Assembly (NCBI GenBank): GCA_964482725.1
Contig: CAYZYT010000001.1
Location: forward strand, 270,912 to 334,911
Length of the DNA stretch: 64,000 nt
Direction: 5' to 3'
Origin: an uncultured bacterium
Lineage (GTDB): Bacteria > Omnitrophota > Omnitrophia > Omnitrophales > Aquincolibacteriaceae
Shown here: positions 1-64,000 of the stretch, in pieces
How the letters are laid out: every line of letters begins with the position of its first letter
Numbering within the stretch: the stretch's first letter is position 1
Made by a program: the position numbers and the translations under genes
The notes under the pieces: model-generated
What the model was told of the DNA's origin: nothing
Databases searched by the model: none
What the model saw: the letters and a program-made list of their open reading frames with translations, nothing else

Positions 1-349
1 TCCGGATCTCTTCGGATTGATCTTTCACCGAGATCCCACCCGCAAGGATCTTTCCTTCCATGAGATCCTTGGCATTTCGTGCCACGGCCGAGATCGAGGA
101 CCCGATCTGGCGGATGATCCAATACCCCAAAAGCGCGGAACAAATCGCAAGAACCACGAGAAGCTGGAGATCGACGCGATACCCTTCTTGGGTCATGGGA
201 TTAAAGTGGAAAAAGATCATATAGAGCATGATCAGGATAGGGACGAGCGCCATGAGGAAAAAAGCAATGCCCATTTTCCGTTCCAGGCTACTGCTATCCA
301 CGGTTTGAAACTTCAAGAACTTGTTTTTTTCGGGATGACTGTCGCTCAT
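1..349 (-). CDS. membrane sensor protein, N-terminal part (2 TM helices + HAMP-like linker); 3' end lies outside window
   Basis: Own translation of minus strand from ATG at 349..347: MSDSHPEKNKFLKFQTVDSSSLERKMGIAFFLMALVPILIML...WIIRQIGSSISAVARNAKDLMEGKI. Two hydrophobic helices followed by a HAMP-like segment. Absent from ORF track because it runs off the window. The overlapping + ORF 17..424 is Arg/His/Asp-rich and not protein-like. Confidence 0.45.
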   Translation of the reverse strand, partial: MSDSHPEKNKFLKFQTVDSSSLERKMGIAFFLMALVPILIMLYMIFFHFNPMTQEGYRVDLQLLVVLAICSALLGYWIIRQIGSSISAVARNAKDLMEGKILAGGISVKDQSEEIR

Positions 350-485
350 GATTTTCATTCTACCCCAAGGAATGGCTTCCTTCACCAGATTTTATCCGGT
401 CTTTCCCGACGCAGGCCGCGGTGATGTCTGGCGTTCGGGGCAGCCCCACATTATAATGCGACTTACTCAAGGAGGACCCAACACC

Positions 486-845
486 ATGACAGTCGCATCC
501 AGATCATCAGCCCCCCTCGCAAGGGATTTCGTCGCGGAGTCCCTCAACCTCGCAAGACTTGTGACCTATCAAAAGCATTCCGTCGTCAGCAAGCAGCTCT
601 TAAACAAAAAAGCAGGGACGTTGACCTTGTTCGCTTTTGATAAAGGCGAAGGCTTAAGCGAGCACACGGCCCCCTATGACGCATCCGTCATGATCCTCGA
701 CGGTAAAGCCACGATCAAGATCGGTGGGAAACCCCACAAGCTGAAGAAGGACGAAATGATCATCATGCCCGCGGGGGTCCCCCATTCGCTCAAAGCCACC
801 GAACCCTTCAAGATGCTTCTTATCATGATCCGCTCTGCGGAATGA
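486..845 (+). CDS. cupin domain protein
   Basis: ORF 348..845, with likely start at ATG 486 preceded by AAGGAGG. Cupin-type motif LSEHTAPYDASVMILDGKATIKIGG...MPAGVPHS. Confidence 0.6.
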   Translation: MTVASRSSAPLARDFVAESLNLARLVTYQKHSVVSKQLLNKKAGTLTLFAFDKGEGLSEHTAPYDASVMILDGKATIKIGGKPHKLKKDEMIIMPAGVPHSLKATEPFKMLLIMIRSAE

Positions 846-914
846 AAAAAGGACCGGTTGCCTTTGTAAAAAGACAGCCGGCCCCTTTTTTGAAAAAGAA
901 CTTCTTCCTTACCG

Positions 915-1337
915 TTATGCCTGAGCCCGTCGCTCCGTACGAACCGCTTTCCGTTCGCGATGAAGCTGTTTCTTATCTTCCCTCACTTCTTTTTTCGCAA
1001 CCTGTAATGTTTCTTTATCGCCCTTCTTTTGCTGGACATTCCCCTGATGGACCGCTTTGAGCTGCGCCCGGAGCTCTTTGACTTTCTCTTTATCTCCTGC
1101 CAGCTTCGCAGCCTTGATCTGCTCTTTCAGGCTTTTTTCTTCCGCCTTGGCCGTCTCCGCATTCGTTTTCATGGTATCTTTCTGCACCTTCACATCTTCC
1201 TTGTCCGCCGCCAGTTCCTCCTTCAAATTCATCCCCACAGGATCCGTACCCTCTTCCGCATAGAGATTCACAGTACCCACTAGCGTCCCCAAAAAAACCA
1301 CCGCCATGAACATCCCGATCATTTTTTTCATTTTCAA
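915..1337 (-). CDS. secreted Lys/Glu-rich coiled-coil protein
   Basis: N-terminal signal peptide MKMKKMIGMFMAVVFLGTLVGTVNLYA, then charged heptad-like sequence. AAGGAGG RBS upstream. Confidence 0.5.
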   Translation of the reverse strand: MKMKKMIGMFMAVVFLGTLVGTVNLYAEEGTDPVGMNLKEELAADKEDVKVQKDTMKTNAETAKAEEKSLKEQIKAAKLAGDKEKVKELRAQLKAVHQGNVQQKKGDKETLQVAKKEVREDKKQLHRERKAVRTERRAQA

Positions 1338-1412
1338 GCCTCCTTTGATCTCTCATTATGGAATCGCTGCCCTAACACCTCCATTCTACACCCCGCAGAG
1401 TCTCCCACCACC

Positions 1413-1970
1413 TCAAAATTGGACTTTGACGTCCTCAGTTTCTTCCTTCGGGATCTCAAGCATGGTACGCCGTGCGTACCCCAGTGAATTCGCGACAAAA
1501 ACGTCCGGCATTTGCTGAATGCGGATGTTGTAAATATTGACGCTTTCGTTAAAAAACTCTCGCCGGTCTGCGATCTCGTTCTCGAGACCGGAAATGCGGT
1601 TCTGAAGCTGCAGAAAGCTCGCATTCGCTTTCAGATCCGGATAGTTCTCCGAAACAGCAAAAAGTGTTTTGAGCCCCGCCGTAAGCTGATTTTCGGCCTT
1701 TGTTTTATCCTCGATCGAGGTAGCGCTCATAAAAGCCGTCCTCGCCTGCGTGATCTTCTCAAGCACCGCTTGCTCGTATTTCATATAACCCTTACAAGTC
1801 TCGATCAACTTCGGCAATTCATCATGCCGCTGCTTCAAGAGCACATCAATATTCGCCCACGCCTTATCCACATTGTTCCGGACCTGGATCAGGCCGTTAT
1901 AGATCCCCACAAAATATCCGATCAGCCCGAGCACCACAAAAACCACGATCGCTAGCACCACTAATTCCAT
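1413..1970 (-). CDS. lemA: LemA family protein
   Basis: N-terminal TM helix then typical LemA sequence (NGLIQVRNNVDKAWANIDVLLKQRHDELPKLIE...ENYPDLKAN...FFNESVNIYN). AAGGAGG RBS. Confidence 0.85.
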   Translation of the reverse strand: MELVVLAIVVFVVLGLIGYFVGIYNGLIQVRNNVDKAWANIDVLLKQRHDELPKLIETCKGYMKYEQAVLEKITQARTAFMSATSIEDKTKAENQLTAGLKTLFAVSENYPDLKANASFLQLQNRISGLENEIADRREFFNESVNIYNIRIQQMPDVFVANSLGYARRTMLEIPKEETEDVKVQF

Positions 1971-2009
1971 AACTTCCTCCTTTTTTCTAAAAAGGGTTTC
2001 CCCTTTCCG

Positions 2010-2783
2010 TTAAAACATCCGTTTTAAATAATGCCCGATCAGAATAAAAAGGCAGACGACAGTCAGAATGGGTCCGCCATAAAGAAAAAGATACATTTTG
2101 TTGCTGAACTCCCCGAGCACATGTTTTTCGCTTTCACTAGAAAGGAGGAAGAAAGCACCGGGCTCAGCCGCCACACAGATGTTCTCGGAACCTTGAGAGG
2201 AACCCCGGATGAGAGGATTCGGCTGAACCGTCCCGACCGCATAAAGTTCATCGCCCGGAACGATATAGGCTTCCTCACAACGAAGCTGTCGCCCAAAACC
2301 CAGAAAACCCTGCGCATCAATCCCCAATGCTTTCAACTGCGCCAGAAAGAGGTCCTTATCCTTGGCGCCCATCCCGGTACTGTAATTGCGATCGGTATGA
2401 ACGTGCAACTCGGCCCCCTTCGGGCAGATCATGACGCGACCCGTTTCGTCCTCAAGGTAGAAATACTCGGGGCTTGTATGCTCGGCGATCGTGACCCAAT
2501 GTCCGCTTTTTCCGGAGCTCCGGTATTCTTCAACCTTATAGCGATAAAAGACACAGGGCGTCTGCGAAAAATCACTGGTGAGAAGCTGTTGGTATTTCCG
2601 CGCCGTGCCATAAACCTCCGCCAGCCCCAAAGCCAGCGCACGCGCGGTGGAAGTAGGAATATCTTCCATTAATTTCTTTTTCTTGCGCAGTTGGAATCCG
2701 CGGAAAAATCCCAGAGCGCCCAGGACAGCGCCGAAGCAAAGATAAGCAAATATTTTTCCTTCAGAATCACTGGACGAACTCAT
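2010..2783 (-). CDS. membrane protein with N- and C-terminal TM helices, probably GIDE-domain (E3-ligase-like) partner of LemA
   Basis: TM helix at both ends (FAYLCFGAVLGALGFF ... LYGGPILTVVCLFILIG). Co-directional and adjacent to lemA. LemA-GIDE pairing is a known conserved neighbourhood, but the domain call is from memory. Confidence 0.55.
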   Translation of the reverse strand: MSSSSDSEGKIFAYLCFGAVLGALGFFRGFQLRKKKKLMEDIPTSTARALALGLAEVYGTARKYQQLLTSDFSQTPCVFYRYKVEEYRSSGKSGHWVTIAEHTSPEYFYLEDETGRVMICPKGAELHVHTDRNYSTGMGAKDKDLFLAQLKALGIDAQGFLGFGRQLRCEEAYIVPGDELYAVGTVQPNPLIRGSSQGSENICVAAEPGAFFLLSSESEKHVLGEFSNKMYLFLYGGPILTVVCLFILIGHYLKRMF

Positions 2784-2941
2784 GCCGCGACCTCTTTCTC
2801 TCCGCCTGTACGGGGTCGATCACCCCAGATCCATTTCAGAAAGCATCGGCTATTCGAACAAAAACCTTTTACCTTTCCGGGCTATTATTTTATCTATTTC
2901 CTGTATGCAAACCATCAAAAACTGGTGCAGAATAGAGCTCT

Positions 2942-4018
2942 ATGAACTCGATCGTTCCGACGAAATACTGGCACAAGCTTGCTAGCGGCAAGATCCAGTG
3001 CGATCTCTGCCCTCGCCATTGCAACCTCGAGGAAGACCAGCGAGGGTTTTGCTTTGTACGCGCTTGCCAAAAAGGTCAGATCGTACTCACTACCTACGGT
3101 CGTTCGAGCGGTTTCTGCGTGGATCCCATTGAAAAAAAACCCCTCTTCCATTTTCTCCCCGGAACACCCGTTCTTTCATTTGGCACAGCCGGCTGCAATC
3201 TGGGCTGCAAATTCTGTCAAAACGCCGACATCAGCCATTCCCGGGAAATGGACACTCTGGCCGATTCCGCCTCCCCGGAGCTCATCGCAAAAACCGCACA
3301 AACCTTAAAATGCCGGAGCGTGGCTTTCACGTACAACGAACCGCATATTTTTCATGAGTACGCCGTAGACACCGCCCAAGCATGCCGCGAACTCGGGATC
3401 AAAACGGTCGCCGTGACGGCGGGTTACGTGAACGCCGAGCCCCGGAAAGGATTCTATGCGTGGATGGACGCCGTCAACGTAGACCTAAAAGGCTTCACGA
3501 AAGAATTCTATAGAAAATACACCGACAGTTCCCTCGAGCCGGTACTCGAAACATTGCTTTATCTGAAAAAAGAAACAAAAGTCTGGGTCGAGATCACCAC
3601 ACTGCTCATCCCGGGCCTGAATGATTCCGAAAAAGAACTGCAGGCCATGACATCCTGGATCGTAAAAAATCTCGGGCCGGATGTTCCGCTGCACTTCACG
3701 GCATTCCACCCAGCGTATAAAATCCTCGAGATCCCGCCCACGCCGATCTCAACGCTCCGCAAGGCCCGCGAGACCGCGCTCGCCAACGGTCTCCGTTACT
3801 GCTACACAGGAAATGCCGAAGACCCCGAAGGGGAAACCACCTTTTGCCACTCCTGCGGGAAAAAACTGATCGGCAGAAACTGGTATGAATTGACGGGATG
3901 GGATTTAAAGGCCAATGGCTCGTGCAAATTTTGCGGAGTGATCTGCGCGGGAATTTTTGAGCCCAAGCCCGGGGACTGGGGATCGAAACGCTTGCCGGTC
4001 AGGCTCAAACCAGACTAG
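2942..4018 (+). CDS. amrS: AmmeMemoRadiSam-system radical SAM enzyme (AmrS-like, PFL-activase related)
   Basis: N-terminal KCxLCPxxC segment (GKIQCDLCPRHCNLEEDQRGFCFVR), DPIEKKPLFHF, and radical SAM CxxxCxxC (GCNLGCKFCQN). Length 358 aa. Confidence 0.8.
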   Translation: MNSIVPTKYWHKLASGKIQCDLCPRHCNLEEDQRGFCFVRACQKGQIVLTTYGRSSGFCVDPIEKKPLFHFLPGTPVLSFGTAGCNLGCKFCQNADISHSREMDTLADSASPELIAKTAQTLKCRSVAFTYNEPHIFHEYAVDTAQACRELGIKTVAVTAGYVNAEPRKGFYAWMDAVNVDLKGFTKEFYRKYTDSSLEPVLETLLYLKKETKVWVEITTLLIPGLNDSEKELQAMTSWIVKNLGPDVPLHFTAFHPAYKILEIPPTPISTLRKARETALANGLRYCYTGNAEDPEGETTFCHSCGKKLIGRNWYELTGWDLKANGSCKFCGVICAGIFEPKPGDWGSKRLPVRLKPD

Positions 4019-4092
4019 AGACTACAGACTTCAGACATCAGAAAAAACTTTCCTTTATTGTCTGTTGTCTGTGGTCTGTCGTCTGTTGTCTG
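4011..4092. repeat. inverted pair of 7-bp (heptad) tandem arrays: (NAGACNN)x4 then spacer then (TNGTCTG)x5
   Basis: Read directly: cagacta gagacta cagactt cagacat ... ttgtctg ttgtctg tggtctg tcgtctg ttgtctg. Arms are imperfectly complementary (long hairpin). Lies between convergent amrS and CYTH genes. Right arm is translated as the C-terminal tail of the CYTH protein. Confidence 0.65.
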
Positions 4093-4595
4093 AGCAATTG
4101 ATCGCTATACGAATCCGCGACAAGGTCTTCCGCCCGTATCCCCAAAAGCCTCTGATAGAACTCGCATTGCTTTTTTAGTTTTGCGGCGGCTTGCGCGGGA
4201 CCGAAGACTTCGATCTCCATGAAATGCCCGAGCCTTTTTACGCAATCGATGTGGAATTTGACGTTCCGGAGAAAAAAGATCTCGCGCTTTTTGTCGACTG
4301 TCACAAGGACCCCGAGCATCCGCCCAAGGATTTCTTTGAGGAACGTTCCCTTTTTGACGGGATGGAGCACGGCCTCACACTTCTTAGAATTCTTTCGATC
4401 AACGCGCTTGTAATAGATAAGAGCGTTCTCGATATTCCCTTCGCGAAATTTGAGCCGGCCAGAAGGAACCCGGAAATACGTGTCGACCTGGTGGTCGAGG
4501 CCTCGAAAGCTCGCGCCGCGAGCTCGAAGGATCTTCCGAATGCGGGCCGGGGCGGAACACCGCGCCTTGATCTCAAAACTCAAGGAATTCATCAA
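4038..4595 (-). CDS. CYTH-domain protein (class IV adenylyl cyclase / triphosphatase family)
   Basis: N-terminal EIKARC (CYTH EIEx-K signature), size ~185 aa. C-terminal tail RQQTTDHRQQT is encoded by the heptad repeat. Confidence 0.7.
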   Translation of the reverse strand: MMNSLSFEIKARCSAPARIRKILRARGASFRGLDHQVDTYFRVPSGRLKFREGNIENALIYYKRVDRKNSKKCEAVLHPVKKGTFLKEILGRMLGVLVTVDKKREIFFLRNVKFHIDCVKRLGHFMEIEVFGPAQAAAKLKKQCEFYQRLLGIRAEDLVADSYSDQLLRQQTTDHRQQTIKESFF

Positions 4596-4599
4596 TAAC

Positions 4600-5826
4600 T
4601 CAGGCAGGCTTCAGAGGGAGCGTGAAGGTGAATGTGGAACCTTGACCGGGCTGGCTTTCGACTCCGATCTTTCCGCCATGGGCTTCCACCATGCGCTTGG
4701 CGATCGCAAGCCCCAGTCCGGTGCTTTTTTCTCCGGCAGTCGGAAGAACGTTCGTCCTTCCAAAATATTGGAACATCTTTGAGATCTCCTCACGAGGGAT
4801 TCCCTGCCCCTGGTCCGTCACAGAGATCGCTATTGAATCTTCCAAAGGGACAGCGCGAAGAACGACCCGGCCCTTAGGCTTTGAAAATTTAATCGCATTC
4901 GTAATAAGGTTATTGATGACCTGATCGATACGGTCAGGGTCCATCATAATGCTTGGAAGATCTTCGGGGATCTCCAAAATAAATTCCATAGATTTGCTTT
5001 TAGCTAAAAGTCTATTATCTACGGCGTTTTTCTTCAGATAAGCCGCAAGATCGATCTCGCGCGGGGCCATGGCTAGGTGACCCGCCTCGATCGCGCTGAC
5101 ATCCAAGAGATCGCGGATCAAGGTGAGCATTTTGTCACAATATTGAGAAATAGCCTGGATCGGGCCCTTCTGGTCGGGAGTCAGCTCGCCCAATAAACCA
5201 TCTAAAAAAAGATCCGCGTAACCTTTGATGACCGCAATAGGGCTGCGAAGATCATGCGCTGCGATCCCGAGGAATTTGTTCTTCGAGTCATTGTATGCGA
5301 CCACTTGCTCATAAAGCCGGCTCTTTTCCAGAGTTAAAGCGAGCTGACCCGCGATCGCCTGGAAAAGTTCCACATGCGCGGCTTTATATTGGTAGGCCTC
5401 CCGACTCGAAAAAAAGAGAAAACCGATAGGTCTCCCGGAAACGATCAAGGGACATGTCAGGCTCGAACGCATCCCCTCTTCCACAATATCGCGCGTGGAC
5501 TTAGAATTCGGGTGATCTTGGAGGTAGGCCTCCAGATCGTTCAGAATGCGCGGCTCCCGGGTCTGAAGGATCTTCTCAAGGCTACTGCCTTCCATGACCG
5601 CGAAGTAACCTTTTCCGATCTTGATCACAGAAGCTTCCGAGCGCGCCCAATACGCCCGCAAAACGGCGTCCTTCTCTTCCAGAAGTGAAAAACCGATCCG
5701 ATGATAGGGAACCACTGAATGAAGGGCCTCATAAGCATAGTCCAGGACCTCATCGAGAACTTTCCCTGCGTTGATCTTCTCCGTGATGCGAAGAAGCGCC
5801 CTCAGATCTCCTTCCCGTGTCGCCAT
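4600..5826 (-). CDS. GAF-domain sensor histidine kinase
   Basis: N-terminal GAF-like region, HisKA motif [15 protein letters not shown], HATPase_c motifs ([24 protein letters not shown]). Confidence 0.85.
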
Positions 5827-5922
5827 GATCTTCCTTTAATTTAAAAGTGAATAAGGCATCAGGGACTGCCCCGGTCGCCCTCCGTAAATAGAAAAAAACG
5901 AGGACGCCCTATAAAACACCCC

Positions 5923-6816
5923 TTATGCGTTCTTGCTGAAAGGATTCAACTTTTTAAGACTTCTAGCGGCACTTTTAACGCCGCTGGTCACTTCTTTCGC
6001 CGTCCCTTCAACAGCCCCGGTCGTGCCTTTAAGCGCGCCTCCCGCCTGGCCGGCGATCCCGCTCGGATTCCCCGCAGCCGTCTTCAAAGCATCCAGACTT
6101 TTCGCCGCAGTTTCTGCTGCCAGTTTCGTGGAAGTATTAAAAGCTCCCGTGAGAGTCCCTTCAAGGCCTCCGATATCAAAATTCACGAGATTCGAGATCC
6201 CGGAACTCATCATGGCCTTCAGGACGATCAAACGCACCACACTGTTGAGGTCGGTAATATTCTGATAACTCTGATCGAGGTTGATCAGAAATTCCTTGGT
6301 CGAGGGTTGGCCGGTGGAATAATCCATATACACGACCTTGCCGATCTTAAGCCGCATCATGTCGATCTGGATCGGGATGGCTTTTGCCGGAGCCTTCGGC
6401 TCCTGTTTTTCGGTTTGAGCCGCCGGCTTCTTTTGAGTGCCCTGGAGCGCTTTCAGGCGGTCCAGATTGAGCTCCCCTTTTTCATTTTTTACGACGGTGA
6501 ACTGCTTCATATCGAATTCGATATCCTTTACATGGATCTTCCCGGTAAAAATCGCGTCGCGCGCATAGGCGACGAGGATCTTGGGAATATCGACAAGAGT
6601 CGTGTCATGAAAACCCGCGGGGTTTTTGAGAAGAAGCCCTTCGATATCCACCGAGGTATGCACAATATCAAGATCGAACTTCTGAATGGAAAGCGGCATA
6701 CCGGCCACGACGCGAGCACCGGTCTCCATCGCTGCTTTGACTATCACATTACGCGCGAGCACCAAAACGACCAACATCACGACCAACAACATCACTAACT
6801 TCATAATTAGCTTCAT
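5923..6816 (-). CDS. membrane-anchored hypothetical protein (AsmA-like / DUF748-like; uncertain)
   Basis: N-terminal signal-anchor MKLIMKLVMLLVVMLVVLVLA. Gly/Ala/Thr-rich C-terminus. No confident family assignment. Confidence 0.45.
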   Translation of the reverse strand: MKLIMKLVMLLVVMLVVLVLARNVIVKAAMETGARVVAGMPLSIQKFDLDIVHTSVDIEGLLLKNPAGFHDTTLVDIPKILVAYARDAIFTGKIHVKDIEFDMKQFTVVKNEKGELNLDRLKALQGTQKKPAAQTEKQEPKAPAKAIPIQIDMMRLKIGKVVYMDYSTGQPSTKEFLINLDQSYQNITDLNSVVRLIVLKAMMSSGISNLVNFDIGGLEGTLTGAFNTSTKLAAETAAKSLDALKTAAGNPSGIAGQAGGALKGTTGAVEGTAKEVTSGVKSAARSLKKLNPFSKNA

Positions 6817-6883
6817 GGTTGCCTCTCCATTGTTGAAAATCGTTAAAATTCAAGCATGCGAATAAACCCGTAGTACGAACGCG

Positions 6884-8644
6884 TTAATTGACCACCGACC
6901 TCTTTCCCGGAGCAGACGTTTTGACGGTACGCCGAAAGATCGCTTCTTCAACCGCGAGCTCCTTGCGCGCATGAATGCGTCCAAGATGATATTCGATCCT
7001 TTCTTGGGGAACATCCAATTGCCCGAGAACCAGACGGTTCAGCTCATGACTCGCTTCCCACTCTTCGGTGACCACGATATCCGCTCCCAGCTCATAGAGG
7101 TGCGGCATCTGTCCTTCGTAACGTGTCCGGACTGCAAGCGTCACGTCCGGATTGAGGCTCTGCACCACGCGGATGATCTGGGTGATGCCAAGCGGATCGG
7201 GGAAACTCACAATAACCGCTCGCGCGCGACTGATCCCGACCCTTTTTAGCACCTCTTGATTGGCCGCATCCCCATAAATAGCTTTCATGTGCATCTTCTT
7301 GGCTTCGCGCATCTTGACCGGATTCATTTCAACGATCACGAACGGAACCTTTTCCTCCTGAAAAGCAATGGCCAGATCCTGGCCGGTGGGCCCAAACCCG
7401 CAAAGGATCACATGCCCCGTAAGGGAGGAAAGCGTACGGTCCTGTTTAGTCCAGCTCTTGGGCGGCACACCAAAGATCATAAACCGACTCAAGATCTTCA
7501 GGACAAACGGGATCGCTGCGAAAAGAAGCGGCGTCATCAGCATGGTCAAAAACGCCGTCGAAAGCAGGATCTGGTAAAGTTCGGGCGTGATATGCCCCGA
7601 ACCTCGCGCCATTTCGATCAGAAGGAACGAGAACTCCCCGATCTGTGAAAGGATGATCCCCGTGACCACGGCCACACGGGGCGGGAACCCGAAGGCCATG
7701 ATCAAAAGCGTCATGATGAAGAAATTAATGAAGAGCACGAGACTCACGACTGAAAGCACGAGAAAGATATGATTCAAAAAGAAGTGGATATCGAATAAGA
7801 GCCCGATCGACACAAAGAAAATGCTCACGAAAAGATGACGAAAAGGAACGATGTCGCCGATCAGTTGATGCGAAAATCCGGTATTCGCAAACATAAAGCC
7901 GGCCAGGAGCGCGCCGATGGCCATGGACAACCCGAGAGCGCCGCTCCCCCACGCCATGCCGAGGCATACCACGACCGAAAAAAGAAAAAAGATCTCTCGG
8001 TTCCGTATCGCGGCCACGCGATAAAGAAGCTGCGGGAGAAGAAAGCGCGAAAAAACAAACGCCCCGGCCAGAAGCAGTACCGTCTTGAGGAACGCCATCC
8101 CGAGGGCCAAACCCACGGAACTCATAGACTGCCCGAAAGCTGAAAGAAAGATCATGAGCGGCACGACCGCAAGATCCTGAAAGATCAGGATCGAGATCGC
8201 GATTCGACCGTGGGGCGAATCGATCTCCCCTCGGTCCATCAGAAATTTCAGCACGATCGCCGTCGAACTGAGCGCAATGACCGAACCCAGAAAAAAACTC
8301 TCGTAGAAGGTCCATCCGCGCCACCAGCCAAAGGCCATCGACACAGCGATCGAGATGAGGATCTGCAAGCTCCCGCCGATCACGGCGATATTTTGCATCC
8401 CGCGCAAACGCTCGACCGAGAACTCCAGACCGATCGTAAGCATGAGAAGTACCACTCCGAGTTCCGCCAGCATCCGGATGTGCTGACTGTCGGAAAGAAT
8501 ACCGAGGCCTTGGGGTCCGATGATCACGCCCGTCAGAAGAAATCCGAGGATGGTCGGAAGATGAAATTTCTCGAAGATCACGGCGACCACCGTAGCCATC
8601 AGAAGCACCAGGAGGATCTCGGTTAGAAATGATGTATTGGCCAT
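6884..8644 (-). CDS. monovalent cation:proton antiporter-2 (CPA2) family protein with C-terminal TrkA-N/RCK domain (KefB/KefC-like)
   Basis: About 12 TM helices followed by Rossmann motif GHVILCGFGPTGQDLA and RCK region. 586 aa. Confidence 0.85.
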   Translation of the reverse strand: MANTSFLTEILLVLLMATVVAVIFEKFHLPTILGFLLTGVIIGPQGLGILSDSQHIRMLAELGVVLLMLTIGLEFSVERLRGMQNIAVIGGSLQILISIAVSMAFGWWRGWTFYESFFLGSVIALSSTAIVLKFLMDRGEIDSPHGRIAISILIFQDLAVVPLMIFLSAFGQSMSSVGLALGMAFLKTVLLLAGAFVFSRFLLPQLLYRVAAIRNREIFFLFSVVVCLGMAWGSGALGLSMAIGALLAGFMFANTGFSHQLIGDIVPFRHLFVSIFFVSIGLLFDIHFFLNHIFLVLSVVSLVLFINFFIMTLLIMAFGFPPRVAVVTGIILSQIGEFSFLLIEMARGSGHITPELYQILLSTAFLTMLMTPLLFAAIPFVLKILSRFMIFGVPPKSWTKQDRTLSSLTGHVILCGFGPTGQDLAIAFQEEKVPFVIVEMNPVKMREAKKMHMKAIYGDAANQEVLKRVGISRARAVIVSFPDPLGITQIIRVVQSLNPDVTLAVRTRYEGQMPHLYELGADIVVTEEWEASHELNRLVLGQLDVPQERIEYHLGRIHARKELAVEEAIFRRTVKTSAPGKRSVVN

Positions 8645-8958
8645 GAACTCCTTTTAAAATGGGAAGGACCCTTTGTAACCTTTAACAGTATACAAAATCT
8701 CACAGCGAAAAATCCAGCAATATACCCAGATCAACTACACACGAAATACCTTGCTTCGAACCGGCCATCCTAAATCTCCGTTGAATGAGTTTAAAAATAC
8801 AAATTCAGGTCGTTAATAAGAAATGCCTACATAGTGCGAAATTTCGCCCTATTATTGAATCCAAGGCCGCTTCTCTTGAATGACTCAAGAAATGATATCT
8901 ATTGCTATATAAAAGACTTTTTAACAAAAAAAAGAGCGTTTTTGCTAGTCAAACAATC

Positions 8959-8987
8959 TTGCGTAACACGCTGCATACACCTATACT
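8959..8987 (+). promoter_or_regulatory. candidate sigma70-type promoter of minor-pilin operon: TTGCGT-N17-TATACT
   Basis: Hexamers read directly in AT-rich 380 bp intergenic region ~40 bp upstream of GGGAGGAG RBS and ATG 9027. Confidence 0.3.
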
Positions 8988-9026
8988 TGTAGTAGGGATT
9001 GGAACAAAAGGATCCCGGGAGGAGAA

Positions 9027-9425
9027 ATGATGAAGAACATGAGAAGGGTCAAAGATCAAAAGGGCGTTCTTCTCTTAGAATTGCTTTTCGCTTTTTGCAT
9101 ATTGGGTTTTGTCGTCATTTCTTCTGGAGGACTTCTTATCAAAACAGCTCAAATGTCGGAAGACAATAAAGGGCGCCTGCTCGCACTTCAAACAGCGCAG
9201 TCCGTGCTCGAAACGATCAAGGATACCGCACTGACTGGCGTTGCAACGATCCCCACAACGGATTTAATTCCGGCGGGTCTTAATCAGGGCGCGGTAACGA
9301 TTCAAACCAATCCGGCTAATGTCACAGGTGAAGATGTCGCCACGGTCACGGTCACGGTATCCTGGCGAGGAGCCAATAACAGGCCGCAACAACTCCAAGT
9401 CAGCACAATGAAGAGTCGTTTTTGA
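9027..9425 (+). CDS. type IV minor pilin / pseudopilin (PilV/GspI-like)
   Basis: Prepilin-like N-terminus KGVLLLELLFAFCILGFVVIS with the conserved Glu after the cleavage-site region. First gene of a 4-gene + strand operon. Confidence 0.6.
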   Translation: MMKNMRRVKDQKGVLLLELLFAFCILGFVVISSGGLLIKTAQMSEDNKGRLLALQTAQSVLETIKDTALTGVATIPTTDLIPAGLNQGAVTIQTNPANVTGEDVATVTVTVSWRGANNRPQQLQVSTMKSRF

Positions 9426-9435
9426 AGAGGGCTTT

Positions 9436-10137
9436 ATGAGAAAAAAAAGGATGTTTCATGAAGGTCGGCTTTGGAGGGCCATGGAAGGTTTTACTCTGGT
9501 CGAAACCATGGTCGCCATCGGTTTTTTTTCACTCCTTTCTCTCGCCATATTTTCCACCATCACTTCTGCAAACGCTATTTTGCGAATGCAGACTTTAAAC
9601 GCCGGCATCAATCAAGGCGGCATGCAATTGCTCCGATCGCTTGCCCGAGAGATCGCCGAGAGCAGTCCCGTCGCCGACCAAAGCCATTTAAGCGTGACTT
9701 CGGATCCCAATCCCAATCCGGACTATCCCCCTTACAGCAATGTGAGATTCCAAGTTCCGATTGATTTGGATGGCGATGGCGACCTCGTGGACACCGCAGA
9801 TCCAACAGAGGCCTTAACCCAATTAGTGAAGTGGGGTGCCTACCGATTCGTGAGAACCCCCCAAGCACAGTCCTGGTTGAACGGATGGGTGCGATACCGT
9901 GTCGTGAACGGCCAGCTTCTACGAGAGATCCTGGAATCTTCAAACGGTGCCATACTTGCAACCGATATCATCGTCCTGGAAGATGCCCTGGAATTCAACA
10001 TCACACAAGTGAGCACCAATCGCTACGGTATTGTTTTAACCATAGGAAAACAGGATACCATCGGCCAGAAAGGCCCCACCGCCAGAACCTATCAAACAAC
10101 GTTCGACGGAGATGTCATGTTAAGGAACGGAGGGTAA
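9436..10137 (+). CDS. type IV minor pilin (PilW-like), prepilin N-terminal methylation motif
   Basis: GFTLVETMVAIGFFSLLSLAIF class III signal motif. Alternative starts 9451/9481 are in frame. Confidence 0.65.
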   Translation: MRKKRMFHEGRLWRAMEGFTLVETMVAIGFFSLLSLAIFSTITSANAILRMQTLNAGINQGGMQLLRSLAREIAESSPVADQSHLSVTSDPNPNPDYPPYSNVRFQVPIDLDGDGDLVDTADPTEALTQLVKWGAYRFVRTPQAQSWLNGWVRYRVVNGQLLREILESSNGAILATDIIVLEDALEFNITQVSTNRYGIVLTIGKQDTIGQKGPTARTYQTTFDGDVMLRNGG

Positions 10138-10141
10138 TCCC

Positions 10142-11689
10142 ATGAAAAAAAGAACGCGTCATAGCCAAAATATACTGAAAGACCAGAGAGGTTTTGCCTT
10201 GATCAGCGTCTACCTGGCGGCCATAGTGGTCTTGATCGTTTCAAGCGCCGCCTTCGGTTCTGTTTTTTCCGAATCGCGTCATATTGAGCGGGAGATCACA
10301 AGAACCCGGGCCTACGCAGCCGCTGAAGCGGGACTGCAGAAGGCCTTGGCGCAGGTCGCTCAGCCCGCAACCGCCTACACGGGATTCATCAATACGGCCA
10401 GGATGCCCTTCTCCGGCGAACAATCTTTCCAGTCAACCACCGGAACCCTTGTGGGATCCTTTTTTGTGACCTTTAATTATCCGAATCAAGCCGATTGGGT
10501 CGTCCTTTCGGCGACCGCAACGGTGAATGGTGAAACCCGCAGGCTAGAGGGGCGGGTCTTCCTTCAATCAAATCTTTCAAAATATCTCATGTACGCAAAC
10601 TCGACCACCGTCGGACTCGGAAATAATTTAGTCCTGGGAACAAGTGATGGCGTTAACCCCCAAGGGGTTCCCGTCAACCCAAACGACCGGGCCGCGTTAT
10701 ATTACACTAATGATCTGGATTTTTCGGGATCCAACATCCATATCTATGGAGACACTCATGCGGAGAATTTTATCAGCGGAAGCAATTCCAACACCATCCA
10801 TGGAGACACTTACGTGGGAGGATTCGCTTGGGACAACCTGGGCCGGGTCACAAATGATGGCATTAACGGAACCCTCACCGTAGGCGATGGATTTAGTGAT
10901 GACATCGACCGCGACCATAATGGCACCATCAATGCGAATGATTATGCCGATCGGCATGATCTTTTAAAAGCACCGGACGAAATGAAAGTCTACAATCAGG
11001 ATGCCCGCCGAGAAGAGGTCTTGGACACAATAAATCTCAATTTTTATCAAACCAATAATTCCAGCGTTGCTGCAACGCGCGGCTATGGAACCACAACAGC
11101 AGAGCGCTATTTTGTTTTCACACCCAACGCTGCCGGGACCCAAACCAACGTGGCCGTTTATAACACCCAAGCCAAGTACAACACCGCTAAAGTCTCCGAC
11201 CAGGTCGATGCGTTCACGTTGCCTGCAGGCGCGATCCTCTATAATAAAGGACGCGCCCATGTCAAAGGCACCATCGCCGGCCGCGTAGCCGTTGTTTCTT
11301 CTGACGATATCCTTTTTGACGGAAATGTCAGGTACGCGGGCAACAATTCTTATTGCTCCGCGCAGAATTCCGCCGCCTTTTTAGCCAAAGATCAGATCTT
11401 TTTCCGTCCGGAGAGCCTGGAAGTAAGCGGGATCATTTACGGGGACAGGACTGACAGCCACCCGGGCAATCTGGCCATTGATTCTGATTATAACGTAAAC
11501 GGTCAGGTCCGTCCCCAAGACAAGGCCAACGGCCATTTCCGGCATTTCGGCAATCTGATCATTGACGGGACAGGAAACACCTCGAACTACACCAATGACC
11601 GTGCTTATGTTTACGACCCGAATTTAAAGTATTACCGCCCGCCCGGACTGCCGGTCAAGCCTGAGCTGCGCATGGTCAGGGAAATATAA
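10142..11689 (+). CDS. PilX-N-terminal-domain pilus assembly protein (large, beta-helix-like repeats)
   Basis: N-terminus QRGFALISVYLAAIVVLIVSSAAFG resembles the PilX_N domain. 515 aa, rich in G/N/T/D repeats. GGAGGG RBS. Confidence 0.6.
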   Translation: MKKRTRHSQNILKDQRGFALISVYLAAIVVLIVSSAAFGSVFSESRHIEREITRTRAYAAAEAGLQKALAQVAQPATAYTGFINTARMPFSGEQSFQSTTGTLVGSFFVTFNYPNQADWVVLSATATVNGETRRLEGRVFLQSNLSKYLMYANSTTVGLGNNLVLGTSDGVNPQGVPVNPNDRAALYYTNDLDFSGSNIHIYGDTHAENFISGSNSNTIHGDTYVGGFAWDNLGRVTNDGINGTLTVGDGFSDDIDRDHNGTINANDYADRHDLLKAPDEMKVYNQDARREEVLDTINLNFYQTNNSSVAATRGYGTTTAERYFVFTPNAAGTQTNVAVYNTQAKYNTAKVSDQVDAFTLPAGAILYNKGRAHVKGTIAGRVAVVSSDDILFDGNVRYAGNNSYCSAQNSAAFLAKDQIFFRPESLEVSGIIYGDRTDSHPGNLAIDSDYNVNGQVRPQDKANGHFRHFGNLIIDGTGNTSNYTNDRAYVYDPNLKYYRPPGLPVKPELRMVREI

Positions 11690-11708
11690 AAAAAGGGAGG
11701 AGCATTTT

Positions 11709-11999
11709 ATGAAGGAGATCAAGTTGATTCATGTCGCGATTGCGCTGATCCTTGTTCTGTCAGCAATAGCCATTCTGCAGTGGGCAACACTTCCCAAAGG
11801 CGTCCGGCCTCCTGTAGCAGAATCTTCCTCGGAATCCGACCAACTCACGAAGCTCCCGGTACTACCGCAAAATGAGCTCAGCAAACCCATTGCGGTTCCA
11901 TTTGCTGAGGAAGAACCTTCCTTTTTTGAAAAAAGTTCTTTGGCAAACAACGACGAGCCAAAAGATTCTTCCTCGAGCAGTGGAAAGCCCCTGCTCTAA
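11709..11999 (+). CDS. small membrane-anchored protein, last gene of pilin operon
   Basis: N-terminal TM helix IHVAIALILVLSAIAIL. Ser/Pro/Glu-rich tail. GGGAGG RBS. Confidence 0.4.
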   Translation: MKEIKLIHVAIALILVLSAIAILQWATLPKGVRPPVAESSSESDQLTKLPVLPQNELSKPIAVPFAEEEPSFFEKSSLANNDEPKDSSSSSGKPLL

Positions 12000-12026
12000 G
12001 ATGGGGTTTGTTTATTCTTGCGCGCT

Positions 12027-12179
12027 TTAACCCAGGCCAAGCCTTATCTTGATCGCCTGGTCGACCTTGCCTTGATAATCCGCAGGAAGGTGTCCGATCT
12101 TTTTCTCAAGGCGTTTTTTATCCAGTGTACGGATATGAGGGACTGTTCTTCTGGGATTGCACGAGGACTTCCTTGACGC
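12027..12179 (-). pseudogene. remnant (C-terminal ~50 codons, no start codon) of a MazF/PemK-family toxin gene
   Basis: Own translation of minus strand: ...CNPRRTVPHIRTLDKKRLEKKIGHLPADYQGKVDQAIKIRLGLG*. Matches MazF/PemK C-terminal consensus (IRTIDkkRL..kIG.L....KVd.AiKi.LGL). In-frame TAG immediately upstream, no Met. Confidence 0.4.
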
Positions 12180-12200
12180 CTATTCCCTACACCCTAAACC

Positions 12201-12542
12201 CTAGTTTTTATCTTCCCACGCGCAAACTTTAGGAACCTGCAAGAATCCGTTGTATTGAAGGAAGGAAACGCCGAGATACTCTTTTCCGGTGGCATTCTCG
12301 CGGAAACGGAAAACGCCGGCCGTCAGCTCCGCTGATTTCGCATACCCCTCGCCCTTCGCAATTTTTCCCGCGGGGATCGCCGGATCCCCATTATTGTCCC
12401 GGCAAACTCTGTCGGAAAGCATTCCCGTTTGGGCGGCTTGGTAGAATTTGTTGGCAGGATGGTCTTTCGGGATAGAAGGGATCGTGACATCCGCCGGAGC
12501 GGAACAGCCGGAAATTAGAATGGCCAAACTCATGAACGTCAT
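12201..12542 (-). CDS. small lipoprotein (hypothetical)
   Basis: Start chosen at MTFMSLAILISGC (lipobox LISGC) rather than ORF-track start 12668. Confidence 0.45.
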   Translation of the reverse strand: MTFMSLAILISGCSAPADVTIPSIPKDHPANKFYQAAQTGMLSDRVCRDNNGDPAIPAGKIAKGEGYAKSAELTAGVFRFRENATGKEYLGVSFLQYNGFLQVPKVCAWEDKN

Positions 12543-12661
12543 CCTGAGCGAAGCGAAGGATCTCGTTTGAGATTCTTCGGCCTTCTGCCTTCTTCGAAGG
12601 CAAGAAGCAGGTTTCAGAATGACAAAACGAGTGAAGGGTTCAGTGATTTTTTTCAAAAGCC

Positions 12662-14053
12662 TTACCATTTTCCAGTCTTCTGGAAAGAAGGTTTGGGGTG
12701 ATGCTGGATCGTAGAGATCGCTTCCTGCAAAAGAGAATCCGGAAGGGAATATTCTTTCAGATCCCCGTTCAGGAACTTGTCATAGCCGGCAAGATCCATG
12801 AGCCCATGGCCGCTGTAACAAAAGAGGATCGCTTTCTCCTTCCCCTCTTCGCGCGCCTTGATCGCCTCGTCGATCGCGCAGGCGATCGCATGGCTTGTTT
12901 CCGGAGCACAGATCGTTCCTTCCGTCCTGGCCCAAAGCATCGCCGCTTCATAACATTTAATCTGATCGATCGCGCGGGGTTCCATAAGTCCCTCGACCAC
13001 GCCCTGGCTCACCAAGGGCGACATGCCGTGATAACGCAAGCCCCCGGCATGGATCGGCTCAGGGATAAAAGTGTGTCCGAGCGTGTGCATGGGAAGAAGC
13101 GGCGTCATTTTCGCCACATCCCCGTGATCATAACTAAAGGGCCCGCGGGTCAGGGTCGGGCACGCCGTCGGTTCCACGGGGATGATCCGGATCTTCGCTC
13201 CGTGGATCTTGTCGCAAACGAATGGGAATGAAATACCGGCAAAATTGCTTCCGCCGCCCGCACATCCGATCACGATATCCGGCTGTTTCTCTCCGGCCAG
13301 GGCAAGCTGCTTTTTCGCTTCAAGACCGATGATGGTCTGATGGAGCATCACGTGATTAAGCACGCTTCCGAGGCAATAGCGCGTCTTGCCGCTCGGATCG
13401 CCCACGGCCTCTTCGATCGCCTCACTGATCGCAATGCCAAGGCTCCCGGGGGTTTTTGGATCTTTTTTCAGGATCTCCCGTCCGGCATGCGTTTCATGAC
13501 TCGGACTCGCAACGCAGTTGGCTCCCCACACCCGCATCAGACTCTTGCGAAAGGGCTTCTGATCAAAACTGATTCGCACCATGAACACCTTGCATTCGAG
13601 GCCTAGGAGCTGGGAAGCAAAAGCGATCGCGCTCCCCCATTGGCCGGCGCCGGTCTCCGTCGTAAGCTTTTTAATCCCGAACTGTTTGTTGTACCAGGCC
13701 TGCGCCACGGCGGTGTTGGGCTTGTGGCTACCGGCGGGGCTGACGCTTTCATCCTTATAATAAATACGCGCGGGAGTTTTCAGATATTTCTCAAGATAGA
13801 TCGCCCGCTTAAGCGGTGCGGGGCGCCAGCGATAAAGCATCTCCAGGATCTCTTCGGGGATATCGATCCAGCGGTCCGTGCTCATTTCTTGCTCGATCAG
13901 ATTCCCCGGGAACACCTTCTCGAGCATATCCGGAGAGATGGGGTTGCCATCCGGCCCCAGCGGCGGCTGCATGGGTGTCGGCAGGTCCGCGGCCATGTTG
14001 TACCACTGTTTCGGCATGTCTTTTTCACTGAGCGTGATCTTGATATTTTTCAA
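12662..14053 (-). CDS. trpB: tryptophan synthase beta chain, TrpB2 type
   Basis: 463 aa; TrpB2-type N-terminus ([25 protein letters not shown]), PLP-fold motifs ([22 protein letters not shown]). Confidence 0.85.
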
Positions 14054-14335
14054 CTCGGGCTCCCTCTTTTTAAAAATTTCATAACTATTTCCCTCAACAA
14101 TGCAGCGGGGAATATCCTAAGACTGCATATAGTTTATCCATTTCCAGAAAATAATCATCGGGTTTTTTGCTTTGAAAGCAATCCCAGTGCGACTCGTCAT
14201 TGCTCAGATCGCCCCAGCGAGGCGATCTTCACTCGCGCGCCGTCCTTGTCATTTTTTCCTTAATTGTAGACAAGGACTGCCCCAATTTTCACTTCGTGAA
14301 AATTGATAGGTATTGGGACCGACTTCACTCGGCGC

Positions 14336-14474
14336 ACAGGAATCGTCAGGAGACAGCTCTCGGAGCTGATGGAAGCTCGGCCCTGCGCGACAGAGCAGGT
14401 TCCATCAGCGAGAGCGCAGGCTGGCATTCGCCGCGGGAGCGAATGAACAGCCGGTGTCGAAGGACGATTCCTGT
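14336..14474. other. nested multi-stem palindromic element (candidate structured RNA / regulatory element)
   Basis: Perfect 12-bp outer pairing acaggaatcgtc (14336-47) with gacgattcctgt (14463-74). Inside it sit a 7+9 bp bulged stem gctctcg-gag-ctgatggaa / ttccatcag-cgagagc (14356-74 / 14400-15) and a 7-bp hairpin cattcgc-cgcggga-gcgaatg (14425-45). Confidence 0.35.
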
Positions 14475-14609
14475 ACGCCACCTTGCCCGTTCCGTCTCGC
14501 GAGCGTGCCTCCCCGCACTGGGATCACTTTGTGTCTGGAAGGAGGGACGCGCCAAAAAAATTTTGCGTTCGCCGTTCCACGTTCTCCCTTTCCCGTATAT
14601 AATCCCCCC

Positions 14610-16802
14610 ATGCGAAAAGCACTTTCTTATATTATTCCCGCGCTGATCCTCTTCGGCGTCCTTGCGCTCCAATACAGTTTCCCGACCGAGATCGAATCGT
14701 TTCGCGCCAAGGTCTTCGACATTTTTCAAATGATCAAGCCTCGCGTTTATCAGGACACGCCGGTGCGCATCATCGACATCGATGACGAAAGCCTGGAAAA
14801 GATCGGGCAGTGGCCGTGGCCCCGGACGATCCTCGCGAAACTCGCCTCACGCCTGGCCGCGGGCGGCGCTACCGTGATCACCTTTGACGGGGTCTTTCCG
14901 GAACCGGATCGTTCTTCCCCAAAGAACATGCTTTCCCTTTGGGGGGAAGGCGCGACCGATGAACTTTTACGAGCTCAGCTCGACATGATCCCGGACCACG
15001 ACACGGTTTTCGCAGAAGCCATTGCCAAAGCACCTGTGGTCCTCGCCTTCGGGCTGACGAACGAATCGCATTCAAAACTTCCGGCATTAAAAACGGGATT
15101 TCTAGAACACGGGACGAGCAAGGACCCGGCTATTGACTACATCCAGCCTGTTTTTAAAGGCGCGGTCGTAAATCTCCCTCTCCTGGAAAAAGCCGCAAAG
15201 GGCAATGGCTGTTTTAATATGGGGACAGAATGGGATAACATTATCCGGCGCGTCCCGGCGCTTTTCCGGTTGAACAACACCCTTTATCCGGCCCTGGTCC
15301 TTGAAACCCTGCGTATTTTCCAAGGAGCTTCCGCTTATAAGATCACCCTCGCCGGCGCCACAGGCGAAACTTCCTTCGGAGAAAAAACCGGCCTTGTAAG
15401 CATTAAGACCGGCCTGTTGGAGGTCCCCACCGACGCCATGGGCCGGATCTGGCTTTACGACACCGGCTACAAAAAAGAACGCTTTGTCCCCGCCTGGAAA
15501 ATTCTTTCAAATGACAAGCTCCTCGAAGAGATGAAGGAAAAGGTTCTTTTCATCGGCACGAGCGCTATGGCCATGAAAGACATCCGCGCGACGCCGCTCA
15601 ATCCGCACGCCTCCGGCGTTGAAGTCCACGCTCAGATCGTGGAGCAAATGTTCCTTGGGGATTTCCTGGAACGGCCGGACTGGGCCGCAGGTCTTGAATT
15701 CACTTATCTGACTTTGCTCGGGATCCTGCTTATTTTGATCCTCCCCAAGGCGGGCGCCGTACGTTGCGCCGTGATCGCTTTCCTGGCGATCGTCTCCGCG
15801 TTCGGGGCTTGCTGGTATGCCTTCGTCCGTTGGCATTTTTTGATCGACCCGGTCTTCCCTTCGTTTGCTGTCTTTGGGATCTACCTGGCATCTTCTTTCC
15901 TGAACTTCCTCGGCACGGAGCGCGAACGCGGTCAGATCCGCGGCGCCTTCGGCCGTTATCTCTCCCCCGCGCTCGTCGAACGACTTGCCAAAAATCCCGG
16001 CCAGCTGAAACTCGGCGGCGAGATGCGCCCCATGACATTCCTTTTCATGGATATCCGGAACTTCACCGGGATCGCGGAAAAGTTCACGCCGGAAGAGCTC
16101 ACGCAATTTATGAACCGGTTTCTCACGCCCATGACCGACATCATCCTCCGGCTCGGAGGCACGATCGATAAGTACATGGGCGACTGCATCATGGCGTTCT
16201 GGAACGCGCCGTTCGAAGACAAGAACCACGCGCCCCACGCCTGCCAATCGGCCCTGGAGATGCAGCAATACCTGAGCACCACGCCGGGCTTTGAAGCCAT
16301 ACGCGTCGGGATCGGCGTCAATACCGGCAACGCCTGCGTCGGGAACATGGGATCGGAGCAGCGTTTTGACTATACAGCGCTCGGGGATGAAGTAAATCTC
16401 GCTTCCCGGATCGAGGGACTTTCAAAAAATTATGGCCTCACGGCTGTCGTAGGCCAAAACACCGTCGCGGCAGCGCCGGGATTCGCCACGATGGAGATCG
16501 ATCTCATCCGCGTCAAGGGAAAGACGAAGCCCGTCAAGCTCTTCGCGCTTTTGGGGGATACGGGGTTAGAAAATCAGACGCTTTTCAGGGAAGTCCGGGG
16601 ACATTTTGAAAAGATGCTTTCGGCCTACCGGGCTCAGCGGTGGGATGACGCTGAAAGAGCCCTCGATAACTGCCGCCACATCACTCTTCCAGGCCTCGAC
16701 CTTGGCGTGCTTTACGAACTTTACGTCTCACGCATCCTCGCCTACAAGATCAATCCGCCGTCTTCCAGTTGGGACGGCGTCACGACCGCCTCGTCAAAAT
16801 GA
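14610..16802 (+). CDS. CHASE2 sensor domain adenylate/guanylate cyclase (class III)
   Basis: Start at ATG 14610 (MRKALSYIIPALILFG), not ORF-track 14454. CHASE2 hallmarks (IIDIDDESL..GQWPWPR), multi-TM region, then cyclase domain (FLFMDIRNFT..., GDCIMAFWNAP). TATAAT ends 6 nt upstream of ATG. Confidence 0.8.
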   Translation: MRKALSYIIPALILFGVLALQYSFPTEIESFRAKVFDIFQMIKPRVYQDTPVRIIDIDDESLEKIGQWPWPRTILAKLASRLAAGGATVITFDGVFPEPDRSSPKNMLSLWGEGATDELLRAQLDMIPDHDTVFAEAIAKAPVVLAFGLTNESHSKLPALKTGFLEHGTSKDPAIDYIQPVFKGAVVNLPLLEKAAKGNGCFNMGTEWDNIIRRVPALFRLNNTLYPALVLETLRIFQGASAYKITLAGATGETSFGEKTGLVSIKTGLLEVPTDAMGRIWLYDTGYKKERFVPAWKILSNDKLLEEMKEKVLFIGTSAMAMKDIRATPLNPHASGVEVHAQIVEQMFLGDFLERPDWAAGLEFTYLTLLGILLILILPKAGAVRCAVIAFLAIVSAFGACWYAFVRWHFLIDPVFPSFAVFGIYLASSFLNFLGTERERGQIRGAFGRYLSPALVERLAKNPGQLKLGGEMRPMTFLFMDIRNFTGIAEKFTPEELTQFMNRFLTPMTDIILRLGGTIDKYMGDCIMAFWNAPFEDKNHAPHACQSALEMQQYLSTTPGFEAIRVGIGVNTGNACVGNMGSEQRFDYTALGDEVNLASRIEGLSKNYGLTAVVGQNTVAAAPGFATMEIDLIRVKGKTKPVKLFALLGDTGLENQTLFREVRGHFEKMLSAYRAQRWDDAERALDNCRHITLPGLDLGVLYELYVSRILAYKINPPSSSWDGVTTASSK

Positions 16803-16811
16803 CCGCTTGCG

Positions 16812-16880
16812 GTCATCCCCGGAAGCTTTCATCGGGGATCTAGCAAATGGATTCCCGACAAAAGCATTCGGGAATGACAT
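16812..16880. repeat. copy 1 of ~66-bp bipartite palindromic MITE-like element (termini GTCAT...ATGACAT)
   Basis: gtcatccccggaagctttcatcggggatc + ggattcccgacaaaagcattcgggaatgacat; two hairpins. Near-identical copies at 31120-31187 and 50790-50853. Confidence 0.6.
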
Positions 16881-16912
16881 AAGAGCAGCCCACCCCTCTG
16901 ATCTTATAAAAA

Positions 16913-17833
16913 CTACGATCCTTTAGAAACCGAGTATTTGGTGCCGCTATCCGTATTCGTTTTTCTTTCGCCAGAATGATCTTTGGCGGAATTTGCCGTA
17001 GAAGTCTGAGCCGCATCCTGAGCGCCAAGCGTACTTGTCTGATTCATACTATCCACATTATTGAGAAGATCTATCAACGACTGAGTGTCGATCTGTCTCT
17101 TCGGTAAAGAAGAAGGGGTCGCCTCCGTTCCCGGGCCCGCTGTTCCGGGGCCGGTCACCTTCTGTCCGAGTGCCACGGCAATCCGGTTCAGATCGGCTTC
17201 CGAGACCTGGAACACCGCCACTGGTGCGCTGTTGGGTCCGTCAACGATTGTCGCGTTCCCGGCGGTATCGATATCCACCCCCACGACCTCACCATTCACG
17301 ACATTGGTCACATAAATACGCCCCACACCCACGGGGCCCAAAAGCACGACGGTCGTTTTCTGACCGTCAATGATCCCCGCGACATTGGTCCCGCGAAAGC
17401 CGATGGACCCGGCCGGAAGATCAACCGACATGTTCTCCGATTTTTTGTGCGCCACCTTGCCGGAAACGACACGGAAGATCCCCTTCACCATGCTCGCCTT
17501 GACCTTTCCGTCATCATTGGCCGGGTCATACACGAATTCATCCACCGTGATCGCGCTTAAAGCTCCGAGCGTGAAAACCGTCTGATCCAGAAGCAGCACC
17601 TGCAGCTGTCCATCTGCCCCCGTTTCGATCTTATCGCCCATAAACACCGGGTCCCCGCTTTTCAGGGGATGTGAAACTTTAGACGGAGGCGTCGTCGCCT
17701 TGACCTCGCCTTTCACCGCCGCCGCGACCCCTGCCTGCGTCAATTCCGCCGGAGCGGCATACAAAGCTCCCACAGCTCCAAGCATCATAAGAACAGCGAT
17801 GGTCCCTATCCCCAAAAAACATTTCTTTGTCAT
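16913..17833 (-). CDS. secreted FecR-domain protein
   Basis: Signal peptide MTKKCFLGIGTIAVLMMLGAVGALYA. FecR-like core (GDKIETGADGQLQVLLLDQTVFTLG...IDEFVYDP). Paralog of next gene. Confidence 0.6.
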   Translation of the reverse strand: MTKKCFLGIGTIAVLMMLGAVGALYAAPAELTQAGVAAAVKGEVKATTPPSKVSHPLKSGDPVFMGDKIETGADGQLQVLLLDQTVFTLGALSAITVDEFVYDPANDDGKVKASMVKGIFRVVSGKVAHKKSENMSVDLPAGSIGFRGTNVAGIIDGQKTTVVLLGPVGVGRIYVTNVVNGEVVGVDIDTAGNATIVDGPNSAPVAVFQVSEADLNRIAVALGQKVTGPGTAGPGTEATPSSLPKRQIDTQSLIDLLNNVDSMNQTSTLGAQDAAQTSTANSAKDHSGERKTNTDSGTKYSVSKGS

Positions 17834-17935
17834 AAAAACTCCTCGCATGAGCGTGGGAAACCAACAAACGTTCAAGGTTCGGAAAGTTTAAAGGATCCAT
17901 CCTTCAAACAGGCATTGTCCATTATTTTCGTATTA

Positions 17936-19339
17936 TTAATAACCGTTTACGATACGATTCTGGGGAGGTGTCGGCTCCGGCGTCAGCCCCGGGCTTCGTG
18001 TTCCTTCGGTAGCTCCACTCCCCTTGTTACGGTACATAGGATCCTTATTATCATAAACAATAGAAGAAAATGCATTTTGCGCAACCACGCCGTTGGCATT
18101 TTGAAGCGTAATCGTCGCGCTGATATTGCTAGGGTTAGGGATACCGCTACCGATCGCGGGCGAAAAGACAGCGTAAGAACCCGCACCGCTATTGAAAGAA
18201 ACCGGCGCGATTTCGACATAGCCGGTATTAATATTACCGCCGGCCTCGCGCGTATCAATATTGATAAAAGATTTCCCGCCCCCTATGGTTTTCGTCCCAA
18301 AATTAATGTCTATAGAAGTGGACACCGTTCCGACATGGGGTGAGTAGGTACTACCGTTTGTCACTGTTTGAATAAATTCCCCTGTCCCAGCATAATGATA
18401 CTCACCCGTCGTAATCCTGGAAAGTTCGGAAATCAGCGTAGTGCCATCAGCAATGCTCCCGCTCTCCGCAGCCGCATCCTGGGCGGCCGTCGTGGAGGTA
18501 TCATTATTCGTATCACTCAGACCGTTCAGGCCCTGGGCCGTATCGCTGTTCTCTCCCGTCATGAAAGTGCCTTGTCCGGATTCGTCCGTCGCGGAGCCGC
18601 CGCCTTCTCCCGAATTGCTTCCCCCGCCTGACGGAGCGAGCCCCGCCGTAAGGCCATTGATATCTGCCTCGGAAAGCTGAAATGCGCCCGAGACACTTCC
18701 GTCCGCGCCCACCGTCACGCCAAAACCTGTATGATCGACATCCTGCTGGCCCGAATTCTGCCCGTTCCCTGTAATACTGAAACTCCCTGGCTGCGCTCCC
18801 GCGTTGTTATTAGCGCCGGGACCCAAAAGCGCCGCAAGCGAGGGCCCTCCTGGGACCACATTCCCGCCCACGATCGTTCCGCGAATACCGATCGTCGCCG
18901 TCGGAAGTTTGAGCGTCACATTGCTCGGTTTCTTGGCAGCGATCTTTCCGGACACATAGCGAAAAACACCTTTCGCAATGCTGGCCTGAACTTTCCCGTC
19001 CTGGGTCTTGGGATCGTAAACAAATTCATCGATCACGAGTAGGGTATTGGGGCCGATCGTGAAAACGGTCTCGTCCAGGAGCATGATCTGTAGATTCCCC
19101 TGCGCGTCCGTACTGATCTTATCCCCCAGGTACACCGGCTGACCGCTTTGCGCGATACGCCCCACCTGGCCCGGCATCATCAGCTCCACCTTGCCTCTCG
19201 CCGCCGCCACCACGCCGATCTGCTCCATGCCGGCAGACACACCCAGAGGCGCCGTCACGGCAACGGGCATTTGGGCAAAAACAGCCGGAGCGGAGAGGAT
19301 CATAAAGAACGCTAAAAAAGAAGCGAGTGTCTTTTCCAT
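17936..19339 (-). CDS. secreted FecR-domain protein with long Gly/Ser/Thr-rich beta-rich C-terminal region
   Basis: Signal peptide ...SAPAVFA-Q. Same FecR core as 16913..17833 (GDKISTDAQGNLQIMLLDETVFTIG...IDEFVYDP). 467 aa. Confidence 0.6.
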   Translation of the reverse strand: MEKTLASFLAFFMILSAPAVFAQMPVAVTAPLGVSAGMEQIGVVAAARGKVELMMPGQVGRIAQSGQPVYLGDKISTDAQGNLQIMLLDETVFTIGPNTLLVIDEFVYDPKTQDGKVQASIAKGVFRYVSGKIAAKKPSNVTLKLPTATIGIRGTIVGGNVVPGGPSLAALLGPGANNNAGAQPGSFSITGNGQNSGQQDVDHTGFGVTVGADGSVSGAFQLSEADINGLTAGLAPSGGGSNSGEGGGSATDESGQGTFMTGENSDTAQGLNGLSDTNNDTSTTAAQDAAAESGSIADGTTLISELSRITTGEYHYAGTGEFIQTVTNGSTYSPHVGTVSTSIDINFGTKTIGGGKSFINIDTREAGGNINTGYVEIAPVSFNSGAGSYAVFSPAIGSGIPNPSNISATITLQNANGVVAQNAFSSIVYDNKDPMYRNKGSGATEGTRSPGLTPEPTPPQNRIVNGY

Positions 19340-19342
19340 AAA

Positions 19343-20761
19343 TTAGAACTCCATTCTTTTTGTTAAGAGGCCTTCGATCTTGTTGTTCGTGTAGGTGTAA
19401 TTCGTGATGCTGGAAAGCGCGTGGTAATATTCGTAAGAGATCGTAAAAACGATATCCTTGAAGGGTTTGGGAAGGATCTTTCCGACCAGAAGCGTCTCGA
19501 GTGGCGCGCCATACGTCCCGCGGTACCGGACCGTGTTGTCGTGACGGTGCATGCTGGAGACGGAAAATTCCGGCGATTGATACCGGTCAAAATACGCACT
19601 CAGCGTGTTGATCACGAACTGGCCCTTCGGCCAGATCCAGGTATGGGTATTGTTCAGGCTGATACGGTCGTAAGCATAGTAATTCTGCTTGGCGAGTTTT
19701 TCCGAATAACCGATGTTCGAGCTCCATCGCATGGTCGGGCTCAACATGTAATTGGCCCCCCACACGTGATCGAACTCCGGACCTTTGCGGTTATAAGAAT
19801 CCGTGTTCTCCGAGACATTCATAAAATCCTGACGCTCGATCCTGAAATCATAGAACACATTGAGTTTTTTGGTAAGATCGCGGTCGAAAAGGAAATTCCC
19901 GCCCTGGCTCCTGAGAAAACTCTGGTCGGACAGGAACAGGTAAGTGTAAAAATACGACGGCGTAAAATTGATGTACTTGCCTTTATACGTCCCGCCGAGC
20001 TCGAACTGGAAAGAACCGAGGTTCAGGGAATGCACATTCGTTTGTTGCTGGAGATAGTGAGTAAAATTCCCGAAAAGGCTGTGCCCGGCCTGAAAACCGA
20101 GATCATGCGTGACATCCAGGCTTGCCACATTCAGAAAGTGAGTATCCGCCCGTCTGACATTCGACCCCTGAGTATCAAGCGCCGTATCAAAGAACAGCTG
20201 CTGTTTGGAATGCGGTGAGGCATTGCGGTTCGTGTCATACCCCCAGCCGGCGCTTTCACGAAGAGTGTAGTGGGTACGCCGCTTCTGGTACTGAATTTTC
20301 TTCTGATAAAAATCGACTTCCCGCTTGATCTCGGGAGGCAGGGCCAGGGTCTTCAGGACATTGAGTTCTTTTTGCACTTCGTTGAGGCTGTCCAAACGAT
20401 ACAGGACCACGGCATACAGCAGCCGGACATCGATCAGGTTCGGATTGATAAGCAGGATCCGTTCCAAGGTCGAAGAGGCGCCGAGCAGTTCGTTCTTCGA
20501 GATCTGATTTTGGGCATAACGAAAATTAAGCTCAATATTATCAGGATCCTTGAGGACATCCTGATAAGTAACGCCGGTCCTGAGCTGATCCGCTTTTTCC
20601 TTTTCCTGGGATTTATCAGCCGTCTTGGCGATCTGGTTCACCCCTCGAGTCTCCCGGCGAACGTTTTGAACCTCATTGGTGACATCTTCGGAAAAACCGG
20701 AAGGGATCGCTGGAAAAACAAAAACCGCAAGGACAAAACAGGCGAGGATCTTGAATTTCAT
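19343..20761 (-). CDS. outer-membrane protein: N-terminal TPR-like region + C-terminal beta-barrel (Slam/DUF560-like architecture)
   Basis: Signal peptide, TPR-like helical N-terminal ~150 aa, alternating-hydrophobic beta strands, C-terminal Phe (…TKRMEF). First gene of 3-gene minus-strand operon. Confidence 0.55.
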   Translation of the reverse strand: MKFKILACFVLAVFVFPAIPSGFSEDVTNEVQNVRRETRGVNQIAKTADKSQEKEKADQLRTGVTYQDVLKDPDNIELNFRYAQNQISKNELLGASSTLERILLINPNLIDVRLLYAVVLYRLDSLNEVQKELNVLKTLALPPEIKREVDFYQKKIQYQKRRTHYTLRESAGWGYDTNRNASPHSKQQLFFDTALDTQGSNVRRADTHFLNVASLDVTHDLGFQAGHSLFGNFTHYLQQQTNVHSLNLGSFQFELGGTYKGKYINFTPSYFYTYLFLSDQSFLRSQGGNFLFDRDLTKKLNVFYDFRIERQDFMNVSENTDSYNRKGPEFDHVWGANYMLSPTMRWSSNIGYSEKLAKQNYYAYDRISLNNTHTWIWPKGQFVINTLSAYFDRYQSPEFSVSSMHRHDNTVRYRGTYGAPLETLLVGKILPKPFKDIVFTISYEYYHALSSITNYTYTNNKIEGLLTKRMEF

Positions 20762-20873
20762 GAGAGACGGAGTCCCCTTTCTTTATAGGACGTTGAGGCT
20801 CGGCACCTGGAAAACGGGCTACAATTTGCGGTAGTTTACCCCCGTCGCCTCAGAAAAGCAAATCACAAAAAAC

Positions 20874-20960
20874 GGACTAGGGACCCGAGACTGGAGACCA
20901 GAGTCAAAACAAAATCAACCCAAAGCATCATTTTGTCTGTAGTCTCTGGTCTGTGGTCTC
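20874..20960. repeat. second inverted heptad-array element (GAGACNN)x~4 ... (TNGTCTS)x4
   Basis: cggacta gggaccc gagactg gagacca ... ttgtctg tagtctc tggtctg tggtctc. Same architecture as 4011-4092. Intergenic between OMP gene and helicase gene. Confidence 0.55.
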
Positions 20961-21029
20961 GTTGGCAGCATGATCCACATCCTCGCAATTTAAGACATTC
21001 GTTCCTGAAAAATCCGTTATAATGCCCTT

Positions 21030-22997
21030 ATGTCATTCCAATTGGATCCGTTCCAGATCGAAGCCATCGCATGGATCGAAAAAGAACATTCCCTTCTCGT
21101 TTCCGCACCCACAGGTTCCGGGAAAACACTCATTGCCGAAAAAGCCGTTGAGAAAGCCCTCTCCCGAGGCGAGCAGGTCATCTACACCGCCCCGATCAAA
21201 GCCCTGAGCAATCAGAAGTTCCGCGATTTCCAGGTGCATTTCGGTAAAGAAACGGTCGGCATCCTGACCGGGGACGTCTCGATCAATTCCGGAGCGCCGC
21301 TCCTCATTATGACAACGGAGATCTACCGGAATTGCCTTTTTGAGAACGCGGAGCGCATCCAAAAGATCGGCTGGGTCATTTTTGACGAAGTCCATTATCT
21401 GGATGACCCGCAACGAGGCACGGTCTGGGAAGAGGCGCTCCTTTTCACACCCCCGGAGATTCGCATCCTCGCGCTCTCCGCCACGATCCCGAACGTCCAG
21501 GAACTCGCGGCCTGGATCCGGCAGATCCACCAGCGCCCGATCGCCGTGATCGAAGAGACGCATCGCCCCGTTCCGCTCCATTTTCTTTTTCAATGCCAGG
21601 GCAAGATCCTCACGAATACAAAATCGCTTCGCAAGGAGGGCTACCTCCAGCGCGACAATTGGCAGCTTTCCATGCGGGAAAAGCGCCGCGGTTGGCAGCC
21701 CCCCCGCGCGCGGCCGAATCGCCTGCATGACATGATCCAGCACTTGATCAACGAAGATCAACTCCCGGCCATTTATTTCGCCTTCGGACGAAAACGCACG
21801 GCCCAGCTTGCCTGGGAAGTCGCCCATTTCGATTTTTTGAGAGATGCGGAACGCCGAGAGGTCCGGACGCTTTATGATGAACTTTTGGCGCGTTACGACC
21901 TGGCCGGGGACAAAACCGCCGAAGAGATACGCCCGCTCATTGAGCAAGGCATCGCCTACCATCATGCCGGCATGCTCCCAACGCTCAAGGAAGTCATCGA
22001 AAGACTTTTCACAAGCCGCTTGCTCAAGCTCATCTTCACGACCGAAACCTTCGCGCTGGGGATCAACATGCCGGCGCGCACGGTTGTCTTCGATGAGCTG
22101 GAAAAATTCTACGGGACAGGATTTAAACCGCTCACCACACGGGACTTTTTCCAGATGGCCGGACGTGCGGGACGCCGCGGCATGGATCCTGAAGGATTCG
22201 CCTACTGCCGTATCCATCCGAACGATATCGCCTTCCCGGAAGTGGAGCGCATCCTTTACGGAAAGCCGGAACCTGTGCGCAGTCAGCTAAACGCCACCTA
22301 CGCAACACTCCTGAACCTTTACAAGATGCTCGGGCACCGGCTCCTTGAGATCTATCCCCGGTCCTTCCATTTCTTTCAGTCCTCCAAACGAAAACGCGAT
22401 GAAGGGCTCGACTTATTGAAGAACAAACTGGCACTTCTGCAGGAGATGGGTTACATCACGGACCAAGGAACGACTGAGACCCAAGGCGTGCTCACGGTCA
22501 AAGGAGAATTTGCGGCCTCGATCTTTGGATTTGAGTTGCTTCTTACGGAAATGTATACCGATGGCGCGCTCGAGCAACTGGACGAAGCGAAATTGAACGT
22601 CTTCCTGGCGGGGCTGATCTTTGAACCCCGGAAAAATGACGAAGCCCCGCGGCTCGGGAAAGACCACGGGGAGTTACTTAAAATGACACAGCATTATCAC
22701 CGGATGATCTTTAAGTGGGAATCCAATTTCCGCGTCACGCCTCACACCAAGCCTCCCTATTTCCATCTCGCCCGCCCCATCGAAGCCTGGACGCAGGGCA
22801 AGGATTTTGATCATATCTGCAAACTCACCTCGGAAGACGAAGGGAGCCTGGTGCGTTATATCCGGATGGTGATCCAATTGTTGCGGGAGATCGCGAACGC
22901 GCCGCACGCGTCCGAAGGGCTCAAAGCGAAAGCTCGACGCGCACGGGGGATGATCGATCGGGATGTGGTGGACGCGGAAAAACAGCTGCGGGTCTAG
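21030..22997 (+). CDS. DEAD/DEAH-box superfamily-2 helicase, Ski2-like (HelY-type)
   Basis: Motif I APTGSGKT, motif II FDEVHY, motif III SAT, motif VI QMAGRAGRRG. C-terminal alpha-helical extension. TATAAT ends 6 nt before ATG. Confidence 0.8.
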   Translation: MSFQLDPFQIEAIAWIEKEHSLLVSAPTGSGKTLIAEKAVEKALSRGEQVIYTAPIKALSNQKFRDFQVHFGKETVGILTGDVSINSGAPLLIMTTEIYRNCLFENAERIQKIGWVIFDEVHYLDDPQRGTVWEEALLFTPPEIRILALSATIPNVQELAAWIRQIHQRPIAVIEETHRPVPLHFLFQCQGKILTNTKSLRKEGYLQRDNWQLSMREKRRGWQPPRARPNRLHDMIQHLINEDQLPAIYFAFGRKRTAQLAWEVAHFDFLRDAERREVRTLYDELLARYDLAGDKTAEEIRPLIEQGIAYHHAGMLPTLKEVIERLFTSRLLKLIFTTETFALGINMPARTVVFDELEKFYGTGFKPLTTRDFFQMAGRAGRRGMDPEGFAYCRIHPNDIAFPEVERILYGKPEPVRSQLNATYATLLNLYKMLGHRLLEIYPRSFHFFQSSKRKRDEGLDLLKNKLALLQEMGYITDQGTTETQGVLTVKGEFAASIFGFELLLTEMYTDGALEQLDEAKLNVFLAGLIFEPRKNDEAPRLGKDHGELLKMTQHYHRMIFKWESNFRVTPHTKPPYFHLARPIEAWTQGKDFDHICKLTSEDEGSLVRYIRMVIQLLREIANAPHASEGLKAKARRARGMIDRDVVDAEKQLRV

Positions 22998-23004
22998 CCC
23001 TACA

Positions 23005-23760
23005 TTACATCATGCCCTTTAAAAGATCGTCTATCTTTTCCAAAAGATCATTTTCGTTGCGATGGAGGATGATCCGTTCCCCTGAAAAAGTTTTTAGAGC
23101 CTCCCCGGAAAGTCTCTCTTCGCAGTAAACAAAAAAAGACACCTCGCTAAGCAAGGGGTGCCCCTCAAGTTTCTCTTTGAGTTTCCGAGCGTCGACAAGG
23201 CTTTCATCCTCCCAGAATTGGCAAAAAACATGGGCGGCATTGAGCTGCTTTGTTAGATGAAAGGCATCGTCCTCGTTCAGAGCGACAAAGGCCTGAAAAC
23301 CACGCTCTTGGATCGCCGTTTGGATCTTACTGAGGAGATCCTCCTGAACGCCAAGGATCACCACGCGCTTGGAACCATCCGGGTTCTGCTCCGCACTTTT
23401 CCACAAGAGCCTTTCTATTTTAGAGAGTAAGGCCTTAATCTCGTACGGTTTCGGCATGAACTCCACACTATTAAGATCCGTAAAAAATTCCCGCATACTC
23501 GCTTTTGCTGACATAGCAAGCACCGGAATCTTCCGTAAGGCTTCAATCTCGCGGATCTTTTGAAGGGCTTCATAGCCGGTCATTTTCGGCATCATCACAT
23601 CCATCACAATAAGATCCGGTTTTTGGGATTGGGCCATGGCCAACGCCTCGGCTCCATCCTGGGCCGTACAAACCTCATAGCCAGACGCCGAGAGTTGCTT
23701 GGTCAGTAGCGCCACAACGGTCGGGCTATCATCTACAACAAGGATCTTTCTAGCAGGCAT
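23005..23760 (-). CDS. response-regulator receiver (REC) protein with C-terminal degenerate pseudo-receiver-like domain, paralog 1 of 4
   Basis: REC motifs KILVVDDSP...DLIVMDVMMPKMTGYE...IPVLAMSAK. C-terminal ~125 aa with conserved CQFWED / YCEERL. Start taken at MPARKILVVDD by analogy with paralogs. Confidence 0.75.
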   Translation of the reverse strand: MPARKILVVDDSPTVVALLTKQLSASGYEVCTAQDGAEALAMAQSQKPDLIVMDVMMPKMTGYEALQKIREIEALRKIPVLAMSAKASMREFFTDLNSVEFMPKPYEIKALLSKIERLLWKSAEQNPDGSKRVVILGVQEDLLSKIQTAIQERGFQAFVALNEDDAFHLTKQLNAAHVFCQFWEDESLVDARKLKEKLEGHPLLSEVSFFVYCEERLSGEALKTFSGERIILHRNENDLLEKIDDLLKGMM

Positions 23761-23846
23761 GATCTTGTCAGCTCCTTTTTCATCATTCACTTAAAAGCAT
23801 CCACTCGACATGGGACCCTCGCGGACAAACAGCGGCAGGCCTAACA

Positions 23847-24599
23847 TTATTTTTCTTTAAAAAGCTCGCCTATCTTCTTCAAAAGATCCGCTTCATTGCG
23901 ATGAGACACAACCTGATCCTCCGTAAAAGTTTTTAGAACCTCTCCGAAAAGTCTCTCTTCGCAGTAAACAAAAAAAGATACCTCGCTAAGCAAGGGGTGC
24001 CCCTCAAGTTTCTCTTTGAGTTTCCGAGCGTCGACAATACTCTCATCCTCCCAGAATTGGCAAAAAACATGGGCGGCATTGAGCTGCTTTGTGAGATGAA
24101 AGGCATCCTCCTCATTCAGCGCCTTAAAAGTCTGGAACCCAAGCGCATTGACCAACATTTGAAGTTTATTGGTAAGAGCCTCCTGGACGCCAAGAAACAC
24201 CACTCTCCTAGAACCATCCGGATCCCTCTTTTCGCTCTCCCAAAGAAGCCTTTCGATCCTGGCGAGCAAGGTCCGGATCTCATACGGCTTCAGCATGAAC
24301 TCTACGCCGTTAAGGTCCGTGAAAAAAGCCCCCATGTTCTTATTGGCGGAGAGGATGATCGCAGGAATTTTTCGAAGCTCCTCCGCATCGCGCACTTTCT
24401 GAAGGACTTCATAACCGGTCATTTTCGGCATCATGACATCCATCACGATAAGATCCGGTTTTTGAGCTCTCACTGCGCCCAAAGCCTCGGCTCCGCCCGC
24501 GGCCGTACAAACCTCGTAACCCGACGCCATGAGCTGTTGGGTCAGGGTAGCTACAATCGTCGGGCTATCATCCACGACAAGGATCTTTTTAGAAGGCAT
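23847..24599 (-). CDS. REC + pseudo-receiver protein, paralog 2 of 4
   Basis: Same architecture. DNA 23941-24120 is ~95% identical to 23101-23280 (offset 840 bp). Confidence 0.75.
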   Translation of the reverse strand: MPSKKILVVDDSPTIVATLTQQLMASGYEVCTAAGGAEALGAVRAQKPDLIVMDVMMPKMTGYEVLQKVRDAEELRKIPAIILSANKNMGAFFTDLNGVEFMLKPYEIRTLLARIERLLWESEKRDPDGSRRVVFLGVQEALTNKLQMLVNALGFQTFKALNEEDAFHLTKQLNAAHVFCQFWEDESIVDARKLKEKLEGHPLLSEVSFFVYCEERLFGEVLKTFTEDQVVSHRNEADLLKKIGELFKEK

Positions 24600-24688
24600 G
24601 TCTTTAAAAACTCCTCATGAATCATTACTTCGAACGGCTTGGTCAGAAGGGGGTCGACGCGAAAAAACAGCTGCGGCCTAGTACCGTG

Positions 24689-25441
24689 TTACATTTCCTT
24701 AAAAAGGTCGGCAAGCTTTTCCAAAAGCTCGTTCTCATCACTGTAAATAATGACCCGTCCGTCTGCAAAAGTCTTCCGAGCCTCGCCGGAAAGCCTCTCT
24801 TCGCAATAAACATAAAAGGGTACTTCGCTAAGCAACGGGTGCCCTCCGAGCTTTTCTTTGAGTTTGTGAACATCGCCCCCTCCCGCATCCTCGCAGAATT
24901 GGCACAAGATATTCCCGGGATTCAGCTGCTGCGCCAGATGGAAGGCATCCTCCCCGTTCAGCGCAATAAAAGCCTGAAAACCAAGCCCCTGGATCGCCAT
25001 CTGGAGCCTTTGGGTAAGAGCCTCTTGGCCCCCAAAAAGCACCACTCGCTTGTAACCATCCGGGCTCTGCTCCTCGCTTTCCCAAAGAAGCCTTTCTATC
25101 CTGGAGAGTAAGATCCGGGTCTCATACGGCTTCGGCACAAACTCTACGCCATGAAGGTCCGTGAAAAATTCTCGCATACTCGGCTTTGCTGAAATAATAA
25201 TCGCGGGAATTTTCCGAAACGCATCCGTTTCTCGGATCTTTTGGAGCGCTAGATAGCCGGTCATTTTCGGCATCATCACATCCATCACAATAAGATCCGG
25301 CTTCTGCGACTGCACCATCACCAAGGCCTCGGCTCCATCCACGGCCGTACAAACCTCGTAGCCGGACGCAGTCAGCCGCTTGCCAAGGATCGCCACAAGA
25401 TTCGGATCATCATCCACCAGAAGGATCTTTTTGGATGCCAT
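24689..25441 (-). CDS. REC + pseudo-receiver protein, paralog 3 of 4
   Basis: MASKKILLVDDDP...DLIVMDVMMPKMTGY; C-terminal CQFCED...YCEERL. Confidence 0.75.
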   Translation of the reverse strand: MASKKILLVDDDPNLVAILGKRLTASGYEVCTAVDGAEALVMVQSQKPDLIVMDVMMPKMTGYLALQKIRETDAFRKIPAIIISAKPSMREFFTDLHGVEFVPKPYETRILLSRIERLLWESEEQSPDGYKRVVLFGGQEALTQRLQMAIQGLGFQAFIALNGEDAFHLAQQLNPGNILCQFCEDAGGGDVHKLKEKLGGHPLLSEVPFYVYCEERLSGEARKTFADGRVIIYSDENELLEKLADLFKEM

Positions 25442-25460
25442 GCCTATTTAAAACTCCGCT

Positions 25461-26213
25461 TCATGACTCCTTTAAAAACTCGCTTATCTTATTTAAGAGC
25501 TCTTCCTTGTCGCGATACATAATGATCCGCCCCTCCACAAAAGATTTGCGAGCTTCAACCACGATTCTCTCTTCGCAATAAACATAAAGAGGCACCTGTT
25601 TTAGCAGAGGATGGGTCGCCAGTTTTCCTTTGAGCTTTTGGGCGCTCAGGATGCTTTCATCCTCCCAGAACTGGCACAAGATATTCCCGGGGGTCACCTG
25701 CTGCGCCAGCTGGACAGCATCCTCCTCGTTCAGTGCGATAAAAACCTGAAAACCGAGCGAACGGGCCAGCATTTGGATCTTATTGGTAAGAACCTCCTGG
25801 ACTCCCAAAAGCACCATCCGTTTTGAACCATCCGGATTCTGCGTTTCGCTTTCCCACAGAAGCCTTTCCACCTTGGACAGAAGTACCCGAGGATCATACG
25901 GTTTGGGGACAAAATCAATAAAGGGACGGTCCTTAAAAAATTCCCGCATACTTCCTTTGGCTGAAATAATGATCACCGGGATCTTCCGCCATTCATCCCG
26001 CTTGCGGATCATTTCAAGGACCTCATAGCCGGTCATCTTCGGCATAAGGACATCCAGAATAATAAGGGCGGGCTTTTCCGATCCCATCTTCGCGAGAGCT
26101 TCTTCCCCGTTCATGGCGGTGGAAACCTCATACCCGGAAGACATGAGTCGCTGTGCCAGGACGGCCACGATATCCGGGTCATCATCCACTACGAGGATCT
26201 TTCTAGATCGCAT
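25461..26213 (-). CDS. REC + pseudo-receiver protein, paralog 4 of 4
   Basis: MRSRKILVVDDDP...LIILDVLMPKMTGYE; C-terminal CQFWEDES...YCEERI. Confidence 0.75.
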   Translation of the reverse strand: MRSRKILVVDDDPDIVAVLAQRLMSSGYEVSTAMNGEEALAKMGSEKPALIILDVLMPKMTGYEVLEMIRKRDEWRKIPVIIISAKGSMREFFKDRPFIDFVPKPYDPRVLLSKVERLLWESETQNPDGSKRMVLLGVQEVLTNKIQMLARSLGFQVFIALNEEDAVQLAQQVTPGNILCQFWEDESILSAQKLKGKLATHPLLKQVPLYVYCEERIVVEARKSFVEGRIIMYRDKEELLNKISEFLKES

Positions 26214-26263
26214 GTTTTTCTAAAACTCCGTTTTCACTTCCCCCAGGAAAATACAATGAAATC

Positions 26264-26293
26264 ATAATAAGCGTACTTGGTCTATTTTACAAG
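26264..26293 (-). promoter_or_regulatory. candidate sigma70-type promoter (minus strand) TTGTAA-N17-TATTAT upstream of REC paralog 4
   Basis: Read on reverse complement of 26264-26293 in the 113-bp gap between the AddB-like gene and the REC array. Confidence 0.3.
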
Positions 26294-26326
26294 CGACTGT
26301 TTCTCCCCTTTCACTCGATCTGTTTC

Positions 26327-29300
26327 TCAGCACTCCCCCAAGCCTTCTTTCTCATCCTCCTGGCGTATTTTCTCCAGAAAGATCGGCAACTTCCATTTCT
26401 CAACACGGCACACGGTATCATAAGGGCAAAAACTTTCGCAATCCCGCGGCCGCACGGGGATCTCGGCGGATGCGATGGCTTTCATAAACTTTTGAACGAA
26501 CGCGACCGCCCGCCCCAAAACCTTTTGGAACACTTCGTCCGGGAGCTGAGACCGGGAAGAAAACTCTTTTTCAAACGTCTCCGCGATCCCTTCGCAATAA
26601 AAACCACTCCGCTTATGGTCTCGGATGGAATAGATCTCAGCACCAAGAGGCGCAAGGCCCAGATGCTTTTGAACCGCCAGAAGATAAAGCGGTAGCTGGA
26701 GCGCAGTGCCCAGATTAAGGTTGGACGCCTTGAACTGCGCCGAGCGTTTGTAATCGATCACCACAGCGAACTTCTTCTCCGCATCTGTATCGATCCGGTC
26801 CACGCGGCCCCGTAGCCGGATCCTTTTGCCTTCGCTCTCGATCTCGAACGCCGGCCGATCCTTGTCCCCGAAGGGATACTCCACGTAGCACGGCTTAAAA
26901 GATGAGTGTTTCAGTCGCTCCGCCTCATAGCTCATAAAATCCAAAAGCATCTCGGAAAGCTCACGGCGATCCAAAGCCTCCTGGTAAGGCTCTGCCCATA
27001 ACATCGGATGCCGCTTGAAGCCTTCTTCCATTTCACGTTGAATGAATGCTTCGATCGACTCTTTCGGATCTTTCTTTCCCTTGGGGTCAAAATACTGCTG
27101 AAGCACATGGTGCAGGATGCTTCCTTTTTGCATCACGCGGATATCACCGCCCACCTCTTTCAATTTGAGAACTTTGTCAGAAAAATAGCGGAAAGGACAT
27201 TTGGCATAAGTCTCCAGGCGCGTCGGGCTTGTTTCCGGGATCTCGAAATATTTCCCTTTTAGGATCATATCATCCAGGATCCTCGCCTCGACAGGCTTCA
27301 GAGCGGAAAGAAGGCGCTGGCGACTTTGAGGATCTCCGGAAAGCTGGCCCAAAGCCTTTTTAAACGCCGGCCCTGGGCTTCCCGCGTTTCGAAGAGCTCC
27401 AACGACGGAGGCTTCCAATTCCCGGCGCGTGATCGCTTCCTCGATCTCTGGGAAAGGTCGCGAGAGGTCCTGACGCATCACAGGGACATGGCCCTCAAAA
27501 AGGTCTTTGACTTCTTCCAGATAGAACGAGGGCAGGGATTCTTTCCCTTCGAAATCAAGATGCGGGCAGCTTAAAAAAAGCTGCTCTTTCGCGCGTGTAA
27601 CCGCGACATAAAAAAAGAACCGCTCGATATCCTGCCGGGGCAGACATTCGGCAAGAGGATGTTCCCTGTCGCCATTCATCAATTTCCTCTCCCAATCCGA
27701 GAGCAGCGGATCTTCGCGAACCTGCATGGGAAAAACTTTTTCCAGGAGGCCTGCCACGAACACGACTTTGTATTCTTTCTGCCGGGCCAGCGAAACATCG
27801 TAGACCTGGACGCGGTTCTTGTCGCGCTCGTGAAGCGAATAAACGTCCAGTTCCACAAGGCCGAGGAAGTGATCGGCGAAACTGTCAAAAGAGATCTCCG
27901 GCGCTTTACCTTTCAGAAAATAACTTTGGATTTCATCGAGCAAAGCCTCGAATCGTTTGGCGCAGGCCGCATCCCTCCGCGTGAAAGAGGTGTAGCCGTC
28001 GCTTATCTCCAGGATCCCGAAAGTGTCGTACACCGCCCGTTTGAAGATCCGGACATGCTCTTCCGCCGTTTGGACTCTCCGGAACCGATCTTCAAGCTCT
28101 ATGAGAGCCTCCAGCGTTGCCGCCTTTTTCACATTAAAATCCGCCAAGCTTTCTCCATCTCCCCGCATCCAATCCGCCATCCACGCCTCGCGTGTTCCCG
28201 CCACGCCTTCCAGGAACGAACGCTGCTCAAACTCCGCGAGCCATGCTTCATCCTTGGCTCTATCTTTCCCAAGACGACGCGTGTAACCCGATTTCAGGAA
28301 AGCAAAAACGTCCTCCCGCTGCCAGGCATTCCTGAAAATAGAAAGCAGCGACGATGTCGCAGCGATCCAGGAAGAGAATTTTAAACGATCGCGTTCATGG
28401 ACCTCGGCAGGGATCCCGTAACGCGAAAAGACCGAAGCAATGACCGGCGCGTAATGCCGGATCTGGCGAAACAAGACCGCAAAATCACTATAGCGGTAAT
28501 CCCCGGTCGCATAGAGCTTGTGGATCTGCCGGGCGATCAGCTCGATCTCCCCTTCGGTCCCGATCGCGTCCAGCATCACGATGTCCTGCCCTATGGCCGG
28601 CACCGGGTTGCGGGATTTCTGAGAGAAAATATTTTTTTGGAGAAAAAGAAGTGATGTCTTTTCAGTGCGATAAGAATGCGCCTTCAGGGTCCGCGCTTTG
28701 AACCCGAGCTTTTCGAGATCCTTCTGTGTCTGGCTCACGGCTTCAAAAGCTTCTTCGCGCCCTTCTTCTTTGGTAAGCGTGATCGTGATGTTTTCTGTAA
28801 TCGCCGAAAGCTCCCGGAGGTATTCCAGCTGCAAATTCGAAAAATCAAAAAAACCGTCGATCCAGATCGCTTTGAATCGCATCCCCGGAGCCTCCGCCTT
28901 CTTTTTCTTCTCACGGAAGAGGCGCAGTGAATCCTGGCTGTCCCGAAGACCGTTCTTTTTCAGACGTGCTTCATATTGTTCATAAAAATCGGCAAGCGCT
29001 TCGTACTTCGCAACATAGGCTGGCTCAAAACCCTTGAGCGTGTTCATGCGTTTTCGAAAGACCTCGGAAGAAATGCAGGACTCCTTAAGCTCGGTGATAA
29101 ATTGCGCCATCAGCCCCAGGAATCCGGGTTGCTCATACACTTCCATGAAATAGTCCCATGCGTTCTCGCGGAGGAGGTCCCGGACGATCATCGTGCGCGT
29201 GAGGCTGGAAGCCACGGGGATATCGGCAACTCGGAAAAGATCTCCCGCAAGACGGGAAAGCGTCGTCACGCGTTTATGGAAAAATCCCTTGAGACCCCGC

Positions 29301-29467
29301 TGGATCAAAAGCGAGACGACGCGTTCGGTGTGTTCTGCGGAGGGAACGATAAAGAAAAGATCGGCGGCAAGCGGATCGGGCGCGTTTGAAAGCGCCGTCC
29401 CGAAGGAATCAAGAAGCTCGTGCGTCTTCCCGCAACCCGCGGGACCGATGAGCAATGTCTTCGACAT
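26327..29467 (-). CDS. AddB-like helicase-nuclease: N-terminal P-loop domain + C-terminal PD-(D/E)XK nuclease with Fe-S cysteines; no addA partner in window
   Basis: Walker A LLIGPAGCGKTHEL. C-terminal nuclease region with Cys before the core (KCPFRYF) and CESFCPYDTVC after it (C-x2-C-x5-C), the AddB iron-sulfur staple arrangement. 1046 aa. Confidence 0.7.
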   Translation of the reverse strand: MSKTLLIGPAGCGKTHELLDSFGTALSNAPDPLAADLFFIVPSAEHTERVVSLLIQRGLKGFFHKRVTTLSRLAGDLFRVADIPVASSLTRTMIVRDLLRENAWDYFMEVYEQPGFLGLMAQFITELKESCISSEVFRKRMNTLKGFEPAYVAKYEALADFYEQYEARLKKNGLRDSQDSLRLFREKKKKAEAPGMRFKAIWIDGFFDFSNLQLEYLRELSAITENITITLTKEEGREEAFEAVSQTQKDLEKLGFKARTLKAHSYRTEKTSLLFLQKNIFSQKSRNPVPAIGQDIVMLDAIGTEGEIELIARQIHKLYATGDYRYSDFAVLFRQIRHYAPVIASVFSRYGIPAEVHERDRLKFSSWIAATSSLLSIFRNAWQREDVFAFLKSGYTRRLGKDRAKDEAWLAEFEQRSFLEGVAGTREAWMADWMRGDGESLADFNVKKAATLEALIELEDRFRRVQTAEEHVRIFKRAVYDTFGILEISDGYTSFTRRDAACAKRFEALLDEIQSYFLKGKAPEISFDSFADHFLGLVELDVYSLHERDKNRVQVYDVSLARQKEYKVVFVAGLLEKVFPMQVREDPLLSDWERKLMNGDREHPLAECLPRQDIERFFFYVAVTRAKEQLFLSCPHLDFEGKESLPSFYLEEVKDLFEGHVPVMRQDLSRPFPEIEEAITRRELEASVVGALRNAGSPGPAFKKALGQLSGDPQSRQRLLSALKPVEARILDDMILKGKYFEIPETSPTRLETYAKCPFRYFSDKVLKLKEVGGDIRVMQKGSILHHVLQQYFDPKGKKDPKESIEAFIQREMEEGFKRHPMLWAEPYQEALDRRELSEMLLDFMSYEAERLKHSSFKPCYVEYPFGDKDRPAFEIESEGKRIRLRGRVDRIDTDAEKKFAVVIDYKRSAQFKASNLNLGTALQLPLYLLAVQKHLGLAPLGAEIYSIRDHKRSGFYCEGIAETFEKEFSSRSQLPDEVFQKVLGRAVAFVQKFMKAIASAEIPVRPRDCESFCPYDTVCRVEKWKLPIFLEKIRQEDEKEGLGEC

Positions 29468-29482
29468 GTTTTAACAGGCTGT

Positions 29483-29561
29483 CGGATGGCGGAGGGAGGA
29501 TGGCGTTTTCCGAAAAACAGGGAAAGCTAGGCGATATCCGCCCTCCTCCCTCCGCCATCCG
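29483..29561. other. large GC-rich stem-loop (18-bp perfect stem, 43-nt loop) between queD and the AddB-like gene
   Basis: cggatggcggagggagga ... tcctccctccgccatccg. No U-tract after it on either strand, so not a classical intrinsic terminator. Confidence 0.35.
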
Positions 29562-29564
29562 TGA

Positions 29565-30050
29565 TTATTTTTCATAGACCGCGCAGCTGTCCTGATTCTC
29601 CCAAAGCGTGACCTTGGAGACCGGAAGTTTCATGCGACGGGCTTCACAAAAGATCCACCGGGCGAGCATCTCGGCAGTCGGATTCTCTTCCACGAGCACC
29701 ACGGGTTCTCCGGCTTTCTTAAGAAGCTTCGCGAGGGGGTCTTTACTCCAGAGGATCATTTTATGATCAAGATGACAGTCGATCCATTCGCCGATCGTCC
29801 GCTTGATGTCAAAAAAATCCACAACCATCCCCTTGGGGTTGAGCTTGGGACTCGCCATTTCGATCTCCACGCGCGCGCTGTGGCCGTGAAGATGTGAACA
29901 CTTGTGCTGGCCACTCTCTTCTTCCAGCTGAAGGTTGCCAGCACTAGTCCCATTAGCCTTTAAATCTTTTGATGGAGAATGGGGCTTGTCATGCCCCCCC
30001 AGAAGCCGGTGCCCATAATTGAAATAGATCATTTTTGCGACTTTGAACAT
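29565..30050 (-). CDS. queD: 6-carboxy-5,6,7,8-tetrahydropterin synthase (QueD / PTPS family)
   Basis: CxxxHGH motif (CSHLHGHS), FNYGHRLL N-terminus, ~160 aa. Confidence 0.7.
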   Translation of the reverse strand: MFKVAKMIYFNYGHRLLGGHDKPHSPSKDLKANGTSAGNLQLEEESGQHKCSHLHGHSARVEIEMASPKLNPKGMVVDFFDIKRTIGEWIDCHLDHKMILWSKDPLAKLLKKAGEPVVLVEENPTAEMLARWIFCEARRMKLPVSKVTLWENQDSCAVYEK

Positions 30051-30214
30051 AGGAACCCTCTAAAATGGTCTCTGCCGTGACAATGAGGAACATTATGGCT
30101 GATTTTCTCTTCCAAGTAAACCTTTGCACGGAAGGCCTTTGCCATTGCGGGGGTATCGTATAGAATGGCGGCGCTTTCAACGCATACTTTCTCATTCTCA
30201 AAAAAGGATTTTAT

Positions 30215-30787
30215 ATGTCCGAGATCTCGGCCAATGAACTGGAAAAGAAACTTTATATCAATGTGGACGGGCAGCCGTATTTCGTGCTCGACGTTAAATT
30301 TGCGGCGCCAACCGCACGGGGAGCTTCGACCATGGTCAAGGCCAGGGTCCGCAATCTCTTGAACGGCGCGGTGCAAGACAAGACTTTCAAGACCAGTGAA
30401 AAATTCCAGGTTCCGGATGTAGAAAAAGTTCCGGCGGTCTTTCAATACATCACCGGATCCGAATACCACTTCATGGATAACGTAGCTTACGAGGAATTTT
30501 CGCTCACTGCGGAAAAACTTGGGGAACAGAAACTCTATCTGAAAGAAAATCAGGAGCTCCTGGCCCTGAAACTGAACGGCGCCGTGGTCTCCCTGGAACT
30601 TCCGGTGTATGTCGAACTCGCCATCGCGGAAACAGACCCCGTCGTTAAGGGGATCTCCGCCTCGGGGCGGTCTCTAAAAAAAGCGAAGCTCGAAACGGGA
30701 TTGGAAGTCCTGGCCCCCCTCTACGCGGAAACAGGCACTATCTTGCGCGTCAATACCGAGACCGGAGAAGTTTCCGGACGCGCTTAA
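30215..30787 (+). CDS. efp: elongation factor P (Arg-type loop)
   Basis: Aligns with EF-P throughout (VDGQPYFVLD..., three beta-barrel domains, 190 aa). Loop is TARGAS where E. coli has KPGKGQA. Confidence 0.8.
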   Translation: MSEISANELEKKLYINVDGQPYFVLDVKFAAPTARGASTMVKARVRNLLNGAVQDKTFKTSEKFQVPDVEKVPAVFQYITGSEYHFMDNVAYEEFSLTAEKLGEQKLYLKENQELLALKLNGAVVSLELPVYVELAIAETDPVVKGISASGRSLKKAKLETGLEVLAPLYAETGTILRVNTETGEVSGRA

Positions 30788-30790
30788 AAG

Positions 30791-31084
30791 TCAGACTTCG
30801 ACGCCCATTCCGGCATCGACGGGCGCATCATCCATCGGCATGTTTTCAGGCGCTCTTTCACCGGGCATATTTTCCGAATCTCCCTCAAAGGCCGAAGGAT
30901 CTGACTCACCGGTATCCTCCTGTGTGAACACCTCTTCGACAGCGCCTGAGGAAACCGCATTCGGAGCGCTGGCCCGTCCCTCTTCGCTGATAATGGAATC
31001 ATCGCCTTCGGCATAGAGCGCCGGCACTCCCGTCAAAGCAACGAGAAAAAGAAACACCAACCCAACGATCATTTTTTCTTTCAC
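30791..31084 (-). CDS. small secreted acidic protein (hypothetical)
   Basis: Signal peptide MKEKMIVGLVFLFLVALTGVPALYA; Asp/Glu-rich mature part. Confidence 0.4.
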   Translation of the reverse strand: MKEKMIVGLVFLFLVALTGVPALYAEGDDSIISEEGRASAPNAVSSGAVEEVFTQEDTGESDPSAFEGDSENMPGERAPENMPMDDAPVDAGMGVEV

Positions 31085-31119
31085 ATTTCCTCCTTTGTAA
31101 TAAACCTTCGCCGTCTTTT

Positions 31120-31187
31120 CGTCATTCCCGCGAAAGCGGGAATCCAGAAAGAGTCTGGATCTCCGACAGAAACATCCGGGGATGACA
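31120..31187. repeat. copy 3 of bipartite palindromic MITE-like element
   Basis: gtcattcccgcgaaagcgggaatcc + ggatctccgacagaaacatccggggatgacat; hairpin order inverted relative to copies 1 and 2. Confidence 0.6.
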
Positions 31188-31198
31188 TAAAATCATGG

Positions 31199-31744
31199 CT
31201 AGGGATACTTGTTGAATGAACTGATCTCGGTTAAAACTTTCCTCGTTTTCGGAACGATCTTCTCTTCAGCGGGATAACCGAGGGAGATCACAATATCGAT
31301 CTTTTTGTTTCCGGAGATCCGGAGTTCCTCCTTCAAAGCTTTTTCATCGAACCACCCCATCCAACAGCTTCCGATCCCGAGTTCCTGCGCCTGCAGGATC
31401 AAATGCTCGCATGCGATCCCGACATCCATCAGGGCATACTGCGTGCCCCGCACCTGACTTCCGACCGCGGCGAGAAATTTCATTTTTTCAGAAACCACCG
31501 CCACAAGCACGGGAGCCTCTTTCGCGAATTCGTTCATCGAATAAAGCCCGGAAAAGATCCGCGCCGCCACACGCTTTCTGAGCTCCGGTTCATCGATCAC
31601 GATGTAATGCCATGGCTGGGAATTGCACGCTGAGGGCGCAATCCGCGCCGCTTCGAGACACTTGAGAAGATCTTCTTTAGCGACCGGGCGGTCAGAATAC
31701 TTGCGAACACTTCTGCGTTTTTGGATCAGCTCTGAAAAATTCAT
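31199..31744 (-). CDS. nitroreductase family protein
   Basis: RRSVRKY...PSACNSQPW motifs, 181 aa. Confidence 0.8.
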   Translation of the reverse strand: MNFSELIQKRRSVRKYSDRPVAKEDLLKCLEAARIAPSACNSQPWHYIVIDEPELRKRVAARIFSGLYSMNEFAKEAPVLVAVVSEKMKFLAAVGSQVRGTQYALMDVGIACEHLILQAQELGIGSCWMGWFDEKALKEELRISGNKKIDIVISLGYPAEEKIVPKTRKVLTEISSFNKYP

Positions 31745-31751
31745 TAGGAGA

Positions 31752-32924
31752 TCATCCGGAAATGTCGATGAGCCGCTGGATCACTTCTTCGACCAGGCGA
31801 TTCGGGGTAGAAGCCCCGGCGGTAATCCCCACTTTGATCTCTCCCGACGAAAGCCAGTCCGAAGTCTCGATCGCTTCCTGGGCGCCGATCTTTTTATGCC
31901 GGATCTTCCCGCCGGAAAGGATCGAAGACGCGTCTTCCACGTGATAGGCCGGACAGAATTCCGAAGCGATCTCCGCCAAATGACCGGTGTTGCTCGATTT
32001 GTAACCCCCGATCACGAGAATGACATCCATTTTTTTCTCCCCCAGTTCGCGGATCGCGTCCTGCCGGTCCTGCGTCGCCGAACAGATCGTGTCAAAATGA
32101 CGGAAACGAGCCGGAAGTTCGGCGTCGCTATAACGCGCCCGGAGAGCCTCGCGAAGCATTTCTGAGATCTCGATCGATTCGCGTGACAACATGGTCGTCT
32201 GGTTCGCGAACCCGATCTTTCCAAGATCCTTGTCCGGATCAAAACCCTCCGAACAAGCATTTTTAAAAGTTGAGAGGAACGAGTCCCTCGGAATAAGCCC
32301 CTTGATATACCCGCAAACCTGCCCGGCCTGCGCTTGATCTTTGACCACCAGATACTTCGCGGCCCGCGAGCAGGTGGCCCGCGTCTCCTCGTGATCGTAT
32401 TTGCCGTGGATCACCGACGTGAACCCATCCTGGCTGTAGGATTCCACGCGACGCCAGACACTCATCACAGACCCGCAGGTCGTGTCCACGATCACACAGC
32501 GTTTCTTCTGAAATTCCTTCTGCGCTTCGACCGGCACCCCGAACGCAGGCATGATCACCACATCTTTCTCGGTGATCTCGGAACGCGAAGCATTGTCGGT
32601 GAGGATCTTCACTCCCATCCCCTGAAGTTCCGCGTTCACTCGAGGATTGTGAATGATCTCATTGGTCAGATAGATACGCCGGTCCGGGAAACGGGCACGC
32701 GTCTCGTAGGCATATTCCACCGCGCGCTCGACGCCGTAACAAAAACCGAATTCCTTCGCGAGATGGATCTCGAGACGGCCCGCTTTCAGAGAAAATCCGG
32801 CCGCGCGCACTTTATCGATGAGAGGACTGTGGTAGCTTTGATCGAGCTGATGCTGAACGATCCCTTTGAGCCCGAAACTTGTACGAAAGGTTTTTCCAGT
32901 TTCGGTCATGGGAAGGCCTGTCAA
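31752..32924 (-). CDS. ispH: 4-hydroxy-3-methylbut-2-enyl diphosphate reductase, long form
   Basis: Motifs FCYGVERAV, TCGSV, ANQTTM, GASTP with N-terminal extension (390 aa). Confidence 0.85.
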   Translation of the reverse strand: MTGLPMTETGKTFRTSFGLKGIVQHQLDQSYHSPLIDKVRAAGFSLKAGRLEIHLAKEFGFCYGVERAVEYAYETRARFPDRRIYLTNEIIHNPRVNAELQGMGVKILTDNASRSEITEKDVVIMPAFGVPVEAQKEFQKKRCVIVDTTCGSVMSVWRRVESYSQDGFTSVIHGKYDHEETRATCSRAAKYLVVKDQAQAGQVCGYIKGLIPRDSFLSTFKNACSEGFDPDKDLGKIGFANQTTMLSRESIEISEMLREALRARYSDAELPARFRHFDTICSATQDRQDAIRELGEKKMDVILVIGGYKSSNTGHLAEIASEFCPAYHVEDASSILSGGKIRHKKIGAQEAIETSDWLSSGEIKVGITAGASTPNRLVEEVIQRLIDISG

Positions 32925-33949
32925 GAGGAAGTGATCTTGCGGACCGTCACGCCGGCCTGCTCTAAGAGTTTAAGAGCGATCTCCAGGAACGGATAATTCC
33001 CCTGGAAGACGACTTCGCCGATTCCGGAATTGATGATCATCTTCGTGCACATAAGACAGGGAGAGAAAGTCGTGTAAAGCGTGGCACCTTTAACGCTTAC
33101 ACCATGGTAGGCCGCTTGCACGATCGCATTCTCTTCGCCGTGCGAGCAAAGACATTCTCCGAGATCTTTCCCGGAAGCATCGATCGCACTGCAGCGAGGA
33201 CAACCGCCGTCGCTACAGTTCTTGATCCCCCGGGGCGTTCCGTTGTAACCCGTCGAAATGATACGCTTGTCCTTCACGATCACGGCGGCGATCTTCCGTT
33301 TCATGCAGTTGGCGCGCAAGGCCACGACCTTGGCGATATTCATGAAATATTCATCCCATCCCGGCCGCGGGGCTTTTTGCGCGAGTTCGAGAAAGAGAGC
33401 CTTCACCTTCTCATGCATTTCCTTCAGAGGCCCGTTGTTGTCCACCCGCAGATCCGCCAGGGCGATCGCCTGATCAAGTTGTTGGTCCGTCTTGCTTTCG
33501 CTTTTTGCTTCCTTGGCCTCCAACGCCTGAAAATCCTCCCACACCCGGGGATCATTTTCCCGGCCGCGCTGCTTCAGACGTTCGAAACGGAGCCGTTCCG
33601 GAGCCTGAATGCGAACGAGGGTGAAATCATTGCGACGACGGAAGACCTGAACTTCGGACGGATGACGGATGGAATCGATCACATAATTCTTTTCCGGGTC
33701 CAGCTTGGCGAAGATCCGTTCGGCAAGACAGCCCGGCCCTTCTTTTTCGCGCAGTTCATTGCCAAGAGCGACCAAGACATCCCGGGCGATCTCCTGCCCG
33801 CGTTTCTTGGCCTCCTCCCGGAGCGCATCGGAAAGCGAATAATAATGGAAGCCCCGTTCTTTCAGAAAATTCGCCGCTTCCCCTTTACCCGATCCGTTCT
33901 TGCCCGTCAGTCCGATGATCATAAGATTCCTTTTGAGGGGTGGCTCCAA
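32921..33949 (-). CDS. fusion protein: N-terminal P-loop nucleoside/nucleotide kinase-like domain + C-terminal dCMP (cytidine/deoxycytidylate) deaminase domain
   Basis: P-loop IIGLTGKNGSGKG; deaminase zinc motifs HGEENAI and PCLMCTKMI. Overlaps ispH by 4 bp. True start may be 33922 (MIIGLTG). Confidence 0.7.
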   Translation of the reverse strand: MEPPLKRNLMIIGLTGKNGSGKGEAANFLKERGFHYYSLSDALREEAKKRGQEIARDVLVALGNELREKEGPGCLAERIFAKLDPEKNYVIDSIRHPSEVQVFRRRNDFTLVRIQAPERLRFERLKQRGRENDPRVWEDFQALEAKEAKSESKTDQQLDQAIALADLRVDNNGPLKEMHEKVKALFLELAQKAPRPGWDEYFMNIAKVVALRANCMKRKIAAVIVKDKRIISTGYNGTPRGIKNCSDGGCPRCSAIDASGKDLGECLCSHGEENAIVQAAYHGVSVKGATLYTTFSPCLMCTKMIINSGIGEVVFQGNYPFLEIALKLLEQAGVTVRKITSS

Positions 33950-34548
33950 AAATCAGGTGCGTAGAAACGCTGATCGTCCGCGTGCCGCTCCACCAAGATA
34001 AGGTAACAAGCATTCTTGCCGTCTTTCACCTCAGGCAAGGCAGCGATTTCGCGAAGTGTTTCCCCGTGTTTCCCGGCCGGAGGTCTTAAAAAACCCACCG
34101 ACTGTTTCTCCATACGGAAAGAGGCCTCTTCAATATCCTCCACCCGAAGAGCCATGGCATAAGGCTTTTTGTCCCCGAAATACGCGACCCAATCCAGCCC
34201 GGCCTTTTCATGAGGATGCTCAACGAGGATCGACGGGGAGCCTCCTCGGCGCAAAACCTCCACCCCATGCCCTTTATGCTCAAGGACTTTGGCTCCGAGA
34301 TCTCTTTCATAGCCCATCTCAAGGAATTCATTCGCCCTTTCCTTCAAGTGAACCGTACGGAAAATAAAATGGTCCAGGACGGGGCGAAGGCCGATCCCCA
34401 CGAGCGACAAGCCGCGCGTCACGACACGGGCCGCGGCATTTTCAGCGGCAAGATCAGCCGCGTACTTCTTTAAGACCTGTTCCAGAATGGCGGGGTCCTT
34501 GCAACCTGAAACGGATGGCATCTTATATTCCTTATCGGTCAAAGACAA
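33919..34548 (-). CDS. VOC (glyoxalase/bleomycin-resistance/dioxygenase) fold protein, hypothetical
   Basis: Two beta-alpha-beta-beta-beta-like halves (LDHFIFRTVHLKERANEFLEMGY... / YAMALRVEDIEEASFRM). Assignment tentative. Confidence 0.45.
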   Translation of the reverse strand: MSLTDKEYKMPSVSGCKDPAILEQVLKKYAADLAAENAAARVVTRGLSLVGIGLRPVLDHFIFRTVHLKERANEFLEMGYERDLGAKVLEHKGHGVEVLRRGGSPSILVEHPHEKAGLDWVAYFGDKKPYAMALRVEDIEEASFRMEKQSVGFLRPPAGKHGETLREIAALPEVKDGKNACYLILVERHADDQRFYAPDFWSHPSKGIL

Positions 34549-34607
34549 AGTTTGCCTGCCCCGGCGGGCGGAGCAGGCAAGCTAAAGAAAACTTCAAACC
34601 CAAGCTC

Positions 34608-34919
34608 TTATTTCAGTATGTTCCCGGATTTCTTCGGAGCTTCATCCTTCGAACGAGGCGTCGCTTTGGGGTTCGCCTTAAATTGAGGCGCCAGATCCGC
34701 ATTGATCTTGGCATAGGTCGGATCCATATCTTCGGATTCGACGATCGAGCCTACCGGACATTCCGCCGCGCAGGCGCCACAGGAAATGCAGGTCGCCGGA
34801 TCGATCACCATGAAATCTTTGCCTTGATACGTTCCGGGATAAATCGCTTCGGTGGGGCATACCCCGGCGCAGAGACCGTAGCGTTCGCCGTGACATTTCT
34901 CAGTAATAACATAAGCCAT
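34608..34919 (-). CDS. ferredoxin (7Fe-type: 3Fe-4S + 4Fe-4S pattern)
   Basis: CxxxxxxCxxxCP and CxxCxxCxxxCP cysteine spacing; 103 aa. Confidence 0.8.
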   Translation of the reverse strand: MAYVITEKCHGERYGLCAGVCPTEAIYPGTYQGKDFMVIDPATCISCGACAAECPVGSIVESEDMDPTYAKINADLAPQFKANPKATPRSKDEAPKKSGNILK

Positions 34920-34964
34920 TTTATAATTCTCCTTGATGGGTGCTGGTTTTGAAAGAGCCGTATT

Positions 34965-35867
34965 TTAACCGCTGCTTCCCCCATCGTCAATGCTTTCAAA
35001 CCCGCAGTGCAACCTCGCAAGCGACAGCTTCATGACCTCAAGGCGGGCGATCCTGTCTTCCATGGAAGGATGCGTGCTGAAAAGAGAGCACCCGCCCTTG
35101 CCCGAAAGTGGATTTACGATAAAAAGATGGGCCGTTGCGGGATCGGCATCACGAAGCGGCAGTCGCTGAGAGGCGATATCGATCTTTCGAAGCGCGCTGG
35201 CCAGATAAAGAGGTTCCTCGCATAGCTCGGCGCCACGCCGATCGGCGGCATATTCTCTTGCGCGGGAGATCGCGAGTTGAATCAGGAGCGCAGCAAGCGG
35301 CATCAGGATCGAGGCCAGGACCCAAGCCAACGGATGTGTGCTATCACGCTCGTCACGCTCCCCTCCCCAGAAAAATGACCAACGAGCCATGGAAGCAACA
35401 CGGCTGAGCGCCCCGGCCAGGGTCGCAACGATTGAGGCCAGCAGAACATCTCGATTCAGAATATGCGAAAGCTCGTGCCCGAGCACGCCGGAGAGCTCTT
35501 CTCTATTAAGAAGCCCGACGATCCCGTGCGTGATCGCGATCGCCGCGTGTTGGGGATCGCGACCCGTAGCAAAGGCGTTCGCCGAAGCCGAGGGAAGCAT
35601 ATAAAGCCTCGGCGCCGGGATCCCCGCTTTTGCCGAAAGGTTTCTTACTAATTCAAAAACTTCGGGGGCTTCCGCTTCAGCCAGGGATTGAGCCCGGTAC
35701 ATCGCAAGCACAATCTTGTCACTGAACCAGTAAGATCCTAAATTAATCAGGCCGGCAAACACGCATGCCGCCATCATTCCCTGCCGCCCACCCAACGCGT
35801 GACCGCACAAAACCACAAACAACGAGAGGAGCGTCAGCAGGATCGCGGTTTTGAGAGCATTCCTCAT
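34965..35867 (-). CDS. htpX: M48 zinc metalloprotease HtpX
   Basis: HELSH zinc motif, TM helices, NAFATG motif; 300 aa. Confidence 0.85.
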   Translation of the reverse strand: MRNALKTAILLTLLSLFVVLCGHALGGRQGMMAACVFAGLINLGSYWFSDKIVLAMYRAQSLAEAEAPEVFELVRNLSAKAGIPAPRLYMLPSASANAFATGRDPQHAAIAITHGIVGLLNREELSGVLGHELSHILNRDVLLASIVATLAGALSRVASMARWSFFWGGERDERDSTHPLAWVLASILMPLAALLIQLAISRAREYAADRRGAELCEEPLYLASALRKIDIASQRLPLRDADPATAHLFIVNPLSGKGGCSLFSTHPSMEDRIARLEVMKLSLARLHCGFESIDDGGSSG

Positions 35868-35868
35868 T

Positions 35869-36864
35869 TTACGAAGAAGGCAGAGAATGAAGCCTTTGCT
35901 TCAAAAGTTTTTGATCGATCAGTTGGGTCTTGTAGGTTGCAACCTTAATGGGAGACGCCGCTTTGCTGACGGCAATTCTCACCACCTCGTCATTCTTGGA
36001 TTTGCAGAGGATAATCCCCACCGACGGATTCTCTGGCCCAAGTTTCGCTGTTTCGTCCAAGACCGAAAGGTAAAACTGCATCTTCCCTACATATTTCGGC
36101 CTGAATCCTCCGATTTTCAATTCAACCGCTACGAAACACCGCAAAAGACGGTGAAAAAACAAAAGATCCACGAAGTAATCTTCGCCGCCAGCGGTCAGAC
36201 GGTATTCCTCTCCGGCAAGCGTGAAGTGGCGTCCAAACTCCAAAAAAAAGTCCCTAAGCTTCCTCAAAATCGCTTTCCTCAACTCTTTTTCACCAAAAGG
36301 ATCCTTCACATCCAAGAAATCGAGAACGTATTCATCCCGGAAATGCTCCAAAACATCCGGAGGATTTATCTGTCGGGATTTGGTAAGATCCTTTTTCGCA
36401 CAACGGGTCCGTTCAAATAGAGACGAATCTATCTGCCGTTCCAATTCTCGCCGACTCCAACGCTCCCCGGCACAGGTCCTCAGATAAAACTCCTGTTCCT
36501 CCGGTATCCGAGCCTGATGCAGAATAATTAGATTATGAGACCACGGTATTTCTGCAACCAGGGGTTGCAGTTTTGACCGGCCTTCATAAGTTTCATACAA
36601 TTTTTTCATCTCCCAAAGATTTCGGCTTGAGAACCCTTTCATGAAAGGAAAATCCGCTCGAAGATCCCCGGCAAGCATTTCAATAACCCCTTGTCCCCGT
36701 TTGGAAGTCTCGACCCAACCATGAAGTTTTTCACCAATATCCCAATACAAAGCAATAAGCTCCTTATTGACAGCTTTCAGCGCTGCGTATTGCGCCTCCC
36801 GGATCCGCGATTTGATGTCCTTCAGAAGTCCGGCATAGTGTACCGATAGCTTGTGGGTTTTCAT
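35869..36864 (-). CDS. DUF1016 / YhcG-family PDDEXK nuclease-like protein
   Basis: Core DLLFFHRLLRCFVAVELKIG...GKMQFYL with N-terminal helical domain. Homologous (~35% by eye) to 52342..53358. Separated from htpX by 1 bp. Confidence 0.7.
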   Translation of the reverse strand: MKTHKLSVHYAGLLKDIKSRIREAQYAALKAVNKELIALYWDIGEKLHGWVETSKRGQGVIEMLAGDLRADFPFMKGFSSRNLWEMKKLYETYEGRSKLQPLVAEIPWSHNLIILHQARIPEEQEFYLRTCAGERWSRRELERQIDSSLFERTRCAKKDLTKSRQINPPDVLEHFRDEYVLDFLDVKDPFGEKELRKAILRKLRDFFLEFGRHFTLAGEEYRLTAGGEDYFVDLLFFHRLLRCFVAVELKIGGFRPKYVGKMQFYLSVLDETAKLGPENPSVGIILCKSKNDEVVRIAVSKAASPIKVATYKTQLIDQKLLKQRLHSLPSS

Positions 36865-37560
36865 GCGAGAACGATAACATAATGTTTATTTAAAAGCAAT
36901 ATAATGCTGCGTTATAATCATTTTTAAAAGACGAGCGCCCTCGTCGTTGATCCGAAGAATCGTTACTGGGGGCTTATCACAAGATCTTCAAAATCGCCCG
37001 AACAATGGTTGGCTGGCATATTACAAGCAGACCCAGGCACGCAGACTAAAGACGGCACACTAAGGTAGGGCACGTTTAAACGCGCCCTACGCATTATGAG
37101 CAGATCCAGTCAGAGCATATTGCGGTCCCAATACCTTTCAATTTCAGAGGATCTGAAATTGGGGCCGTCCCAACTACCATTTTGGAAAAGAATAAGAAAG
37201 TTGAGGCGGAGGCAATTCAATATCGGAGTTTGGACCGGCAGTGTTATGGATAACAGCCTAACTAAAAAAATACCCCCATACACAGGGACGGTTCTCGCTA
37301 ACCCGCATCGTGCCAAACACTTACAAGAGAATCGTCCCCTAAGAAAGGAGTGACCTGTCACCGAGGCTTTCGAGATTCCAAATATCAACACACTCCTATT
37401 TTCAGATCTGCGTAGAAGATTACGTCTGGAGCAATGCCTTCAGGGACGGTTCTTGTGTATCCCTAAGCCCTATCACCTGTTAGCAAGAACCGTCCCTAGG
37501 AGGCTGAAGACAGCCAATTCTTGTTCTGATTCTTAAGATCGTCCGAACAATCAGAAGCGG
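36865..37560. repeat. 690-bp repeat-rich non-coding region (candidate small mobile element / ncRNA locus)
   Basis: Imperfect 17-26 bp direct repeat aagatc..tcgcccgaacaat (36978-37003) and aagatcgtccgaacaat (37536-37552). Palindrome gtagggcacgtttaaacgcgccctac (~37065-37090), hairpin caatttcagaggatctgaaattg, and gggacggttct / agaaccgtccc inverted repeats (37282-37500). Confidence 0.35.
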
Positions 37561-38171
37561 ATGCCGAGTTTGCGAAGATTTTTGAGGAGGGCCGGACGGC
37601 CCTTGAAATGGATGGCGTGCATGCCGACTTTCCGGGCGCCGGCGATGAAGCTTTTCATATCGTCGATAAAAACAGTCTCTTCGGGACGAAAGCCGATCTT
37701 TTTGAGAACGCGCCGGTAGATCTTCAGGTCCGGCTTGCGCGCGCCCACCTCGTGCGACGGAAATCTTCGTTTAAAATGACGCAGGAGTTTGAAATGTTTC
37801 TTGAGATAGGTGAAATGCATGGCGTTCGTGTTTGAGATCAGATAAAGCGGGTAATGCTTTTTGATCTGAGTAAGAAGCCGGTCCATCCCCGGGTTTTCCC
37901 AAAAAATATCGTTCCAATAATGGCGGAACGTCGCAAGCGGCATAGGAACGCCGAGCGTCTTGCAGGCGATCCGATGGAACTCGCGAGTCGAGATCTCCCC
38001 CCGCGTATAAGCCTGCTCGAACTTGGAGAGAAAGAAACGCTTCCAGATCTCCCGCGTGGAAAGGCCGGACACGGCCGAAAAACGCTGGGCGGCTTTCTCG
38101 ACATCATAATTCACAAGCACATTACCGAGGTCGAAAATGACGGCTTTGATCGCAGGAGATTTATATTTCAT
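37551..38171 (-). CDS. HAD-superfamily hydrolase
   Basis: Motif I VIFDLGNVL, motif III/IV region (KPD...FIDD). Start at MKYKSPAIKAVIFD preferred over ORF start 38189. Confidence 0.65.
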   Translation of the reverse strand: MKYKSPAIKAVIFDLGNVLVNYDVEKAAQRFSAVSGLSTREIWKRFFLSKFEQAYTRGEISTREFHRIACKTLGVPMPLATFRHYWNDIFWENPGMDRLLTQIKKHYPLYLISNTNAMHFTYLKKHFKLLRHFKRRFPSHEVGARKPDLKIYRRVLKKIGFRPEETVFIDDMKSFIAGARKVGMHAIHFKGRPALLKNLRKLGIRF

Positions 38172-38276
38172 AGGGCAGTATTCTAACAAAGAAAATCGGC
38201 AATTCTACTTCTTTGCGCAACGGGCAACGCTCAACGCACAACGAAAGAGCTTTTACGTTGACCGTTATGCGTTGCG

Positions 38277-39431
38277 CTAGTGAGAGACCCACTTACAAAA
38301 CATACTCGTTACCAAACCAAGATAGGTGCCGACCACATTGCCGAGGATCCCGAGGAGCAAACCCACGGGCGCGAGGGCGGGTTCATAGGCTGCGGCCACG
38401 ATCGGCGCCGAGGCCGGACCGCCGATATTCGCCTGGCTCGCGGTCGCAACAAGGCAAAGCGGGATGCGCGCGACGCGGGACACGATCAAAAGAAATGCCG
38501 CGTGGATCAGCACCAGGACCACCCCGGCCACGATCAAAATCGGAGCCGAAAAGATCCCCGAAAGGCTGGCTCTTGCACCGATCGATGTAAGCACAAGGAA
38601 TAGGAAAAAATATCCGATCCGTGAAGCGCCATGAAACTCGAGTTTCCGGAGCGAGGTAAAGGAAAGAAGGATGCCGAAGGTTGAAGCAAAAATAATCGTC
38701 CAGGCAAAGGCCCCGTTTCCCACGATACCTGCCAGCCCATTCGAGAGCCAGGCGCCGCCAAACGCCACCGCAAGCATGAGCGGAAAATACAGGGAGCTGA
38801 AGTTATGGGCGCTCGCGTCAGCCCCCGCCGTCTTCCGGGCCAGATCCTCAACAACGCGAAGGTCAGAGCCATTCCACCTGTCATATTTTTTTTGAAAACC
38901 CTCAAGCAGGATCAAAAGCCCCATCCAGGAATACGCCACGACCGTATCCACCACGATCATCGGAAAAAAGATCGCATCCGGAGTCCGGATCGCCTCCTTC
39001 ACCGCGATCATGTTGGCACTCCCCCCGATCCAGGAGGCCGAAAGCGCCCCGAACCCCGACCAAGCATCGGCGGGCAGCCACGGTTTAAAAAGCATCACCA
39101 CAAGCGGTGCCCCCAGCATGATCCCGGCGCTCCCGGTGAACATCATGAGAAGCGCGGGCCGGCCGAGTTTCAGAATAGCCTTGATGTCCGTCGCGATCAA
39201 AAGCAGGATCAACCCTGCAGGAAGGACCGTACTCGTGATCTTCGGGTAGATCGCATGCTGTTGCGGAAGGATCCCCATCCCCGAAACGATCATGGGGAGA
39301 AAATAGATCCAGAAAAGTGGCGGCGGAAATCGAAAAAACCTTTTACACCCCGGACGTTCGGAAAGGAAAAGGATGACCCCTTCGATCAAAAGAAGCGCGC
39401 AAAGAATCCCGATCGAGCTTTGAATGATCAT
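38277..39431 (-). CDS. polytopic integral membrane protein (DUF819-like; assignment from memory)
   Basis: 384 aa, ~10 predicted TM helices, Gly/Ala-rich. Confidence 0.5.
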   Translation of the reverse strand: MIIQSSIGILCALLLIEGVILFLSERPGCKRFFRFPPPLFWIYFLPMIVSGMGILPQQHAIYPKITSTVLPAGLILLLIATDIKAILKLGRPALLMMFTGSAGIMLGAPLVVMLFKPWLPADAWSGFGALSASWIGGSANMIAVKEAIRTPDAIFFPMIVVDTVVAYSWMGLLILLEGFQKKYDRWNGSDLRVVEDLARKTAGADASAHNFSSLYFPLMLAVAFGGAWLSNGLAGIVGNGAFAWTIIFASTFGILLSFTSLRKLEFHGASRIGYFFLFLVLTSIGARASLSGIFSAPILIVAGVVLVLIHAAFLLIVSRVARIPLCLVATASQANIGGPASAPIVAAAYEPALAPVGLLLGILGNVVGTYLGLVTSMFCKWVSH

Positions 39432-39434
39432 GCG

Positions 39435-39812
39435 CTAAAGGAACAAGGCTCTTATCTTCGGACGGGTGGAATAGATCAGCCACACCACGGGAAAGATCAC
39501 GAAGACCGAAACGCGGGGATGAAGCACGTTAAGAATCCGTTCCGCCAAAGTCGGTTCCGAAAAAATCCAGAACGTCCACACGAAATGGATCAGGTAAGAA
39601 CCCCACCCCAAAGCCGCCACGGCAAGCCCCCAGCTGAGCCAAAGGGCCCAGCGCTTGGACCTCCAAAGCCCCGCAAAACAGGCGATGATCGCCATAAAGA
39701 TCACAGCATTGAGAACCCCCTGTGCGACATCGCGCCAGTCGGTCATATCCACAAGTGCGTAGCCGAGGTACCCCGCGAACGCCATCCCCAAAATGAGCAT
39801 TATTTTTTTCAT
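39435..39812 (-). CDS. small integral membrane protein (4 TM helices), hypothetical
   Basis: Start at MKKIMLILGMAFAGYLGY preceded by AAGGAGG; ORF-track start 39908 gives an implausible leader. Confidence 0.45.
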   Translation of the reverse strand: MKKIMLILGMAFAGYLGYALVDMTDWRDVAQGVLNAVIFMAIIACFAGLWRSKRWALWLSWGLAVAALGWGSYLIHFVWTFWIFSEPTLAERILNVLHPRVSVFVIFPVVWLIYSTRPKIRALFL

Positions 39813-39840
39813 GCTATGCCTCCTTGAACTTGTTGAAATA

Positions 39841-40914
39841 TTAGGCCGGCACGATACCGATACCGGCTTTGACCTTTCGAAGATCATAAACACCTGAACG
39901 GGTGACAAAATGACCTCGCGTCACATGCTCCGCCATAAAAAAGGGTGCGTCCAGGTCAATAAAATCAAAACCTCCCAGGCCCGCCGCAAGATGCGCCGCC
40001 GCAGTGACCGCCAAGGGCGTTTCCATCATCGTTCCGATCATGAGCTTAAGGCCGGACTTCCTCGCCAACCGCGAGATCTCATACGCCTCCAGGATCCCGG
40101 TCTTCATGAATTTCACATTGATCGCGCCGGCCGCTTTCGTCTTGATGAGCCGCTTGGCATCATGCAGCGAGGAGACGCTCTCGTCCGCACAAACAAGCAC
40201 CTTACTTTCGCGCGTCACTTTCGCAAGCCCTTCCCAATCCTCCTTCGCCACCGGCTGTTCGACGAGCGCGGGAACGATCTTAAGCCATGCCAATTCTTTC
40301 AGGAATTTAAGCGTCTGCGCGGCCGTAAATCCCTGGTTCGCGTCAAGATAGAGCGGACATTTTCCGGCGATCCGGGCCACCGTCGCAACACGTTTGAGGT
40401 CCCGGTCGAAATCCCGGCCGATCTTCACTTTAAAGGAACGGATACCACGCCTCAGGATCTCACGCGTGGCGATCTCGGCCTCGCGAACATCCCCCAGAAC
40501 GACGGTCATATCAGTCGTGAGGCTTCGCGGCCTCGTTCCGAAAGCCCTCCAAAGCGGTATCTTCTTTTCACGCGTCACCGCGTCCAGAAGCGCCATTTCA
40601 AGCGCCGCTAGGGCACATTTATTCTGCGCGAATTTACTTTTAAATTCCTCCGCGATCTCCGGGAATTCCATAAGGCCACGGCCGGTGACCGTCCGCGCCG
40701 CTTCTTTTAGATTTTGAAGCGTTTCCGGAACGGTCTCGCCAGTGATATGCGTTGCAACGGCCGCCTCGCCGAATCCTCGGACACCGCTGGAAAGCTCCAG
40801 AGAGAAAAGCACATTCTCAAGCAGGTCATGCTGCCCTTTGGCCGTGCTGAAAGGGCGCACAAGTTTCGCGCGCCAGATCTTTGCGTTTGATTTTTTAATA
40901 AAAATATTTTTCAT
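39841..40914 (-). CDS. enolase-superfamily enzyme (dipeptide epimerase / muconate-lactonizing / mandelate racemase family)
   Basis: Catalytic-residue context KVKIG, LYLDANQGF, CADES, DLD; 357 aa. Confidence 0.75.
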   Translation of the reverse strand: MKNIFIKKSNAKIWRAKLVRPFSTAKGQHDLLENVLFSLELSSGVRGFGEAAVATHITGETVPETLQNLKEAARTVTGRGLMEFPEIAEEFKSKFAQNKCALAALEMALLDAVTREKKIPLWRAFGTRPRSLTTDMTVVLGDVREAEIATREILRRGIRSFKVKIGRDFDRDLKRVATVARIAGKCPLYLDANQGFTAAQTLKFLKELAWLKIVPALVEQPVAKEDWEGLAKVTRESKVLVCADESVSSLHDAKRLIKTKAAGAINVKFMKTGILEAYEISRLARKSGLKLMIGTMMETPLAVTAAAHLAAGLGGFDFIDLDAPFFMAEHVTRGHFVTRSGVYDLRKVKAGIGIVPA

Positions 40915-41067
40915 GGAAGCTTGGATGGGATTCCCGTTTTAACGCCTGGTTTTAGGGTGGTTTTCGATGCCCGCAGGAGCTATACTACCCGAAACAAATC
41001 AGGAATTCGATAAGAACAAAAGAGTTCTTTCAACGTCGACGCTTTCGACTCTCTTAGGGGGTAAATT

Positions 41068-41409
41068 ATGAAAAAAATGCTTTTGATTCTCTGCGGTCTT
41101 CTCTTGGCCGGCACTCAGGCCTTCGCTCATTCGCCTACGGATATCAAGATCCAATTCGATAATAAGACGAAAGTCCTGACCGCGATCATCGAGCATCGCG
41201 TCACCGACCCCAAAAGCCATTTCATCAAAAGGATCGCTGTCGGATTGAACGGCAAAGAGATCATGGCATTTCCCTTCAGGGGGCAGGAGACAAACACCCA
41301 CCAGACCATCAAGTTCGCGATCCCTCAAGCTAAAAAGGGCGACACCTTGAGCGTGGAAGGAGACTGTGGCCTGAACGGAAAACTAGAGAAGAAGATCAAA
41401 ATCGCTTAG
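41068..41409 (+). CDS. small secreted protein (hypothetical)
   Basis: Signal peptide MKKMLLILCGLLLAGTQAFA; 113 aa. Confidence 0.45.
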   Translation: MKKMLLILCGLLLAGTQAFAHSPTDIKIQFDNKTKVLTAIIEHRVTDPKSHFIKRIAVGLNGKEIMAFPFRGQETNTHQTIKFAIPQAKKGDTLSVEGDCGLNGKLEKKIKIA

Positions 41410-41411
41410 CC

Positions 41412-42689
41412 ATGAAAAAGTTTTTCCTTAAGGGGAATGCGGTTATCGGACAGTCCGGCGGGTGCACCGCCGTGATCAATCAAAGCCTCGCGGGCGTGGT
41501 CGCGGCCGCACGCGCTTCCAAACACATCACCGGCATCCTGGGTTCGCGTCACGGAATCGAAGGAATCCTGAACCGTTCTTTTATCGATCTCCGGACGAAG
41601 TCCCCTCAACTCATGCGGGGCATCGCGGAATCCCCTTCGGCGGCGCTCGGCTCCTCCCGCTACAAACTCAAACCCGGAGATGACCACAAGATCGTCGCGA
41701 GCCTCCGGGAGCACAATATCCGCTACGTGTTCCTGATCGGAGGAAATGATACCGCCAACACGAGCCTCCAGATCGCGCGCGCCGCGGAAAAAGATCACTA
41801 CGAGCTCCGGGTCATCCATATCCCAAAGACCATCGATAACGACCTGGTCGAGACCGACCATTGCCCCGGCTATGGCTCTGTCGCGCGCTTCGCGGCCATC
41901 ACCACGCAGGAAGCAGCCCTCGACACCAAGGCCATGAAGAATGTCGACCCCGTGAAGATCATCGAACTCATGGGAAGGAATTCCGGCTGGATCGTCGCGG
42001 CCTCGGCCCTTCTCAAAAAATCGCCCGAGGACGCGCCCCACATCCTTCTCATCCCGGAAGTCCCGTTCGATGAAACCGCTTTCATCAAAAAAACCGAAGC
42101 CGTCCTCCAATCAGTCGGCTACTGCATCATCGTGATCTCGGAAACGATCCGCGATTACGGAGGGAACCGCATCGGCCGAAAAACCGAAGGCGTCACCGCG
42201 GACCCGTTCGGACATCATTATGTGGAAGGTGCCTCCGCGCGCCTCGCAAGCATTCTTGAAAAACGATTGAAGGTGCGAGCGCGTTTTGATAAACCCGGCA
42301 CGATCCAGCGCATGTCGATGGGCTATATCTCCGAGGTGGATCAAAAAGAAGCTTATCAGGCAGGTGTCCATGCTGTGCAATGGGCGCTCCAAGGCATGAC
42401 ACGGGTCATGGTGGGATTTGATAGAAAGCCGGGCGTGCCCAATTCTCCATCAAAAAATTCAACGGTCAATTGGGCTCGTCCTGGCAACCTTAAGTCAAAA
42501 GAAAAAAAATGCCAGGGCGAGAAATACGTTATCAGTTACAAGCCCGTGCCCCTCGAAAAGATCCCGAACAATGAGCGCGACCTCCCGGCAGGATTTTTCG
42601 ACAAGAAAAAAGGGATGATCACGCCGGCCTTCGTGAATTACGCCCTGCCCCTTCTCGGGAAAAACCTCCCAGAATTCCCCTCGTTGTAA
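41412..42689 (+). CDS. pfp: 6-phosphofructokinase, PPi-type-like (GGDGS replaced by GGNDT)
   Basis: N-terminal GQSGGCTAVINQSLAG, IGGNDT, MGRNSGW motifs; 425 aa. Confidence 0.75.
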   Translation: MKKFFLKGNAVIGQSGGCTAVINQSLAGVVAAARASKHITGILGSRHGIEGILNRSFIDLRTKSPQLMRGIAESPSAALGSSRYKLKPGDDHKIVASLREHNIRYVFLIGGNDTANTSLQIARAAEKDHYELRVIHIPKTIDNDLVETDHCPGYGSVARFAAITTQEAALDTKAMKNVDPVKIIELMGRNSGWIVAASALLKKSPEDAPHILLIPEVPFDETAFIKKTEAVLQSVGYCIIVISETIRDYGGNRIGRKTEGVTADPFGHHYVEGASARLASILEKRLKVRARFDKPGTIQRMSMGYISEVDQKEAYQAGVHAVQWALQGMTRVMVGFDRKPGVPNSPSKNSTVNWARPGNLKSKEKKCQGEKYVISYKPVPLEKIPNNERDLPAGFFDKKKGMITPAFVNYALPLLGKNLPEFPSL

Positions 42690-42716
42690 AAAAAATTACC
42701 GGACACCGTCCGGTAA
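42690..42716 (-). terminator. intrinsic terminator (9-bp GC stem ttaccggac/gtccggtaa followed by T-run on minus strand); also 3' of pfk on plus strand
   Basis: Perfect hairpin ttaccggacaccgtccggtaa at 42696-42716 with aaaaaa (T6 on minus strand) at 42690-42695. Confidence 0.55.
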
Positions 42717-42732
42717 GCAGGGACAATCTTCG

Positions 42733-42947
42733 ATTCCCTCCAAGATCAACAGGGACAGGTCTGCTTTGCACTCCTAGACCAGTCCCTAAAAAAAAGTGAC
42801 AGTCACCAGTAAAAGTGACTGCCACCAACAATGTTAGGCCTGTTCGAAGTCAACAGGGACAGGTCTGCATTGCACTCCTAGACCAGTCCCTTATTCCCTC
42901 CAAGACCAACAGGGACAGGTCTGTTATTCCTTCCAAGACCTGTCCCT
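42733..42947. repeat. hairpin-repeat family 1, locus A: 3 units of ~56 bp (spacer attccctccaagaYcaac + hairpin agggacaggtctg-N13-agaccWgtccct)
   Basis: Hairpins at 42751-42787, 42855-42891, 42911-42947. Lies between autotransporter stop (42962) and the terminator, i.e. in its 3' UTR. A 66-bp insert with small palindromes gtgacagtcac / gtgactgccac between units 1 and 2. Confidence 0.7.
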
Positions 42948-42961
42948 GAAAAAACGAGGTG

Positions 42962-45900
42962 CTAGAAATCGTACCGAACGGTGCCGTAATAGGTATTGCT
43001 CATGTACTGGTCCTTGAGCTCGATATCCCAATTCCCGGTCATCGTCATGTTCCCTTTATTCAGAAACGCGAGTTCCGCGCCGAAGAGCATCCCGCTCTTC
43101 GCCGGCTTGGCGCCCTGGGTGTTGAAGGAACTCCCGCCGCCCGCAAAACTGGCCGTCGTTTCGAACCGGTCTCCAATATAATCATAGAGCCAGGCCGCCT
43201 TCGCAGAAGGAATGAACGTCCCGACCTTCTTCGCGACCAAGGGATACGCCAGCTTCGTCCCAAGCCCCTGCTCCAGCTGATGGAACCCTTCCCCATTCAC
43301 GGTCAGATTCAGCGAATCCGCGCCCTTTTCCTTATACTTGTTCATGTAAAGATAGTTGTAGCCCAACGACACGAACGGCGTCACCTCCAGTGCCTTCGTC
43401 TTCTCGAAAACGAACTTATAGCCCGTCTCGAAATTCGTCGAATACTGCTGGCCCGCATGGTCCGCTTTCGCGACGCGCCCCGAAGTCGGCGTCACCCAGA
43501 TCTCGCGCCGGCTTTCGTAATCATTTTGCGTGAAAGCCGCCATCCCGTCCACATACCACGAATTCTCGACTTGGCTGCGCACCGCTTCATACGACCTTTT
43601 CCCGCTCTGGCGTGCCTTGTTGAGATCCAGCGAATCGAAACTCCCGTAGATCGTCGCCTGATAACTATTGATATCATCCGAGGGACTCCCCGCGGTCTTC
43701 GATTTCACACGCGCCCAGCCAAAACTCCCCGCGAAACCCGCACGGAAATGATCATCCAGCACTTTATCCGCGCCGACGGTCGTCCCGAACAGATTCCCCA
43801 TGTAGCCTTCGATCCCTTTGCGCGCGTCCTGCTTGATGTGACTCCCAAGCGCCTGCATCCAGACACCGACCCCGTCGAGCCTTTCTCCGCTTGAAACGCC
43901 GGAACCCGAACCCCCGCCGTTACGCGCGCCGCCCAACCGGTTGCCGATCGTCGTGAATCCCTGACTCGTCAGTGAACGGCTCCCCTCCGCCGCCCCCGAA
44001 CTCACGTCAGGATGCATCGTGTCCAACGCCTCGTTATATTCAGAATCCGAGAGTCCGCCCAGCATGTCCAGAACATTGTTCATATCGAACCCCGGATTGG
44101 TAATCCCGGCAAGAACCCCGGCCACTGCCGCGGCGTTGCCTGACGCTCCCGGAGCAGGCGCGAAATCGTTGGACGAAGTCAACACCAGATCCCCGCTATC
44201 CTCGCTTGCCGCAAACTTATAACGACGCGTACTGCTCGTGGTCGTCGGAACAATGTTGCCGACGCCGAAACTGCTCGCATCGATGACCGTGAATTCCGTA
44301 CCTGGCATGATCGAAAGCCCGGAATTAACCGTCACATGGACTTTGCTCCCGGCTTCCAACGTCGTCTTATCTCCCTCAATAACGAGACCGTTCTGATCGG
44401 CACTGGCACCATAAATGGTCAGCCCCAGGGTCCCACCTTTTAGATTAAATTCTTCTCCGACATTCAAGGTGTTCTCACCGACCGTCACATTGTAGGTATG
44501 AAGATCCCCAGTGATCGTCGCATCAGAATTCCCCGTAAGATTCACTGCTTTCGGAGCACCGCTACTGCCTCCAACGTCCCCGGTAAGGATAGTGGCGCCT
44601 TCAAAAATCAGCGTCCCGGTGCCGTCAGTGAGCATTGAAACGTTAGCAGTAATGTTATATCCGCCAGCCATTTTCACAAAACCGTCGCCATTAAAGTAAA
44701 GCGCGTCAGTTGCCGTCAGATCTCCGTTCATTTGCAACGTCCCGGTCCCCACCACAGCATCATAGGCATAAATATCGCCGTTGACCGCGGCATCCTCTCC
44801 GTTGAAATAAACCAACTTAAGAACCTCGCTGTCTGTACCTATATCTCCATTAACGGTAGCATTGGCGTTAAAGGTCACGCTCCCATAGATGTTCCAATCG
44901 GTTTTGATGCCGTTACTCTCCTCTGAGGGAGCCTCGGCCTTCCCAATCGTCGCGTTATCGTTGAACGTGACCTCTGGATTTGTACGCTCCTCCGCACCGT
45001 GCGGGCTGGATTTCAACCTCAGATAATCGAGATAAACATCCGCGTTGAAAGTCGTGTCCTTGTGGACGCTTACGGTGGAAAGATACGCATCGCTCGAGCC
45101 TACTTGTCCCTCCACGGTCGCGCTTTCCTTAAAAACGACTTTCCCGAGGTCTGCCCCTTCGCTCGTGATCGTAATACCACCGTCCCCGATAGAAGCGTCG
45201 CCATAAAATACGACGGAGGTGCTGGCGCCACTCCCGGTAAAATTCAAACTGTCAACATAGACGTCATAAACAGGGGCATCTACGGTATCGATATCGTTTC
45301 CAAGGTGAACTGTATGCCCCCCCTCAGTAACATTGATCGCCTTAAGATATTTCCCGGAGATGTCCCCATCCGCAGCTTCGCCGATCTGTTTTGTCACAAC
45401 GCCATCGCCGCTGAAAGTAAGCGTTCCCTGACCGTCATGCTGGGTCTTGATTGGATGATAGATCCATTCATTGTCTCCCAAGATCACTTCCCCGTCGTCC
45501 GTGAAGATCAAGGTTGAGTTCGGTGTGCCAGGCTCATAAAACGACCCGTTTAATTCCAAAGTCCCGGCGCCAACGTACATATCGGTCGCATAAACATCGC
45601 CGGTGATCGCGACTGTCGTGAGCGAACCCCCTTGCAGATCGATAAGCTTCAACGCATCCGTGCCATTACCGATCTGCCCATCGACCGTGCCATACCCTTC
45701 GAAAGTCAGGGTGCCTTCATTATCGTTTTGGGAAGTGATATTAGAAGTGATGGTATGACCATCTTCCAAAATCACTTCGCCGTCATCGGTAAAAGTAAGC
45801 GTTTCTTCGGATGTTGTGGTCAGATCGCCGTTCATCTGCAAGATTCCGGCTCCAACGTAAACGTCATTCGCCCAAAGGTTACCATTGATCGTGACCGTCG

Positions 45901-48900
45901 TCCCCTTGGCGCCATCGATGTTCACTTCACTTAAAGCCGCATCACTCGTACCAATAGCATCCTGGTAAGCGTCTTCAATAAGCTCTCCTGTAACCGTGGC
46001 GTTGCCGTTAAAATTCACGATCCCATAGCCGTCGTACTCGGTCGTGATGCCGCTTTCCCCGATATAGGCGTCCGCATTAAATGTGGCTTCTGCGTCTTCC
46101 CTCGTGCTGCTGAATTTCAACTCATCCACATAAACATCACTATTAAAAGTCGTTTGGCGATCCGCGCGTATCCTGCCAAGATATGCATCAGCTGCGCCGA
46201 CCTGGCCGTCAATGGTCGCATCGCGCTTAAAAGCGACGATCCCATGCCCGGCCCAATCAGTCGTAATACCACCTTCCCCGATATAAACCACCGCTGCGTC
46301 CTTGAACGTAACCGTTGAATCGTCCCCGGGGCCTCCCATTCCTTCAAATGCCAACTCCTCAATATAAACAGGGCTATATAACTTGACGTCATAATTACTG
46401 TCAGCAGCCTGTGTAACAATAATCTTGGAAAGGGACGCTCCCTCCTCGCCAACCTGCCCGGTAACTTCACCATCCCCTTCAAAAGTCAGCGTACCCTGGC
46501 CGGAAGCAGTGACGTTTCCGTCAATATCAACGCCATTGGCCAATTTCAATACGGCATCACCCGAAAAGTTGTACAGGGGTGAATCCTGGGTCGCGGTCAG
46601 ATAAAGCGTCCCGGCATTGATCGTGGTCCTCCCGCTGTAAGTATTCTCATTGGTGAAGACCACTTCGCCCGTACCGGACTTGGTGAGCGAACAAGAAAGT
46701 GAGTCCGTGTCGTAATCTTCAATGAGGGAATTGACAGTGAACGTGCTGCCTGAAAAATTGGTCAGGATCAACTCCCCGCCGTCGGTAGCCGCGGTCAAAG
46801 TCCCGACCCCGCCCTCGGATCCCGTGTCACCCAACGTCAGGGCGGTCGAGAGAGAACCTGCGAGAATGCCGCTTGTTTGCAACGTGTAGCCATCAAAGTC
46901 GACTGTCACCGGTGCATCTTCGGCGCTCTGGTTGAGCGTGTTGATGGGGGTCAGATCATCAAGAATGTACGCTCCGCCCTCGGTGATTTGGACATTACTG
47001 GTCGCATCACTAGGGCCGATGGGGGTGTAGCCCGTGTACGCCACGATATTGCCGTCTTCATCGACAGTCGCCCAATCTGTGCCATCTACGGTGGCCCAAG
47101 CGCCGAGGATGCCGTTGACATTTTCCCGGGTGGTCATGATCGAGTTGTACTCATCATCTTGTGTCCCGACAAAATTGATCGTCGCGCCTGTGTTGCGTTC
47201 GATATTTCCAAGATCTAAGCCGAGAGAATTTTCATCGTTCGAAAGCTCTATCGTCGAAGCGCCACTATTGAGTCTCAATCCGTCGAAATCCTGATAATTA
47301 TTGTCAGAAGATGATCCCGTGAGAAGCAGCTTTCCACCCCAGAGCCCTAAGGATGACTCCGCAGAAATGATGTCAACATTCGTAGCCGCCGTCGCGAAAT
47401 CCAGATTCAGCGTGCCCGCGACGAGTCGTGTGTCACCGGTATATTCGTTGCTACCGCTTAAAGTGAGCTCTCCCTCGCCATATTTCCCAAGATTATAAAC
47501 CCCGATGATGCCACCGCTGATCGTTAGAGTACTGCCGCTATCCACCTCAATCCCAGCATTGCCGGCAAGCATGATATCTCCAGCCCAGCTGTTGTCCCCG
47601 CTTGCACTATAAAGAGCTCCCTTGGAAAGATCCGAGGGACCGTCCAGCGTCAATGCCACATCGCCAATAACGATATCGTCTCCACCGTTGCTGTCGAGCT
47701 TGAGAATGCCGCCGTCAGCAACCTCAACGCTGTCGGTCTCTCCTAAAGCGTTGCTGTTAGTGATCGTGAGGGTGCCTTCATTTATATAGGTCGCGCCGGT
47801 GTAGCTGTTCTCGCCGTTCAAGATCACTTCCCCGACGCCGGACTTGACCAGGGATGAAGACGCGACCGGATCCGTCCATTCATCGATAGAAGCATTGATC
47901 GTGAGATTCCCGAGAGTGCTGTTATTGATAAGGACTATTTCGCCATTCTCCGTTGCGGCATACAGGGAACTGTCATCTGGTTCCACGCCTAGCGTCAGCG
48001 AACCCATGCCCTCACCAATCATGATGCCATTGACATCAAGAGCCTTTTCGTCTCCTGACGCTATGTCAACAGTCGCTGCGGCTGCTGTATTTTGCAAGAG
48101 AGTATTGATCGTGAACCAATCACTCGGATCCGTAGTCGCTCCCAAAGTGATTGGCGCGCCCGCCTCCCCCGCAGCAGTATTGATTCGAACATTCGTGTTC
48201 GCTCCGTCGGTGATCACACTGCCATAGGCATCGATGTCCGTATAGTCGGTGTAGGCCGTGATATTCGTTTCATCACCATTGGATGAACCAACTGCCCAGT
48301 CGGTCCCGCCGACAGTGGCCCACGCGCCCAGAATGCCGCTTGCAAGGTTTTCCGTGGTGGTGGTCGCGATATTTTCCGCTCCAAAGTTAATCACACCACC
48401 GGTCCGGATAATTCCGTTCATTCGGAGGGTCGTTCCTTCGCCACCATCGTCAATGGTCTGAATGATATTGTTGGCGCCGCCGGTGATCCTGACCGATGCA
48501 ACAGCTTCCACGTATTCGCCGTTGTGGAGCTCAAGCGTACCCCCGCTCATCCACAGATCGCTCCCGGACAATTTCGAAGTCTCGTAGTCGCTATAATCCA
48601 GCTTAAGCGTGCCAGCTTCCAACCAGGAGTTGGCTCCGAAGCTGATATTTTCGCCGCTTAATGTAAACGTTCCCACATCAGCTTGATCAATTTCGCCCTC
48701 GATATCGATGTTTCCAGAAATAAGGGTTTCGCCGGAACCCCAAACGCCCAAAGAATTATTTCCCGAGATATCACCCGTGAGTCTAAGAGTGCTTCCGTAG
48801 TCGGCGCCCACCCACGATGCGACATCCACACCGTCCAACGATATATTGCCAGTCCAGCTGTTGTCCCCACTTGCGCTCCAAAGGGCTGCCCCGTCTACGG

Positions 48901-50698
48901 AAGGCCCATATCCGGAAATTGACAAATCCTTACCCTCTATGGAAATATTGTCTTGAAGATCCAACTCCGCGCCGTAGGCAACCTCAACATCTCCCCCGAT
49001 CCCCAAGGCGCCGTCGCTCGTGGCAACAAGAATGCCTTCATTAATATAAGTCGCGCCGGTGTAGGTATTGTCGCCAGTGAGCGTCAGAGTCCCTTCGCCG
49101 GATTTGGTCAGGCCGATGTCGTCACCGTTATCTTGAATCACCGATCCAATCGTCAGATCGTTGTCTGTGTTGTTCTGGATGATCACCAGGTCTGCACCGC
49201 TGGCTCCTTGAAGATAGCCGCCGGTGATGGTGGAAAGATTATCGCCGACATTGCCGGTAACGAGAATGCCGCCGGAGGAAATGATATTTTCCCCAGTCAA
49301 AGTGAGCGTGTATTCGCCCTCATCGTTGAAGCGCAGGCTGTTAGGCGTGATCTCCCCCTCCGGAGTCTGTGTGCTGTCCACGCTAATGTCTGCACCGTCA
49401 TAGCTGGCCGCATCATCTTCAACGTCTGAGGTGTAGGTATAGTCTCCGGAATCAAGCGCAGTAATTTGCCCGACATCGGCACCGTCTCCCGCGCTAATCG
49501 CCCAGTCCGTCCCACCAACCGTCGCCCAACCGCCCAAAATGGTATTCGCCGTGTTGGCCGTCATAGTCGTAATACCGTTGACAACGGGATCATTCACCAC
49601 GATTGGAAGTGTAAAATCGACCGTGCCGCCGGCATCGCGGCTGATCTCTCCGAGATTCAGTAAAAGATCATTTGCGCCTACACTGTTATCAAGCGTGATC
49701 GCGGAAGCACCGCTATTGATTGTTATTCCATTGTCAAAGGTCTGGATGTTCGCGTCCGAACCGCCTGTGAGCAGCAGTGTCCCACCGTTGAGCTCCAAAT
49801 CCGTACCACTGTCGAGAATGTCATCCTGAACATTGTCCGCCGAAAAATCGAGATTCAGCGTCCCTCTATTGAGCGTCACGGTGTTGGCATCAACCTCATC
49901 TTGAAAAGTTACGGTCGTTCCGCCGCCGCCGTTCACGTTAATGGTCCCAAACTTGTCACCATCCAAACCGATAGCACCTGTGACAGTGGCGTCATTCTCA
50001 AATATTAAAGTTCCGGTATTATCATCGTTATAGGTGTCGACCGTTCCAAGAATGGCTGTGCCGCCGATCCGGATCTCGCCATCGCCCTCAAAATTTAAGG
50101 CATCAGCATAAATGTCCCCGTCGAAAATCACCGTCCCGGCGTTAATGTTCATTTCTGAAAGAGATTGCCCTTCGGCCCACATATCACCAGTAAATGTGGC
50201 AGAGCCCAAAAAATTAAGCGTTCCGGCAGAGCTATCACCGCCAATCAACAGATCCGTAACAAAAGAGTGCCCATCTGCAAGATTCAGTACATTGGCCGCG
50301 CCATCGCCTGTGAATTGCATACGGGAACCCGAAGTAAAATCAATATCTCCATCGATCGTCACGGTAGCAACGCCTGAAGTGCCAAGATCGATGCGATAAC
50401 CCGAGCTATCATCGGTCAAATCTCCGGTAAATGTGTTGGTTCCGGCAAATACCAGGATCCCGTTCTCCCCCGTCAGTGTCGCCGTGCCAATGTTAGGATT
50501 TGTAGCATCCTCCACATCCATCCAGCCGCTTATGCTTGTTGCATTATCTGCGCCCGTTAAGGGCCCAGATGGAACAGGCGACCACGATCCAGCCGTCCCC
50601 CACTCACCACCTGTTGATGTATAGTCTGCCGCAAACGCGGGCGTCACAGGTGAGAAAACGAGGGAAAGGATCGCAACGATGGACAGGAGTTTTTTCAT
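42962..50698 (-). CDS. giant autotransporter (type Va) protein with multiple autotransporter-associated beta-strand repeats and C-terminal beta-barrel translocator
   Basis: Start at MKKLLSIVAILSLVFSPVTPAFA (ATG 50698), not ORF start 50761. At least four PATR-type repeats (e.g. LTKSGEGTLTLTGDNTYTGATYINEGIL). C-terminal ~280 aa barrel ending ...YGTVRYDF. 2578 aa. Confidence 0.85.
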   Translation of the reverse strand: MKKLLSIVAILSLVFSPVTPAFAADYTSTGGEWGTAGSWSPVPSGPLTGADNATSISGWMDVEDATNPNIGTATLTGENGILVFAGTNTFTGDLTDDSSGYRIDLGTSGVATVTIDGDIDFTSGSRMQFTGDGAANVLNLADGHSFVTDLLIGGDSSAGTLNFLGSATFTGDMWAEGQSLSEMNINAGTVIFDGDIYADALNFEGDGEIRIGGTAILGTVDTYNDDNTGTLIFENDATVTGAIGLDGDKFGTINVNGGGGTTVTFQDEVDANTVTLNRGTLNLDFSADNVQDDILDSGTDLELNGGTLLLTGGSDANIQTFDNGITINSGASAITLDNSVGANDLLLNLGEISRDAGGTVDFTLPIVVNDPVVNGITTMTANTANTILGGWATVGGTDWAISAGDGADVGQITALDSGDYTYTSDVEDDAASYDGADISVDSTQTPEGEITPNSLRFNDEGEYTLTLTGENIISSGGILVTGNVGDNLSTITGGYLQGASGADLVIIQNNTDNDLTIGSVIQDNGDDIGLTKSGEGTLTLTGDNTYTGATYINEGILVATSDGALGIGGDVEVAYGAELDLQDNISIEGKDLSISGYGPSVDGAALWSASGDNSWTGNISLDGVDVASWVGADYGSTLRLTGDISGNNSLGVWGSGETLISGNIDIEGEIDQADVGTFTLSGENISFGANSWLEAGTLKLDYSDYETSKLSGSDLWMSGGTLELHNGEYVEAVASVRITGGANNIIQTIDDGGEGTTLRMNGIIRTGGVINFGAENIATTTTENLASGILGAWATVGGTDWAVGSSNGDETNITAYTDYTDIDAYGSVITDGANTNVRINTAAGEAGAPITLGATTDPSDWFTINTLLQNTAAAATVDIASGDEKALDVNGIMIGEGMGSLTLGVEPDDSSLYAATENGEIVLINNSTLGNLTINASIDEWTDPVASSSLVKSGVGEVILNGENSYTGATYINEGTLTITNSNALGETDSVEVADGGILKLDSNGGDDIVIGDVALTLDGPSDLSKGALYSASGDNSWAGDIMLAGNAGIEVDSGSTLTISGGIIGVYNLGKYGEGELTLSGSNEYTGDTRLVAGTLNLDFATAATNVDIISAESSLGLWGGKLLLTGSSSDNNYQDFDGLRLNSGASTIELSNDENSLGLDLGNIERNTGATINFVGTQDDEYNSIMTTRENVNGILGAWATVDGTDWATVDEDGNIVAYTGYTPIGPSDATSNVQITEGGAYILDDLTPINTLNQSAEDAPVTVDFDGYTLQTSGILAGSLSTALTLGDTGSEGGVGTLTAATDGGELILTNFSGSTFTVNSLIEDYDTDSLSCSLTKSGTGEVVFTNENTYSGRTTINAGTLYLTATQDSPLYNFSGDAVLKLANGVDIDGNVTASGQGTLTFEGDGEVTGQVGEEGASLSKIIVTQAADSNYDVKLYSPVYIEELAFEGMGGPGDDSTVTFKDAAVVYIGEGGITTDWAGHGIVAFKRDATIDGQVGAADAYLGRIRADRQTTFNSDVYVDELKFSSTREDAEATFNADAYIGESGITTEYDGYGIVNFNGNATVTGELIEDAYQDAIGTSDAALSEVNIDGAKGTTVTINGNLWANDVYVGAGILQMNGDLTTTSEETLTFTDDGEVILEDGHTITSNITSQNDNEGTLTFEGYGTVDGQIGNGTDALKLIDLQGGSLTTVAITGDVYATDMYVGAGTLELNGSFYEPGTPNSTLIFTDDGEVILGDNEWIYHPIKTQHDGQGTLTFSGDGVVTKQIGEAADGDISGKYLKAINVTEGGHTVHLGNDIDTVDAPVYDVYVDSLNFTGSGASTSVVFYGDASIGDGGITITSEGADLGKVVFKESATVEGQVGSSDAYLSTVSVHKDTTFNADVYLDYLRLKSSPHGAEERTNPEVTFNDNATIGKAEAPSEESNGIKTDWNIYGSVTFNANATVNGDIGTDSEVLKLVYFNGEDAAVNGDIYAYDAVVGTGTLQMNGDLTATDALYFNGDGFVKMAGGYNITANVSMLTDGTGTLIFEGATILTGDVGGSSGAPKAVNLTGNSDATITGDLHTYNVTVGENTLNVGEEFNLKGGTLGLTIYGASADQNGLVIEGDKTTLEAGSKVHVTVNSGLSIMPGTEFTVIDASSFGVGNIVPTTTSSTRRYKFAASEDSGDLVLTSSNDFAPAPGASGNAAAVAGVLAGITNPGFDMNNVLDMLGGLSDSEYNEALDTMHPDVSSGAAEGSRSLTSQGFTTIGNRLGGARNGGGSGSGVSSGERLDGVGVWMQALGSHIKQDARKGIEGYMGNLFGTTVGADKVLDDHFRAGFAGSFGWARVKSKTAGSPSDDINSYQATIYGSFDSLDLNKARQSGKRSYEAVRSQVENSWYVDGMAAFTQNDYESRREIWVTPTSGRVAKADHAGQQYSTNFETGYKFVFEKTKALEVTPFVSLGYNYLYMNKYKEKGADSLNLTVNGEGFHQLEQGLGTKLAYPLVAKKVGTFIPSAKAAWLYDYIGDRFETTASFAGGGSSFNTQGAKPAKSGMLFGAELAFLNKGNMTMTGNWDIELKDQYMSNTYYGTVRYDF

Positions 50699-50789
50699 GG
50701 GAATCATGTGGGGGAAATCTCCGTTTTGTTTTGAGAGAGAAAGGCTTGCGACTTTTTTCAAAATTGGGGTTGACCCCTATTTTTTCACT

Positions 50790-50853
50790 GTCATCCCCGC
50801 GAAGGCGGGGATCCATGCTCCGGATTCCCGATAGAAGCATTCGGGAATGACAT
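50790..50853. repeat. copy 2 of bipartite palindromic MITE-like element, 92-155 bp upstream of autotransporter start
   Basis: gtcatccccgcgaaggcggggatcc + atgctcc + ggattcccgatagaagcattcgggaatgacat. Confidence 0.6.
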
Positions 50854-50963
50854 GCGACGGAAAGAATCGATATGGATAAAACCAATCAGCCCAAAGACTT
50901 ACGGCATAAAACTTACAACCTTGATGGGGCGAATTCTACCTTCACGGCTGGAAAGGCGCAACC

Positions 50964-51029
50964 TTTTTTCCTTCTTTTTTCCTTCTTTTTTCCTTCTTTT
51001 TTCCTTCTTTTTTCCTGCTTTTTTCCTGC
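50964..51029. repeat. simple-sequence repeat: 11-bp unit ttttttccttc x4 plus ttttttcctgc x2
   Basis: Read directly. Lies in divergent promoter region between autotransporter (minus; start 50698) and small secreted-protein gene (plus; start 51229). Confidence 0.85.
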
Positions 51030-51228
51030 TGCCCCCAAAAGATATCCCGAGCCTTTTTTCCCCAAGATTCGGCCCGAACTCGACCGCCGGTCAAGGATGG
51101 ACGCGATGCCTGGGATCGATCCTGAACTTCATGATGTCTTACGCTTATAAAGGAAGCTCGGTCCAGGAGAACCCCCTCGGGGCGACCGGTCGGGAGAACG
51201 CCGGCGATATGGTATAATCCCGCTCGAG

Positions 51229-51504
51229 GTGACTCCTATGAAAAAACTTGTGGCAGTTTCAATGTTTGGAATGTTGTTCCTTTCGCTCGCGCTTCCCCTT
51301 TCGGGGGCGGCAGAGGACGACGCAACGGGAACGGGGATGAGCGGGACTTCGCAGGAATTGGCGGATCTTCAGAAAACGATGAGAAGTGAACGCATGGATA
51401 ATCTTGAGCAGAGCGTCGCCGAGATGAAACAAGCGATCAGTTCCCTCTCCGATCGTGTCCAGGATCTGGAACGGACCGTGGATGATTTCAACGGCCGGCA
51501 GTAA
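51229..51504 (+). CDS. small secreted coiled-coil protein (hypothetical)
   Basis: Signal peptide MTPMKKLVAVSMFGMLFLSLALPLSGAA. GAGG-type RBS. Its 3' ~100 bp plus downstream 40 bp are duplicated at 53668-53808. Confidence 0.5.
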   Translation: MTPMKKLVAVSMFGMLFLSLALPLSGAAEDDATGTGMSGTSQELADLQKTMRSERMDNLEQSVAEMKQAISSLSDRVQDLERTVDDFNGRQ

Positions 51505-51536
51505 GCACTGTTAAGAACGCTTTCCCTCCCGCTATC

Positions 51537-51685
51537 AGGGACAGGTCTGCTTCGCAGTCTTAGACCTGTCCCTAATTCCCTCCAAAACCCACAGGGACTG
51601 GTCTGCTTCGCACTCCTAGACCTGTCCCTTATTCCTTCCAAAACCCACAGGGACTGGTCTGCTTCGCAGTCTTAGACCTGTCCCT
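51537..51685. repeat. hairpin-repeat family 1, locus B: 3 tandem units (hairpins 51537-51573, 51593-51629, 51649-51685)
   Basis: agggacWggtctgcttcgcaStcYtagacctgtccct with spacers aattccctccaaaacccac / tattccttccaaaacccac. Confidence 0.7.
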
Positions 51686-51758
51686 GTGTTAACGAGACGC
51701 CGTCCGCGACTCGCAATTCATAGTGTCCGTTTTTCAATAGGGCTGATGTGTGTTTTAC

Positions 51759-51787
51759 TTGATTTATGTGTATCCACGTATTATACT
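51759..51787 (+). promoter_or_regulatory. near-consensus sigma70-type promoter TTGATT-N17-TATACT, followed by AAGGAGG RBS (51799-51805) and ATG 51811
   Basis: Hexamers and 17-nt spacer read directly. Confidence 0.45.
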
Positions 51788-51810
51788 CATAGTAAGAAAA
51801 GGAGGCTATT

Positions 51811-52029
51811 ATGCCAAACATGACGCTCTCGATACCGGCAGAATTGAAGATGAAAATGGACCGCTTTAAGGAGATCAACTGGTCCGAAGTCGCGAGGCAG
51901 GCTATTTTTCAAAAGACCCTGCTCATGGACAAGATGAACCAGATGATGTCCTCCAGCAAGATCAGCGAGCCGGAAACCCTGTACGCGGCCCGTAAGATCA
52001 GCCGCAAAGTCTCCCAAAGACACAAGTAG
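51811..52029 (+). CDS. ribbon-helix-helix-like small protein (putative antitoxin/regulator)
   Basis: N-terminus MPNMTLSIPAELKMKMDRFKEINWSEVARQAI fits RHH beta-strand + two helices. Strong promoter and RBS. Confidence 0.45.
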   Translation: MPNMTLSIPAELKMKMDRFKEINWSEVARQAIFQKTLLMDKMNQMMSSSKISEPETLYAARKISRKVSQRHK

Positions 52030-52036
52030 CACCCCT

Positions 52037-52288
52037 ATGGAACTGGTCGTCGACGCGAACGTCCTTCTCGCGGGCTTCATGAAAGCGGCTGTAACGCGGG
52101 AACTTCTTCTGGACAATCGCTTGAAATTGCACGCTCCGGAGCACTTGATCTATGAAACCCGGAAACACCTTTTGAGCAGCTCCCGGCTTCGAAAGCGTAT
52201 CAGCCTGTTGCCCAAGCAGATCGAGGAGATATGGTTCATCCTCACGCAAAACATCGAATCCCACGCGCCCGCAAGCCTCAATAATTGA
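52037..52288 (+). CDS. PIN-like N-terminal fragment (83 aa; probably truncated VapC-like toxin)
   Basis: MELVVDANVLLAGF resembles PIN N-terminal motif (first conserved Asp). Length too short for a complete PIN domain. Confidence 0.35.
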   Translation: MELVVDANVLLAGFMKAAVTRELLLDNRLKLHAPEHLIYETRKHLLSSSRLRKRISLLPKQIEEIWFILTQNIESHAPASLNN

Positions 52289-52341
52289 TTATTGGTAAAC
52301 ATATGATTGATTTATAATAAATGTTGTGATAGCGTATCCTC

Positions 52342-53358
52342 ATGAAGAACATGCTAAAAAAAAGAGGGCTTTATTCACGCGTCAGAAAGATCCTGGCGCA
52401 GGCGCGCTTAAGGGTGGCTCGTGCGATCAATACCGAGATGGTCCGGGCCTATTGGATGATCGGACGCGAGATCGTCGAAGAGGAACAAAAGGGAGAAGCG
52501 CGCGCCGGATACGGGCAAAAAATCCTGGAAACTCTTTCCGGACGTCTGGCGAATGGGTTTGGCGAGGGAGTTGATGCCAGCAATTTGTGGAATATGCGTA
52601 AGTTTTATCAAACCTATCCAATTCTCGACGCAGTGCGTCTAGAATTGAGCTGGACCCACTATCGTATCTTGATACGGGTTGACTCCCCCCAAGCGCGATC
52701 GTTCTATGAGATCGAATGCATCAAAAGCAACTGGTCGGCCCGGGAACTTGAACGTCAGAAAGGCTCGCTCCTTTTTGAACGGCTTGCCTTATGCAAAGAC
52801 AAAAGAGGGTTGATGAAATTAGCCCGAAGAGGACAGAAGCTTCAAACCTATAAAGACATGATCAAGGACCCGTATGTTCTGGAATTTACGGGCCTACCCT
52901 CTCGCTCCAAACTCTATGAAAGCCACCTGGAGCAGGCGCTTATTGAAAATCTCTCGAAATTTCTGTTGGAATTGGGGAAGGGGTTCACCTTCGTTGCGCG
53001 TCAAAAACGCATTACCCTGGAGGGCGATCATTTTTATATTGACCTGGTGTTCTACAACACGATCCTGAAATGCTTTGTGCTCATTGACCTAAAGATCGGC
53101 AAGCTCGCGCATCAAGACATCGGGCAGATGCAGATGTATGTGAACTATTACGACCGGAAATTAAAGGGATTGGATGATAACCCCTCGGTCGGTCTGATCC
53201 TTTGTGAGGATAAAAAGGAAGCGGTCGTGAGATACACTTTGCCGCATGGGGAAAAGCGGATCTTTGCTTCCAGATATAAGCTTCATTTGCCTACGGAAAA
53301 AGAGTTAAAGCAAGAACTGGCGCGGGAAAGACCGTTGCTGATCGCCTCTCAGGCATAA
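52342..53358 (+). CDS. DUF1016 / YhcG-family PDDEXK nuclease-like protein
   Basis: DLVFYNTILKCFVLIDLKIG...GQMQMYV core; C-terminal ...YKLHLPTEKELKQEL motif. Confidence 0.7.
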   Translation: MKNMLKKRGLYSRVRKILAQARLRVARAINTEMVRAYWMIGREIVEEEQKGEARAGYGQKILETLSGRLANGFGEGVDASNLWNMRKFYQTYPILDAVRLELSWTHYRILIRVDSPQARSFYEIECIKSNWSARELERQKGSLLFERLALCKDKRGLMKLARRGQKLQTYKDMIKDPYVLEFTGLPSRSKLYESHLEQALIENLSKFLLELGKGFTFVARQKRITLEGDHFYIDLVFYNTILKCFVLIDLKIGKLAHQDIGQMQMYVNYYDRKLKGLDDNPSVGLILCEDKKEAVVRYTLPHGEKRIFASRYKLHLPTEKELKQELARERPLLIASQA

Positions 53359-53410
53359 AACAACATATCCAAAAACTCGCACCGCTGGTGCGAGAAATAG
53401 GCTGAACTAA

Positions 53411-53515
53411 GCATTCCATGTCGCCACTTACCGGATCACTTCCCGTCTTCCCCACGAACTAAAAAAAGAGCTGCCGGGGCCGGAGCAGATCGCCTATCTT
53501 CTCGAAAAGATCTGA
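53411..53515 (+). pseudogene. 3' remnant of a further DUF1016-family gene
   Basis: Own translation: ...VATYRITSRLPHELKKELPGPEQIAYLLEKI*. Matches the C-terminal motif of both DUF1016 proteins (...YK..LP.E.ELK.EL...). In-frame stop immediately upstream, no start codon. Confidence 0.35.
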
Positions 53516-53559
53516 CCGCCGTTCCGACGAAACCCATAGGTGTTGGAACGGAGGATTTC

Positions 53560-53766
53560 ATGCTGCAACTTACGCCCGGAGAAGCCCGCTCTTTAAGGTC
53601 GCAAATTGCGCCCTTAAAGAAACGAGCTCGCGGAGGACATCGAAAATACCTTCCCTACGCCTTTACGGAGCAGAGCGTCGCCGAGATGAAACAAGCGATC
53701 AGTTCCCTCTCCGATCGTGTCCAGGATCTGGAACGGACCGTGGATGATTTTAATGGCCGGCAGTAA
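53560..53766 (+). pseudogene. chimeric ORF whose last 33 codons duplicate the 3' end of 51229..51504
   Basis: DNA 53668-53808 ~96% identical to 51406-51546. N-terminal part unrelated (MLQLTPGEARSLRSQIAPLKKRARGGHRKY). Confidence 0.3.
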
Positions 53767-53823
53767 GCGCTGTTAAGGACGCTTCCCCTCCCGCTATCAG
53801 GGGCAGTCACCGGCGTGACAACA

Positions 53824-53860
53824 GGGACAGGTCTGCTTCGCATGCCTAGACCTGTCCCTG
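53824..53860. repeat. hairpin-repeat family 1, locus C (single unit) preceded by small palindrome gtcaccggcgtgac
   Basis: agggacaggtctgcttcgcatgcctagacctgtccct. Confidence 0.65.
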
Positions 53861-53906
53861 AAAAAAAGAATCCAAAAAAAAGTAACTGTCACCAACAATG
53901 CGGGGA

Positions 53907-55505
53907 CTACGACTTCGGGGAATCCAGCAAAACGATGTGCGGATTTTTTTCCTGGAAATTCCTGAGGAGCCACTCACTGAGGAAAAGAAGGACCCGCCGT
54001 CCCTGTTCATCGCGGGCCAAGGCCGCGCCATAAGAAAGCACATCGCCAAGGTCGGTGTCCGTAAGCGCGCACTCGGCCCATCTCAGGATCTTCCACGGCA
54101 ACATTTCAAGCTGCGACTCCGCGCCGTATTCTTCCTTGAGCCGGTACTGCAGCACTTCATATTGAAGAGGGCCGACGGCTCCCAGGAGCGCCGTGTTCGG
54201 ATTGGCCGGCTTGATCCAGCTGAAGACCTGAACGATATCCTCGGCAAGCAAATGCTCCAAACCTTTCCGGAAGGGTTTGTACTTTCCCGGCGAGGGATTA
54301 TGGATCGAGGCGAAACATTCCGGCGCGAAGCGCGGGATACTGTTAAACACGACGGAGGGGTCTTCGCTCACGGTATCCCCGACGCGAAAATCCGATTTCA
54401 CAGCAAATCCAACAATGTCCCCCGGATAGGCCTCATTCACGGTCTCGCGGCTTTGCCCCAAAAGCGTGTGCGAGCCCGCGATCCTGATCTTTTTTCCGGT
54501 CCTCGTGTGATAAGCGTCCATATCCCGCGTGAATTTTCCGGAACAAATGCGCAAAAAAGCGATCCGGTCACGGTGGAGCGGGTTCATGTTGGTCTGGATC
54601 TTGAAGATGAACCCGGAAAAATCCTTGGAGGTGACGGGGATCGCCCGCTCCCCGGCTTTTCGGTCCGCCGGCCCCGTGGAGTATTTGACGAACCCGTCGA
54701 GCAGAAGCTGAACGCCGAAGTTATTCGCGGCACTTCCAAAAAAAACAGGCGTTGTTTTTCCTTCGAGCACCGACTCGGGAGAAAATCCGACATGCGCCGT
54801 GTCGAGGAGCTCGAGCTCTTCCGCCGCGGCGGCATACGACTGCTCATCCACGATCGTTTTCACCGCAGGATCCGAAAAACCGTGCATCGACACCGGCGCT
54901 TTGTAGGCCCCGCCGGGAACTTTCTGAAAAAGATGCACTTCCTTTTTAAGGCGGTCATAAACTCCGCGGAATTCCCGGCCGCTCCCCAGAGGCCAGTTCA
55001 CCGGATAGGCATGGATCCCCAGGACGGTTTCCAACTCATCGATCAGCGCGAGAGGCGCGAGGCCCGGACGGTCGAGTTTATTCATGAAGGTAAAGATCGG
55101 GATCCCCCGGTGGCGGCAGATCTCGAAAAGCTTACGGGTCTGGCTCTCGATGCCTTTTCCGGAATCGATCACCATGACCACGGCATCCACGGCCATGAGC
55201 ACCCGGTAGGTATCTTCCGAAAAATCTTTGTGACCTGGCGTATCAAGCAGATTGATCCGCCACGGACCGTAATCAAACTGAAGAAGCGTGGAGCTGATGG
55301 AGATCCCGCGCTTCTTCTCCATTTCCATCCAGTCAGAGGCCGTTTCGCGCTCCTGTTTTCGGGCGGTCACCGAGCCCGCGAGCTGGACCGCTCCGCCGTA
55401 GAGAAGGAACTTTTCCGTGAGGGTGGTTTTCCCGGCGTCCGGATGCGAAATAATCGCGAACGTCCGTCGCCTCAAAATTTCATCGTGGATCAGGCCCGTT
55501 TGCAT
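53907..55505 (-). CDS. prfC: peptide chain release factor 3
   Basis: G-domain motifs AIISHPDAGKTTLTE, DTPGHKDF, NKLDR; 532 aa, typical RF3 length. Confidence 0.9.
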   Translation of the reverse strand: MQTGLIHDEILRRRTFAIISHPDAGKTTLTEKFLLYGGAVQLAGSVTARKQERETASDWMEMEKKRGISISSTLLQFDYGPWRINLLDTPGHKDFSEDTYRVLMAVDAVVMVIDSGKGIESQTRKLFEICRHRGIPIFTFMNKLDRPGLAPLALIDELETVLGIHAYPVNWPLGSGREFRGVYDRLKKEVHLFQKVPGGAYKAPVSMHGFSDPAVKTIVDEQSYAAAAEELELLDTAHVGFSPESVLEGKTTPVFFGSAANNFGVQLLLDGFVKYSTGPADRKAGERAIPVTSKDFSGFIFKIQTNMNPLHRDRIAFLRICSGKFTRDMDAYHTRTGKKIRIAGSHTLLGQSRETVNEAYPGDIVGFAVKSDFRVGDTVSEDPSVVFNSIPRFAPECFASIHNPSPGKYKPFRKGLEHLLAEDIVQVFSWIKPANPNTALLGAVGPLQYEVLQYRLKEEYGAESQLEMLPWKILRWAECALTDTDLGDVLSYGAALARDEQGRRVLLFLSEWLLRNFQEKNPHIVLLDSPKS

Positions 55506-55509
55506 CGTC

Positions 55510-56286
55510 TTAGAGCATCAACAAACTGATGGCGATCGTGAACATCCCCAGGATCACCCCGAGGATCACCAAGTGTCCGTAGCCATAACGATGCGCCATC
55601 GGCAGGATCTCGTCTAAAGAGATATAAACCATGATGCCGGCAATAAAAGCCGGGAGCGCCGCCATCAAGGCCGGCGTTAAAAAAGGCCCCAAAACCAAGA
55701 ACCCGATCACCGCGCCCAAAGGCTCGATCATCCCGGAAAGGAAAGAATAAAAGAAGGCCTTGTTCCGGTTCCCGGTCGCGTAAAAAAGCGGCACCGACAC
55801 GGTGATCCCCTCGATCACGTTATGGATCGCGATCGCGGAAGCCACGATCACACCGACCTTGAAGTTATTGAGGGTGGACACAAAAGTAACCAACCCTTCG
55901 GGGAAATTATGGATCCCGACCGCCACGGCGATAAAGATCCCCGCCCTTTTGAGGTGATGCGTCTCCGTTTCAACTTCCGTCGACGGCTCTTTAAAATGAT
56001 GCGGATTTTCGACCTCGGGGATCAAGTGGTCGATCAGATAAATGAAGAAGATGCCTGTAAAAAAAGCGGCCACGACCCAGAAACGGCTTGCGGTTTGAAG
56101 CGCAACCGGTAAAAGTTCCATGAACGAAATATAGAGCATCGCCCCGGAGGAAAACCCGAGAAAGAAAGACAGATAACTTGCCTTGGGTTTCCGGATGCAA
56201 TAAGCGATCAAGCTGCCGATGCCGGTGCAGAGACCGGCAAAAGTCGTCAATAAAAATGCCGCCGGGACATGTTCCAAGCTGATCAT
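55510..56286 (-). CDS. zupT: ZIP-family zinc transporter (ZupT-like)
   Basis: HNFPEGL and HNVIEGI motifs, 8 TM helices, 258 aa. Confidence 0.8.
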   Translation of the reverse strand: MISLEHVPAAFLLTTFAGLCTGIGSLIAYCIRKPKASYLSFFLGFSSGAMLYISFMELLPVALQTASRFWVVAAFFTGIFFIYLIDHLIPEVENPHHFKEPSTEVETETHHLKRAGIFIAVAVGIHNFPEGLVTFVSTLNNFKVGVIVASAIAIHNVIEGITVSVPLFYATGNRNKAFFYSFLSGMIEPLGAVIGFLVLGPFLTPALMAALPAFIAGIMVYISLDEILPMAHRYGYGHLVILGVILGMFTIAISLLML

Positions 56287-56287
56287 T

Positions 56288-57208
56288 TTAGGAGTTCCCG
56301 GACGACTGTTGTGACTCGCGCAAAAAACTTATATTGCTCTTCCAACCCGGGATGGGTTTGCACCAAAGCTCCAGAAAAACTTTCTTGCCAAGGAATCGTT
56401 CGATATCGAGGCGCGCGGCCGTGCCGATCTGTTTGATCTTCTCGCCACCCTTGCCGATCACGATCGCCTTCTGGGAATCCCGCTCGACCACGATCGTGGC
56501 GTGAATGCGGGTGATCCGTTCTTCTTCATTGAATTCATCGATCCGCACCGCCCCGTCGTAGGGAAGTTCCTCGCCCAGGAAGTGATACAGTTTTTCGCGG
56601 ATCATTTCCTGGACATGAAAGCGGACATTCTGGTCGGAAAGCTGATCCTCGGGATAAATAAATTCGCCCTTCGGAAGGTATTCCAACGCCTGATGGATCA
56701 AAACCTTAACATTTTCTCCGGTCTTCGCGCTGATCGGAATAAACTCTTTAAATGCGAACGCTTTTTGATAAGAATCCAGGGCAAGCAAAAGGTCGTCCTT
56801 GGGAAAACGGTCGATCTGATTGACCAAAAGAAATACGGGAATAGAAACATCCTGGACCCATTTCAGGATCGCGCGTTCCGCGTCGCCCATGGCTTTGGGA
56901 TAGACCATCCAGAAAAGAAGGTCCGCGTCCGAAAGCGATTGATGGACATCGCGCACCATGCCCTCGCCCAGGGCATCTTTCGGCTGATGGACCCCCGGCG
57001 TATCCAGGAAAACGATCTGCCCGCGATAGGGACTTTGCACGACGGCGCCGTCCGGAACGGTCAGGATCCCGCGAACCACATCGCGCGTCGTCTGCGGTTT
57101 GGCGGAAGTCCCGGCTAATTTCTCGCCCACCAGATAATTCAGAAGCGTGGATTTCCCGACGTTCGGCCTTCCGATGATCGCCACATGTCCTACTTTAGTC
57201 TCAGGCAT
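56288..57208 (-). CDS. era: GTPase Era
   Basis: G1 GRPNVGKST, G3 DTPG, KH domain C-terminus. Start at MPETKVGHVAIIG (ATG 57208) overlapping upstream gene stop by 8 bp; ORF-track start 57295 less likely. Confidence 0.85.
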   Translation of the reverse strand: MPETKVGHVAIIGRPNVGKSTLLNYLVGEKLAGTSAKPQTTRDVVRGILTVPDGAVVQSPYRGQIVFLDTPGVHQPKDALGEGMVRDVHQSLSDADLLFWMVYPKAMGDAERAILKWVQDVSIPVFLLVNQIDRFPKDDLLLALDSYQKAFAFKEFIPISAKTGENVKVLIHQALEYLPKGEFIYPEDQLSDQNVRFHVQEMIREKLYHFLGEELPYDGAVRIDEFNEEERITRIHATIVVERDSQKAIVIGKGGEKIKQIGTAARLDIERFLGKKVFLELWCKPIPGWKSNISFLRESQQSSGNS

Positions 57209-58415
57209 CCGTTTTGTCTCCCTGGGCTTCGGCGCTTGCTTTTTCTTTAGGCCTAAACGGTTCCACCAGAATCGCCCCAAGCTTGCCAAGTCCATGCGTC
57301 ACTTGCCCCGGCGTGCTCGCTGCGATCTTAACGGTTCCGGTGATACCCGCCTTGGTCTTCGAGAGCAAAGCCTTTTGGAGAGCTTTGGTGAAGGCGCTGT
57401 AAAATCGGAACTTGGGATCTTCGATATAACCATCTACTTTGATATTCAATTCCACAGCTTTCTGATCCTCGAGAAGAATTCGGATCGCGCTAAACGGATA
57501 TTTAAGAAGCTTCTGGGCCGCCGTCGGGGCCGCGAACGTCATCGACTTGAGCGTCAGTAAATGCTCCGACCGAAGGTCTCCTTCCACACACAGTAAATGG
57601 GACTTGATATCGTAGGTCCCGGTTTGCACTTCTCCGAGGATCGACGAAAGAAGGAAATCATATTCCGCCACGGAACCATCGGAAATTTGGATATTGACGT
57701 CAAAATTGTCTCCGTCCGCGAATTGACATTTTCCGCCCCCGGTGAAACGAGCAGGAGGATTCATTCCGAACGTGGCATCCACATAGATCGTTTCTGTAAA
57801 AGTCGGGCTGGTATAATCCGAAAGGAAATCAAAGCCAGTCCAATACCCCTTGATATGCTCAAAGATCCAGCGCCGTTCTTCGACATCGCGTCGGTCATCA
57901 AAAATGAGCGACCCTTTTTCAAGTTCCAAACGATCGATCCGAACACGCCACGAATCCTCGCCGACATTGTCCGGATGAGGCATCGCCCGCGGCGGGAGCG
58001 GCGGCCCGTCCACATCAAGCCCCATGTTGTGATACCAATGCGTCACATTGGTCCGCGACCCCTCAGGCGTCATGTAGCTCTCGATCGCGAATACGACTTC
58101 TTTAAAATGAGCTTTTCGGATCCGGATGAATTTGTTCTTAAGCACCCTGAGGTCCAGCTCGCACTCGATCCCTTTGCAGGTAAAATGGTCGCGCCTTTTG
58201 AACCCCGGGGGATTGAGGATCTCCAGCTTTCCAACACTCACGCGAGAAAAAAACGGGGAAATGCGCATCCCTTCGATGTGGACCGGCATGTCAAAAACCC
58301 GGGTCATCACTTTTTCTAAAAAGGGCTCAGCCGCCATCCCCAGGAGCCGGGCATGCACCATCCCAAGGATCCCCAGCCCGATCAAAATGAAAAAAAGAGG
58401 TCTTAACTTCTTCAT
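57201..58415 (-). CDS. membrane-anchored hypothetical protein (AsmA-like/DUF748-like; uncertain)
   Basis: Signal anchor MKKLRPLFFILIGLGILGMV; 404 aa. Operon position between AKR and era. Confidence 0.45.
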   Translation of the reverse strand: MKKLRPLFFILIGLGILGMVHARLLGMAAEPFLEKVMTRVFDMPVHIEGMRISPFFSRVSVGKLEILNPPGFKRRDHFTCKGIECELDLRVLKNKFIRIRKAHFKEVVFAIESYMTPEGSRTNVTHWYHNMGLDVDGPPLPPRAMPHPDNVGEDSWRVRIDRLELEKGSLIFDDRRDVEERRWIFEHIKGYWTGFDFLSDYTSPTFTETIYVDATFGMNPPARFTGGGKCQFADGDNFDVNIQISDGSVAEYDFLLSSILGEVQTGTYDIKSHLLCVEGDLRSEHLLTLKSMTFAAPTAAQKLLKYPFSAIRILLEDQKAVELNIKVDGYIEDPKFRFYSAFTKALQKALLSKTKAGITGTVKIAASTPGQVTHGLGKLGAILVEPFRPKEKASAEAQGDKTDA

Positions 58416-59428
58416 CGAGGATTCAACCCTTTCCGGAAGATCTCTTCTTGATTATAAATTTCTTTCAGGCGCACGATATCCTCCGGGCTCAACTCCGGCC
58501 GCGAAGAGGCCTCTCCATTCTGCATCACCTGCGCCCGGGTCTTCGCTCCGGCGATCACTGTCGAAACGGCCCCGAACGCAAGTGTGAATTCCAACGCCGC
58601 CTTCGCAAGGGGGGCGGTCCCGGAGCCCAGTGTTTTTTGGATCCACTGGATCTTTTGCCAATCGGCTTCCCTCTTTTCAGGGACCCAGCGACGGCGATGA
58701 TCATCTTTGGGAAACTCATGCGAGGGGGCATAATTTCCGCTCAAAAGTCCCGACGCCAGCGCTTCCCGGACGATCACCCCAACCTCTTTTTTCTCTGCTT
58801 CCGGAAGGACCTTCTCAGCCATGCGTTGATCCAATAAGTTGAAGATGATCTGGATCGCCTGGATCCGCGGGTCTTCGAGGGCCGCCAAAGCCTCCGCCTC
58901 CGTATGAACCGAGATCCCGATGAAACGGATCTTCCCTTCCTTCCGCAACCCTTCCAGGACGCTTACAAGATCCCCTTTTCGGATCAACTCGAGCGAAGGA
59001 TTATGAAGCTGAAAAAGATCGATCACATCCGTCCTGAGACGTTTGAGGCTTTGTTCGCACGCGAAGCGAATATACCCGGTATCAAAATTTTTCCTGTGCC
59101 CGGCGTGATTGAGCTTTTCAGGCGATCCTTGTAAAAGAGAAGCGGGTTTTTGGGACGACGCGTAAAAATCCCAGCCGCACTTTGTGGCCAAGGTCAAGCG
59201 GTCCCGGGGTCTGTCTTTCAGGAATTTCCCAAGAAGTGCTTCACTGTGCCCTTCTCCGTAGGTATCCGCCGTATCAAAAAAATTGACCCCGAAATCCCAG
59301 GCCGCCGCCAAAGCTTCGAGAGAATCTTTGTCGCGAACAGGACCGTAGGCGTTGCCTCCGATAGCCCAACAGCCGAAACCGATCTCGGAAACACGCAACC
59401 CGGTTTTCCCAAAACGGCGCTCTTTCAT
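58412..59428 (-). CDS. aldo/keto reductase family oxidoreductase
   Basis: MKERRFGKTGLRVSEIGFGCWAIGG...FFDTADTYG motifs. Start at 59428 preferred over 59449. Confidence 0.8.
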   Translation of the reverse strand: MKERRFGKTGLRVSEIGFGCWAIGGNAYGPVRDKDSLEALAAAWDFGVNFFDTADTYGEGHSEALLGKFLKDRPRDRLTLATKCGWDFYASSQKPASLLQGSPEKLNHAGHRKNFDTGYIRFACEQSLKRLRTDVIDLFQLHNPSLELIRKGDLVSVLEGLRKEGKIRFIGISVHTEAEALAALEDPRIQAIQIIFNLLDQRMAEKVLPEAEKKEVGVIVREALASGLLSGNYAPSHEFPKDDHRRRWVPEKREADWQKIQWIQKTLGSGTAPLAKAALEFTLAFGAVSTVIAGAKTRAQVMQNGEASSRPELSPEDIVRLKEIYNQEEIFRKGLNPR

Positions 59429-59566
59429 AGGGGCCCCAAAGGCTCCCATCCCGGGAACTTAGAAGAGGGCGTCATGATTCTCTCGGATCAAAATGCCGCG
59501 TCATCATGACAGCCCAAGTCGCCTTTATGAAAAGAGAGTAAAAACTTGGGCGGGATGATCGAACAT

Positions 59567-59896
59567 TTACTTGGGGAAAAGTTCGTCAATGGCTTTTTGG
59601 ATCTTATCCTGGGCCTGATAACCGACGAGCTGTTTTGCGACTTCTCCGTCCTTGAAGAAAATGACCGTGGGAATCCCCTGAACTCCGTATTTCTGAGGCG
59701 TGTTCGGATTCTCATCGACATTCATCTTTCCGACGACGAGACGGCCGGTGTTGGCTACCGCGATCTTTTCGATCACAGGCCCGAGCATCCGGCAGGGCCC
59801 GCACCACTCGGCCCAAAAATCGACCAGGACAGGTTGTTGGGATTGAAGCACTTCAGTCTGAAAATTAGAATCGGTAAGGGTTTTTTCCTTGCTCAT
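59567..59896 (-). CDS. trxA: thioredoxin
   Basis: WCGPC active site, 109 aa. Confidence 0.9.
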   Translation of the reverse strand: MSKEKTLTDSNFQTEVLQSQQPVLVDFWAEWCGPCRMLGPVIEKIAVANTGRLVVGKMNVDENPNTPQKYGVQGIPTVIFFKDGEVAKQLVGYQAQDKIQKAIDELFPK

Positions 59897-60099
59897 GGAA
59901 CAGCTCCTTATGGAAGATAGCGGTGACAGTCTTGTCGCAACGGAGCCGTCCCAATACGTATCCTCCCGCCGCTACAAAGGCGGGACGGGGCGGCACTCAT
60001 GACCCGTTATTTAAAAAATTAACGAGAATTAAGTGCCGTAATATACACCGAACACGAGTTTCTGTCCACAGGGGCCCAAGGACCTTTTTAAGGCGAGAA

Positions 60100-60471
60100 C
60101 TACTCGGGGCCGAGGATCTCCTCAATGGCCTGGAAAACCTGATCCACGAATGGTTTTCGGATCACCTTCACGGCGCCGGCCTTCCGCGCAAACGCCTCAA
60201 GTTGCGTCTCCTGCGAAGCGGTAAAGAGGACCACCGGAATAGGTTCGGTCTCTTTTGTCGCCTTGAGGCGACGGCAGATCTCGAAGCCGTCCATGCCCGG
60301 CATCACAATGTCCAGCAAAACAAGATCCGGACGCCACGTGCTCGCTTTTTCAAGGGCGCTGACACCTTCCGTTGCGATCTCAACCTTAAACCCCCGCGAC
60401 TCGACACGTTTCTTCAAAAGCGTCACCACCACGGGCTCATCATCCACGATCAAAATCTTTTTAACGGTCAT
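60100..60471 (-). CDS. single-domain response regulator (CheY-like REC)
   Basis: ILIVDDEP...DLVLLDIVMPGMDGFE...VLFTAS; 123 aa. Overlaps upstream CHASE2-GGDEF gene by 4 bp. Confidence 0.8.
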   Translation of the reverse strand: MTVKKILIVDDEPVVVTLLKKRVESRGFKVEIATEGVSALEKASTWRPDLVLLDIVMPGMDGFEICRRLKATKETEPIPVVLFTASQETQLEAFARKAGAVKVIRKPFVDQVFQAIEEILGPE

Positions 60472-62258
60472 GCTTCTTCCCTCTGGGTGGGAGTTTCTTC
60501 GTTAACGTCTTTTTCAACACAAACCCTGTTCCGGCCCTCGGTCTTCGCGCGATAGAGGGCTTCATCCGAGCGAAGGACCATCAGATCGGGGACTGTTTCT
60601 CCGGGCCTCAAAGTCGCCGCCCCGATGCTCACCGTCAGTGAGATCTTGACGCCTTCATAGCTAAAAGAGTTCTGTTCGAGCTGCCGGCGGATCTTTTCCG
60701 CATGGTTAAATGCCGCATCGATCAGATGACATTTCTTAAACATCACGATGAACTCTTCACCGCCGTAACGTCCCACGGCCGTCATCTCTCCCCCGCCCTC
60801 TTCCGTCTGGGTCATAAGCCGGAGATTCTCGGCAACATATTTAAGGGCTACGTCCCCGGCCACGTGGCCGTATTTATCGTTGATCTTTTTAAAGAAATCC
60901 AGATCCAGAAGAATAATCGAAAGGGGTTGCTGTTTTTTATGAGCTTCCACGACCGCATCGTTAAGCAGGGTCCGGAAATGGCGGATGACATAAAGCCCGG
61001 TCAGACCATCGCGTGTCGCCAAAGTGAAAAGACGCGCCTGCTCGCGCTTGCCGATCGTGATCGAAAAAACCGCCGAAAAAACGAAAAGCGAGAAGATCAT
61101 AAGGATCGGATTGACCACATAGATCCACATCCCTCGATCCACAAAAAGCCAGAAGGCGAAAAAAAACCATAAAAATCCGAATCCCAAACCCACCACGAGA
61201 GAAAGGACCTGCCTCGAGAAAAGGAAGAAAAAAGAAAGCACGAGTCCGATCACCAAAAGCGCGATCCTGTTCCACCGTGGGGCGACGGGCCGCGCGAACT
61301 GTTTCATAAGAATGCTGTTCATAATATTGGTCTGCACCCCGACCGCCGGGTAGGTTTCTTCCATCGGATTCGACTTGATATCCGTAAGCCCAAGGGCTGT
61401 AAGACCGATCACGCAGATCTTGCCTTTGACCTTGTCCGGAGTGATGACCGGTGTCCGCCCTTCACGAATCGCTGCATAGCTTTTGATCACATCCAAAAAA
61501 GAATAATGCTGGAAAGAATCCTTCCATCTTCCCGCCCAATTGATAAAGAACCTTCCTTCCTGGTCCGTGGGAATGGAGAGCTTCGCCTTCATGATGTCCT
61601 TACCAAGATAATCAAACGCCACTTTAGCGCCGAGATAAGGATAAGTCTCTCCGTTATAGGAAAGCAGGGGCATCACCCGGCGGATCGTTCCGTCCCGATC
61701 CGGAAAAATGTTCACATGCCCGATCCCTTTTGCAAAGCGTTCGAACTCAGGCATCGCATGGATCCAAGAACTCTTCCCGCTCTGAGACTCCAACATCACC
61801 GGTAAATAAACATTTCCAGCCTCCTCAATGGCTTGGCTAAAAGCCTCATCATCAAAGGTCGTGCTGGACTCACTAAAGATCACGTCGAAAACGATCTCCT
61901 TGGCACCCCATTCATGAAGAATATGCACCAAGGCAGCATGATTGTACCTTGGCCAGGGCCAGCGGCCGAACACCTGGAGGCTATCCTCCGCCATATCGAT
62001 ATGAACGATCGCCGGATGCATCGCGACCGGAGGCCTTTGCCGGAAGAAGAAGTCGATAAAAACGTTCTCGAAGCGATCCATGAGAGGCGTATTCATCACA
62101 AGCAGGTGGAAGAGAATAATCACAAGACAGCAGCTGAAGTGGGTCAGATGTAAGCGGAAGGTCGTGCTGAGATAAAAAGCCACCTGGCGCTGTTTACGCC
62201 TGAAAAAGCTGTCGGGGGTCTGCACCAGCCCGGCCGGTGGATTCTTTAAAGGGGTCAT
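60468..62258 (-). CDS. CHASE2 sensor domain diguanylate cyclase (GGDEF)
   Basis: CHASE2 hallmarks (VHIDMAEDSL..GRWPWPR), TM helices, GGDEF domain with RYGGEEF signature. Start probably MTPLKN (about 62258); ORF-track start 62339 possible. Confidence 0.8.
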   Translation of the reverse strand: MTPLKNPPAGLVQTPDSFFRRKQRQVAFYLSTTFRLHLTHFSCCLVIILFHLLVMNTPLMDRFENVFIDFFFRQRPPVAMHPAIVHIDMAEDSLQVFGRWPWPRYNHAALVHILHEWGAKEIVFDVIFSESSTTFDDEAFSQAIEEAGNVYLPVMLESQSGKSSWIHAMPEFERFAKGIGHVNIFPDRDGTIRRVMPLLSYNGETYPYLGAKVAFDYLGKDIMKAKLSIPTDQEGRFFINWAGRWKDSFQHYSFLDVIKSYAAIREGRTPVITPDKVKGKICVIGLTALGLTDIKSNPMEETYPAVGVQTNIMNSILMKQFARPVAPRWNRIALLVIGLVLSFFFLFSRQVLSLVVGLGFGFLWFFFAFWLFVDRGMWIYVVNPILMIFSLFVFSAVFSITIGKREQARLFTLATRDGLTGLYVIRHFRTLLNDAVVEAHKKQQPLSIILLDLDFFKKINDKYGHVAGDVALKYVAENLRLMTQTEEGGGEMTAVGRYGGEEFIVMFKKCHLIDAAFNHAEKIRRQLEQNSFSYEGVKISLTVSIGAATLRPGETVPDLMVLRSDEALYRAKTEGRNRVCVEKDVNEETPTQREEA

Positions 62259-62536
62259 AGTGTTCTTCTCAGGTCCTGTTTGAAAGCTCTTCTCTACTGC
62301 GTTACTATTAATTCTACGGGCTCGCAGCACAGCCCCCATTTCCGCGGCGCCAAACTTGACGCGTATTGGGACTGTACCGTTAACCCACCCCTACAATTGA
62401 ATAGAGAACGTTACTGTACAGTTTCGGAATCCCTCGAGGGAAACTTTAAGCCTATCCTTGTCTAAAATTGAATCGCTAAAAAGGCTGACAAGGCTCGCCC
62501 CATTTCCCGTTTCTCTTCAAGGGGTAAGGCCGGGGA

Positions 62537-63205
62537 CTATTTCCCGGATCTTTTCAGCATGACTTTACCCGCCGAAGGACACAGCCCCCGGATCTCACAG
62601 GATCTACAATCCGCCCGGCGGGAAAAACAACGCCTACGGCCATGCTGGATGATGAGATGCGAATAGCGCGTCCAATCCTTTGGGGGCACTAACCCCGTGA
62701 GATCGTATTCGATCTTCGCGGGATCGGTGTGGCGCGTTAACCCCAACAAACGATTGATGCGGATCATGTGCGTGTCCACCGCGAGACCCGGGATGCCAAA
62801 CGCATTTCCCAAGACAACATGGGCCGTCTTCCGGCCCACGCCCGGGAGCGTGATGAGATCTTCCATGCGCGCCGGAACTTTTCCCCCGAATTTTTCAACA
62901 ACCGCTTTTGCCGCCCCCAGAATATTCTTCGCCTTATTTCTAAAAAAACCCGTACTGCGAACGATCGCCTCGATCTCGCCGGCATCCGCAACCGCAAAGG
63001 CATGCACGCCCTGATATTTTTTAAAAAGAGCCGGGGTAACTTGGTTCACGAGCCTGTCTGTGCATTGGGCGGAAAGAACGGTCGCCACCAAAAGCTCCCA
63101 TGGGGTTGAATAATGAAGGGCGCAACGGGCATCCGGATAGGCTCTGCGCAGTCTGCGAATAATGGCTTGCACACGTTTCGTTTTGATTTGAAGTGTTTCT
63201 CTCAT
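62537..63205 (-). CDS. nth: endonuclease III
   Basis: HhH-GPD motif LPGVGRKTAHVVL, catalytic region, C-terminal 4Fe-4S cysteines CxxxxxxCxxCxxxxxC. Start at MRETLQIK preferred over 63256. Confidence 0.8.
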   Translation of the reverse strand: MRETLQIKTKRVQAIIRRLRRAYPDARCALHYSTPWELLVATVLSAQCTDRLVNQVTPALFKKYQGVHAFAVADAGEIEAIVRSTGFFRNKAKNILGAAKAVVEKFGGKVPARMEDLITLPGVGRKTAHVVLGNAFGIPGLAVDTHMIRINRLLGLTRHTDPAKIEYDLTGLVPPKDWTRYSHLIIQHGRRRCFSRRADCRSCEIRGLCPSAGKVMLKRSGK

Positions 63206-63217
63206 AAGGAATCGTAG

Positions 63218-63291
63218 ATCGTATGTCGTATGTAGCATGTCGCAGATTGAACACATCGTTTGACGACATACGACATACTACATACGCACCC
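63218..63291. other. imperfect inverted repeat (cgtatgtcgtatgtagcatgtcg ... cgacatacgacatactacatacg) in nth 5' region
   Basis: Read directly: arms of ~24 nt built from catacg/cgtatg motifs separated by ~22 nt. Confidence 0.3.
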
Positions 63292-63358
63292 CGACGTTGT
63301 CATCCGCATTGTCCTTCACTTCTATTTCCAGTATACTTCGCCTCTAGGGAGAATTTTT

Positions 63359-64000
63359 ATGGCAAAAATGAAGGCGGTTGTTTTTAAAAGACACGGGTCC
63401 ACGGCGGAACTGGAAGAGACCTATGTGCCGATCCCGGAACTCGGGAAAAAAGATGTCCTGGTCAAAGTGAAGGCCTGCGCGCTGAACCATTTGGATCTTT
63501 GGGTGCTCGCGGGCATGCCCGGCGTCAAGGTCAGCATGCCGCATATTCTCGGCAGCGATATTGCGGGCGAGGTCGTCGAAAAGGGAAAGAAAGCTCACGG
63601 CATCCCCCTTCATAAACCCGTGATCGTTGCCCCCGGGATTTCCTGCGGGAAATGCGCTTACTGCAAATCAGGCTGGGACAGCCTTTGCGCCAAGTATGAG
63701 ATCATCGGATTTCAGAATAACGGGGGTTACGCGGAATACGTTAAAGTCCCTGCCCGGAACATTATCCCCGTCATCGGAAATCTCGGCATGGAATCCTGGG
63801 CCGCCGTACCGCTTGTATTCCTGACGGCGTGGCACATCCTCGTAACACGGGCTGCGCTTCAGAGAAAAGAAACGGTGCTCATCCAGGCCGGCGGAAGCGG
63901 GATCGGCAGCGCGGCGATCCAGATCTCGAAACTCCTGGGGGCCCGGGTGATCACCACGGTGGGAAGCGAAGAAAAAGTCAAACGCGCCAAGGCGCTCGGC
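63359..64000 (+). CDS. zinc-type alcohol dehydrogenase / medium-chain dehydrogenase-reductase family protein (5' part; 3' end outside window)
   Basis: Own translation from ATG 63359: MAKMKAVVFKRHGS...ACALNHLDLW...GSDIAGEVV...CGKCAYCKSG...GGSGIGSAAIQ. GroES-like and Rossmann motifs. Confidence 0.75.
   Translation, partial: MAKMKAVVFKRHGSTAELEETYVPIPELGKKDVLVKVKACALNHLDLWVLAGMPGVKVSMPHILGSDIAGEVVEKGKKAHGIPLHKPVIVAPGISCGKCAYCKSGWDSLCAKYEIIGFQNNGGYAEYVKVPARNIIPVIGNLGMESWAAVPLVFLTAWHILVTRAALQRKETVLIQAGGSGIGSAAIQISKLLGARVITTVGSEEKVKRAKALG

Follow-up and report, generated by a model that had tools for sequence, protein, structure and literature searches.

The closest described counterparts of the repeat analysed here are the REP and BIME elements of enterobacteria and the REP/REPIN-RAYT systems of Pseudomonas. 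These imperfect palindromes of 35–40 nt are found outside genes, both at gene ends and within operons, and may point either way. They are multicopy, form tandem clusters and are associated with rearrangements. Tandem REPIN arrays, clusters of up to about five units and A/T runs flanking REPs have been described (PMC3337134). A hairpin repeat in a Candidatus Omnitrophota genome, present as seven units in the 64-kb stretch of DNA that we analysed (the window), resembles them in these respects, probably also in being multicopy and possibly in the A/T-run flanks, and we consider it reasonably probable that this hairpin and its copies in other Omnitrophota MAGs constitute a dispersed palindromic repeat of the REP/BIME type. 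Other interspersed modules offer partial parallels. BOX elements of Streptococcus pneumoniae and the mycobacterial MIRUs are intergenic modules of 40–60 nt that stand head-to-tail and vary in copy number between strains. The Omnitrophota arrays are likewise variable head-to-tail modules between operon genes; however, BOX and MIRU elements have other sequences and module sets, MIRUs are not strong hairpins, and homology with either would not be expected.

Like a REP, the Omnitrophota unit is a short stem-loop palindrome that is mostly extragenic, at gene 3′ ends or inside operons. It differs from the REP-RAYT systems in lacking a GTAG-type head: among 30 units no conserved GTAG-like tetranucleotide was present at the hairpin foot, where the bases vary (caac, ccac, atc, tta, aaa and others). 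In addition, searches of the approximately 57 window ORFs detected neither a Y1/RAYT or other transposase nor an integrase, and the ORFs flanking about 20 related loci likewise yielded no RAYT, transposase, integrase or HUH gene. Whereas REPINs are inverted doublets, the units form head-to-tail direct repeats; like BIMEs they have a conserved spacer motif, but their orientation does not alternate. Species-specific REPs are also usually less conserved than this element, whose stem and loop are nearly identical in several MAGs. In the literature on Omnitrophota we found no account of interspersed repeats, and literature on the arm sequence and on DUF1016 together with ORF6N yielded nothing relevant. 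As it stands, the hairpin repeat adds a new host to an otherwise familiar class of element.

Hairpin units and loci in the window

The seven units are 37 nt long and lie at three intergenic loci (A, B and C) within 11 kb; each one that the preliminary description had listed is present. A unit consists of an A followed by GGGACNGGTCT, a loop beginning with GCTTYGC and continuing for six nucleotides, and AGACCNGTCCC followed by a T, with a stem of 12–13 bp. All seven have the same orientation according to a covariance model, which, run with filters off over the 64 kb, recovered precisely these units (E 2e-13 to 7e-9) and nothing besides them below E=1. The exact hairpin pattern matched three times in the window and never in 100 shuffles. 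Allowing up to two mismatches, the 13-mer arm matched 16 times versus 0.82 expected; the seven units account for 14 of the 16 matches with their two arms each, and just two, each with two mismatches, lie outside hairpins, compared with the 0.82 expected by chance. Solitary arms beyond chance, as in DNA uptake sequence (DUS/USS) pairs, were thus not found in the window, and this candidate was rejected.

Locus A lies between a phosphofructokinase gene (41412–42689, plus strand) and the convergent gene of a 2599-aa autotransporter (42962–50761, minus strand; Autotransporter beta-domain 2.6e-49, PATR repeats) and begins 14 nt beyond the stop codon of the latter. Its units, all on the plus strand like those of B and C, are A1 (42751–42787; 60.9 bits with the covariance model, RNA fold −17.3 kcal/mol), A2 (42855–42891; 56.6 bits) and A3 (42911–42947; 44.8 bits). 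A1 has an A:A mismatch at pair 7-32, and A2 combines an A:A mismatch with the loop GCATTGCACTCCT. A3 has a perfect stem and the variant loop GTTATTCCTTCCA, which from its letters looks like a copy of the spacer and is also present in the related loci L061 and L068. The unit length of about 56 bp proposed earlier applies to A2 and A3, which are 56 nt apart, but not to A1 and A2, which are 104 nt apart. The gap between A1 and A2 contains a separate terminator-like hairpin with a T7 tract on the minus strand (42795–42826), built from two GTGACNGYCAC modules, and a second canonical one with a T8 tract (42696–42716, minus strand) lies beyond A1. The array had been placed ahead of the autotransporter's terminator; on that strand A3 and A2 indeed precede the first terminator-like hairpin, but A1 lies between the two. 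A single GTGACNGYCAC module follows unit C at 53882–53900.

Locus B (51537–51685) comprises three head-to-tail units (51537–51573, 51593–51629 and 51649–51685), the second and third with a T:T mismatch; Tandem Repeats Finder reports a period of 56, 2.7 copies and 92% matches. It starts 32 nt after the stop codon of a 91-aa ORF (51229–51504, plus strand), whose product matches no Pfam family above threshold, gave no record in an exact look-up and is 96.7% identical at the amino acid level to its L061 orthologue; its sequence suggests a secreted coiled-coil protein. Unit C (53823–53859; 63.3 bits) has a perfect stem and lies downstream of prfC (release factor 3; 53907–55505, minus strand), 47 nt from its stop codon and on the opposite strand to this gene. 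The spacer motif ATTCCYTCCAARAYCMAC occurs on the plus strand at 42733–42750, 42893–42910, 51575–51592 and 51631–51648, four matches in the window versus 0.04 expected. The spacers between units with the 56-nt period are 19 nt long and are themselves a conserved motif rather than unique sequences, and a CRISPR array was rejected for this reason.

Stem, loop and occurrence in other genomes

The stem is conserved in sequence, with 6 of 12 pairs invariant across the aligned units and 96% of cells paired. The A:A and T:T mismatches are confined to pair 7-32, the one freely varying stem position; the arm consists of the invariant half-sites GGGAC and GGTCT with a free base between them. The preliminary description held that stem variants are never compensatory; this is correct within the window but not across genomes, where A:T to G:C double changes occur at pair 7-32 in four sequences and at pair 1-38 in three. 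Compensatory changes at two pairs show that pairing itself matters too, which suits a function as RNA or as single-stranded DNA equally. Units fold as RNA with −17 to −27 kcal/mol (z −2.6 to −7.3) and as DNA with −13 to −15 kcal/mol. The loop contains a GC-NNN-GC mini-stem, in which two T:G wobbles are allowed only on the plus reading, and it reads GCGAAGC on one strand, a sequence that forms an unusually stable single-stranded DNA mini-hairpin.

The same stem and the loop start GCTTYGC were found in at least nine other MAGs, five of them named Omnitrophota. The genome scan left the loop unconstrained, yet GCTTYGC is common to hairpins from at least nine MAGs; it returned two to five exact matches per related MAG, and a scan of viral contigs returned none. 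According to rough arithmetic for the 11-bp arm, about 0.7 random matches are expected, or of the order of 50 if roughly 1 in 10^4 11-mers lies in a perfect hairpin. Arm matches in Acidobacteriota, Planctomycetota and Clostridia were not taken to be homologues; their loops and flanks differ.

Overall the hairpins occur as single units or as head-to-tail arrays with periods of 56, 66, 81 or 116 nt, for example four units with period 81 in L022 and three to four with period 66 in L063 and L068. All three window loci and at least 14 of 20 loci in total are intergenic, 4–61 nt past a stop codon and in some cases inside operons, and L039 and L005 are possible non-intergenic exceptions. Outside the window, housekeeping genes flank the hairpins, for example nuoE/nuoF, aspartate kinase/LeuA-like and PolA. 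Orientation relative to transcription is mixed (five antisense and four sense at co-directional loci). No clear head-to-head gene arrangement was seen around the hairpin loci, the sites lying at gene ends and not in promoter regions. Some variants are specific to arrays: A:A in locus A and L063, T:T together with an 'aaaaccc' spacer in locus B, and a GCTCCGC loop in L022. Because units of one array carry common derived variants, arrays evidently grow by local duplication.

The hairpins seem to be multicopy in the source genome, as short-read assemblies of this strain, which is carried by runs SRR12261223, SRR12261224 and SRR12261227, are interrupted at them: five contigs with exactly the sequence of the window terminate inside, or no more than about 85 nt from, family-1 hairpins (the units described so far) or the family-2 hairpins described below, and Logan contigs L055–L057 among the short-read contigs end in unit C or within about 85 nt beyond it. 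The window was placed in Omnitrophota through prfC, which is 84–86% identical to proteins named Candidatus Omnitrophota/Omnitrophica and also served as query to fetch relatives. In relatives with 84–90% amino acid identity, prfC synteny is not conserved and hairpins are absent, and approximately 85 kb around prfC in four relatives contain no hairpin. With three loci within 11 kb of the window and none in about 85 kb of relatives, the abundance of the element is patchy.

Rearrangements next to the arrays

Arrays B and C bracket an accessory cassette of 2.1 kb (51686–53667, plus strand), which is missing from L061. It contains a VapB-like gene (51811–52029), a truncated PIN gene (52037–52288), a DUF1016/YhcG gene (52342–53358; PADLOC PDC-S02) and an ORF6N fragment (about 53551–53667; PDC-S05). 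Around it lies a direct repeat of 139 nt, whose copies are 96% identical and include the final 99 nt of the 91-aa ORF. The left copy (51406–51544, plus strand) spans the 3′ end of this ORF and the leader of locus B, and the right copy (53668–53806, plus strand) joins the ORF6N fragment in frame at the microhomology GAGCAG. The right junction of the cassette is thus a fusion, by microhomology, to a duplicated hairpin-adjacent gene 3′ end. A leader common to loci B and C had been noted previously and is shared, but it is the tail of the 139-nt repeat.

Comparison with relatives points in the same direction. L061 (prfC 94% nucleotide identity), besides being without the cassette, has two units 116 nt apart versus one in the window, and L076 (prfC 97% amino acid identity) has an ORF6N gene, with the hairpin absent at that site. 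In L068, the bodies of the two ORF6N paralogues are only about 45–73% identical (per 40-nt block), whereas their last approximately 110 nt and the first unit are 93–97% identical. Sequences adjoining arrays, namely gene 3′ ends and the defence-candidate cassette, have been duplicated, fused or homogenised, and two independent cases agree in that the co-copied stretch flanks the array on the 5′ side and measures 110–140 nt. The homogenised ORF6N 3′ ends and the cassette junction make the arrays look recombinogenic, and the comparison of L061, L076 and L068 with the window supports the recombinogenic role suggested at the outset. The suggested link to DUF1016 genes was not supported. With both DUF1016 proteins as queries, tblastn detected none of their homologues in the other fetched loci, about 20 of which carry hairpins. 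The sole recurrent neighbour family is ORF6N, with both cases in one locus; the remainder are housekeeping genes.

If the hairpins are REP/BIME-like, new loci would arise at the DNA level through a trans-acting enzyme that recognises the half-sites GGGAC-N-GGTCT and perhaps also the GC-NNN-GC mini-hairpin of the loop; the closest analogy would be a RAYT-type single-strand transposase. Slipped-strand mispairing could then expand and contract the arrays, which would act as homology patches and as hairpin or cruciform break sites. Breaks would start ectopic repair, during which about 110–140 nt of upstream flank may be copied and foreign cassettes may settle. The transcribed stem probably shields upstream mRNA from 3′ exonucleases, as REPs do, and such protection would account for the tolerance of copies at gene ends.

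For Omnitrophota, an uncultured phylum, a repeat family is now defined with a working covariance model, and it accounts for short-read assembly breaks at particular spots in these genomes. Array length could serve as a marker for strain typing. The arrays also flag intergenic hot-spots in which defence-candidate genes (PDC-S02/DUF1016, PDC-S05/ORF6N and VapBC) have been acquired, truncated and fused. The existence of a cognate enzyme would mean that REP-RAYT-like systems reach far beyond Proteobacteria.

Alternative readings and a second hairpin family

It is possible, if rather doubtful, that the hairpin is a selected RNA element, i.e. a 3′-end stabiliser, a pause site or terminator or a site for an RNA-binding protein, and that its repetition reflects recruitment at many genes rather than selfish spread. 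The very stable RNA stems, the position of most copies 4–61 nt past stop codons and in part within operons, and the location of A3 and A2 in the 3′ UTR of the autotransporter ahead of a canonical terminator would all agree with this, as would the compensatory changes at two pairs and the loop wobbles that fit only the plus reading. However, with orientation divided five to four, the conserved loop would be read as two different RNAs. Half of the stem pairs are invariant and a mismatch hot-spot is tolerated, and presence and unit number differ between close relatives. Rfam 15 gave no match at gathering score over the whole window and, with E up to 5 over 36.8–54 kb, nothing beyond chance-level matches, none of them on units. 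Intrinsic (Rho-independent) termination was rejected, since no U-tract follows the unit stem on either strand and a terminator scan picked the neighbouring hairpins at 42826–42795 and 42716–42696 but none of the units. The AGGA of some minus-strand loops suggested a CsrB-like GGA sponge, which was also rejected, as GGA is missing from units B1, B3 and C. The conserved stem, the tolerated A:A and T:T mismatches, the mixed orientation and the lack of an Rfam match thus favour, as proposed originally, an element of the REP/BIME type over a strand-specific RNA.

The cassette invites a different interpretation, namely that the hairpins are capture sites comparable to integron attC or HUH rolling-circle ends, at which a dedicated enzyme moves modules of a gene 3′ end plus hairpin and inserts defence-type cassettes. 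Arrays B and C bracket a defence-candidate cassette that L061 lacks, the co-copied sequence lies on the 5′ side in both independent cases, arrays follow ORF6N genes in L063 and L068 as unit C does in the window, and the loop carries the mini-hairpin sequence GCGAAGC. As with attC sites and CALINs, imperfect inverted repeats stand beside promoterless accessory genes including toxin-antitoxin genes and bracket a variable cassette. We nevertheless regard dedicated capture as improbable: the right junction is a gene-truncating microhomology fusion, typical of illegitimate and not of site-specific recombination, most of the other copies are flanked by housekeeping genes and lack a cassette, and no integrase or HUH gene was found in the window or the sampled flanks. 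Integron attC sites proper were rejected, since R′′/R′ boxes (RYYYAAC ... GTTRRRY) are absent from the hairpin foot on inspection, successive hairpins are separated by 19-nt spacers that hold no ORF, and no IntI or other integrase was found in the window. The arrays could still be cis-sites of an undescribed HUH-like single-strand or site-specific recombination system of Omnitrophota that copies modules of a gene 3′ end plus hairpin from locus to locus and captures defence-candidate cassettes, although we give this little credence; it would work in an integron-like way with a different site and enzyme, recognising the GGGAC-N-GGTCT arms and the GC-NNN-GC loop. Very improbable is a role as the duplex-DNA target of a dimeric regulator or of a nucleoid or topology protein, with arrays as clusters of operator-like sites. 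The invariant half-sites around a free base would suit such a protein, and E. coli BIMEs, which bind IHF and gyrase, provide a precedent. Yet the copies lie at gene ends and not in promoter regions, solitary half-sites are missing elsewhere in the window, and a conserved asymmetric 13-nt loop with its own mini-stem would be unexpected in a simple dimer operator.

The preliminary description also mentioned GGGACGGTTCT hairpins near the other DUF1016 gene. These family-2 hairpins, GGGACGGTTCT ... AGAACCGTCCC, are present on the plus strand at 37285–37338 and 37443–37496, within a 687-nt spacer that separates a HAD hydrolase gene from that DUF1016 gene. Loops of 32 nt separate the searched 11-nt arms, and the extended stems reach up to 14 bp. 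At the related MAG locus L039, a long ORF, for which no homologues were found at E up to 1e-10, contains one hairpin of each family in frame, and neither introduces a stop codon. This recalls the palindromic elements of Rickettsia (RPE), which insert in frame; in the window, in contrast, no such in-frame hairpin is apparent from the sequence. Logan contig L077 begins inside the second family-2 hairpin.

Hairpin units and their genomic setting

All seven hairpin units claimed for the window in the preliminary description were found as described. They form locus A (42751-42947, units A1-A3), locus B (51537-51685, units B1-B3) and locus C (53823-53859, a single unit), and share a core of 37 nt composed of A-GGGACNGGTCT, a 13-nt loop and AGACCNGTCCC-T. 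The exact hairpin pattern occurred three times in the window and not at all in shuffled sequences, and the 13-nt arm, when as many as two mismatches were allowed, was matched 16 times versus 0.82 expected, 14 of these matches being arms of the seven units. A covariance model that was built on 30 distinct units and searched with filters off retrieved the seven units and nothing more from the 64 kb. Scores of 45-63 bits on the plus strand versus 33-37 bits on the other strand indicate a single common orientation for all seven. The described spacing of about 56 bp holds for locus B, which is a clean tandem array with a period of 56 nt, but in locus A only for units 2 and 3. Units 1 and 2 of locus A are separated by a distinct terminator-like hairpin on the minus strand (two GTGACNGYCAC modules and a T-run), and a second canonical terminator lies beyond unit 1. 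The spacer ATTCCYTCCAARAYCMAC is a repeated motif in its own right.

The window represents ordinary chromosome. Locus A separates the mutually convergent genes of a phosphofructokinase and a 2599-aa autotransporter, locus B lies 3' of a 91-aa ORF, and locus C falls between a chimeric ORF and prfC, whose product shares 84-86% identity with proteins named Candidatus Omnitrophota/Omnitrophica. The 91-aa ORF matched no Pfam family above threshold; judged from its sequence, the product looks like a secreted coiled-coil protein. The other window ORFs are housekeeping or signalling genes, and no transposase, integrase or Y1/RAYT gene is among them. The ends of short-read contigs that are identical to the window fall in or near unit C (L055-L057), within unit A3, and within a hairpin of family 2 (L077), a sister family at 37285-37338 and 37443-37496. 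Since these contigs break at the hairpins, both families appear to be repeated in the source genome. Elsewhere in the window, four successive paralogous response-regulator genes of 250-261 aa (23005-26213, minus strand) adjoin an AddB-like helicase-nuclease gene (26327-29467).

Related copies and the DUF1016 genes

With one genome for each species, a scan for the two arms alone, the loop being unconstrained, yielded 54 stretches belonging to many phyla; the majority were set aside as other palindromes with unrelated loops and flanks. The GCTTYGC loop start, in one orientation, is common to a subgroup that spans nine or more MAGs, including five with the name Omnitrophota. A scan of metagenomes contributed L061, a syntenic relative, as well as L063 and L068, where arrays of 3-4 units lie 3' of ORF6N genes. 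Array periods are 56 nt in the window, 66 nt in L063 and L068, 81 nt in L022 and 116 nt in L061, and a related TTCCYT...CAARAYC motif is present in every array spacer. Units of the same array have derived variants in common, which points to local duplication. The viral contigs scanned contained no copy, nor did the roughly 85 kb surrounding prfC in four relatives, and no Rfam family matched.

At least 14 of the 20 loci have their hairpin or array between co-directional or convergent genes, 4-61 nt past a stop codon; nuoE/nuoF and aspartate kinase/LeuA-like gene are examples. No clear divergent-promoter placement was seen among the loci mapped. Within co-directional gaps the hairpin is antisense to transcription in five cases and sense in four. 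The neighbours are diverse housekeeping genes, and no other hairpin locus contains a homologue of either DUF1016 protein, so that the proposed link between repeat and DUF1016 is refuted within the available data. The two DUF1016/YhcG genes of the window (35869-36864, near family 2, and 52342-53358) have only 34% mutual identity, and both match the PADLOC phage-defence candidate PDC-S02 strongly (5e-119 and 1e-143, respectively). They are more plausibly cargo carried at such variable spots than partners of the repeat.

Rearrangements at the arrays and nature of the element

L061 (prfC 94% nt identity, 91-aa protein 96.7% aa identity) has the order 91-aa gene, leader, hairpin, 116 nt, hairpin, prfC; a 2.1-kb cassette is missing from it. 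The window has three units 3' of the 91-aa gene and, after them, this cassette (51686-53667), which carries a VapB-like gene, a truncated PIN gene, the intact DUF1016/YhcG gene at 52342-53358 and an ORF6N fragment (ORF6N 2.9e-5, PDC-S05 2e-8). Beyond the fragment, and fused to it in frame at a GAGCAG microhomology, the final 99 nt of the 91-aa gene and its leader recur as a second copy, and unit C comes next. This right-hand copy differs from L061 once, the left-hand copy four times. In a closer relative, L076 (prfC 97% aa identity), the end of an ORF6N gene converges on prfC, with no hairpin there. Tandem ORF6N paralogues with a hairpin array 3' of each occur in L068 (142-717 and 933-1463, minus strand) and also in L063. 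Those of L068 are about 45-73% identical per 40-nt block across most of the gene and 93-97% identical in their final ~110 nt and in the first unit of the array. Twice, independently, sequence directly upstream of an array has thus been copied along with it. The arrays therefore act like hot-spots of recombination or conversion, which supports the recombinogenic role suggested earlier.

Family 1 is best read as a dispersed palindromic repeat of REP/BIME-like type; the feature is real and of an ordinary kind, and its host is new. It is repeated, intergenic and 3' of genes, of mixed orientation, variable in its arrays, conserved in sequence and accompanied by rearrangements at the arrays. It could have spread via a trans-acting enzyme that recognises the hairpin, arrays would grow by slippage, and the transcribed stem might act, passively or by co-option, as a 3' exonuclease barrier. 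Pseudomonas and E. coli provide known examples of tandem REPIN arrays and of A/T runs at the flanks of REPs (PMC3337134). Family 1 has neither the GTAG head nor the inverted doublet of the RAYT-REP system proper and no RAYT was found within the limited sequence covered, so membership in that system is not established.

Across the 30 distinct units 96% of stem cells are paired, 6 of 12 stem pairs are invariant, and pairs 1-38 and 7-32 show compensatory A:T to G:C changes, the latter pair being unpaired (A:A or T:T) in nine units. This variation describes an arm of two invariant half-sites, GGGAC and GGTCT, flanking one free base; the loop opens with a GC-NNN-GC mini-stem. Folding as RNA gives -17 to -27 kcal/mol and folding as DNA -13 to -15 kcal/mol, on both strands. 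The hairpin may alternatively be a selected RNA 3' element, a cassette-capture recombination site or a duplex protein-binding site; each of these three explanations is compatible with the REP/BIME-like reading.

Other small repeats

Family 2 (GGGACGGTTCT ... AGAACCGTCCC, loops variable) has the AGGGAC/GTCCCT foot in common with family 1, and both occur together in the window, L039 and L042. A GTAG-headed palindrome with a REP-like foot, GTAGGGCACGTTTAAACGCGCCCTAC, constitutes a third family (window 37065-37090; L039, an Omnitrophota MAG, 4033-4078 and 6187-6224; 87-95% identity). Upstream of the autotransporter start, a palindromic repeat-like element (GTCATCCCCGCGAAGGCGGGGATCC ... GGGAATGAC, 50780-50850) matches L005 3623-3687 with 83% identity over 65 nt; translated, it yields peptides of the PAKAGI / LRGDD type, as is typical where spurious ORFs cover repeats. 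Together, these elements indicate several small palindromic repeat families in the lineage. At L039 7147-7243, adjacent family-1 and family-2 hairpins lie in frame and stop-free within a 568-aa ORF (peptide ...LRDRSNEQNRPVPELPTSGTVLGTNPENSKNRPLA...), which recalls the in-frame palindromic insertions of Rickettsia; this ORF has no detectable homologues.

A pyrimidine-rich microsatellite (CTTTTTTCCTT x 5.9, 98% matches) at 50963-51027, within the divergent region from the autotransporter start to the 91-aa ORF, could be variable in length. At 63213-63286, a 21-nt inverted repeat (CGTAGATCGTATGTCGTATGT / ACATACGACATACTACATACG) built of CGTATGT-like short repeats spans the short gap of two divergent ORFs (62537-63256, minus; 63260-64000, plus). 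The 11-bp arm GGGACAGGTCT is also, perhaps by chance, convergence or shared ancestry, the core of separate repeat families in unrelated phyla, with loops and flanks unlike those of family 1: exact hairpins with this arm number seven in one Acidobacteriota MAG and six in another (L001, L006, L011, L015, L019, L023, L034; L002, L003, L008, L014, L044, L049) and four in a Gemmataceae MAG (L007, L028, L032, L033). The Acidobacteriota copies are embedded among GGACACGGAGG-type short repeats.

Follow-up and report, generated by a model that had tools for sequence, protein, structure and literature searches.

An 11-bp tandem array of phased A-tracts beside a candidate promoter of a giant autotransporter gene in an uncultured Omnitrophota bacterium

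Introduction

Phased A-tracts are present upstream of the promoter of the Clostridium perfringens plc gene. More generally, upstream A-tracts are credited with activation through alpha-CTD (Aiyar, Gourse and Ross 1998; Estrem et al. 1998), and upstream activators based on phased A-tracts or bending have been treated by Perez-Martin et al. 1994, all of these as represented by their citation in PMC4081817. In Helicobacter pylori, a T-tract near the -35 element of sabA works as a slippage-driven rheostat by way of UP-like A-boxes and DNA structure (Aberg et al. 2014, PMC4081817), and this is backed by transcription start site (TSS), reporter and SPR data as well as by in vivo length variation. 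In Neisseria meningitidis the effect of the TAAA tract of nadA is mediated by flanking NadR operators and IHF (Metruccio et al. 2009, PMC2791445). The promoter repeats of Haemophilus influenzae hmw1A and hmw2A have a unit of 7 bp and a graded output (Dawid et al. 1999, as cited in PMC2424069), and they are present in 9-28 copies between the promoters and the start codon, with changes of +/-1 on passage.

Here we describe a simple-sequence repeat (SSR) with an 11-bp unit, located in the spacer between a giant autotransporter gene and a divergent gene for a small secreted protein. Throughout, the window denotes the whole 64-kb stretch of DNA that was analysed, and the coordinates of the features discussed are collected in Table 1.

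Table 1. Features of the array locus, in window coordinates
Feature	Position	Strand	Description
Giant type Va autotransporter gene	42962..50708	minus	signal peptide, PATR-repeat passenger, C-terminal beta-barrel
MITE-like double-hairpin element	50790..50853	no strand	inverted termini; between candidate promoter and autotransporter start
Candidate sigma-70-type promoter	50933..50961	minus	-35 TTGCGC (50961-50956), 17-bp spacer, -10 TAGAAT (50938-50933)
11-bp tandem array	50964..51029	no strand	TTTTTTCCTTC x4 + TTTTTTCCTGC x2
Extended -10 box TGGTATAAT of small-gene promoter	51210..51218	plus	predicted TSS ~51225
88-aa secreted coiled-coil-like protein gene	51238..51504	plus	ATG 51238; 44 homologues

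Results

The array is the only sizeable simple repeat of the window

Read exactly on the plus strand, the array consists of four units of TTTTTTCCTTC followed by two of TTTTTTCCTGC, corresponding to two units of GCAGGAAAAAA followed by four of GAAGGAAAAAA on the minus strand, which is the coding strand of the autotransporter. The repeat given in a preliminary description of this DNA is thereby confirmed to the letter, and it is likewise returned by Tandem Repeats Finder (50963-51027, period 11, 5.9 copies, 98% matches, score 123) as the highest-scoring short-period tandem repeat in the window. A degenerate 11-mer pattern occurs six times against 0.33 expected in 64 kb, and all six occurrences are perfectly tandem, head to tail. 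With 5.9-6 units of 11 bp at 98% identity the array is a near-perfect simple-sequence tandem tract of the kind by which contingency loci are recognized. It holds six helically phased T6/A6 tracts, has an AT content of 64-73% in a genome of ~52% GC, and overlaps a homopyrimidine run of 55 nt on the plus strand (50962-51016). A regex scan of the window returned no other notable SSR, the sole other perfect one being CACGGT x3, and no homopolymer of more than 8 nt; furthermore, neither RNA families (Rfam) in the spacer or the window nor tRNAs in the window were found. In conclusion, the array is a genuine, non-random feature, and the window contains no other simple repeat of appreciable size.

Several other roles were considered for the array and its surroundings and set aside. 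A coding role is at odds with the fact that the ORFs spanning the array (50852-51217 and 50872-51150) are disrupted by a 55-bp length difference in the closest related lineage, and a role as dispersed regulatory motif is ruled out since the 11-mer core was not found in other intergenic regions of the window and recurs inside ORFs only. That the SSR itself supplies promoter hexamers was ruled out by inspection. With regard to H-DNA, the homopyrimidine run forms only an imperfect mirror repeat, and a sigma-54 promoter at AGGAAAAAAGGTTGC, which was judged by eye, would retain GG-N10-GC and TTGC while its match to the -24 box is poor.

The unit number differs between two very close lineages

The closest lineage, referred to as the sister, is represented by three independent samples, namely ENA ERZ27250635 (L009), JGI 3300029286 (L010) and Logan SRR8536342 (L020). 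Its prfC fragment is identical to that of the window in 260 of 263 residues, and the DNA flanking the locus is ~94.5% identical between the two. At the orthologous site all three sister contigs read gcaacc-CTTTTTCCCGC-ttcccc, i.e. one unit where the window has six, and the unit number has evidently changed by five between very close lineages, two lineages being compared. A difference in unit number among related strains, which the preliminary description had suggested looking for, is thereby found.

The sister unit CTTTTTCCCGC resembles the 3' TGC-type units of the array more closely, and together with the arrangement of the units in blocks of four and two this similarity would fit a recent stepwise expansion in the window lineage, although the polarity of the change cannot be rooted since the outgroup has lost the region. 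The spacer as a whole is ~91% identical to that of the sister when gaps are excluded, a near-neutral rate, and it contains many other indels.

In the outgroup, represented by four loci with a prfC 97% identical to that of the window, the gene after prfC is an ORF6N gene, behind which a remnant of the autotransporter gene adjoins PFK. In GCA_037139435.1 (3381-4200, compared with window 42962-43082) this remnant comprises the last ~47 barrel codons, ending in GNWDIELKDKFMSNTYYGTVRYDF and the stop. The small-gene orthologue of this genome is located at another locus.

The exact window prfC is found in the Logan assemblies SRR12261223, SRR12261224 and SRR12261227, which represent the window strain, and the contigs of this strain that were retrieved by way of exact YhcG and prfC break at nearby 56-bp hairpin repeats and never reach the SSR. 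A scan of a genome collection with a 19-mer flank gave only chance matches in unrelated phyla, and a metagenome scan with a 22-mer flank returned the JGI sister contig only.

A candidate autotransporter promoter abuts the array

A relaxed sigma-70 scan of the 539-bp spacer yields one minus-strand candidate only, the putative autotransporter promoter of Table 1. The same scan also recovers the promoter of the small gene and may for that reason be regarded as a fair test, with the reservation that sigma-70 and UP-element rules were derived from E. coli and may not hold in Omnitrophota. The candidate -35 matches at 3/6 positions, and chance alone would give ~1.2 such candidates per strand in a spacer as long as this one; a stricter promoter scan does not list TTGCGC-17-TAGAAT, and the pattern TTG-N20-TANAAT has 4 matches in the window against 1.46 expected. 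In the sister the candidate is retained in the form TTGCGT-17-TAGAAT, with one A5 tract ahead of it where the window has the array.

The distance from the candidate -35 up to the start of the array is 2 bp, and the array thus starts at about -38 relative to a predicted TSS at ~50925-50926. Its A6 tracts (minus strand) then fall at about -38/-43, -49/-54, -60/-65, -71/-76, -82/-87 and -93/-98, so that, relative to the predicted promoter, A/T tracts recur every 10-11 bp directly upstream of the -35. No -35/-10 pair straddling the array was found in the relaxed scan, and since it lies between no such pair the array cannot alter core-promoter spacing.

The array is predicted to be curved and to preserve helical phase

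DNA paths were calculated under three models of dinucleotide wedges (Bolshoy-Trifonov, De Santis and AA-wedge), the parameters of which follow published tables. By the Bolshoy-Trifonov and AA-wedge models no other 60-bp stretch of the 64 kb is as curved as the array (90 and 89 degrees; window mean ~24), and by the De Santis model the array ranks among the top four peaks, the margin over other curvature peaks being small (90 vs 87 degrees in one model). The one-unit region of the sister is much less bent (63, 39 and 56 degrees in the three models). The array is thus in silico an intrinsically curved segment. When the unit number is varied in silico, net deflection is maximal at 5-7 units and then drops as the bends spiral out of plane.

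The summed model twist of one 11-bp unit is 376.6 degrees by arithmetic on the twist table of the model, i.e. about one helical turn with ~+17 degrees to spare, and slippage should preserve the face of the helix for this reason. A change of unit number accordingly shifts neither promoter spacing nor helical phase, nor does it shift a reading frame, the array being non-coding, and in this respect the array departs from what is expected of a contingency locus.

The neighbouring gene encodes a strain-variable autotransporter

The autotransporter gene encodes a protein of 2578 aa with the signal peptide MKKLLSIVAILSLVFSPVTPAFA, PATR repeats (PF12951, E 2.4e-24; four PATR stretches above threshold) and an Autotransporter beta-domain (Pfam PF03797) at residues 2279-2557 (E 2.6e-49), and it thereby combines the signal peptide, passenger and C-terminal 12-strand beta-barrel domain of a type Va autotransporter. 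Two ATG codons may serve as start, namely 50698 and the in-frame 50708 four codons upstream with GGAG 10 nt before it, and the latter is more likely to be the start since its GGAG is better placed. Depending on the start, 50708 or 50698, the array lies 256-266 bp upstream of the ATG.

The passenger domain has ~35% aa identity to that of the sister allele (L009 3-3125, blastp) in spite of the ~94.5% nucleotide identity of the flanking DNA, and in blastn the alignment is confined to roughly the initial 70 nt of the gene, at ~82% identity. The pattern suggests that an allele or cassette of a surface protein has been exchanged, with a breakpoint near the 5' UTR and the MITE. A homologue search with the autotransporter N-terminus returned distant PATR proteins only (<=47% identity) and no orthologous loci. 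All in all the autotransporter is, as judged from these comparisons, a strain-variable surface protein that is present in some members of the clade and lost in others.

The 5' region of the gene also contains a palindromic block, TTTTTTCAAAATTGGGGTTGACCCCTATTTTTT (50754-50786), which is 100% conserved in the sister within surroundings of ~90 bp that are 81% conserved. The block resembles a weak bidirectional terminator or an operator.

The preliminary description had placed the SSR ~270 bp upstream of the start of an autotransporter and ~200 bp upstream of a gene at 51229, with a MITE-like copy between the SSR and the autotransporter. These statements largely hold: the distances measure 256-266 bp and 200-209 bp, the autotransporter is genuine as judged by PF03797, and the MITE-like element is one of three copies and is absent in the sister. 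The gene is moreover strain-variable, with a passenger of ~35% aa identity between flanks of ~94.5% nt identity and a deletion in the outgroup. The position of the SSR in the spacer, next to a genuine autotransporter, stands as well, while the role assigned to it in the promoter region of the small gene does not, as detailed below.

The locus is a structural hotspot

The MITE-like element is found in three copies in the window (50790-50853, 16812-16880 and 31121-31188), which share the inverted termini GTCATYCCCG...CGGGRATGAC(AT). It is absent from the orthologous sister site, where an unrelated stretch of ~30 nt is found instead, and no clear target-site duplication was seen at the element. 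Dispersed short non-coding copies, terminal inverted repeats and a presence/absence polymorphism are the properties by which MITEs are recognized. Furthermore, a 12-bp indel separates window and sister at the autotransporter start codon, and an insertion of ~2.1 kb (51545-53667) that is absent in the sister is bracketed by a 139-bp direct duplication, 96% identical (51406-51544 and 53668-53806), which comprises the 3' end of the small gene and downstream DNA. The insertion carries a gene with an RHH_12 domain, a small ORF and a gene for a YhcG/DUF1016 PD-(D/E)XK nuclease (52342-53358). With its passenger replaced, a MITE and a nuclease cassette inserted and the gene deleted in the outgroup, the locus is evidently a structural hotspot.

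Seven copies of an element of ~50-56 bp with a perfect hairpin stem of ~12 bp (AGGGACAGGTCT...AGACCTGTCCCT) are located at 42747-42956, 51533-51694 and 53819-53868. These hairpin elements are REP-like, form tandem triplets on either side of the block of autotransporter and small gene, and are the places where short-read (Logan) contigs break. Elsewhere in the window, at 23005-26213 on the minus strand, four paralogous genes of ~250 aa are arranged in tandem with a period of ~840 bp and 66-85% nt identity.

The array lies outside the core promoter of the small gene

The small gene starts at ATG 51238, the previously given 51229 being an in-frame GTG, and the end of the array is 200-209 bp upstream of the start (GTG 51229 and ATG 51238, respectively). 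No Pfam family was found for the 88-aa protein, which has 44 homologues at E<=1e-3 with 51-96% identity and variable gene neighbourhoods and belongs to a widespread family that is conserved across Omnitrophota-type MAGs. The closest named homologues of the small protein and of prfC are all labelled Candidatus Omnitrophota/Omnitrophica. Homologues at 77-81% identity are found in unrelated neighbourhoods and their spacers are therefore not orthologous to that of the window, and exact look-ups of the small protein in its 88-, 91- and 80-aa versions found no contig.

When the upstream 75 nt were compared at six loci of five lineages, among them the window and its sister, the DNA was found to be unalignable except for TGnTAyAMT, GAGGTGA and the ATG. 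The motif TGnTAyAMT is conserved at a fixed distance, 7 nt before GAGGTGA-ATG, in all five diverged lineages. Since this phylogenetic footprint fixes the extended -10 box, the small-gene promoter is excluded as the site of the array, which falls at about -196 to -261 relative to the predicted TSS and ~150 bp upstream of the core promoter. The array is thus outside the predicted core promoter and UTR of the small gene, contrary to its earlier assignment to the promoter region of this gene, which is hardly a plausible target. The earlier proviso that the SSR might lie outside promoter and UTR altogether is borne out for the small gene; at the autotransporter the SSR abuts a -35 that is itself predicted.

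A perfect 10-bp palindrome, CGACCGGTCG (51183-51192), overlaps the -35 region of the small-gene promoter and is adjoined by CCCCCTCGGGG (51168-51178); both are conserved in the sister and could together be an operator. A second exact TGGTATAAT is found in the window at 57809-57817 on the plus strand.

Discussion

Comparison with described systems

The sabA tract is, like the array, a slippage-prone T/A-rich tract directly upstream of the -35 of an adhesin gene, and in both cases a graded output through UP-like A-boxes and local DNA curvature is proposed. In sabA, however, the tract is a mononucleotide run in which 1-bp steps rotate the A-boxes and give a multiphasic output, whereas in the array 11-bp steps would keep the phase and change the number of A-tracts. 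Activators of the phased A-tract or UP-element type resemble the array in having A5-6 tracts every 10-11 bp right upstream of the -35 and a predicted static bend, and the proximal tract of the array would overlap the alpha-CTD subsite at -38 to -46. Their tracts, however, are constant in number (usually 2-3) and do not form identical tandem units, whereas the array consists of six such units, which are prone to slippage, at a promoter that is itself predicted.

In nadA, which encodes an adhesin of the autotransporter class, the SSR is likewise upstream of the core promoter, and its unit number changes the spacing of distal elements, but the 4-bp unit alters helical phase where the 11-bp unit keeps it, and the flanking operators and regulator of nadA have no known counterpart at the array. 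NadA is furthermore a trimeric (type Vc) autotransporter, whereas the neighbour of the array is a classical type Va one. The hmw repeats resemble the array in that a multi-base unit (7 vs 11 bp) is repeated upstream of the gene for a large secreted adhesin, with graded expression inversely or monotonically tied to repeat number; they differ from the array, which has 6 units and lies upstream of the candidate promoter and not between promoter and start. The graded 7-bp hmw repeat is the nearest multi-base analogue of the array.

A possible A-tract rheostat

In the reading we favour, a single T-rich 11-mer beside the autotransporter -35 would have been amplified to six copies by replication slippage, or an array would have collapsed to one copy in the sister, and the array is to all appearances a genuine slippage product. 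The expanded array would place phased, curved A6 tracts at the UP-element position of the candidate promoter and may there modulate recruitment of RNA polymerase by way of alpha-CTD/UP-like contacts, of bending of the upstream DNA, or of both. With every step of slippage one A-tract and about one helical turn would be gained or lost, and changes in unit number would then translate into graded, rheostat-like expression of the autotransporter and not into ON/OFF switching, since an 11-bp step keeps the helical phase and any effect should for that reason be graded.

We put the probability of a real regulatory effect of the array through such an A-tract/UP-like route at roughly 0.4. It is favoured because the only minus-strand promoter candidate abuts the array and is kept in the sister with an A5 tract, and because the gene that would be regulated is a hypervariable surface protein, and it is made plausible by the fact that T/A tracts near the -35 act as rheostats at sabA (PMC4081817). 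That the array is in full a contingency element that preserves helical phase, in which slippage of whole A-tracts dials expression of the giant autotransporter up and down, seems on the other hand unlikely.

Alternative explanations

The array may instead be a neutral by-product, i.e. the outcome of slippage that recently expanded a repeat in a spacer under little constraint, within an unstable locus, and with no meaningful effect on either gene. This we consider a serious possibility if somewhat short of an even one, and the fact that the locus is a structural hotspot makes it nearly as likely as the UP-like effect: the same few kb carry the MITE, the 12-bp indel, the replaced passenger, the nuclease cassette with its duplication and the outgroup deletion. 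The spacer identity of ~91%, compared with ~94.5% overall, reveals no extra constraint, the sister manages with one unit, and there is no sign of SSR-based regulation in the organism, to judge from a 64-kb window that is without other SSRs. Nor is the 11-mer core found in other intergenic regions of the window. However, the exact abutment of the array to the sole promoter candidate, together with its phased A6 tracts, makes an effect on transcription physically likely (PMC4081817), and the neighbouring gene is of a class in which variation of this kind is typically selected.

A classical slipped-strand switch, in which promoter spacing or phasing would frequently turn the autotransporter, the small gene or both ON and OFF, agrees with the location of the SSR next to the autotransporter, with the difference in unit number between lineages, and with the control of the adhesins NadA (PMC2791445) and HMW1/2 (PMC2424069) by promoter SSRs. 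Such a switch is nevertheless improbable, since the array is found between no -35/-10 pair, is ~150 bp away from the core promoter of the small gene, has a unit of about one helical turn that leaves phasing intact, and exceeds with its 11 nt the usual range of 1-9 nt, and since other contingency-type SSRs are missing from the window. Slippage should moreover be far rarer in 6 copies of an 11-bp unit than in mono- to tetranucleotide tracts. Two proposals of the preliminary description are not supported. Changes in unit number would not alter promoter spacing or phasing, given that no -35/-10 pair is straddled and that 11 bp keep the phase, and the arrangement is not the classic configuration it was taken for, given that the sabA and nadA tracts shift the phase which the array preserves and that the window is devoid of other SSRs.

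The array might also be a protein-binding or spacing element, such as the direct-repeat site of a regulator, a site for a nucleoid-associated protein with a preference for curved AT-rich DNA, or an operator spacer, that represses or insulates the divergent promoters. The 11-bp period does put all units on one face of the helix, the DNA is relatively AT-rich and by prediction curved, and in nadA it is NadR operators that flank the TAAA tract (PMC2791445). There is however little to recommend this explanation, since the sister has a single unit, meaning that a multi-site operator is not ancestral, since other genes of the window lack the motif in their upstream regions, and since no candidate regulator was identified. 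Finally, it is very improbable that the copy number is an artefact of a short tandem repeat mis-assembled in a MAG, for although the source evidently is a MAG and Logan assemblies of the window strain do fragment at nearby repeats, the array is with its 66 bp shorter than typical reads, its unit variants are cleanly ordered 4+2 between flanks collinear with the sister, and an artefact would change the unit count and not the existence of the repeat.

Conclusions

The array may tune expression of the autotransporter. If it is not functional, the array would be a further trace of rearrangement in a surface-protein locus that rearranges strongly, and of local interest only. To our knowledge, the cases in which slippage tunes the expression of surface adhesins come almost exclusively from host-adapted pathogens with small genomes. 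Should the array be functional, such tuning would extend to an uncultured environmental phylum whose members presumably live attached to other cells or prey on them, and it would do so with a variant logic in which the repeat unit is itself one turn of curved A-tract DNA. The proposed rheostat would, if true, be of a type not described before among SSRs, and Omnitrophota, an uncultivated phylum, would with it gain its first case of stochastic regulation by an SSR.

Follow-up and report, generated by a model that had tools for sequence, protein, structure and literature searches.

How does a small gene that is still whole come to be followed by a second copy of its own 3' end, with a toxin-antitoxin (TA) module, a nuclease gene and several gene stumps in between? 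The question is raised by a locus next to prfC in the 64-kb stretch of Omnitrophota DNA that was analysed here (the window, 64,000 nt). The two copies, designated A and B (Table 1), are identical at 133 of 139 positions (96%) and lie 2262 nt apart, measured from start to start. The initial annotation of this DNA had described a direct duplication of ~140 bp at ~96% identity, with hairpin units behind each copy, and the repeat comparison within the window bears this out, with three units after copy A and one after copy B. Self-comparison of the 64-kb window revealed no other such repeat pair. The six mismatches between the copies (repeat positions 84, 87, 102, 111, 118 and 136) all fall into the final 56 nt, and the motif CCCTCCCGCTATCAGG is found at the two repeat sites only. 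Copy B is followed by a 24-nt piece, GGCAGTCACCGGCGTGACAACAGG, which has CAGGG repeats at its bounds and is absent from copy A. Since homology resumes past this indel through one hairpin unit, the duplicated block extends over ~51406-51575 and 53668-53861, respectively. The right boundary of the repeat, which had been taken as a sign that the hairpins mediate recombination, is only a 24-nt indel of the slippage type.

Table 1. Features of the small-gene/prfC interval, with positions in the window.
Feature	Position	Strand	Description
Small gene, intact	51238-51504	+	From the ORF list; 88 aa, signal peptide and coiled coil; final 99 nt belong to copy A
Repeat copy A	51406-51544	+	3' end of the small gene and 40 nt beyond; without the 24-nt segment
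Tandem array of three hairpin units	51536-51685	+	56-nt period: 12-bp stem, 13-nt loop, 18-nt linker
TA module	51735-52268	+	Homologous to the widespread Omnitrophota RHH_12-PIN_2-ORF71 module
DUF1016 block	52269-53358	+	AT-rich leader (52269-52341); intact gene (52342-53358) for a 338-aa DUF1016_N + YhcG_C PD-(D/E)XK nuclease
Two stumps of a second DUF1016 gene	53364-53515	+	Two reading frames; ~200 codons lost internally
ORF6N-domain gene fragment	53551-53673	+	~41 codons, both ends cut; ends ...YLPYAFTEQ; overlooked in the initial annotation
Repeat copy B	53668-53806	+	3' piece of the small gene, displaced; continues the frame of the ORF6N fragment
Native-type downstream segment	53807-53906	+	Mini-hairpin GTCACCGGCGTGAC within the 24-nt piece; a single hairpin unit (53824-53858); A-rich tail

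An empty site, as predicted in the initial annotation, is present in a close relative that is represented by two contigs with ~95-97% nucleotide identity. In this relative, the small gene is followed by 255 bp with two hairpin modules, and then by prfC. Relative to it, the genome studied here carries an insertion of 2,262 bp, whose start falls within the final 99 nt of the small gene. The GC content of the insertion is 47-50%, compared to 53-58% in the flanks. Over the initial 83 nt of the repeat, A, B and the relative do not differ. Over the 139 positions, copy B differs from the empty site once and copy A five times, with all five differences in the final 56 nt (9%). For comparison, the divergence from the relative amounts to 33/789 in prfC and to 5/168 in the part of the small gene that lies 5' of the repeat. 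Copy B, the 24-nt piece, the hairpin and the tail are collinear with the relative; copy A lacks the 24 nt and runs into another, three-unit array. Right after the hairpin of copy B, there are 6 mismatches in 95 positions and one missing module, and the start of prfC diverges by ~4%. The stop codon of prfC (53907-55505, minus strand) lies directly after the native-type segment. The closest species-level genome in GTDB (94% amino acid identity in prfC) is of no use at the site, because its contig stops 12 codons before the prfC stop.

Judging from 44 homologues, mostly of 88 aa and in several cases named Candidatus Omnitrophota, the product of the small gene is a conserved protein of this phylum. 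Against Pfam, it gave weak coiled-coil matches and nothing else. Exact-product searches with the small protein, from the 88-aa as well as the 80-aa start, and with the 68-aa ORF that runs into copy B returned no match.

The genes that had initially been read from the insert (an RHH gene, a truncated PIN gene, a whole DUF1016 gene and a DUF1016 remnant) are all backed by profile or tblastn matches, and the promoter-like site is present as described. For the small ORFs, whose HMM search had been suggested as a check, the assignments are RHH_12/VapB-like, a part of PIN_2, and DUF1016_N together with YhcG_C. The TA module aligns with its Omnitrophota homologues at high nucleotide identity, with proteins that are 89-94% identical; over the intact modules of other Omnitrophota, the range is 85-94%. 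A promoter-like site (TTGATT-N17-TATACT, 51759-51787) and the ribosome binding site AAGGAGG, both also kept in one of the homologues, precede an RHH/VapB-like gene (51811-52029) for 72 aa. An identical product is assigned to RHH_12 (PF26688) by precomputed annotation; the ORF matches the NCBIfam VapB profile under the cut-off (E 7e-6) and has no match in the local Pfam copy. After a gap of 8 nt, the PIN gene starts at 52037. Its 83-aa ORF covers the N-terminal 71 of the 133 positions of PIN_2 (Pfam, E 3e-5). Homology to other TA modules breaks sharply at 52268/52269, at PIN codon 77 of ~140, and the ORF continues to 52288. PIN homologues have 137-141 aa, and here the C-terminal 60 residues are gone, including the EDAPYLALA and WSNDK motifs, so that the 83-aa ORF falls short of a whole PIN domain with its full set of conserved acidic residues. 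As the toxin lacks this part, the module presumably consists of an orphan antitoxin and a dead toxin. A separate, independent truncation of the PIN gene is seen in another genome. In another sample, a homologous module is found on a contig of 1,099 nt with identical 30-nt ends.

The DUF1016 block contains an intact gene. Its 338-aa product matches both DUF1016_N (PF17761, E 3e-45, 154 bits, cut-off 32.8) and YhcG_C (PF06250, E 6e-59, 199 bits, cut-off 32.5) in Pfam, and both profiles are covered end to end. Among the PADLOC PDC-S02 profiles, the best match has an E value of 1.2e-143, with residues 6-330 on profile positions 12-339 of 351, in agreement with the suggestion that the cargo is of the defence-islet type. 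The stretch GDHFYIDLVFY ... VLIDLKIGK, read by eye from the translation, fits the D...DxK pattern. The nearest metagenome homologues are 75-76% identical and stand in unrelated contexts. Near the homologues in the metagenome scan, all at most 76% identical, there was no RHH, PIN or ORF6N gene and no hairpin, and therefore they do not point to a donor. The DUF1016 block is not flanked by direct or inverted repeats. Of the cargo, just the genes for the antitoxin and the DUF1016 nuclease are intact; these two may act in defence.

The cargo is a mosaic: the PIN gene is cut by the DUF1016 block, this block abuts an older DUF1016 gene, and the ORF6N gene is cut at both ends. Of the two stumps of the older DUF1016 gene, one (~53364-53408), which had been overlooked, matches residues 93-108, and the other (53411-53515) matches residues 308-339 and the stop codon. 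The latter, a remnant of 34 codons, is 72% identical to residues 308-336 of a 339-aa DUF1016-type PDDEXK protein of Anabaena sp. 90. The stumps belong to another subfamily than the intact DUF1016 gene. Remnant peptides have no Pfam match on their own, and were identified by tblastn against annotated plasmid genes. The ORF6N fragment covers positions 44-81 of the 86 in the Pfam profile (E 3e-5, 24.7 bits, below the cut-off of 27.8), so that a complete ORF6N domain is absent from it; tblastn to annotated ORF6N proteins gave an E value of 6e-8, with 57% identity to residues 50-93 of a Legionella protein. The nested stumps show the block to be the product of several insertions or deletions. To this extent, the proposed repeated cassette replacement is supported. 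The further claim, that the site is a hotspot, is not borne out, because just a single filled state and a single empty one were seen. None of the remoter homologues of the small gene (~80% amino acid identity) adjoins prfC, and synteny is therefore no test of a hotspot. The older rearrangements could have taken place in a donor, and not at this site.

At the right end of the insert, the ORF6N fragment and copy B share one frame, which gives rise to a fusion ORF of 68 codons (53560-53766). The hexamer GAGCAG (53668-53673) is common to the ORF6N fragment and the small gene. Intact ORF6N proteins read on as FTEQGVA, which resembles LEQSVA of the small gene, and hence the microhomology was possibly longer, GAGCAGnGCGTCGCC; beyond GAGCAG, it is deduced from the ORF6N consensus and not from the actual parent gene. 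All ORFs and stumps between the repeats are accounted for, and none is a recombinase. A recombinase gene was also not found among the annotated genes ~14 kb to the left and ~4.5 kb to the right; the neighbouring genes include PFK, autotransporter, prfC, ZIP and Era.

The hairpin unit has the form GGGACWGGTCT-N13-AGACCWGTCCC. Seven copies are present at two intergenic sites in the 64 kb, where none is expected by chance. The stems are near-perfect palindromes of 11-12 bp, with at most one, central mismatch. An Rfam search assigned the hairpins to no family, and the pattern was not found in IMG/VR viral contigs.

The locus is best explained, with a probability of about 0.6, by DNA of a related lineage that carried an already decayed islet and entered by one homologous exchange and one illegitimate joint. 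The donor would have had the small gene with an A-type end, followed by three hairpin units and an islet with the RHH antitoxin, the truncated PIN gene, the DUF1016 nuclease gene, the older DUF1016 stumps and an ORF6N gene. The 83 nt that are identical in both copies and in the relative leave room for a homologous crossover, and the exchange would have taken place inside this block. The illegitimate joint would have formed at the short microhomology GAGCAG (53667/53668). The insert carries both marks of such a product, continuous homology at one flank and the GAGCAG joint at the other. Linear DNA could have entered in one step, by homology-facilitated illegitimate recombination, or a circularised fragment could have integrated by a single crossover. 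In either case, the small gene would have stayed whole, composed of its native 5' part and an incoming 3' end (copy A), and the native 3' end (copy B) would have been pushed downstream and fused to the ORF6N stump beside prfC. Recombination between A and B could excise the block again. That copy B is native and copy A incoming is suggested by six variable sites and by the collinearity with one relative. The left edge of the cargo, at the foot of the third hairpin unit, is left to the history of the donor by the model. A donor-type arrangement, with the small gene, three hairpins, the cassette and an intact ORF6N gene, was not found in the collections scanned.

A target-site duplication, in which both copies were made at insertion, can be rejected. 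In that case, copy B, being unconstrained, should be no closer to the relative than copy A, and it is closer. The different hairpin arrays at A and B also speak against it.

The polarity may be the reverse of the one assumed above. The islet would then be old in the lineage. Ancestrally, the small gene with its A-type end would have been followed by the three hairpins, the cassette, an intact ORF6N gene and further genes up to prfC. DNA of the relative's empty-site type could later have brought in copy B, through a homologous anchor on the prfC side and an illegitimate joint at GAGCAG, or a microhomology-mediated deletion could have fused a second small-gene copy to ORF6N; part of the island would have been lost either way. 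The distance of copy A from the relative equals the background in the 5' part of the gene and in prfC, copy B is unusually close, and the ORF6N and DUF1016 stumps show that the block has undergone deletions. However, the mismatches and the missing module after the hairpin of copy B, followed by ~4% divergence, leave no visible donor tract anchored in prfC, and an additional, unseen ancestral state is required. We therefore consider this reading unlikely. It is rather more doubtful that the insert is the remnant of an integrase-driven element at the 3' end of the small gene, with A and B as attL and attR and a recombinase gene that has since been deleted. Islands in the 3' ends of tRNA, tmRNA or protein genes leave an intact gene with an element-borne 3' end and a displaced native end. 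The locus shares this geometry, including the imperfect (96% identical) direct repeats and the empty site in a relative, and deletions inside the block are documented. Yet there is no recombinase gene in the 2.26 kb or the annotated surrounding genes, the insert consists of gene fragments, and no related element was found elsewhere in the collections scanned. Moreover, the repeat edge is an in-frame, motif-continuous fusion to a cut ORF6N gene, which resembles a microhomology joint and not an attP edge.

A mis-join of the assembly over the 83-nt exact repeat is very improbable. It would imply that an empty site exists alongside a 2.26-kb form of its own, circular or in tandem, or that two strains were merged. 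Assemblies with short k break at precisely these repeats, the contig of the closest GTDB genome also ends beside the site, and at k=31 the two resolutions are indistinguishable, since the unitigs do not phase the 83-nt block; the integrated form is thus as in the given assembly. However, independent assemblies of three read sets (SRR12261223, SRR12261224 and SRR12261227) recovered the cassette and the ORF6N junction with 30 nt of the repeat, the repeat is shorter than normal reads and can be phased by assemblers, the window lies in a 356-kb contig, and a circle of 2.26 kb that lacks a replication gene is an implausible replicon. The involvement of the hairpins, which the initial annotation had suggested, is not borne out either. 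In this scenario, REP-like hairpins would be recombination substrates, at which cassettes are captured or replaced in an integron-like manner or by a hairpin-specific transposase in trans. The cargo does begin at the very foot of unit 3 (51685/51686, with CCCT followed directly by GTGTTAACG), a hairpin stands behind each copy, this genome and the relative have different numbers of modules, which means that the arrays do recombine, and the TA module on the 1,099-nt contig has identical ends. But the sole junction that must be new (53667/53668) joins coding to coding DNA, ~150 nt from the nearest hairpin. There is no cassette in the second array of the window (42752-42946), TA homologues in other genomes do not have this hairpin at their flanks, and the annotated surroundings showed no gene for an integrase or a transposase. 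The near-perfect palindromes have neither R''/L''-L'/R' attC boxes nor extrahelical bases, the cassette edge lacks a GTTRRRY core, and the cassette has its own promoter-like site. We regard a role of the hairpins as highly unlikely. The chances are slimmer still for the more general idea that direct-tandem hairpin arrays in Omnitrophota could be landing pads for promoter-bearing defence or TA cassettes, served by a recombinase that is specific for the hairpin and encoded elsewhere, in an integrase-distant, integron-like system. Two of the above observations favour this idea, the start of the cargo at a hairpin foot and the identical ends around the homologous TA module.

Ordinary homologous and illegitimate recombination can explain the insert. 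The locus is a clean natural case, from an uncultured phylum, of foreign cargo that enters a housekeeping neighbourhood with the target gene kept intact, and it illustrates the decay of TA and nuclease genes into stumps. For annotators, it is a worked case in which a 68-codon ORF is a fusion artefact and an 83-aa PIN protein is probably dead. The event itself is ordinary and raises no new question; of its elements, just the hairpin repeats as a family may be worth a genome-wide look.

The hairpins share with REP/BIME palindromes and integron attC sites that they are short, stable and tandem, lie downstream of convergent genes and vary in copy number between strains. They differ in that every unit is in direct orientation with a fixed period of 56 nt, that they belong to no Rfam family, and that no RAYT or IntI gene was seen near the array. 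Unlike attC sites, they are without R/L boxes and extrahelical bases, and unlike a promoterless integron cassette, the cassette here has its own promoter-like site and ribosome binding site. The TA module has the gene order of type II VapBC systems (promoter, RHH antitoxin, 8-nt gap, PIN toxin), with a toxin that is C-terminally cut by 60 residues. The DUF1016 gene resembles other DUF1016/YhcG nucleases (PDC-S02) in its full-length match to both domains, its solitary position, its own AT-rich leader and the many unrelated contexts of its homologues. In PADLOC, PDC-S02 is a candidate phage-defence system only.

With respect to the proposed route, the locus is most similar to laboratory events. 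Homology-facilitated illegitimate recombination and insertion-duplication have been described for Acinetobacter, S. pneumoniae, P. stutzeri and E. coli (PMC3240628; references 41, 42 and 47 in PMC5361080). The former combines the same type of homologous anchor with an illegitimate joint at a short, few-base microhomology. In the E. coli cases of single-crossover integration given in PMC3240628, the homologous locus is duplicated over 109-950 bp around the foreign DNA, and the 140-190 bp observed here match this range. In those experiments, the events were obtained with selected markers, whereas here the event is deduced from a single natural genome and a single relative with an empty site. Among natural systems, the displaced 'orphan' arrays of T6SS effector-immunity and Rhs/CDI loci, as outlined in PMC5361080, are comparable. 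According to that account, the incoming DNA has the conserved 5' part in common with the resident gene and adds a new 3' part with cargo, the old 3' part is kept downstream as a stump, and repeated events lead to strings of remnants. In contrast to the T6SS and Rhs/CDI loci, both 3' ends encode the same amino acids in the present case, and there is thus no functional diversification of the small gene. The anchor here is a small secreted coiled-coil protein and no toxin, and the cargo consists of TA and nuclease genes.

The two copies of the direct repeat, copy A and copy B, lie where the initial annotation had placed them, at a spacing of 2,262 nt and with 133 of 139 bases identical, and they are the sole such pair in the 64-kb window. 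They are the same over the first 83 nt and differ at repeat positions 84, 87, 102, 111, 118 and 136; at the first two of these, copy A has C (51489 and 51492) and copy B has T (53751 and 53754). Two of the six differences fall in the final codons of the small gene, where both are synonymous, and four lie past its stop codon. What looks like the right edge of the repeat is an indel of 24 nt (GGCAGTCACCGGCGTGACAACAGG, with CAGGG on either side), which is present in copy B and absent from copy A. Beyond it, the homology resumes and spans one hairpin unit.

The DNA between the copies (the insert) is located in housekeeping surroundings, in the order phosphofructokinase, autotransporter gene (minus strand), small gene (plus strand), insert, and then prfC, ZIP transporter and Era (minus strand). 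For the small protein, prfC and the PIN fragment alike, the nearest named homologues are in Candidatus Omnitrophota MAGs, and prfC has 72 protein relatives with at least 90% identity. The window itself is part of a 356-kb NCBI contig. The GC content is 47-50% in the insert and 53-58% in the flanks, and a recombinase gene was found neither in the insert nor among the annotated genes around it. Elsewhere in the window, four tandem paralogous genes of about 250 aa follow each other at a spacing of about 770-840 nt, with 66-85% nucleotide identity.

Features of the insert, its surroundings and other repeats, in window positions
Feature	Position	Strand	Remarks
Short repeat family, 3 copies	16833-16880, 31141-31188, 50806-50853
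Four paralogous genes	23005-26213	-	tandem
Hairpin units, 3 copies	42752-42946	+
Autotransporter gene	42962-50761	-	2,599 aa; PATR repeats and beta-domain
11-nt tandem repeat	50963-51027		divergent promoter region
Small gene	51238-51504	+	88 aa; signal peptide, coiled coil; 3' end in copy A
Copy A	51406-51544
Hairpin units, 3 copies	51536-51685	+	56-nt tandem array just past copy A, then 49 nt of unique sequence
Toxin-antitoxin module	51735-52268		RHH gene and PIN_2 gene
DUF1016_N + YhcG_C nuclease gene			past the toxin-antitoxin module, after an AT-rich leader; intact, 338 aa
Stumps of a different DUF1016 gene, 2			directly after the stop codon of the intact gene
ORF6N-domain gene fragment			about 41 codons, before copy B
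Inverted repeat	53590-53620		within the ORF6N fragment
Copy B	53668-53806
Hairpin unit, 1 copy	53824-53858	+	past copy B

All cargo genes belong to known families. The 72-aa RHH gene, preceded by a promoter-like TTGATT-N17-TATACT with AAGGAGG in the promoter region 51759-51810, has a product identical to a member of PF26688 (RHH_12) and is VapB-like (E 7e-6). The PIN_2 gene covers just the first 71 of 133 profile positions, and intact homologues have 137-141 aa and are 85-94% identical. Nucleotide identity to the Logan contig L176 is high from the promoter onwards and ends abruptly at 52268/52269, which indicates that the toxin has lost its 60 C-terminal residues, two conserved acidic motifs among them. 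The family tests accepted the DUF1016 gene, rejected the VapBC module on its toxin, and recognized ORF6N as a fragment only. The DUF1016 protein matches the PADLOC candidate PDC-S02 (E 1e-143). The stumps behind its gene match residues 93-108 and 308-339 (the latter with 72% identity) of an Anabaena sp. 90 pANA02 protein; the initial annotation had correctly seen a DUF1016 remnant in the second stump, but had overlooked the first, as well as the ORF6N fragment. The last codons of this fragment (...YLPYAFTEQ) continue in frame into copy B (SVAEMKQ...), forming a fusion ORF of 68 codons. Taken together, the PIN, old DUF1016 and ORF6N stumps are traces of three or more earlier insertions or deletions. 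The inverted repeat in the ORF6N fragment has 15-nt arms (TCTTTAAGGTCGCAA/TTGCGCCCTTAAAGA, 93% complementary) and a 1-nt loop.

Contig L176 (1-1099) carries a homologous, intact RHH_12-PIN_2-ORF71 module. Its first 30 nt equal its last 30 nt: the contig is a unitig that closes into a circle, or else direct repeats bound the module. Within this end repeat lies GGGACAGGT, a sequence that the hairpin arm in the window also includes. In another Omnitrophota MAG (GCA_043803685.1, contig L180, 7773-12333), the same RHH gene is followed by a PIN gene that is cut elsewhere, at codon 58 (58 aa), and then by a different island, which comprises genes of unknown nature along with an HTH gene and a gene fusing DUF1016_N to SNase. 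That truncation is independent of the one in the window, and decay of the toxin-antitoxin module beside variable cargo may therefore be recurrent.

The initial annotation had proposed a search for an empty site, and such a site was found in a close relative, on two contigs from other samples (L083 from ENA and L084 from JGI; small gene 96.6% identical at the amino acid level, prfC 94-96% at the nucleotide level). There, the small gene is followed by 255 bp with two hairpin modules and then by prfC, and the cassette is absent, which favours an insertion or deletion polymorphism. The gene end of the relative agrees with copy B at 138 of 139 positions, and shares with it the 24-nt piece as well as the loop of the hairpin and the A-rich tail. 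With copy A it agrees at 134 of 139, all five differences being within the last 56 nt. Background divergence from the relative amounts to 3% for the 5' part of the small gene, 4.2% for prfC and 6-7% for intergenic DNA. A hotspot, which had also been suggested, is not established by one filled and one empty state. Small-gene homologues at about 80% identity have other neighbours. The cassette is also present in independent Logan assemblies (SRR12261223, SRR12261224 and SRR12261227), as are the ORF6N joint together with 30 nt of the repeat and prfC followed by the B-type tail. These assemblies break at the repeats, and with k=31 they do not distinguish integration from the combination of an empty site and a circle. 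In the closest species-level genome (L003, 11200-11560), the contig stops beside the site, 12 codons short of the prfC stop, which suggests that repeats at this place break that assembly too.

The autotransporter gene is only 66-78% identical to its counterpart in L083 at the nucleotide level, whereas identity is about 95-97% in the neighbouring small gene and in prfC; the autotransporter gene looks like a hypervariable surface protein gene. Between it and the small gene lies an 11-nt tandem repeat (CTTTTTTCCTT, 5.9 copies, 98% identity) that is not present in L083 and could be slippage-prone (phase-variable).

The sole junction in this structure that must be new is 53667/53668, between the coding fragment of ORF6N and the coding portion of the small gene, which have GAGCAG in common. 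In intact ORF6N proteins the sequence goes on as FTEQGVA. This is similar to LEQSVA in the small gene, and thus the parental microhomology may have been longer. On the left side, a single crossover anywhere within the 83-nt identical block would suffice; on the right side, an illegitimate joint at the GAGCAG microhomology would be needed. This combination of one homologous exchange and a joint at a microhomology is characteristic of homology-facilitated illegitimate recombination, and is topologically equivalent to the single-crossover integration of a circularised fragment. Copy B would then be native, and copy A would have come in with the cargo, a polarity to which we assign a probability of about 0.6. 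With the reverse polarity, which is less probable, an old island would have lost a part, either when an empty-site allele was imported or through deletion at a microhomology; only six informative sites bear on this choice. Under either polarity, the cargo was already located directly behind the donor's or ancestor's own copy of the small gene.

The initial annotation had attributed the recombination to the hairpins. Seven members of the family (GGGACWGGTCT-N13-AGACCWGTCCC) occur in the window, each on the plus strand, against none expected by chance. The units fold stably, and the family has no Rfam match and is absent from IMG/VR. The cargo starts exactly at the foot of the third unit, and this genome and the relative have different numbers of modules, in a pattern that fits unequal exchange between modules, so that the arrays are dynamic. 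Yet the diagnostic junction is away from any hairpin, the other array in the window has no cassette, this hairpin does not occur beside homologues of the toxin-antitoxin module elsewhere, attC features are missing from the stems, and the cassette comes with its own promoter. Mediation by the hairpins is thus unsupported, and we consider it very improbable. The copies sit downstream of convergent genes and are parts of composite modules that also include an A-rich tail and a GACAGTCnCCAAC motif. Another family of short repeats (CGGGGATC...GGATTCCCGA...CATTCGGGAATGACAT) is represented three times in the window.

The finding is real and had been described largely correctly, but it is an ordinary one. 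In direct comparison, the insert differs from an integron, since it has neither a recombinase nor attC features, and from an integrase-borne island, since it has no recombinase. Its architecture is instead that of a known kind of recombination product. Single-crossover events in E. coli duplicated the homologous locus over 109-950 bp (PMC3240628), and recombination of the same kind has been proposed to account for the displaced orphan arrays of T6SS and Rhs loci (PMC5361080).
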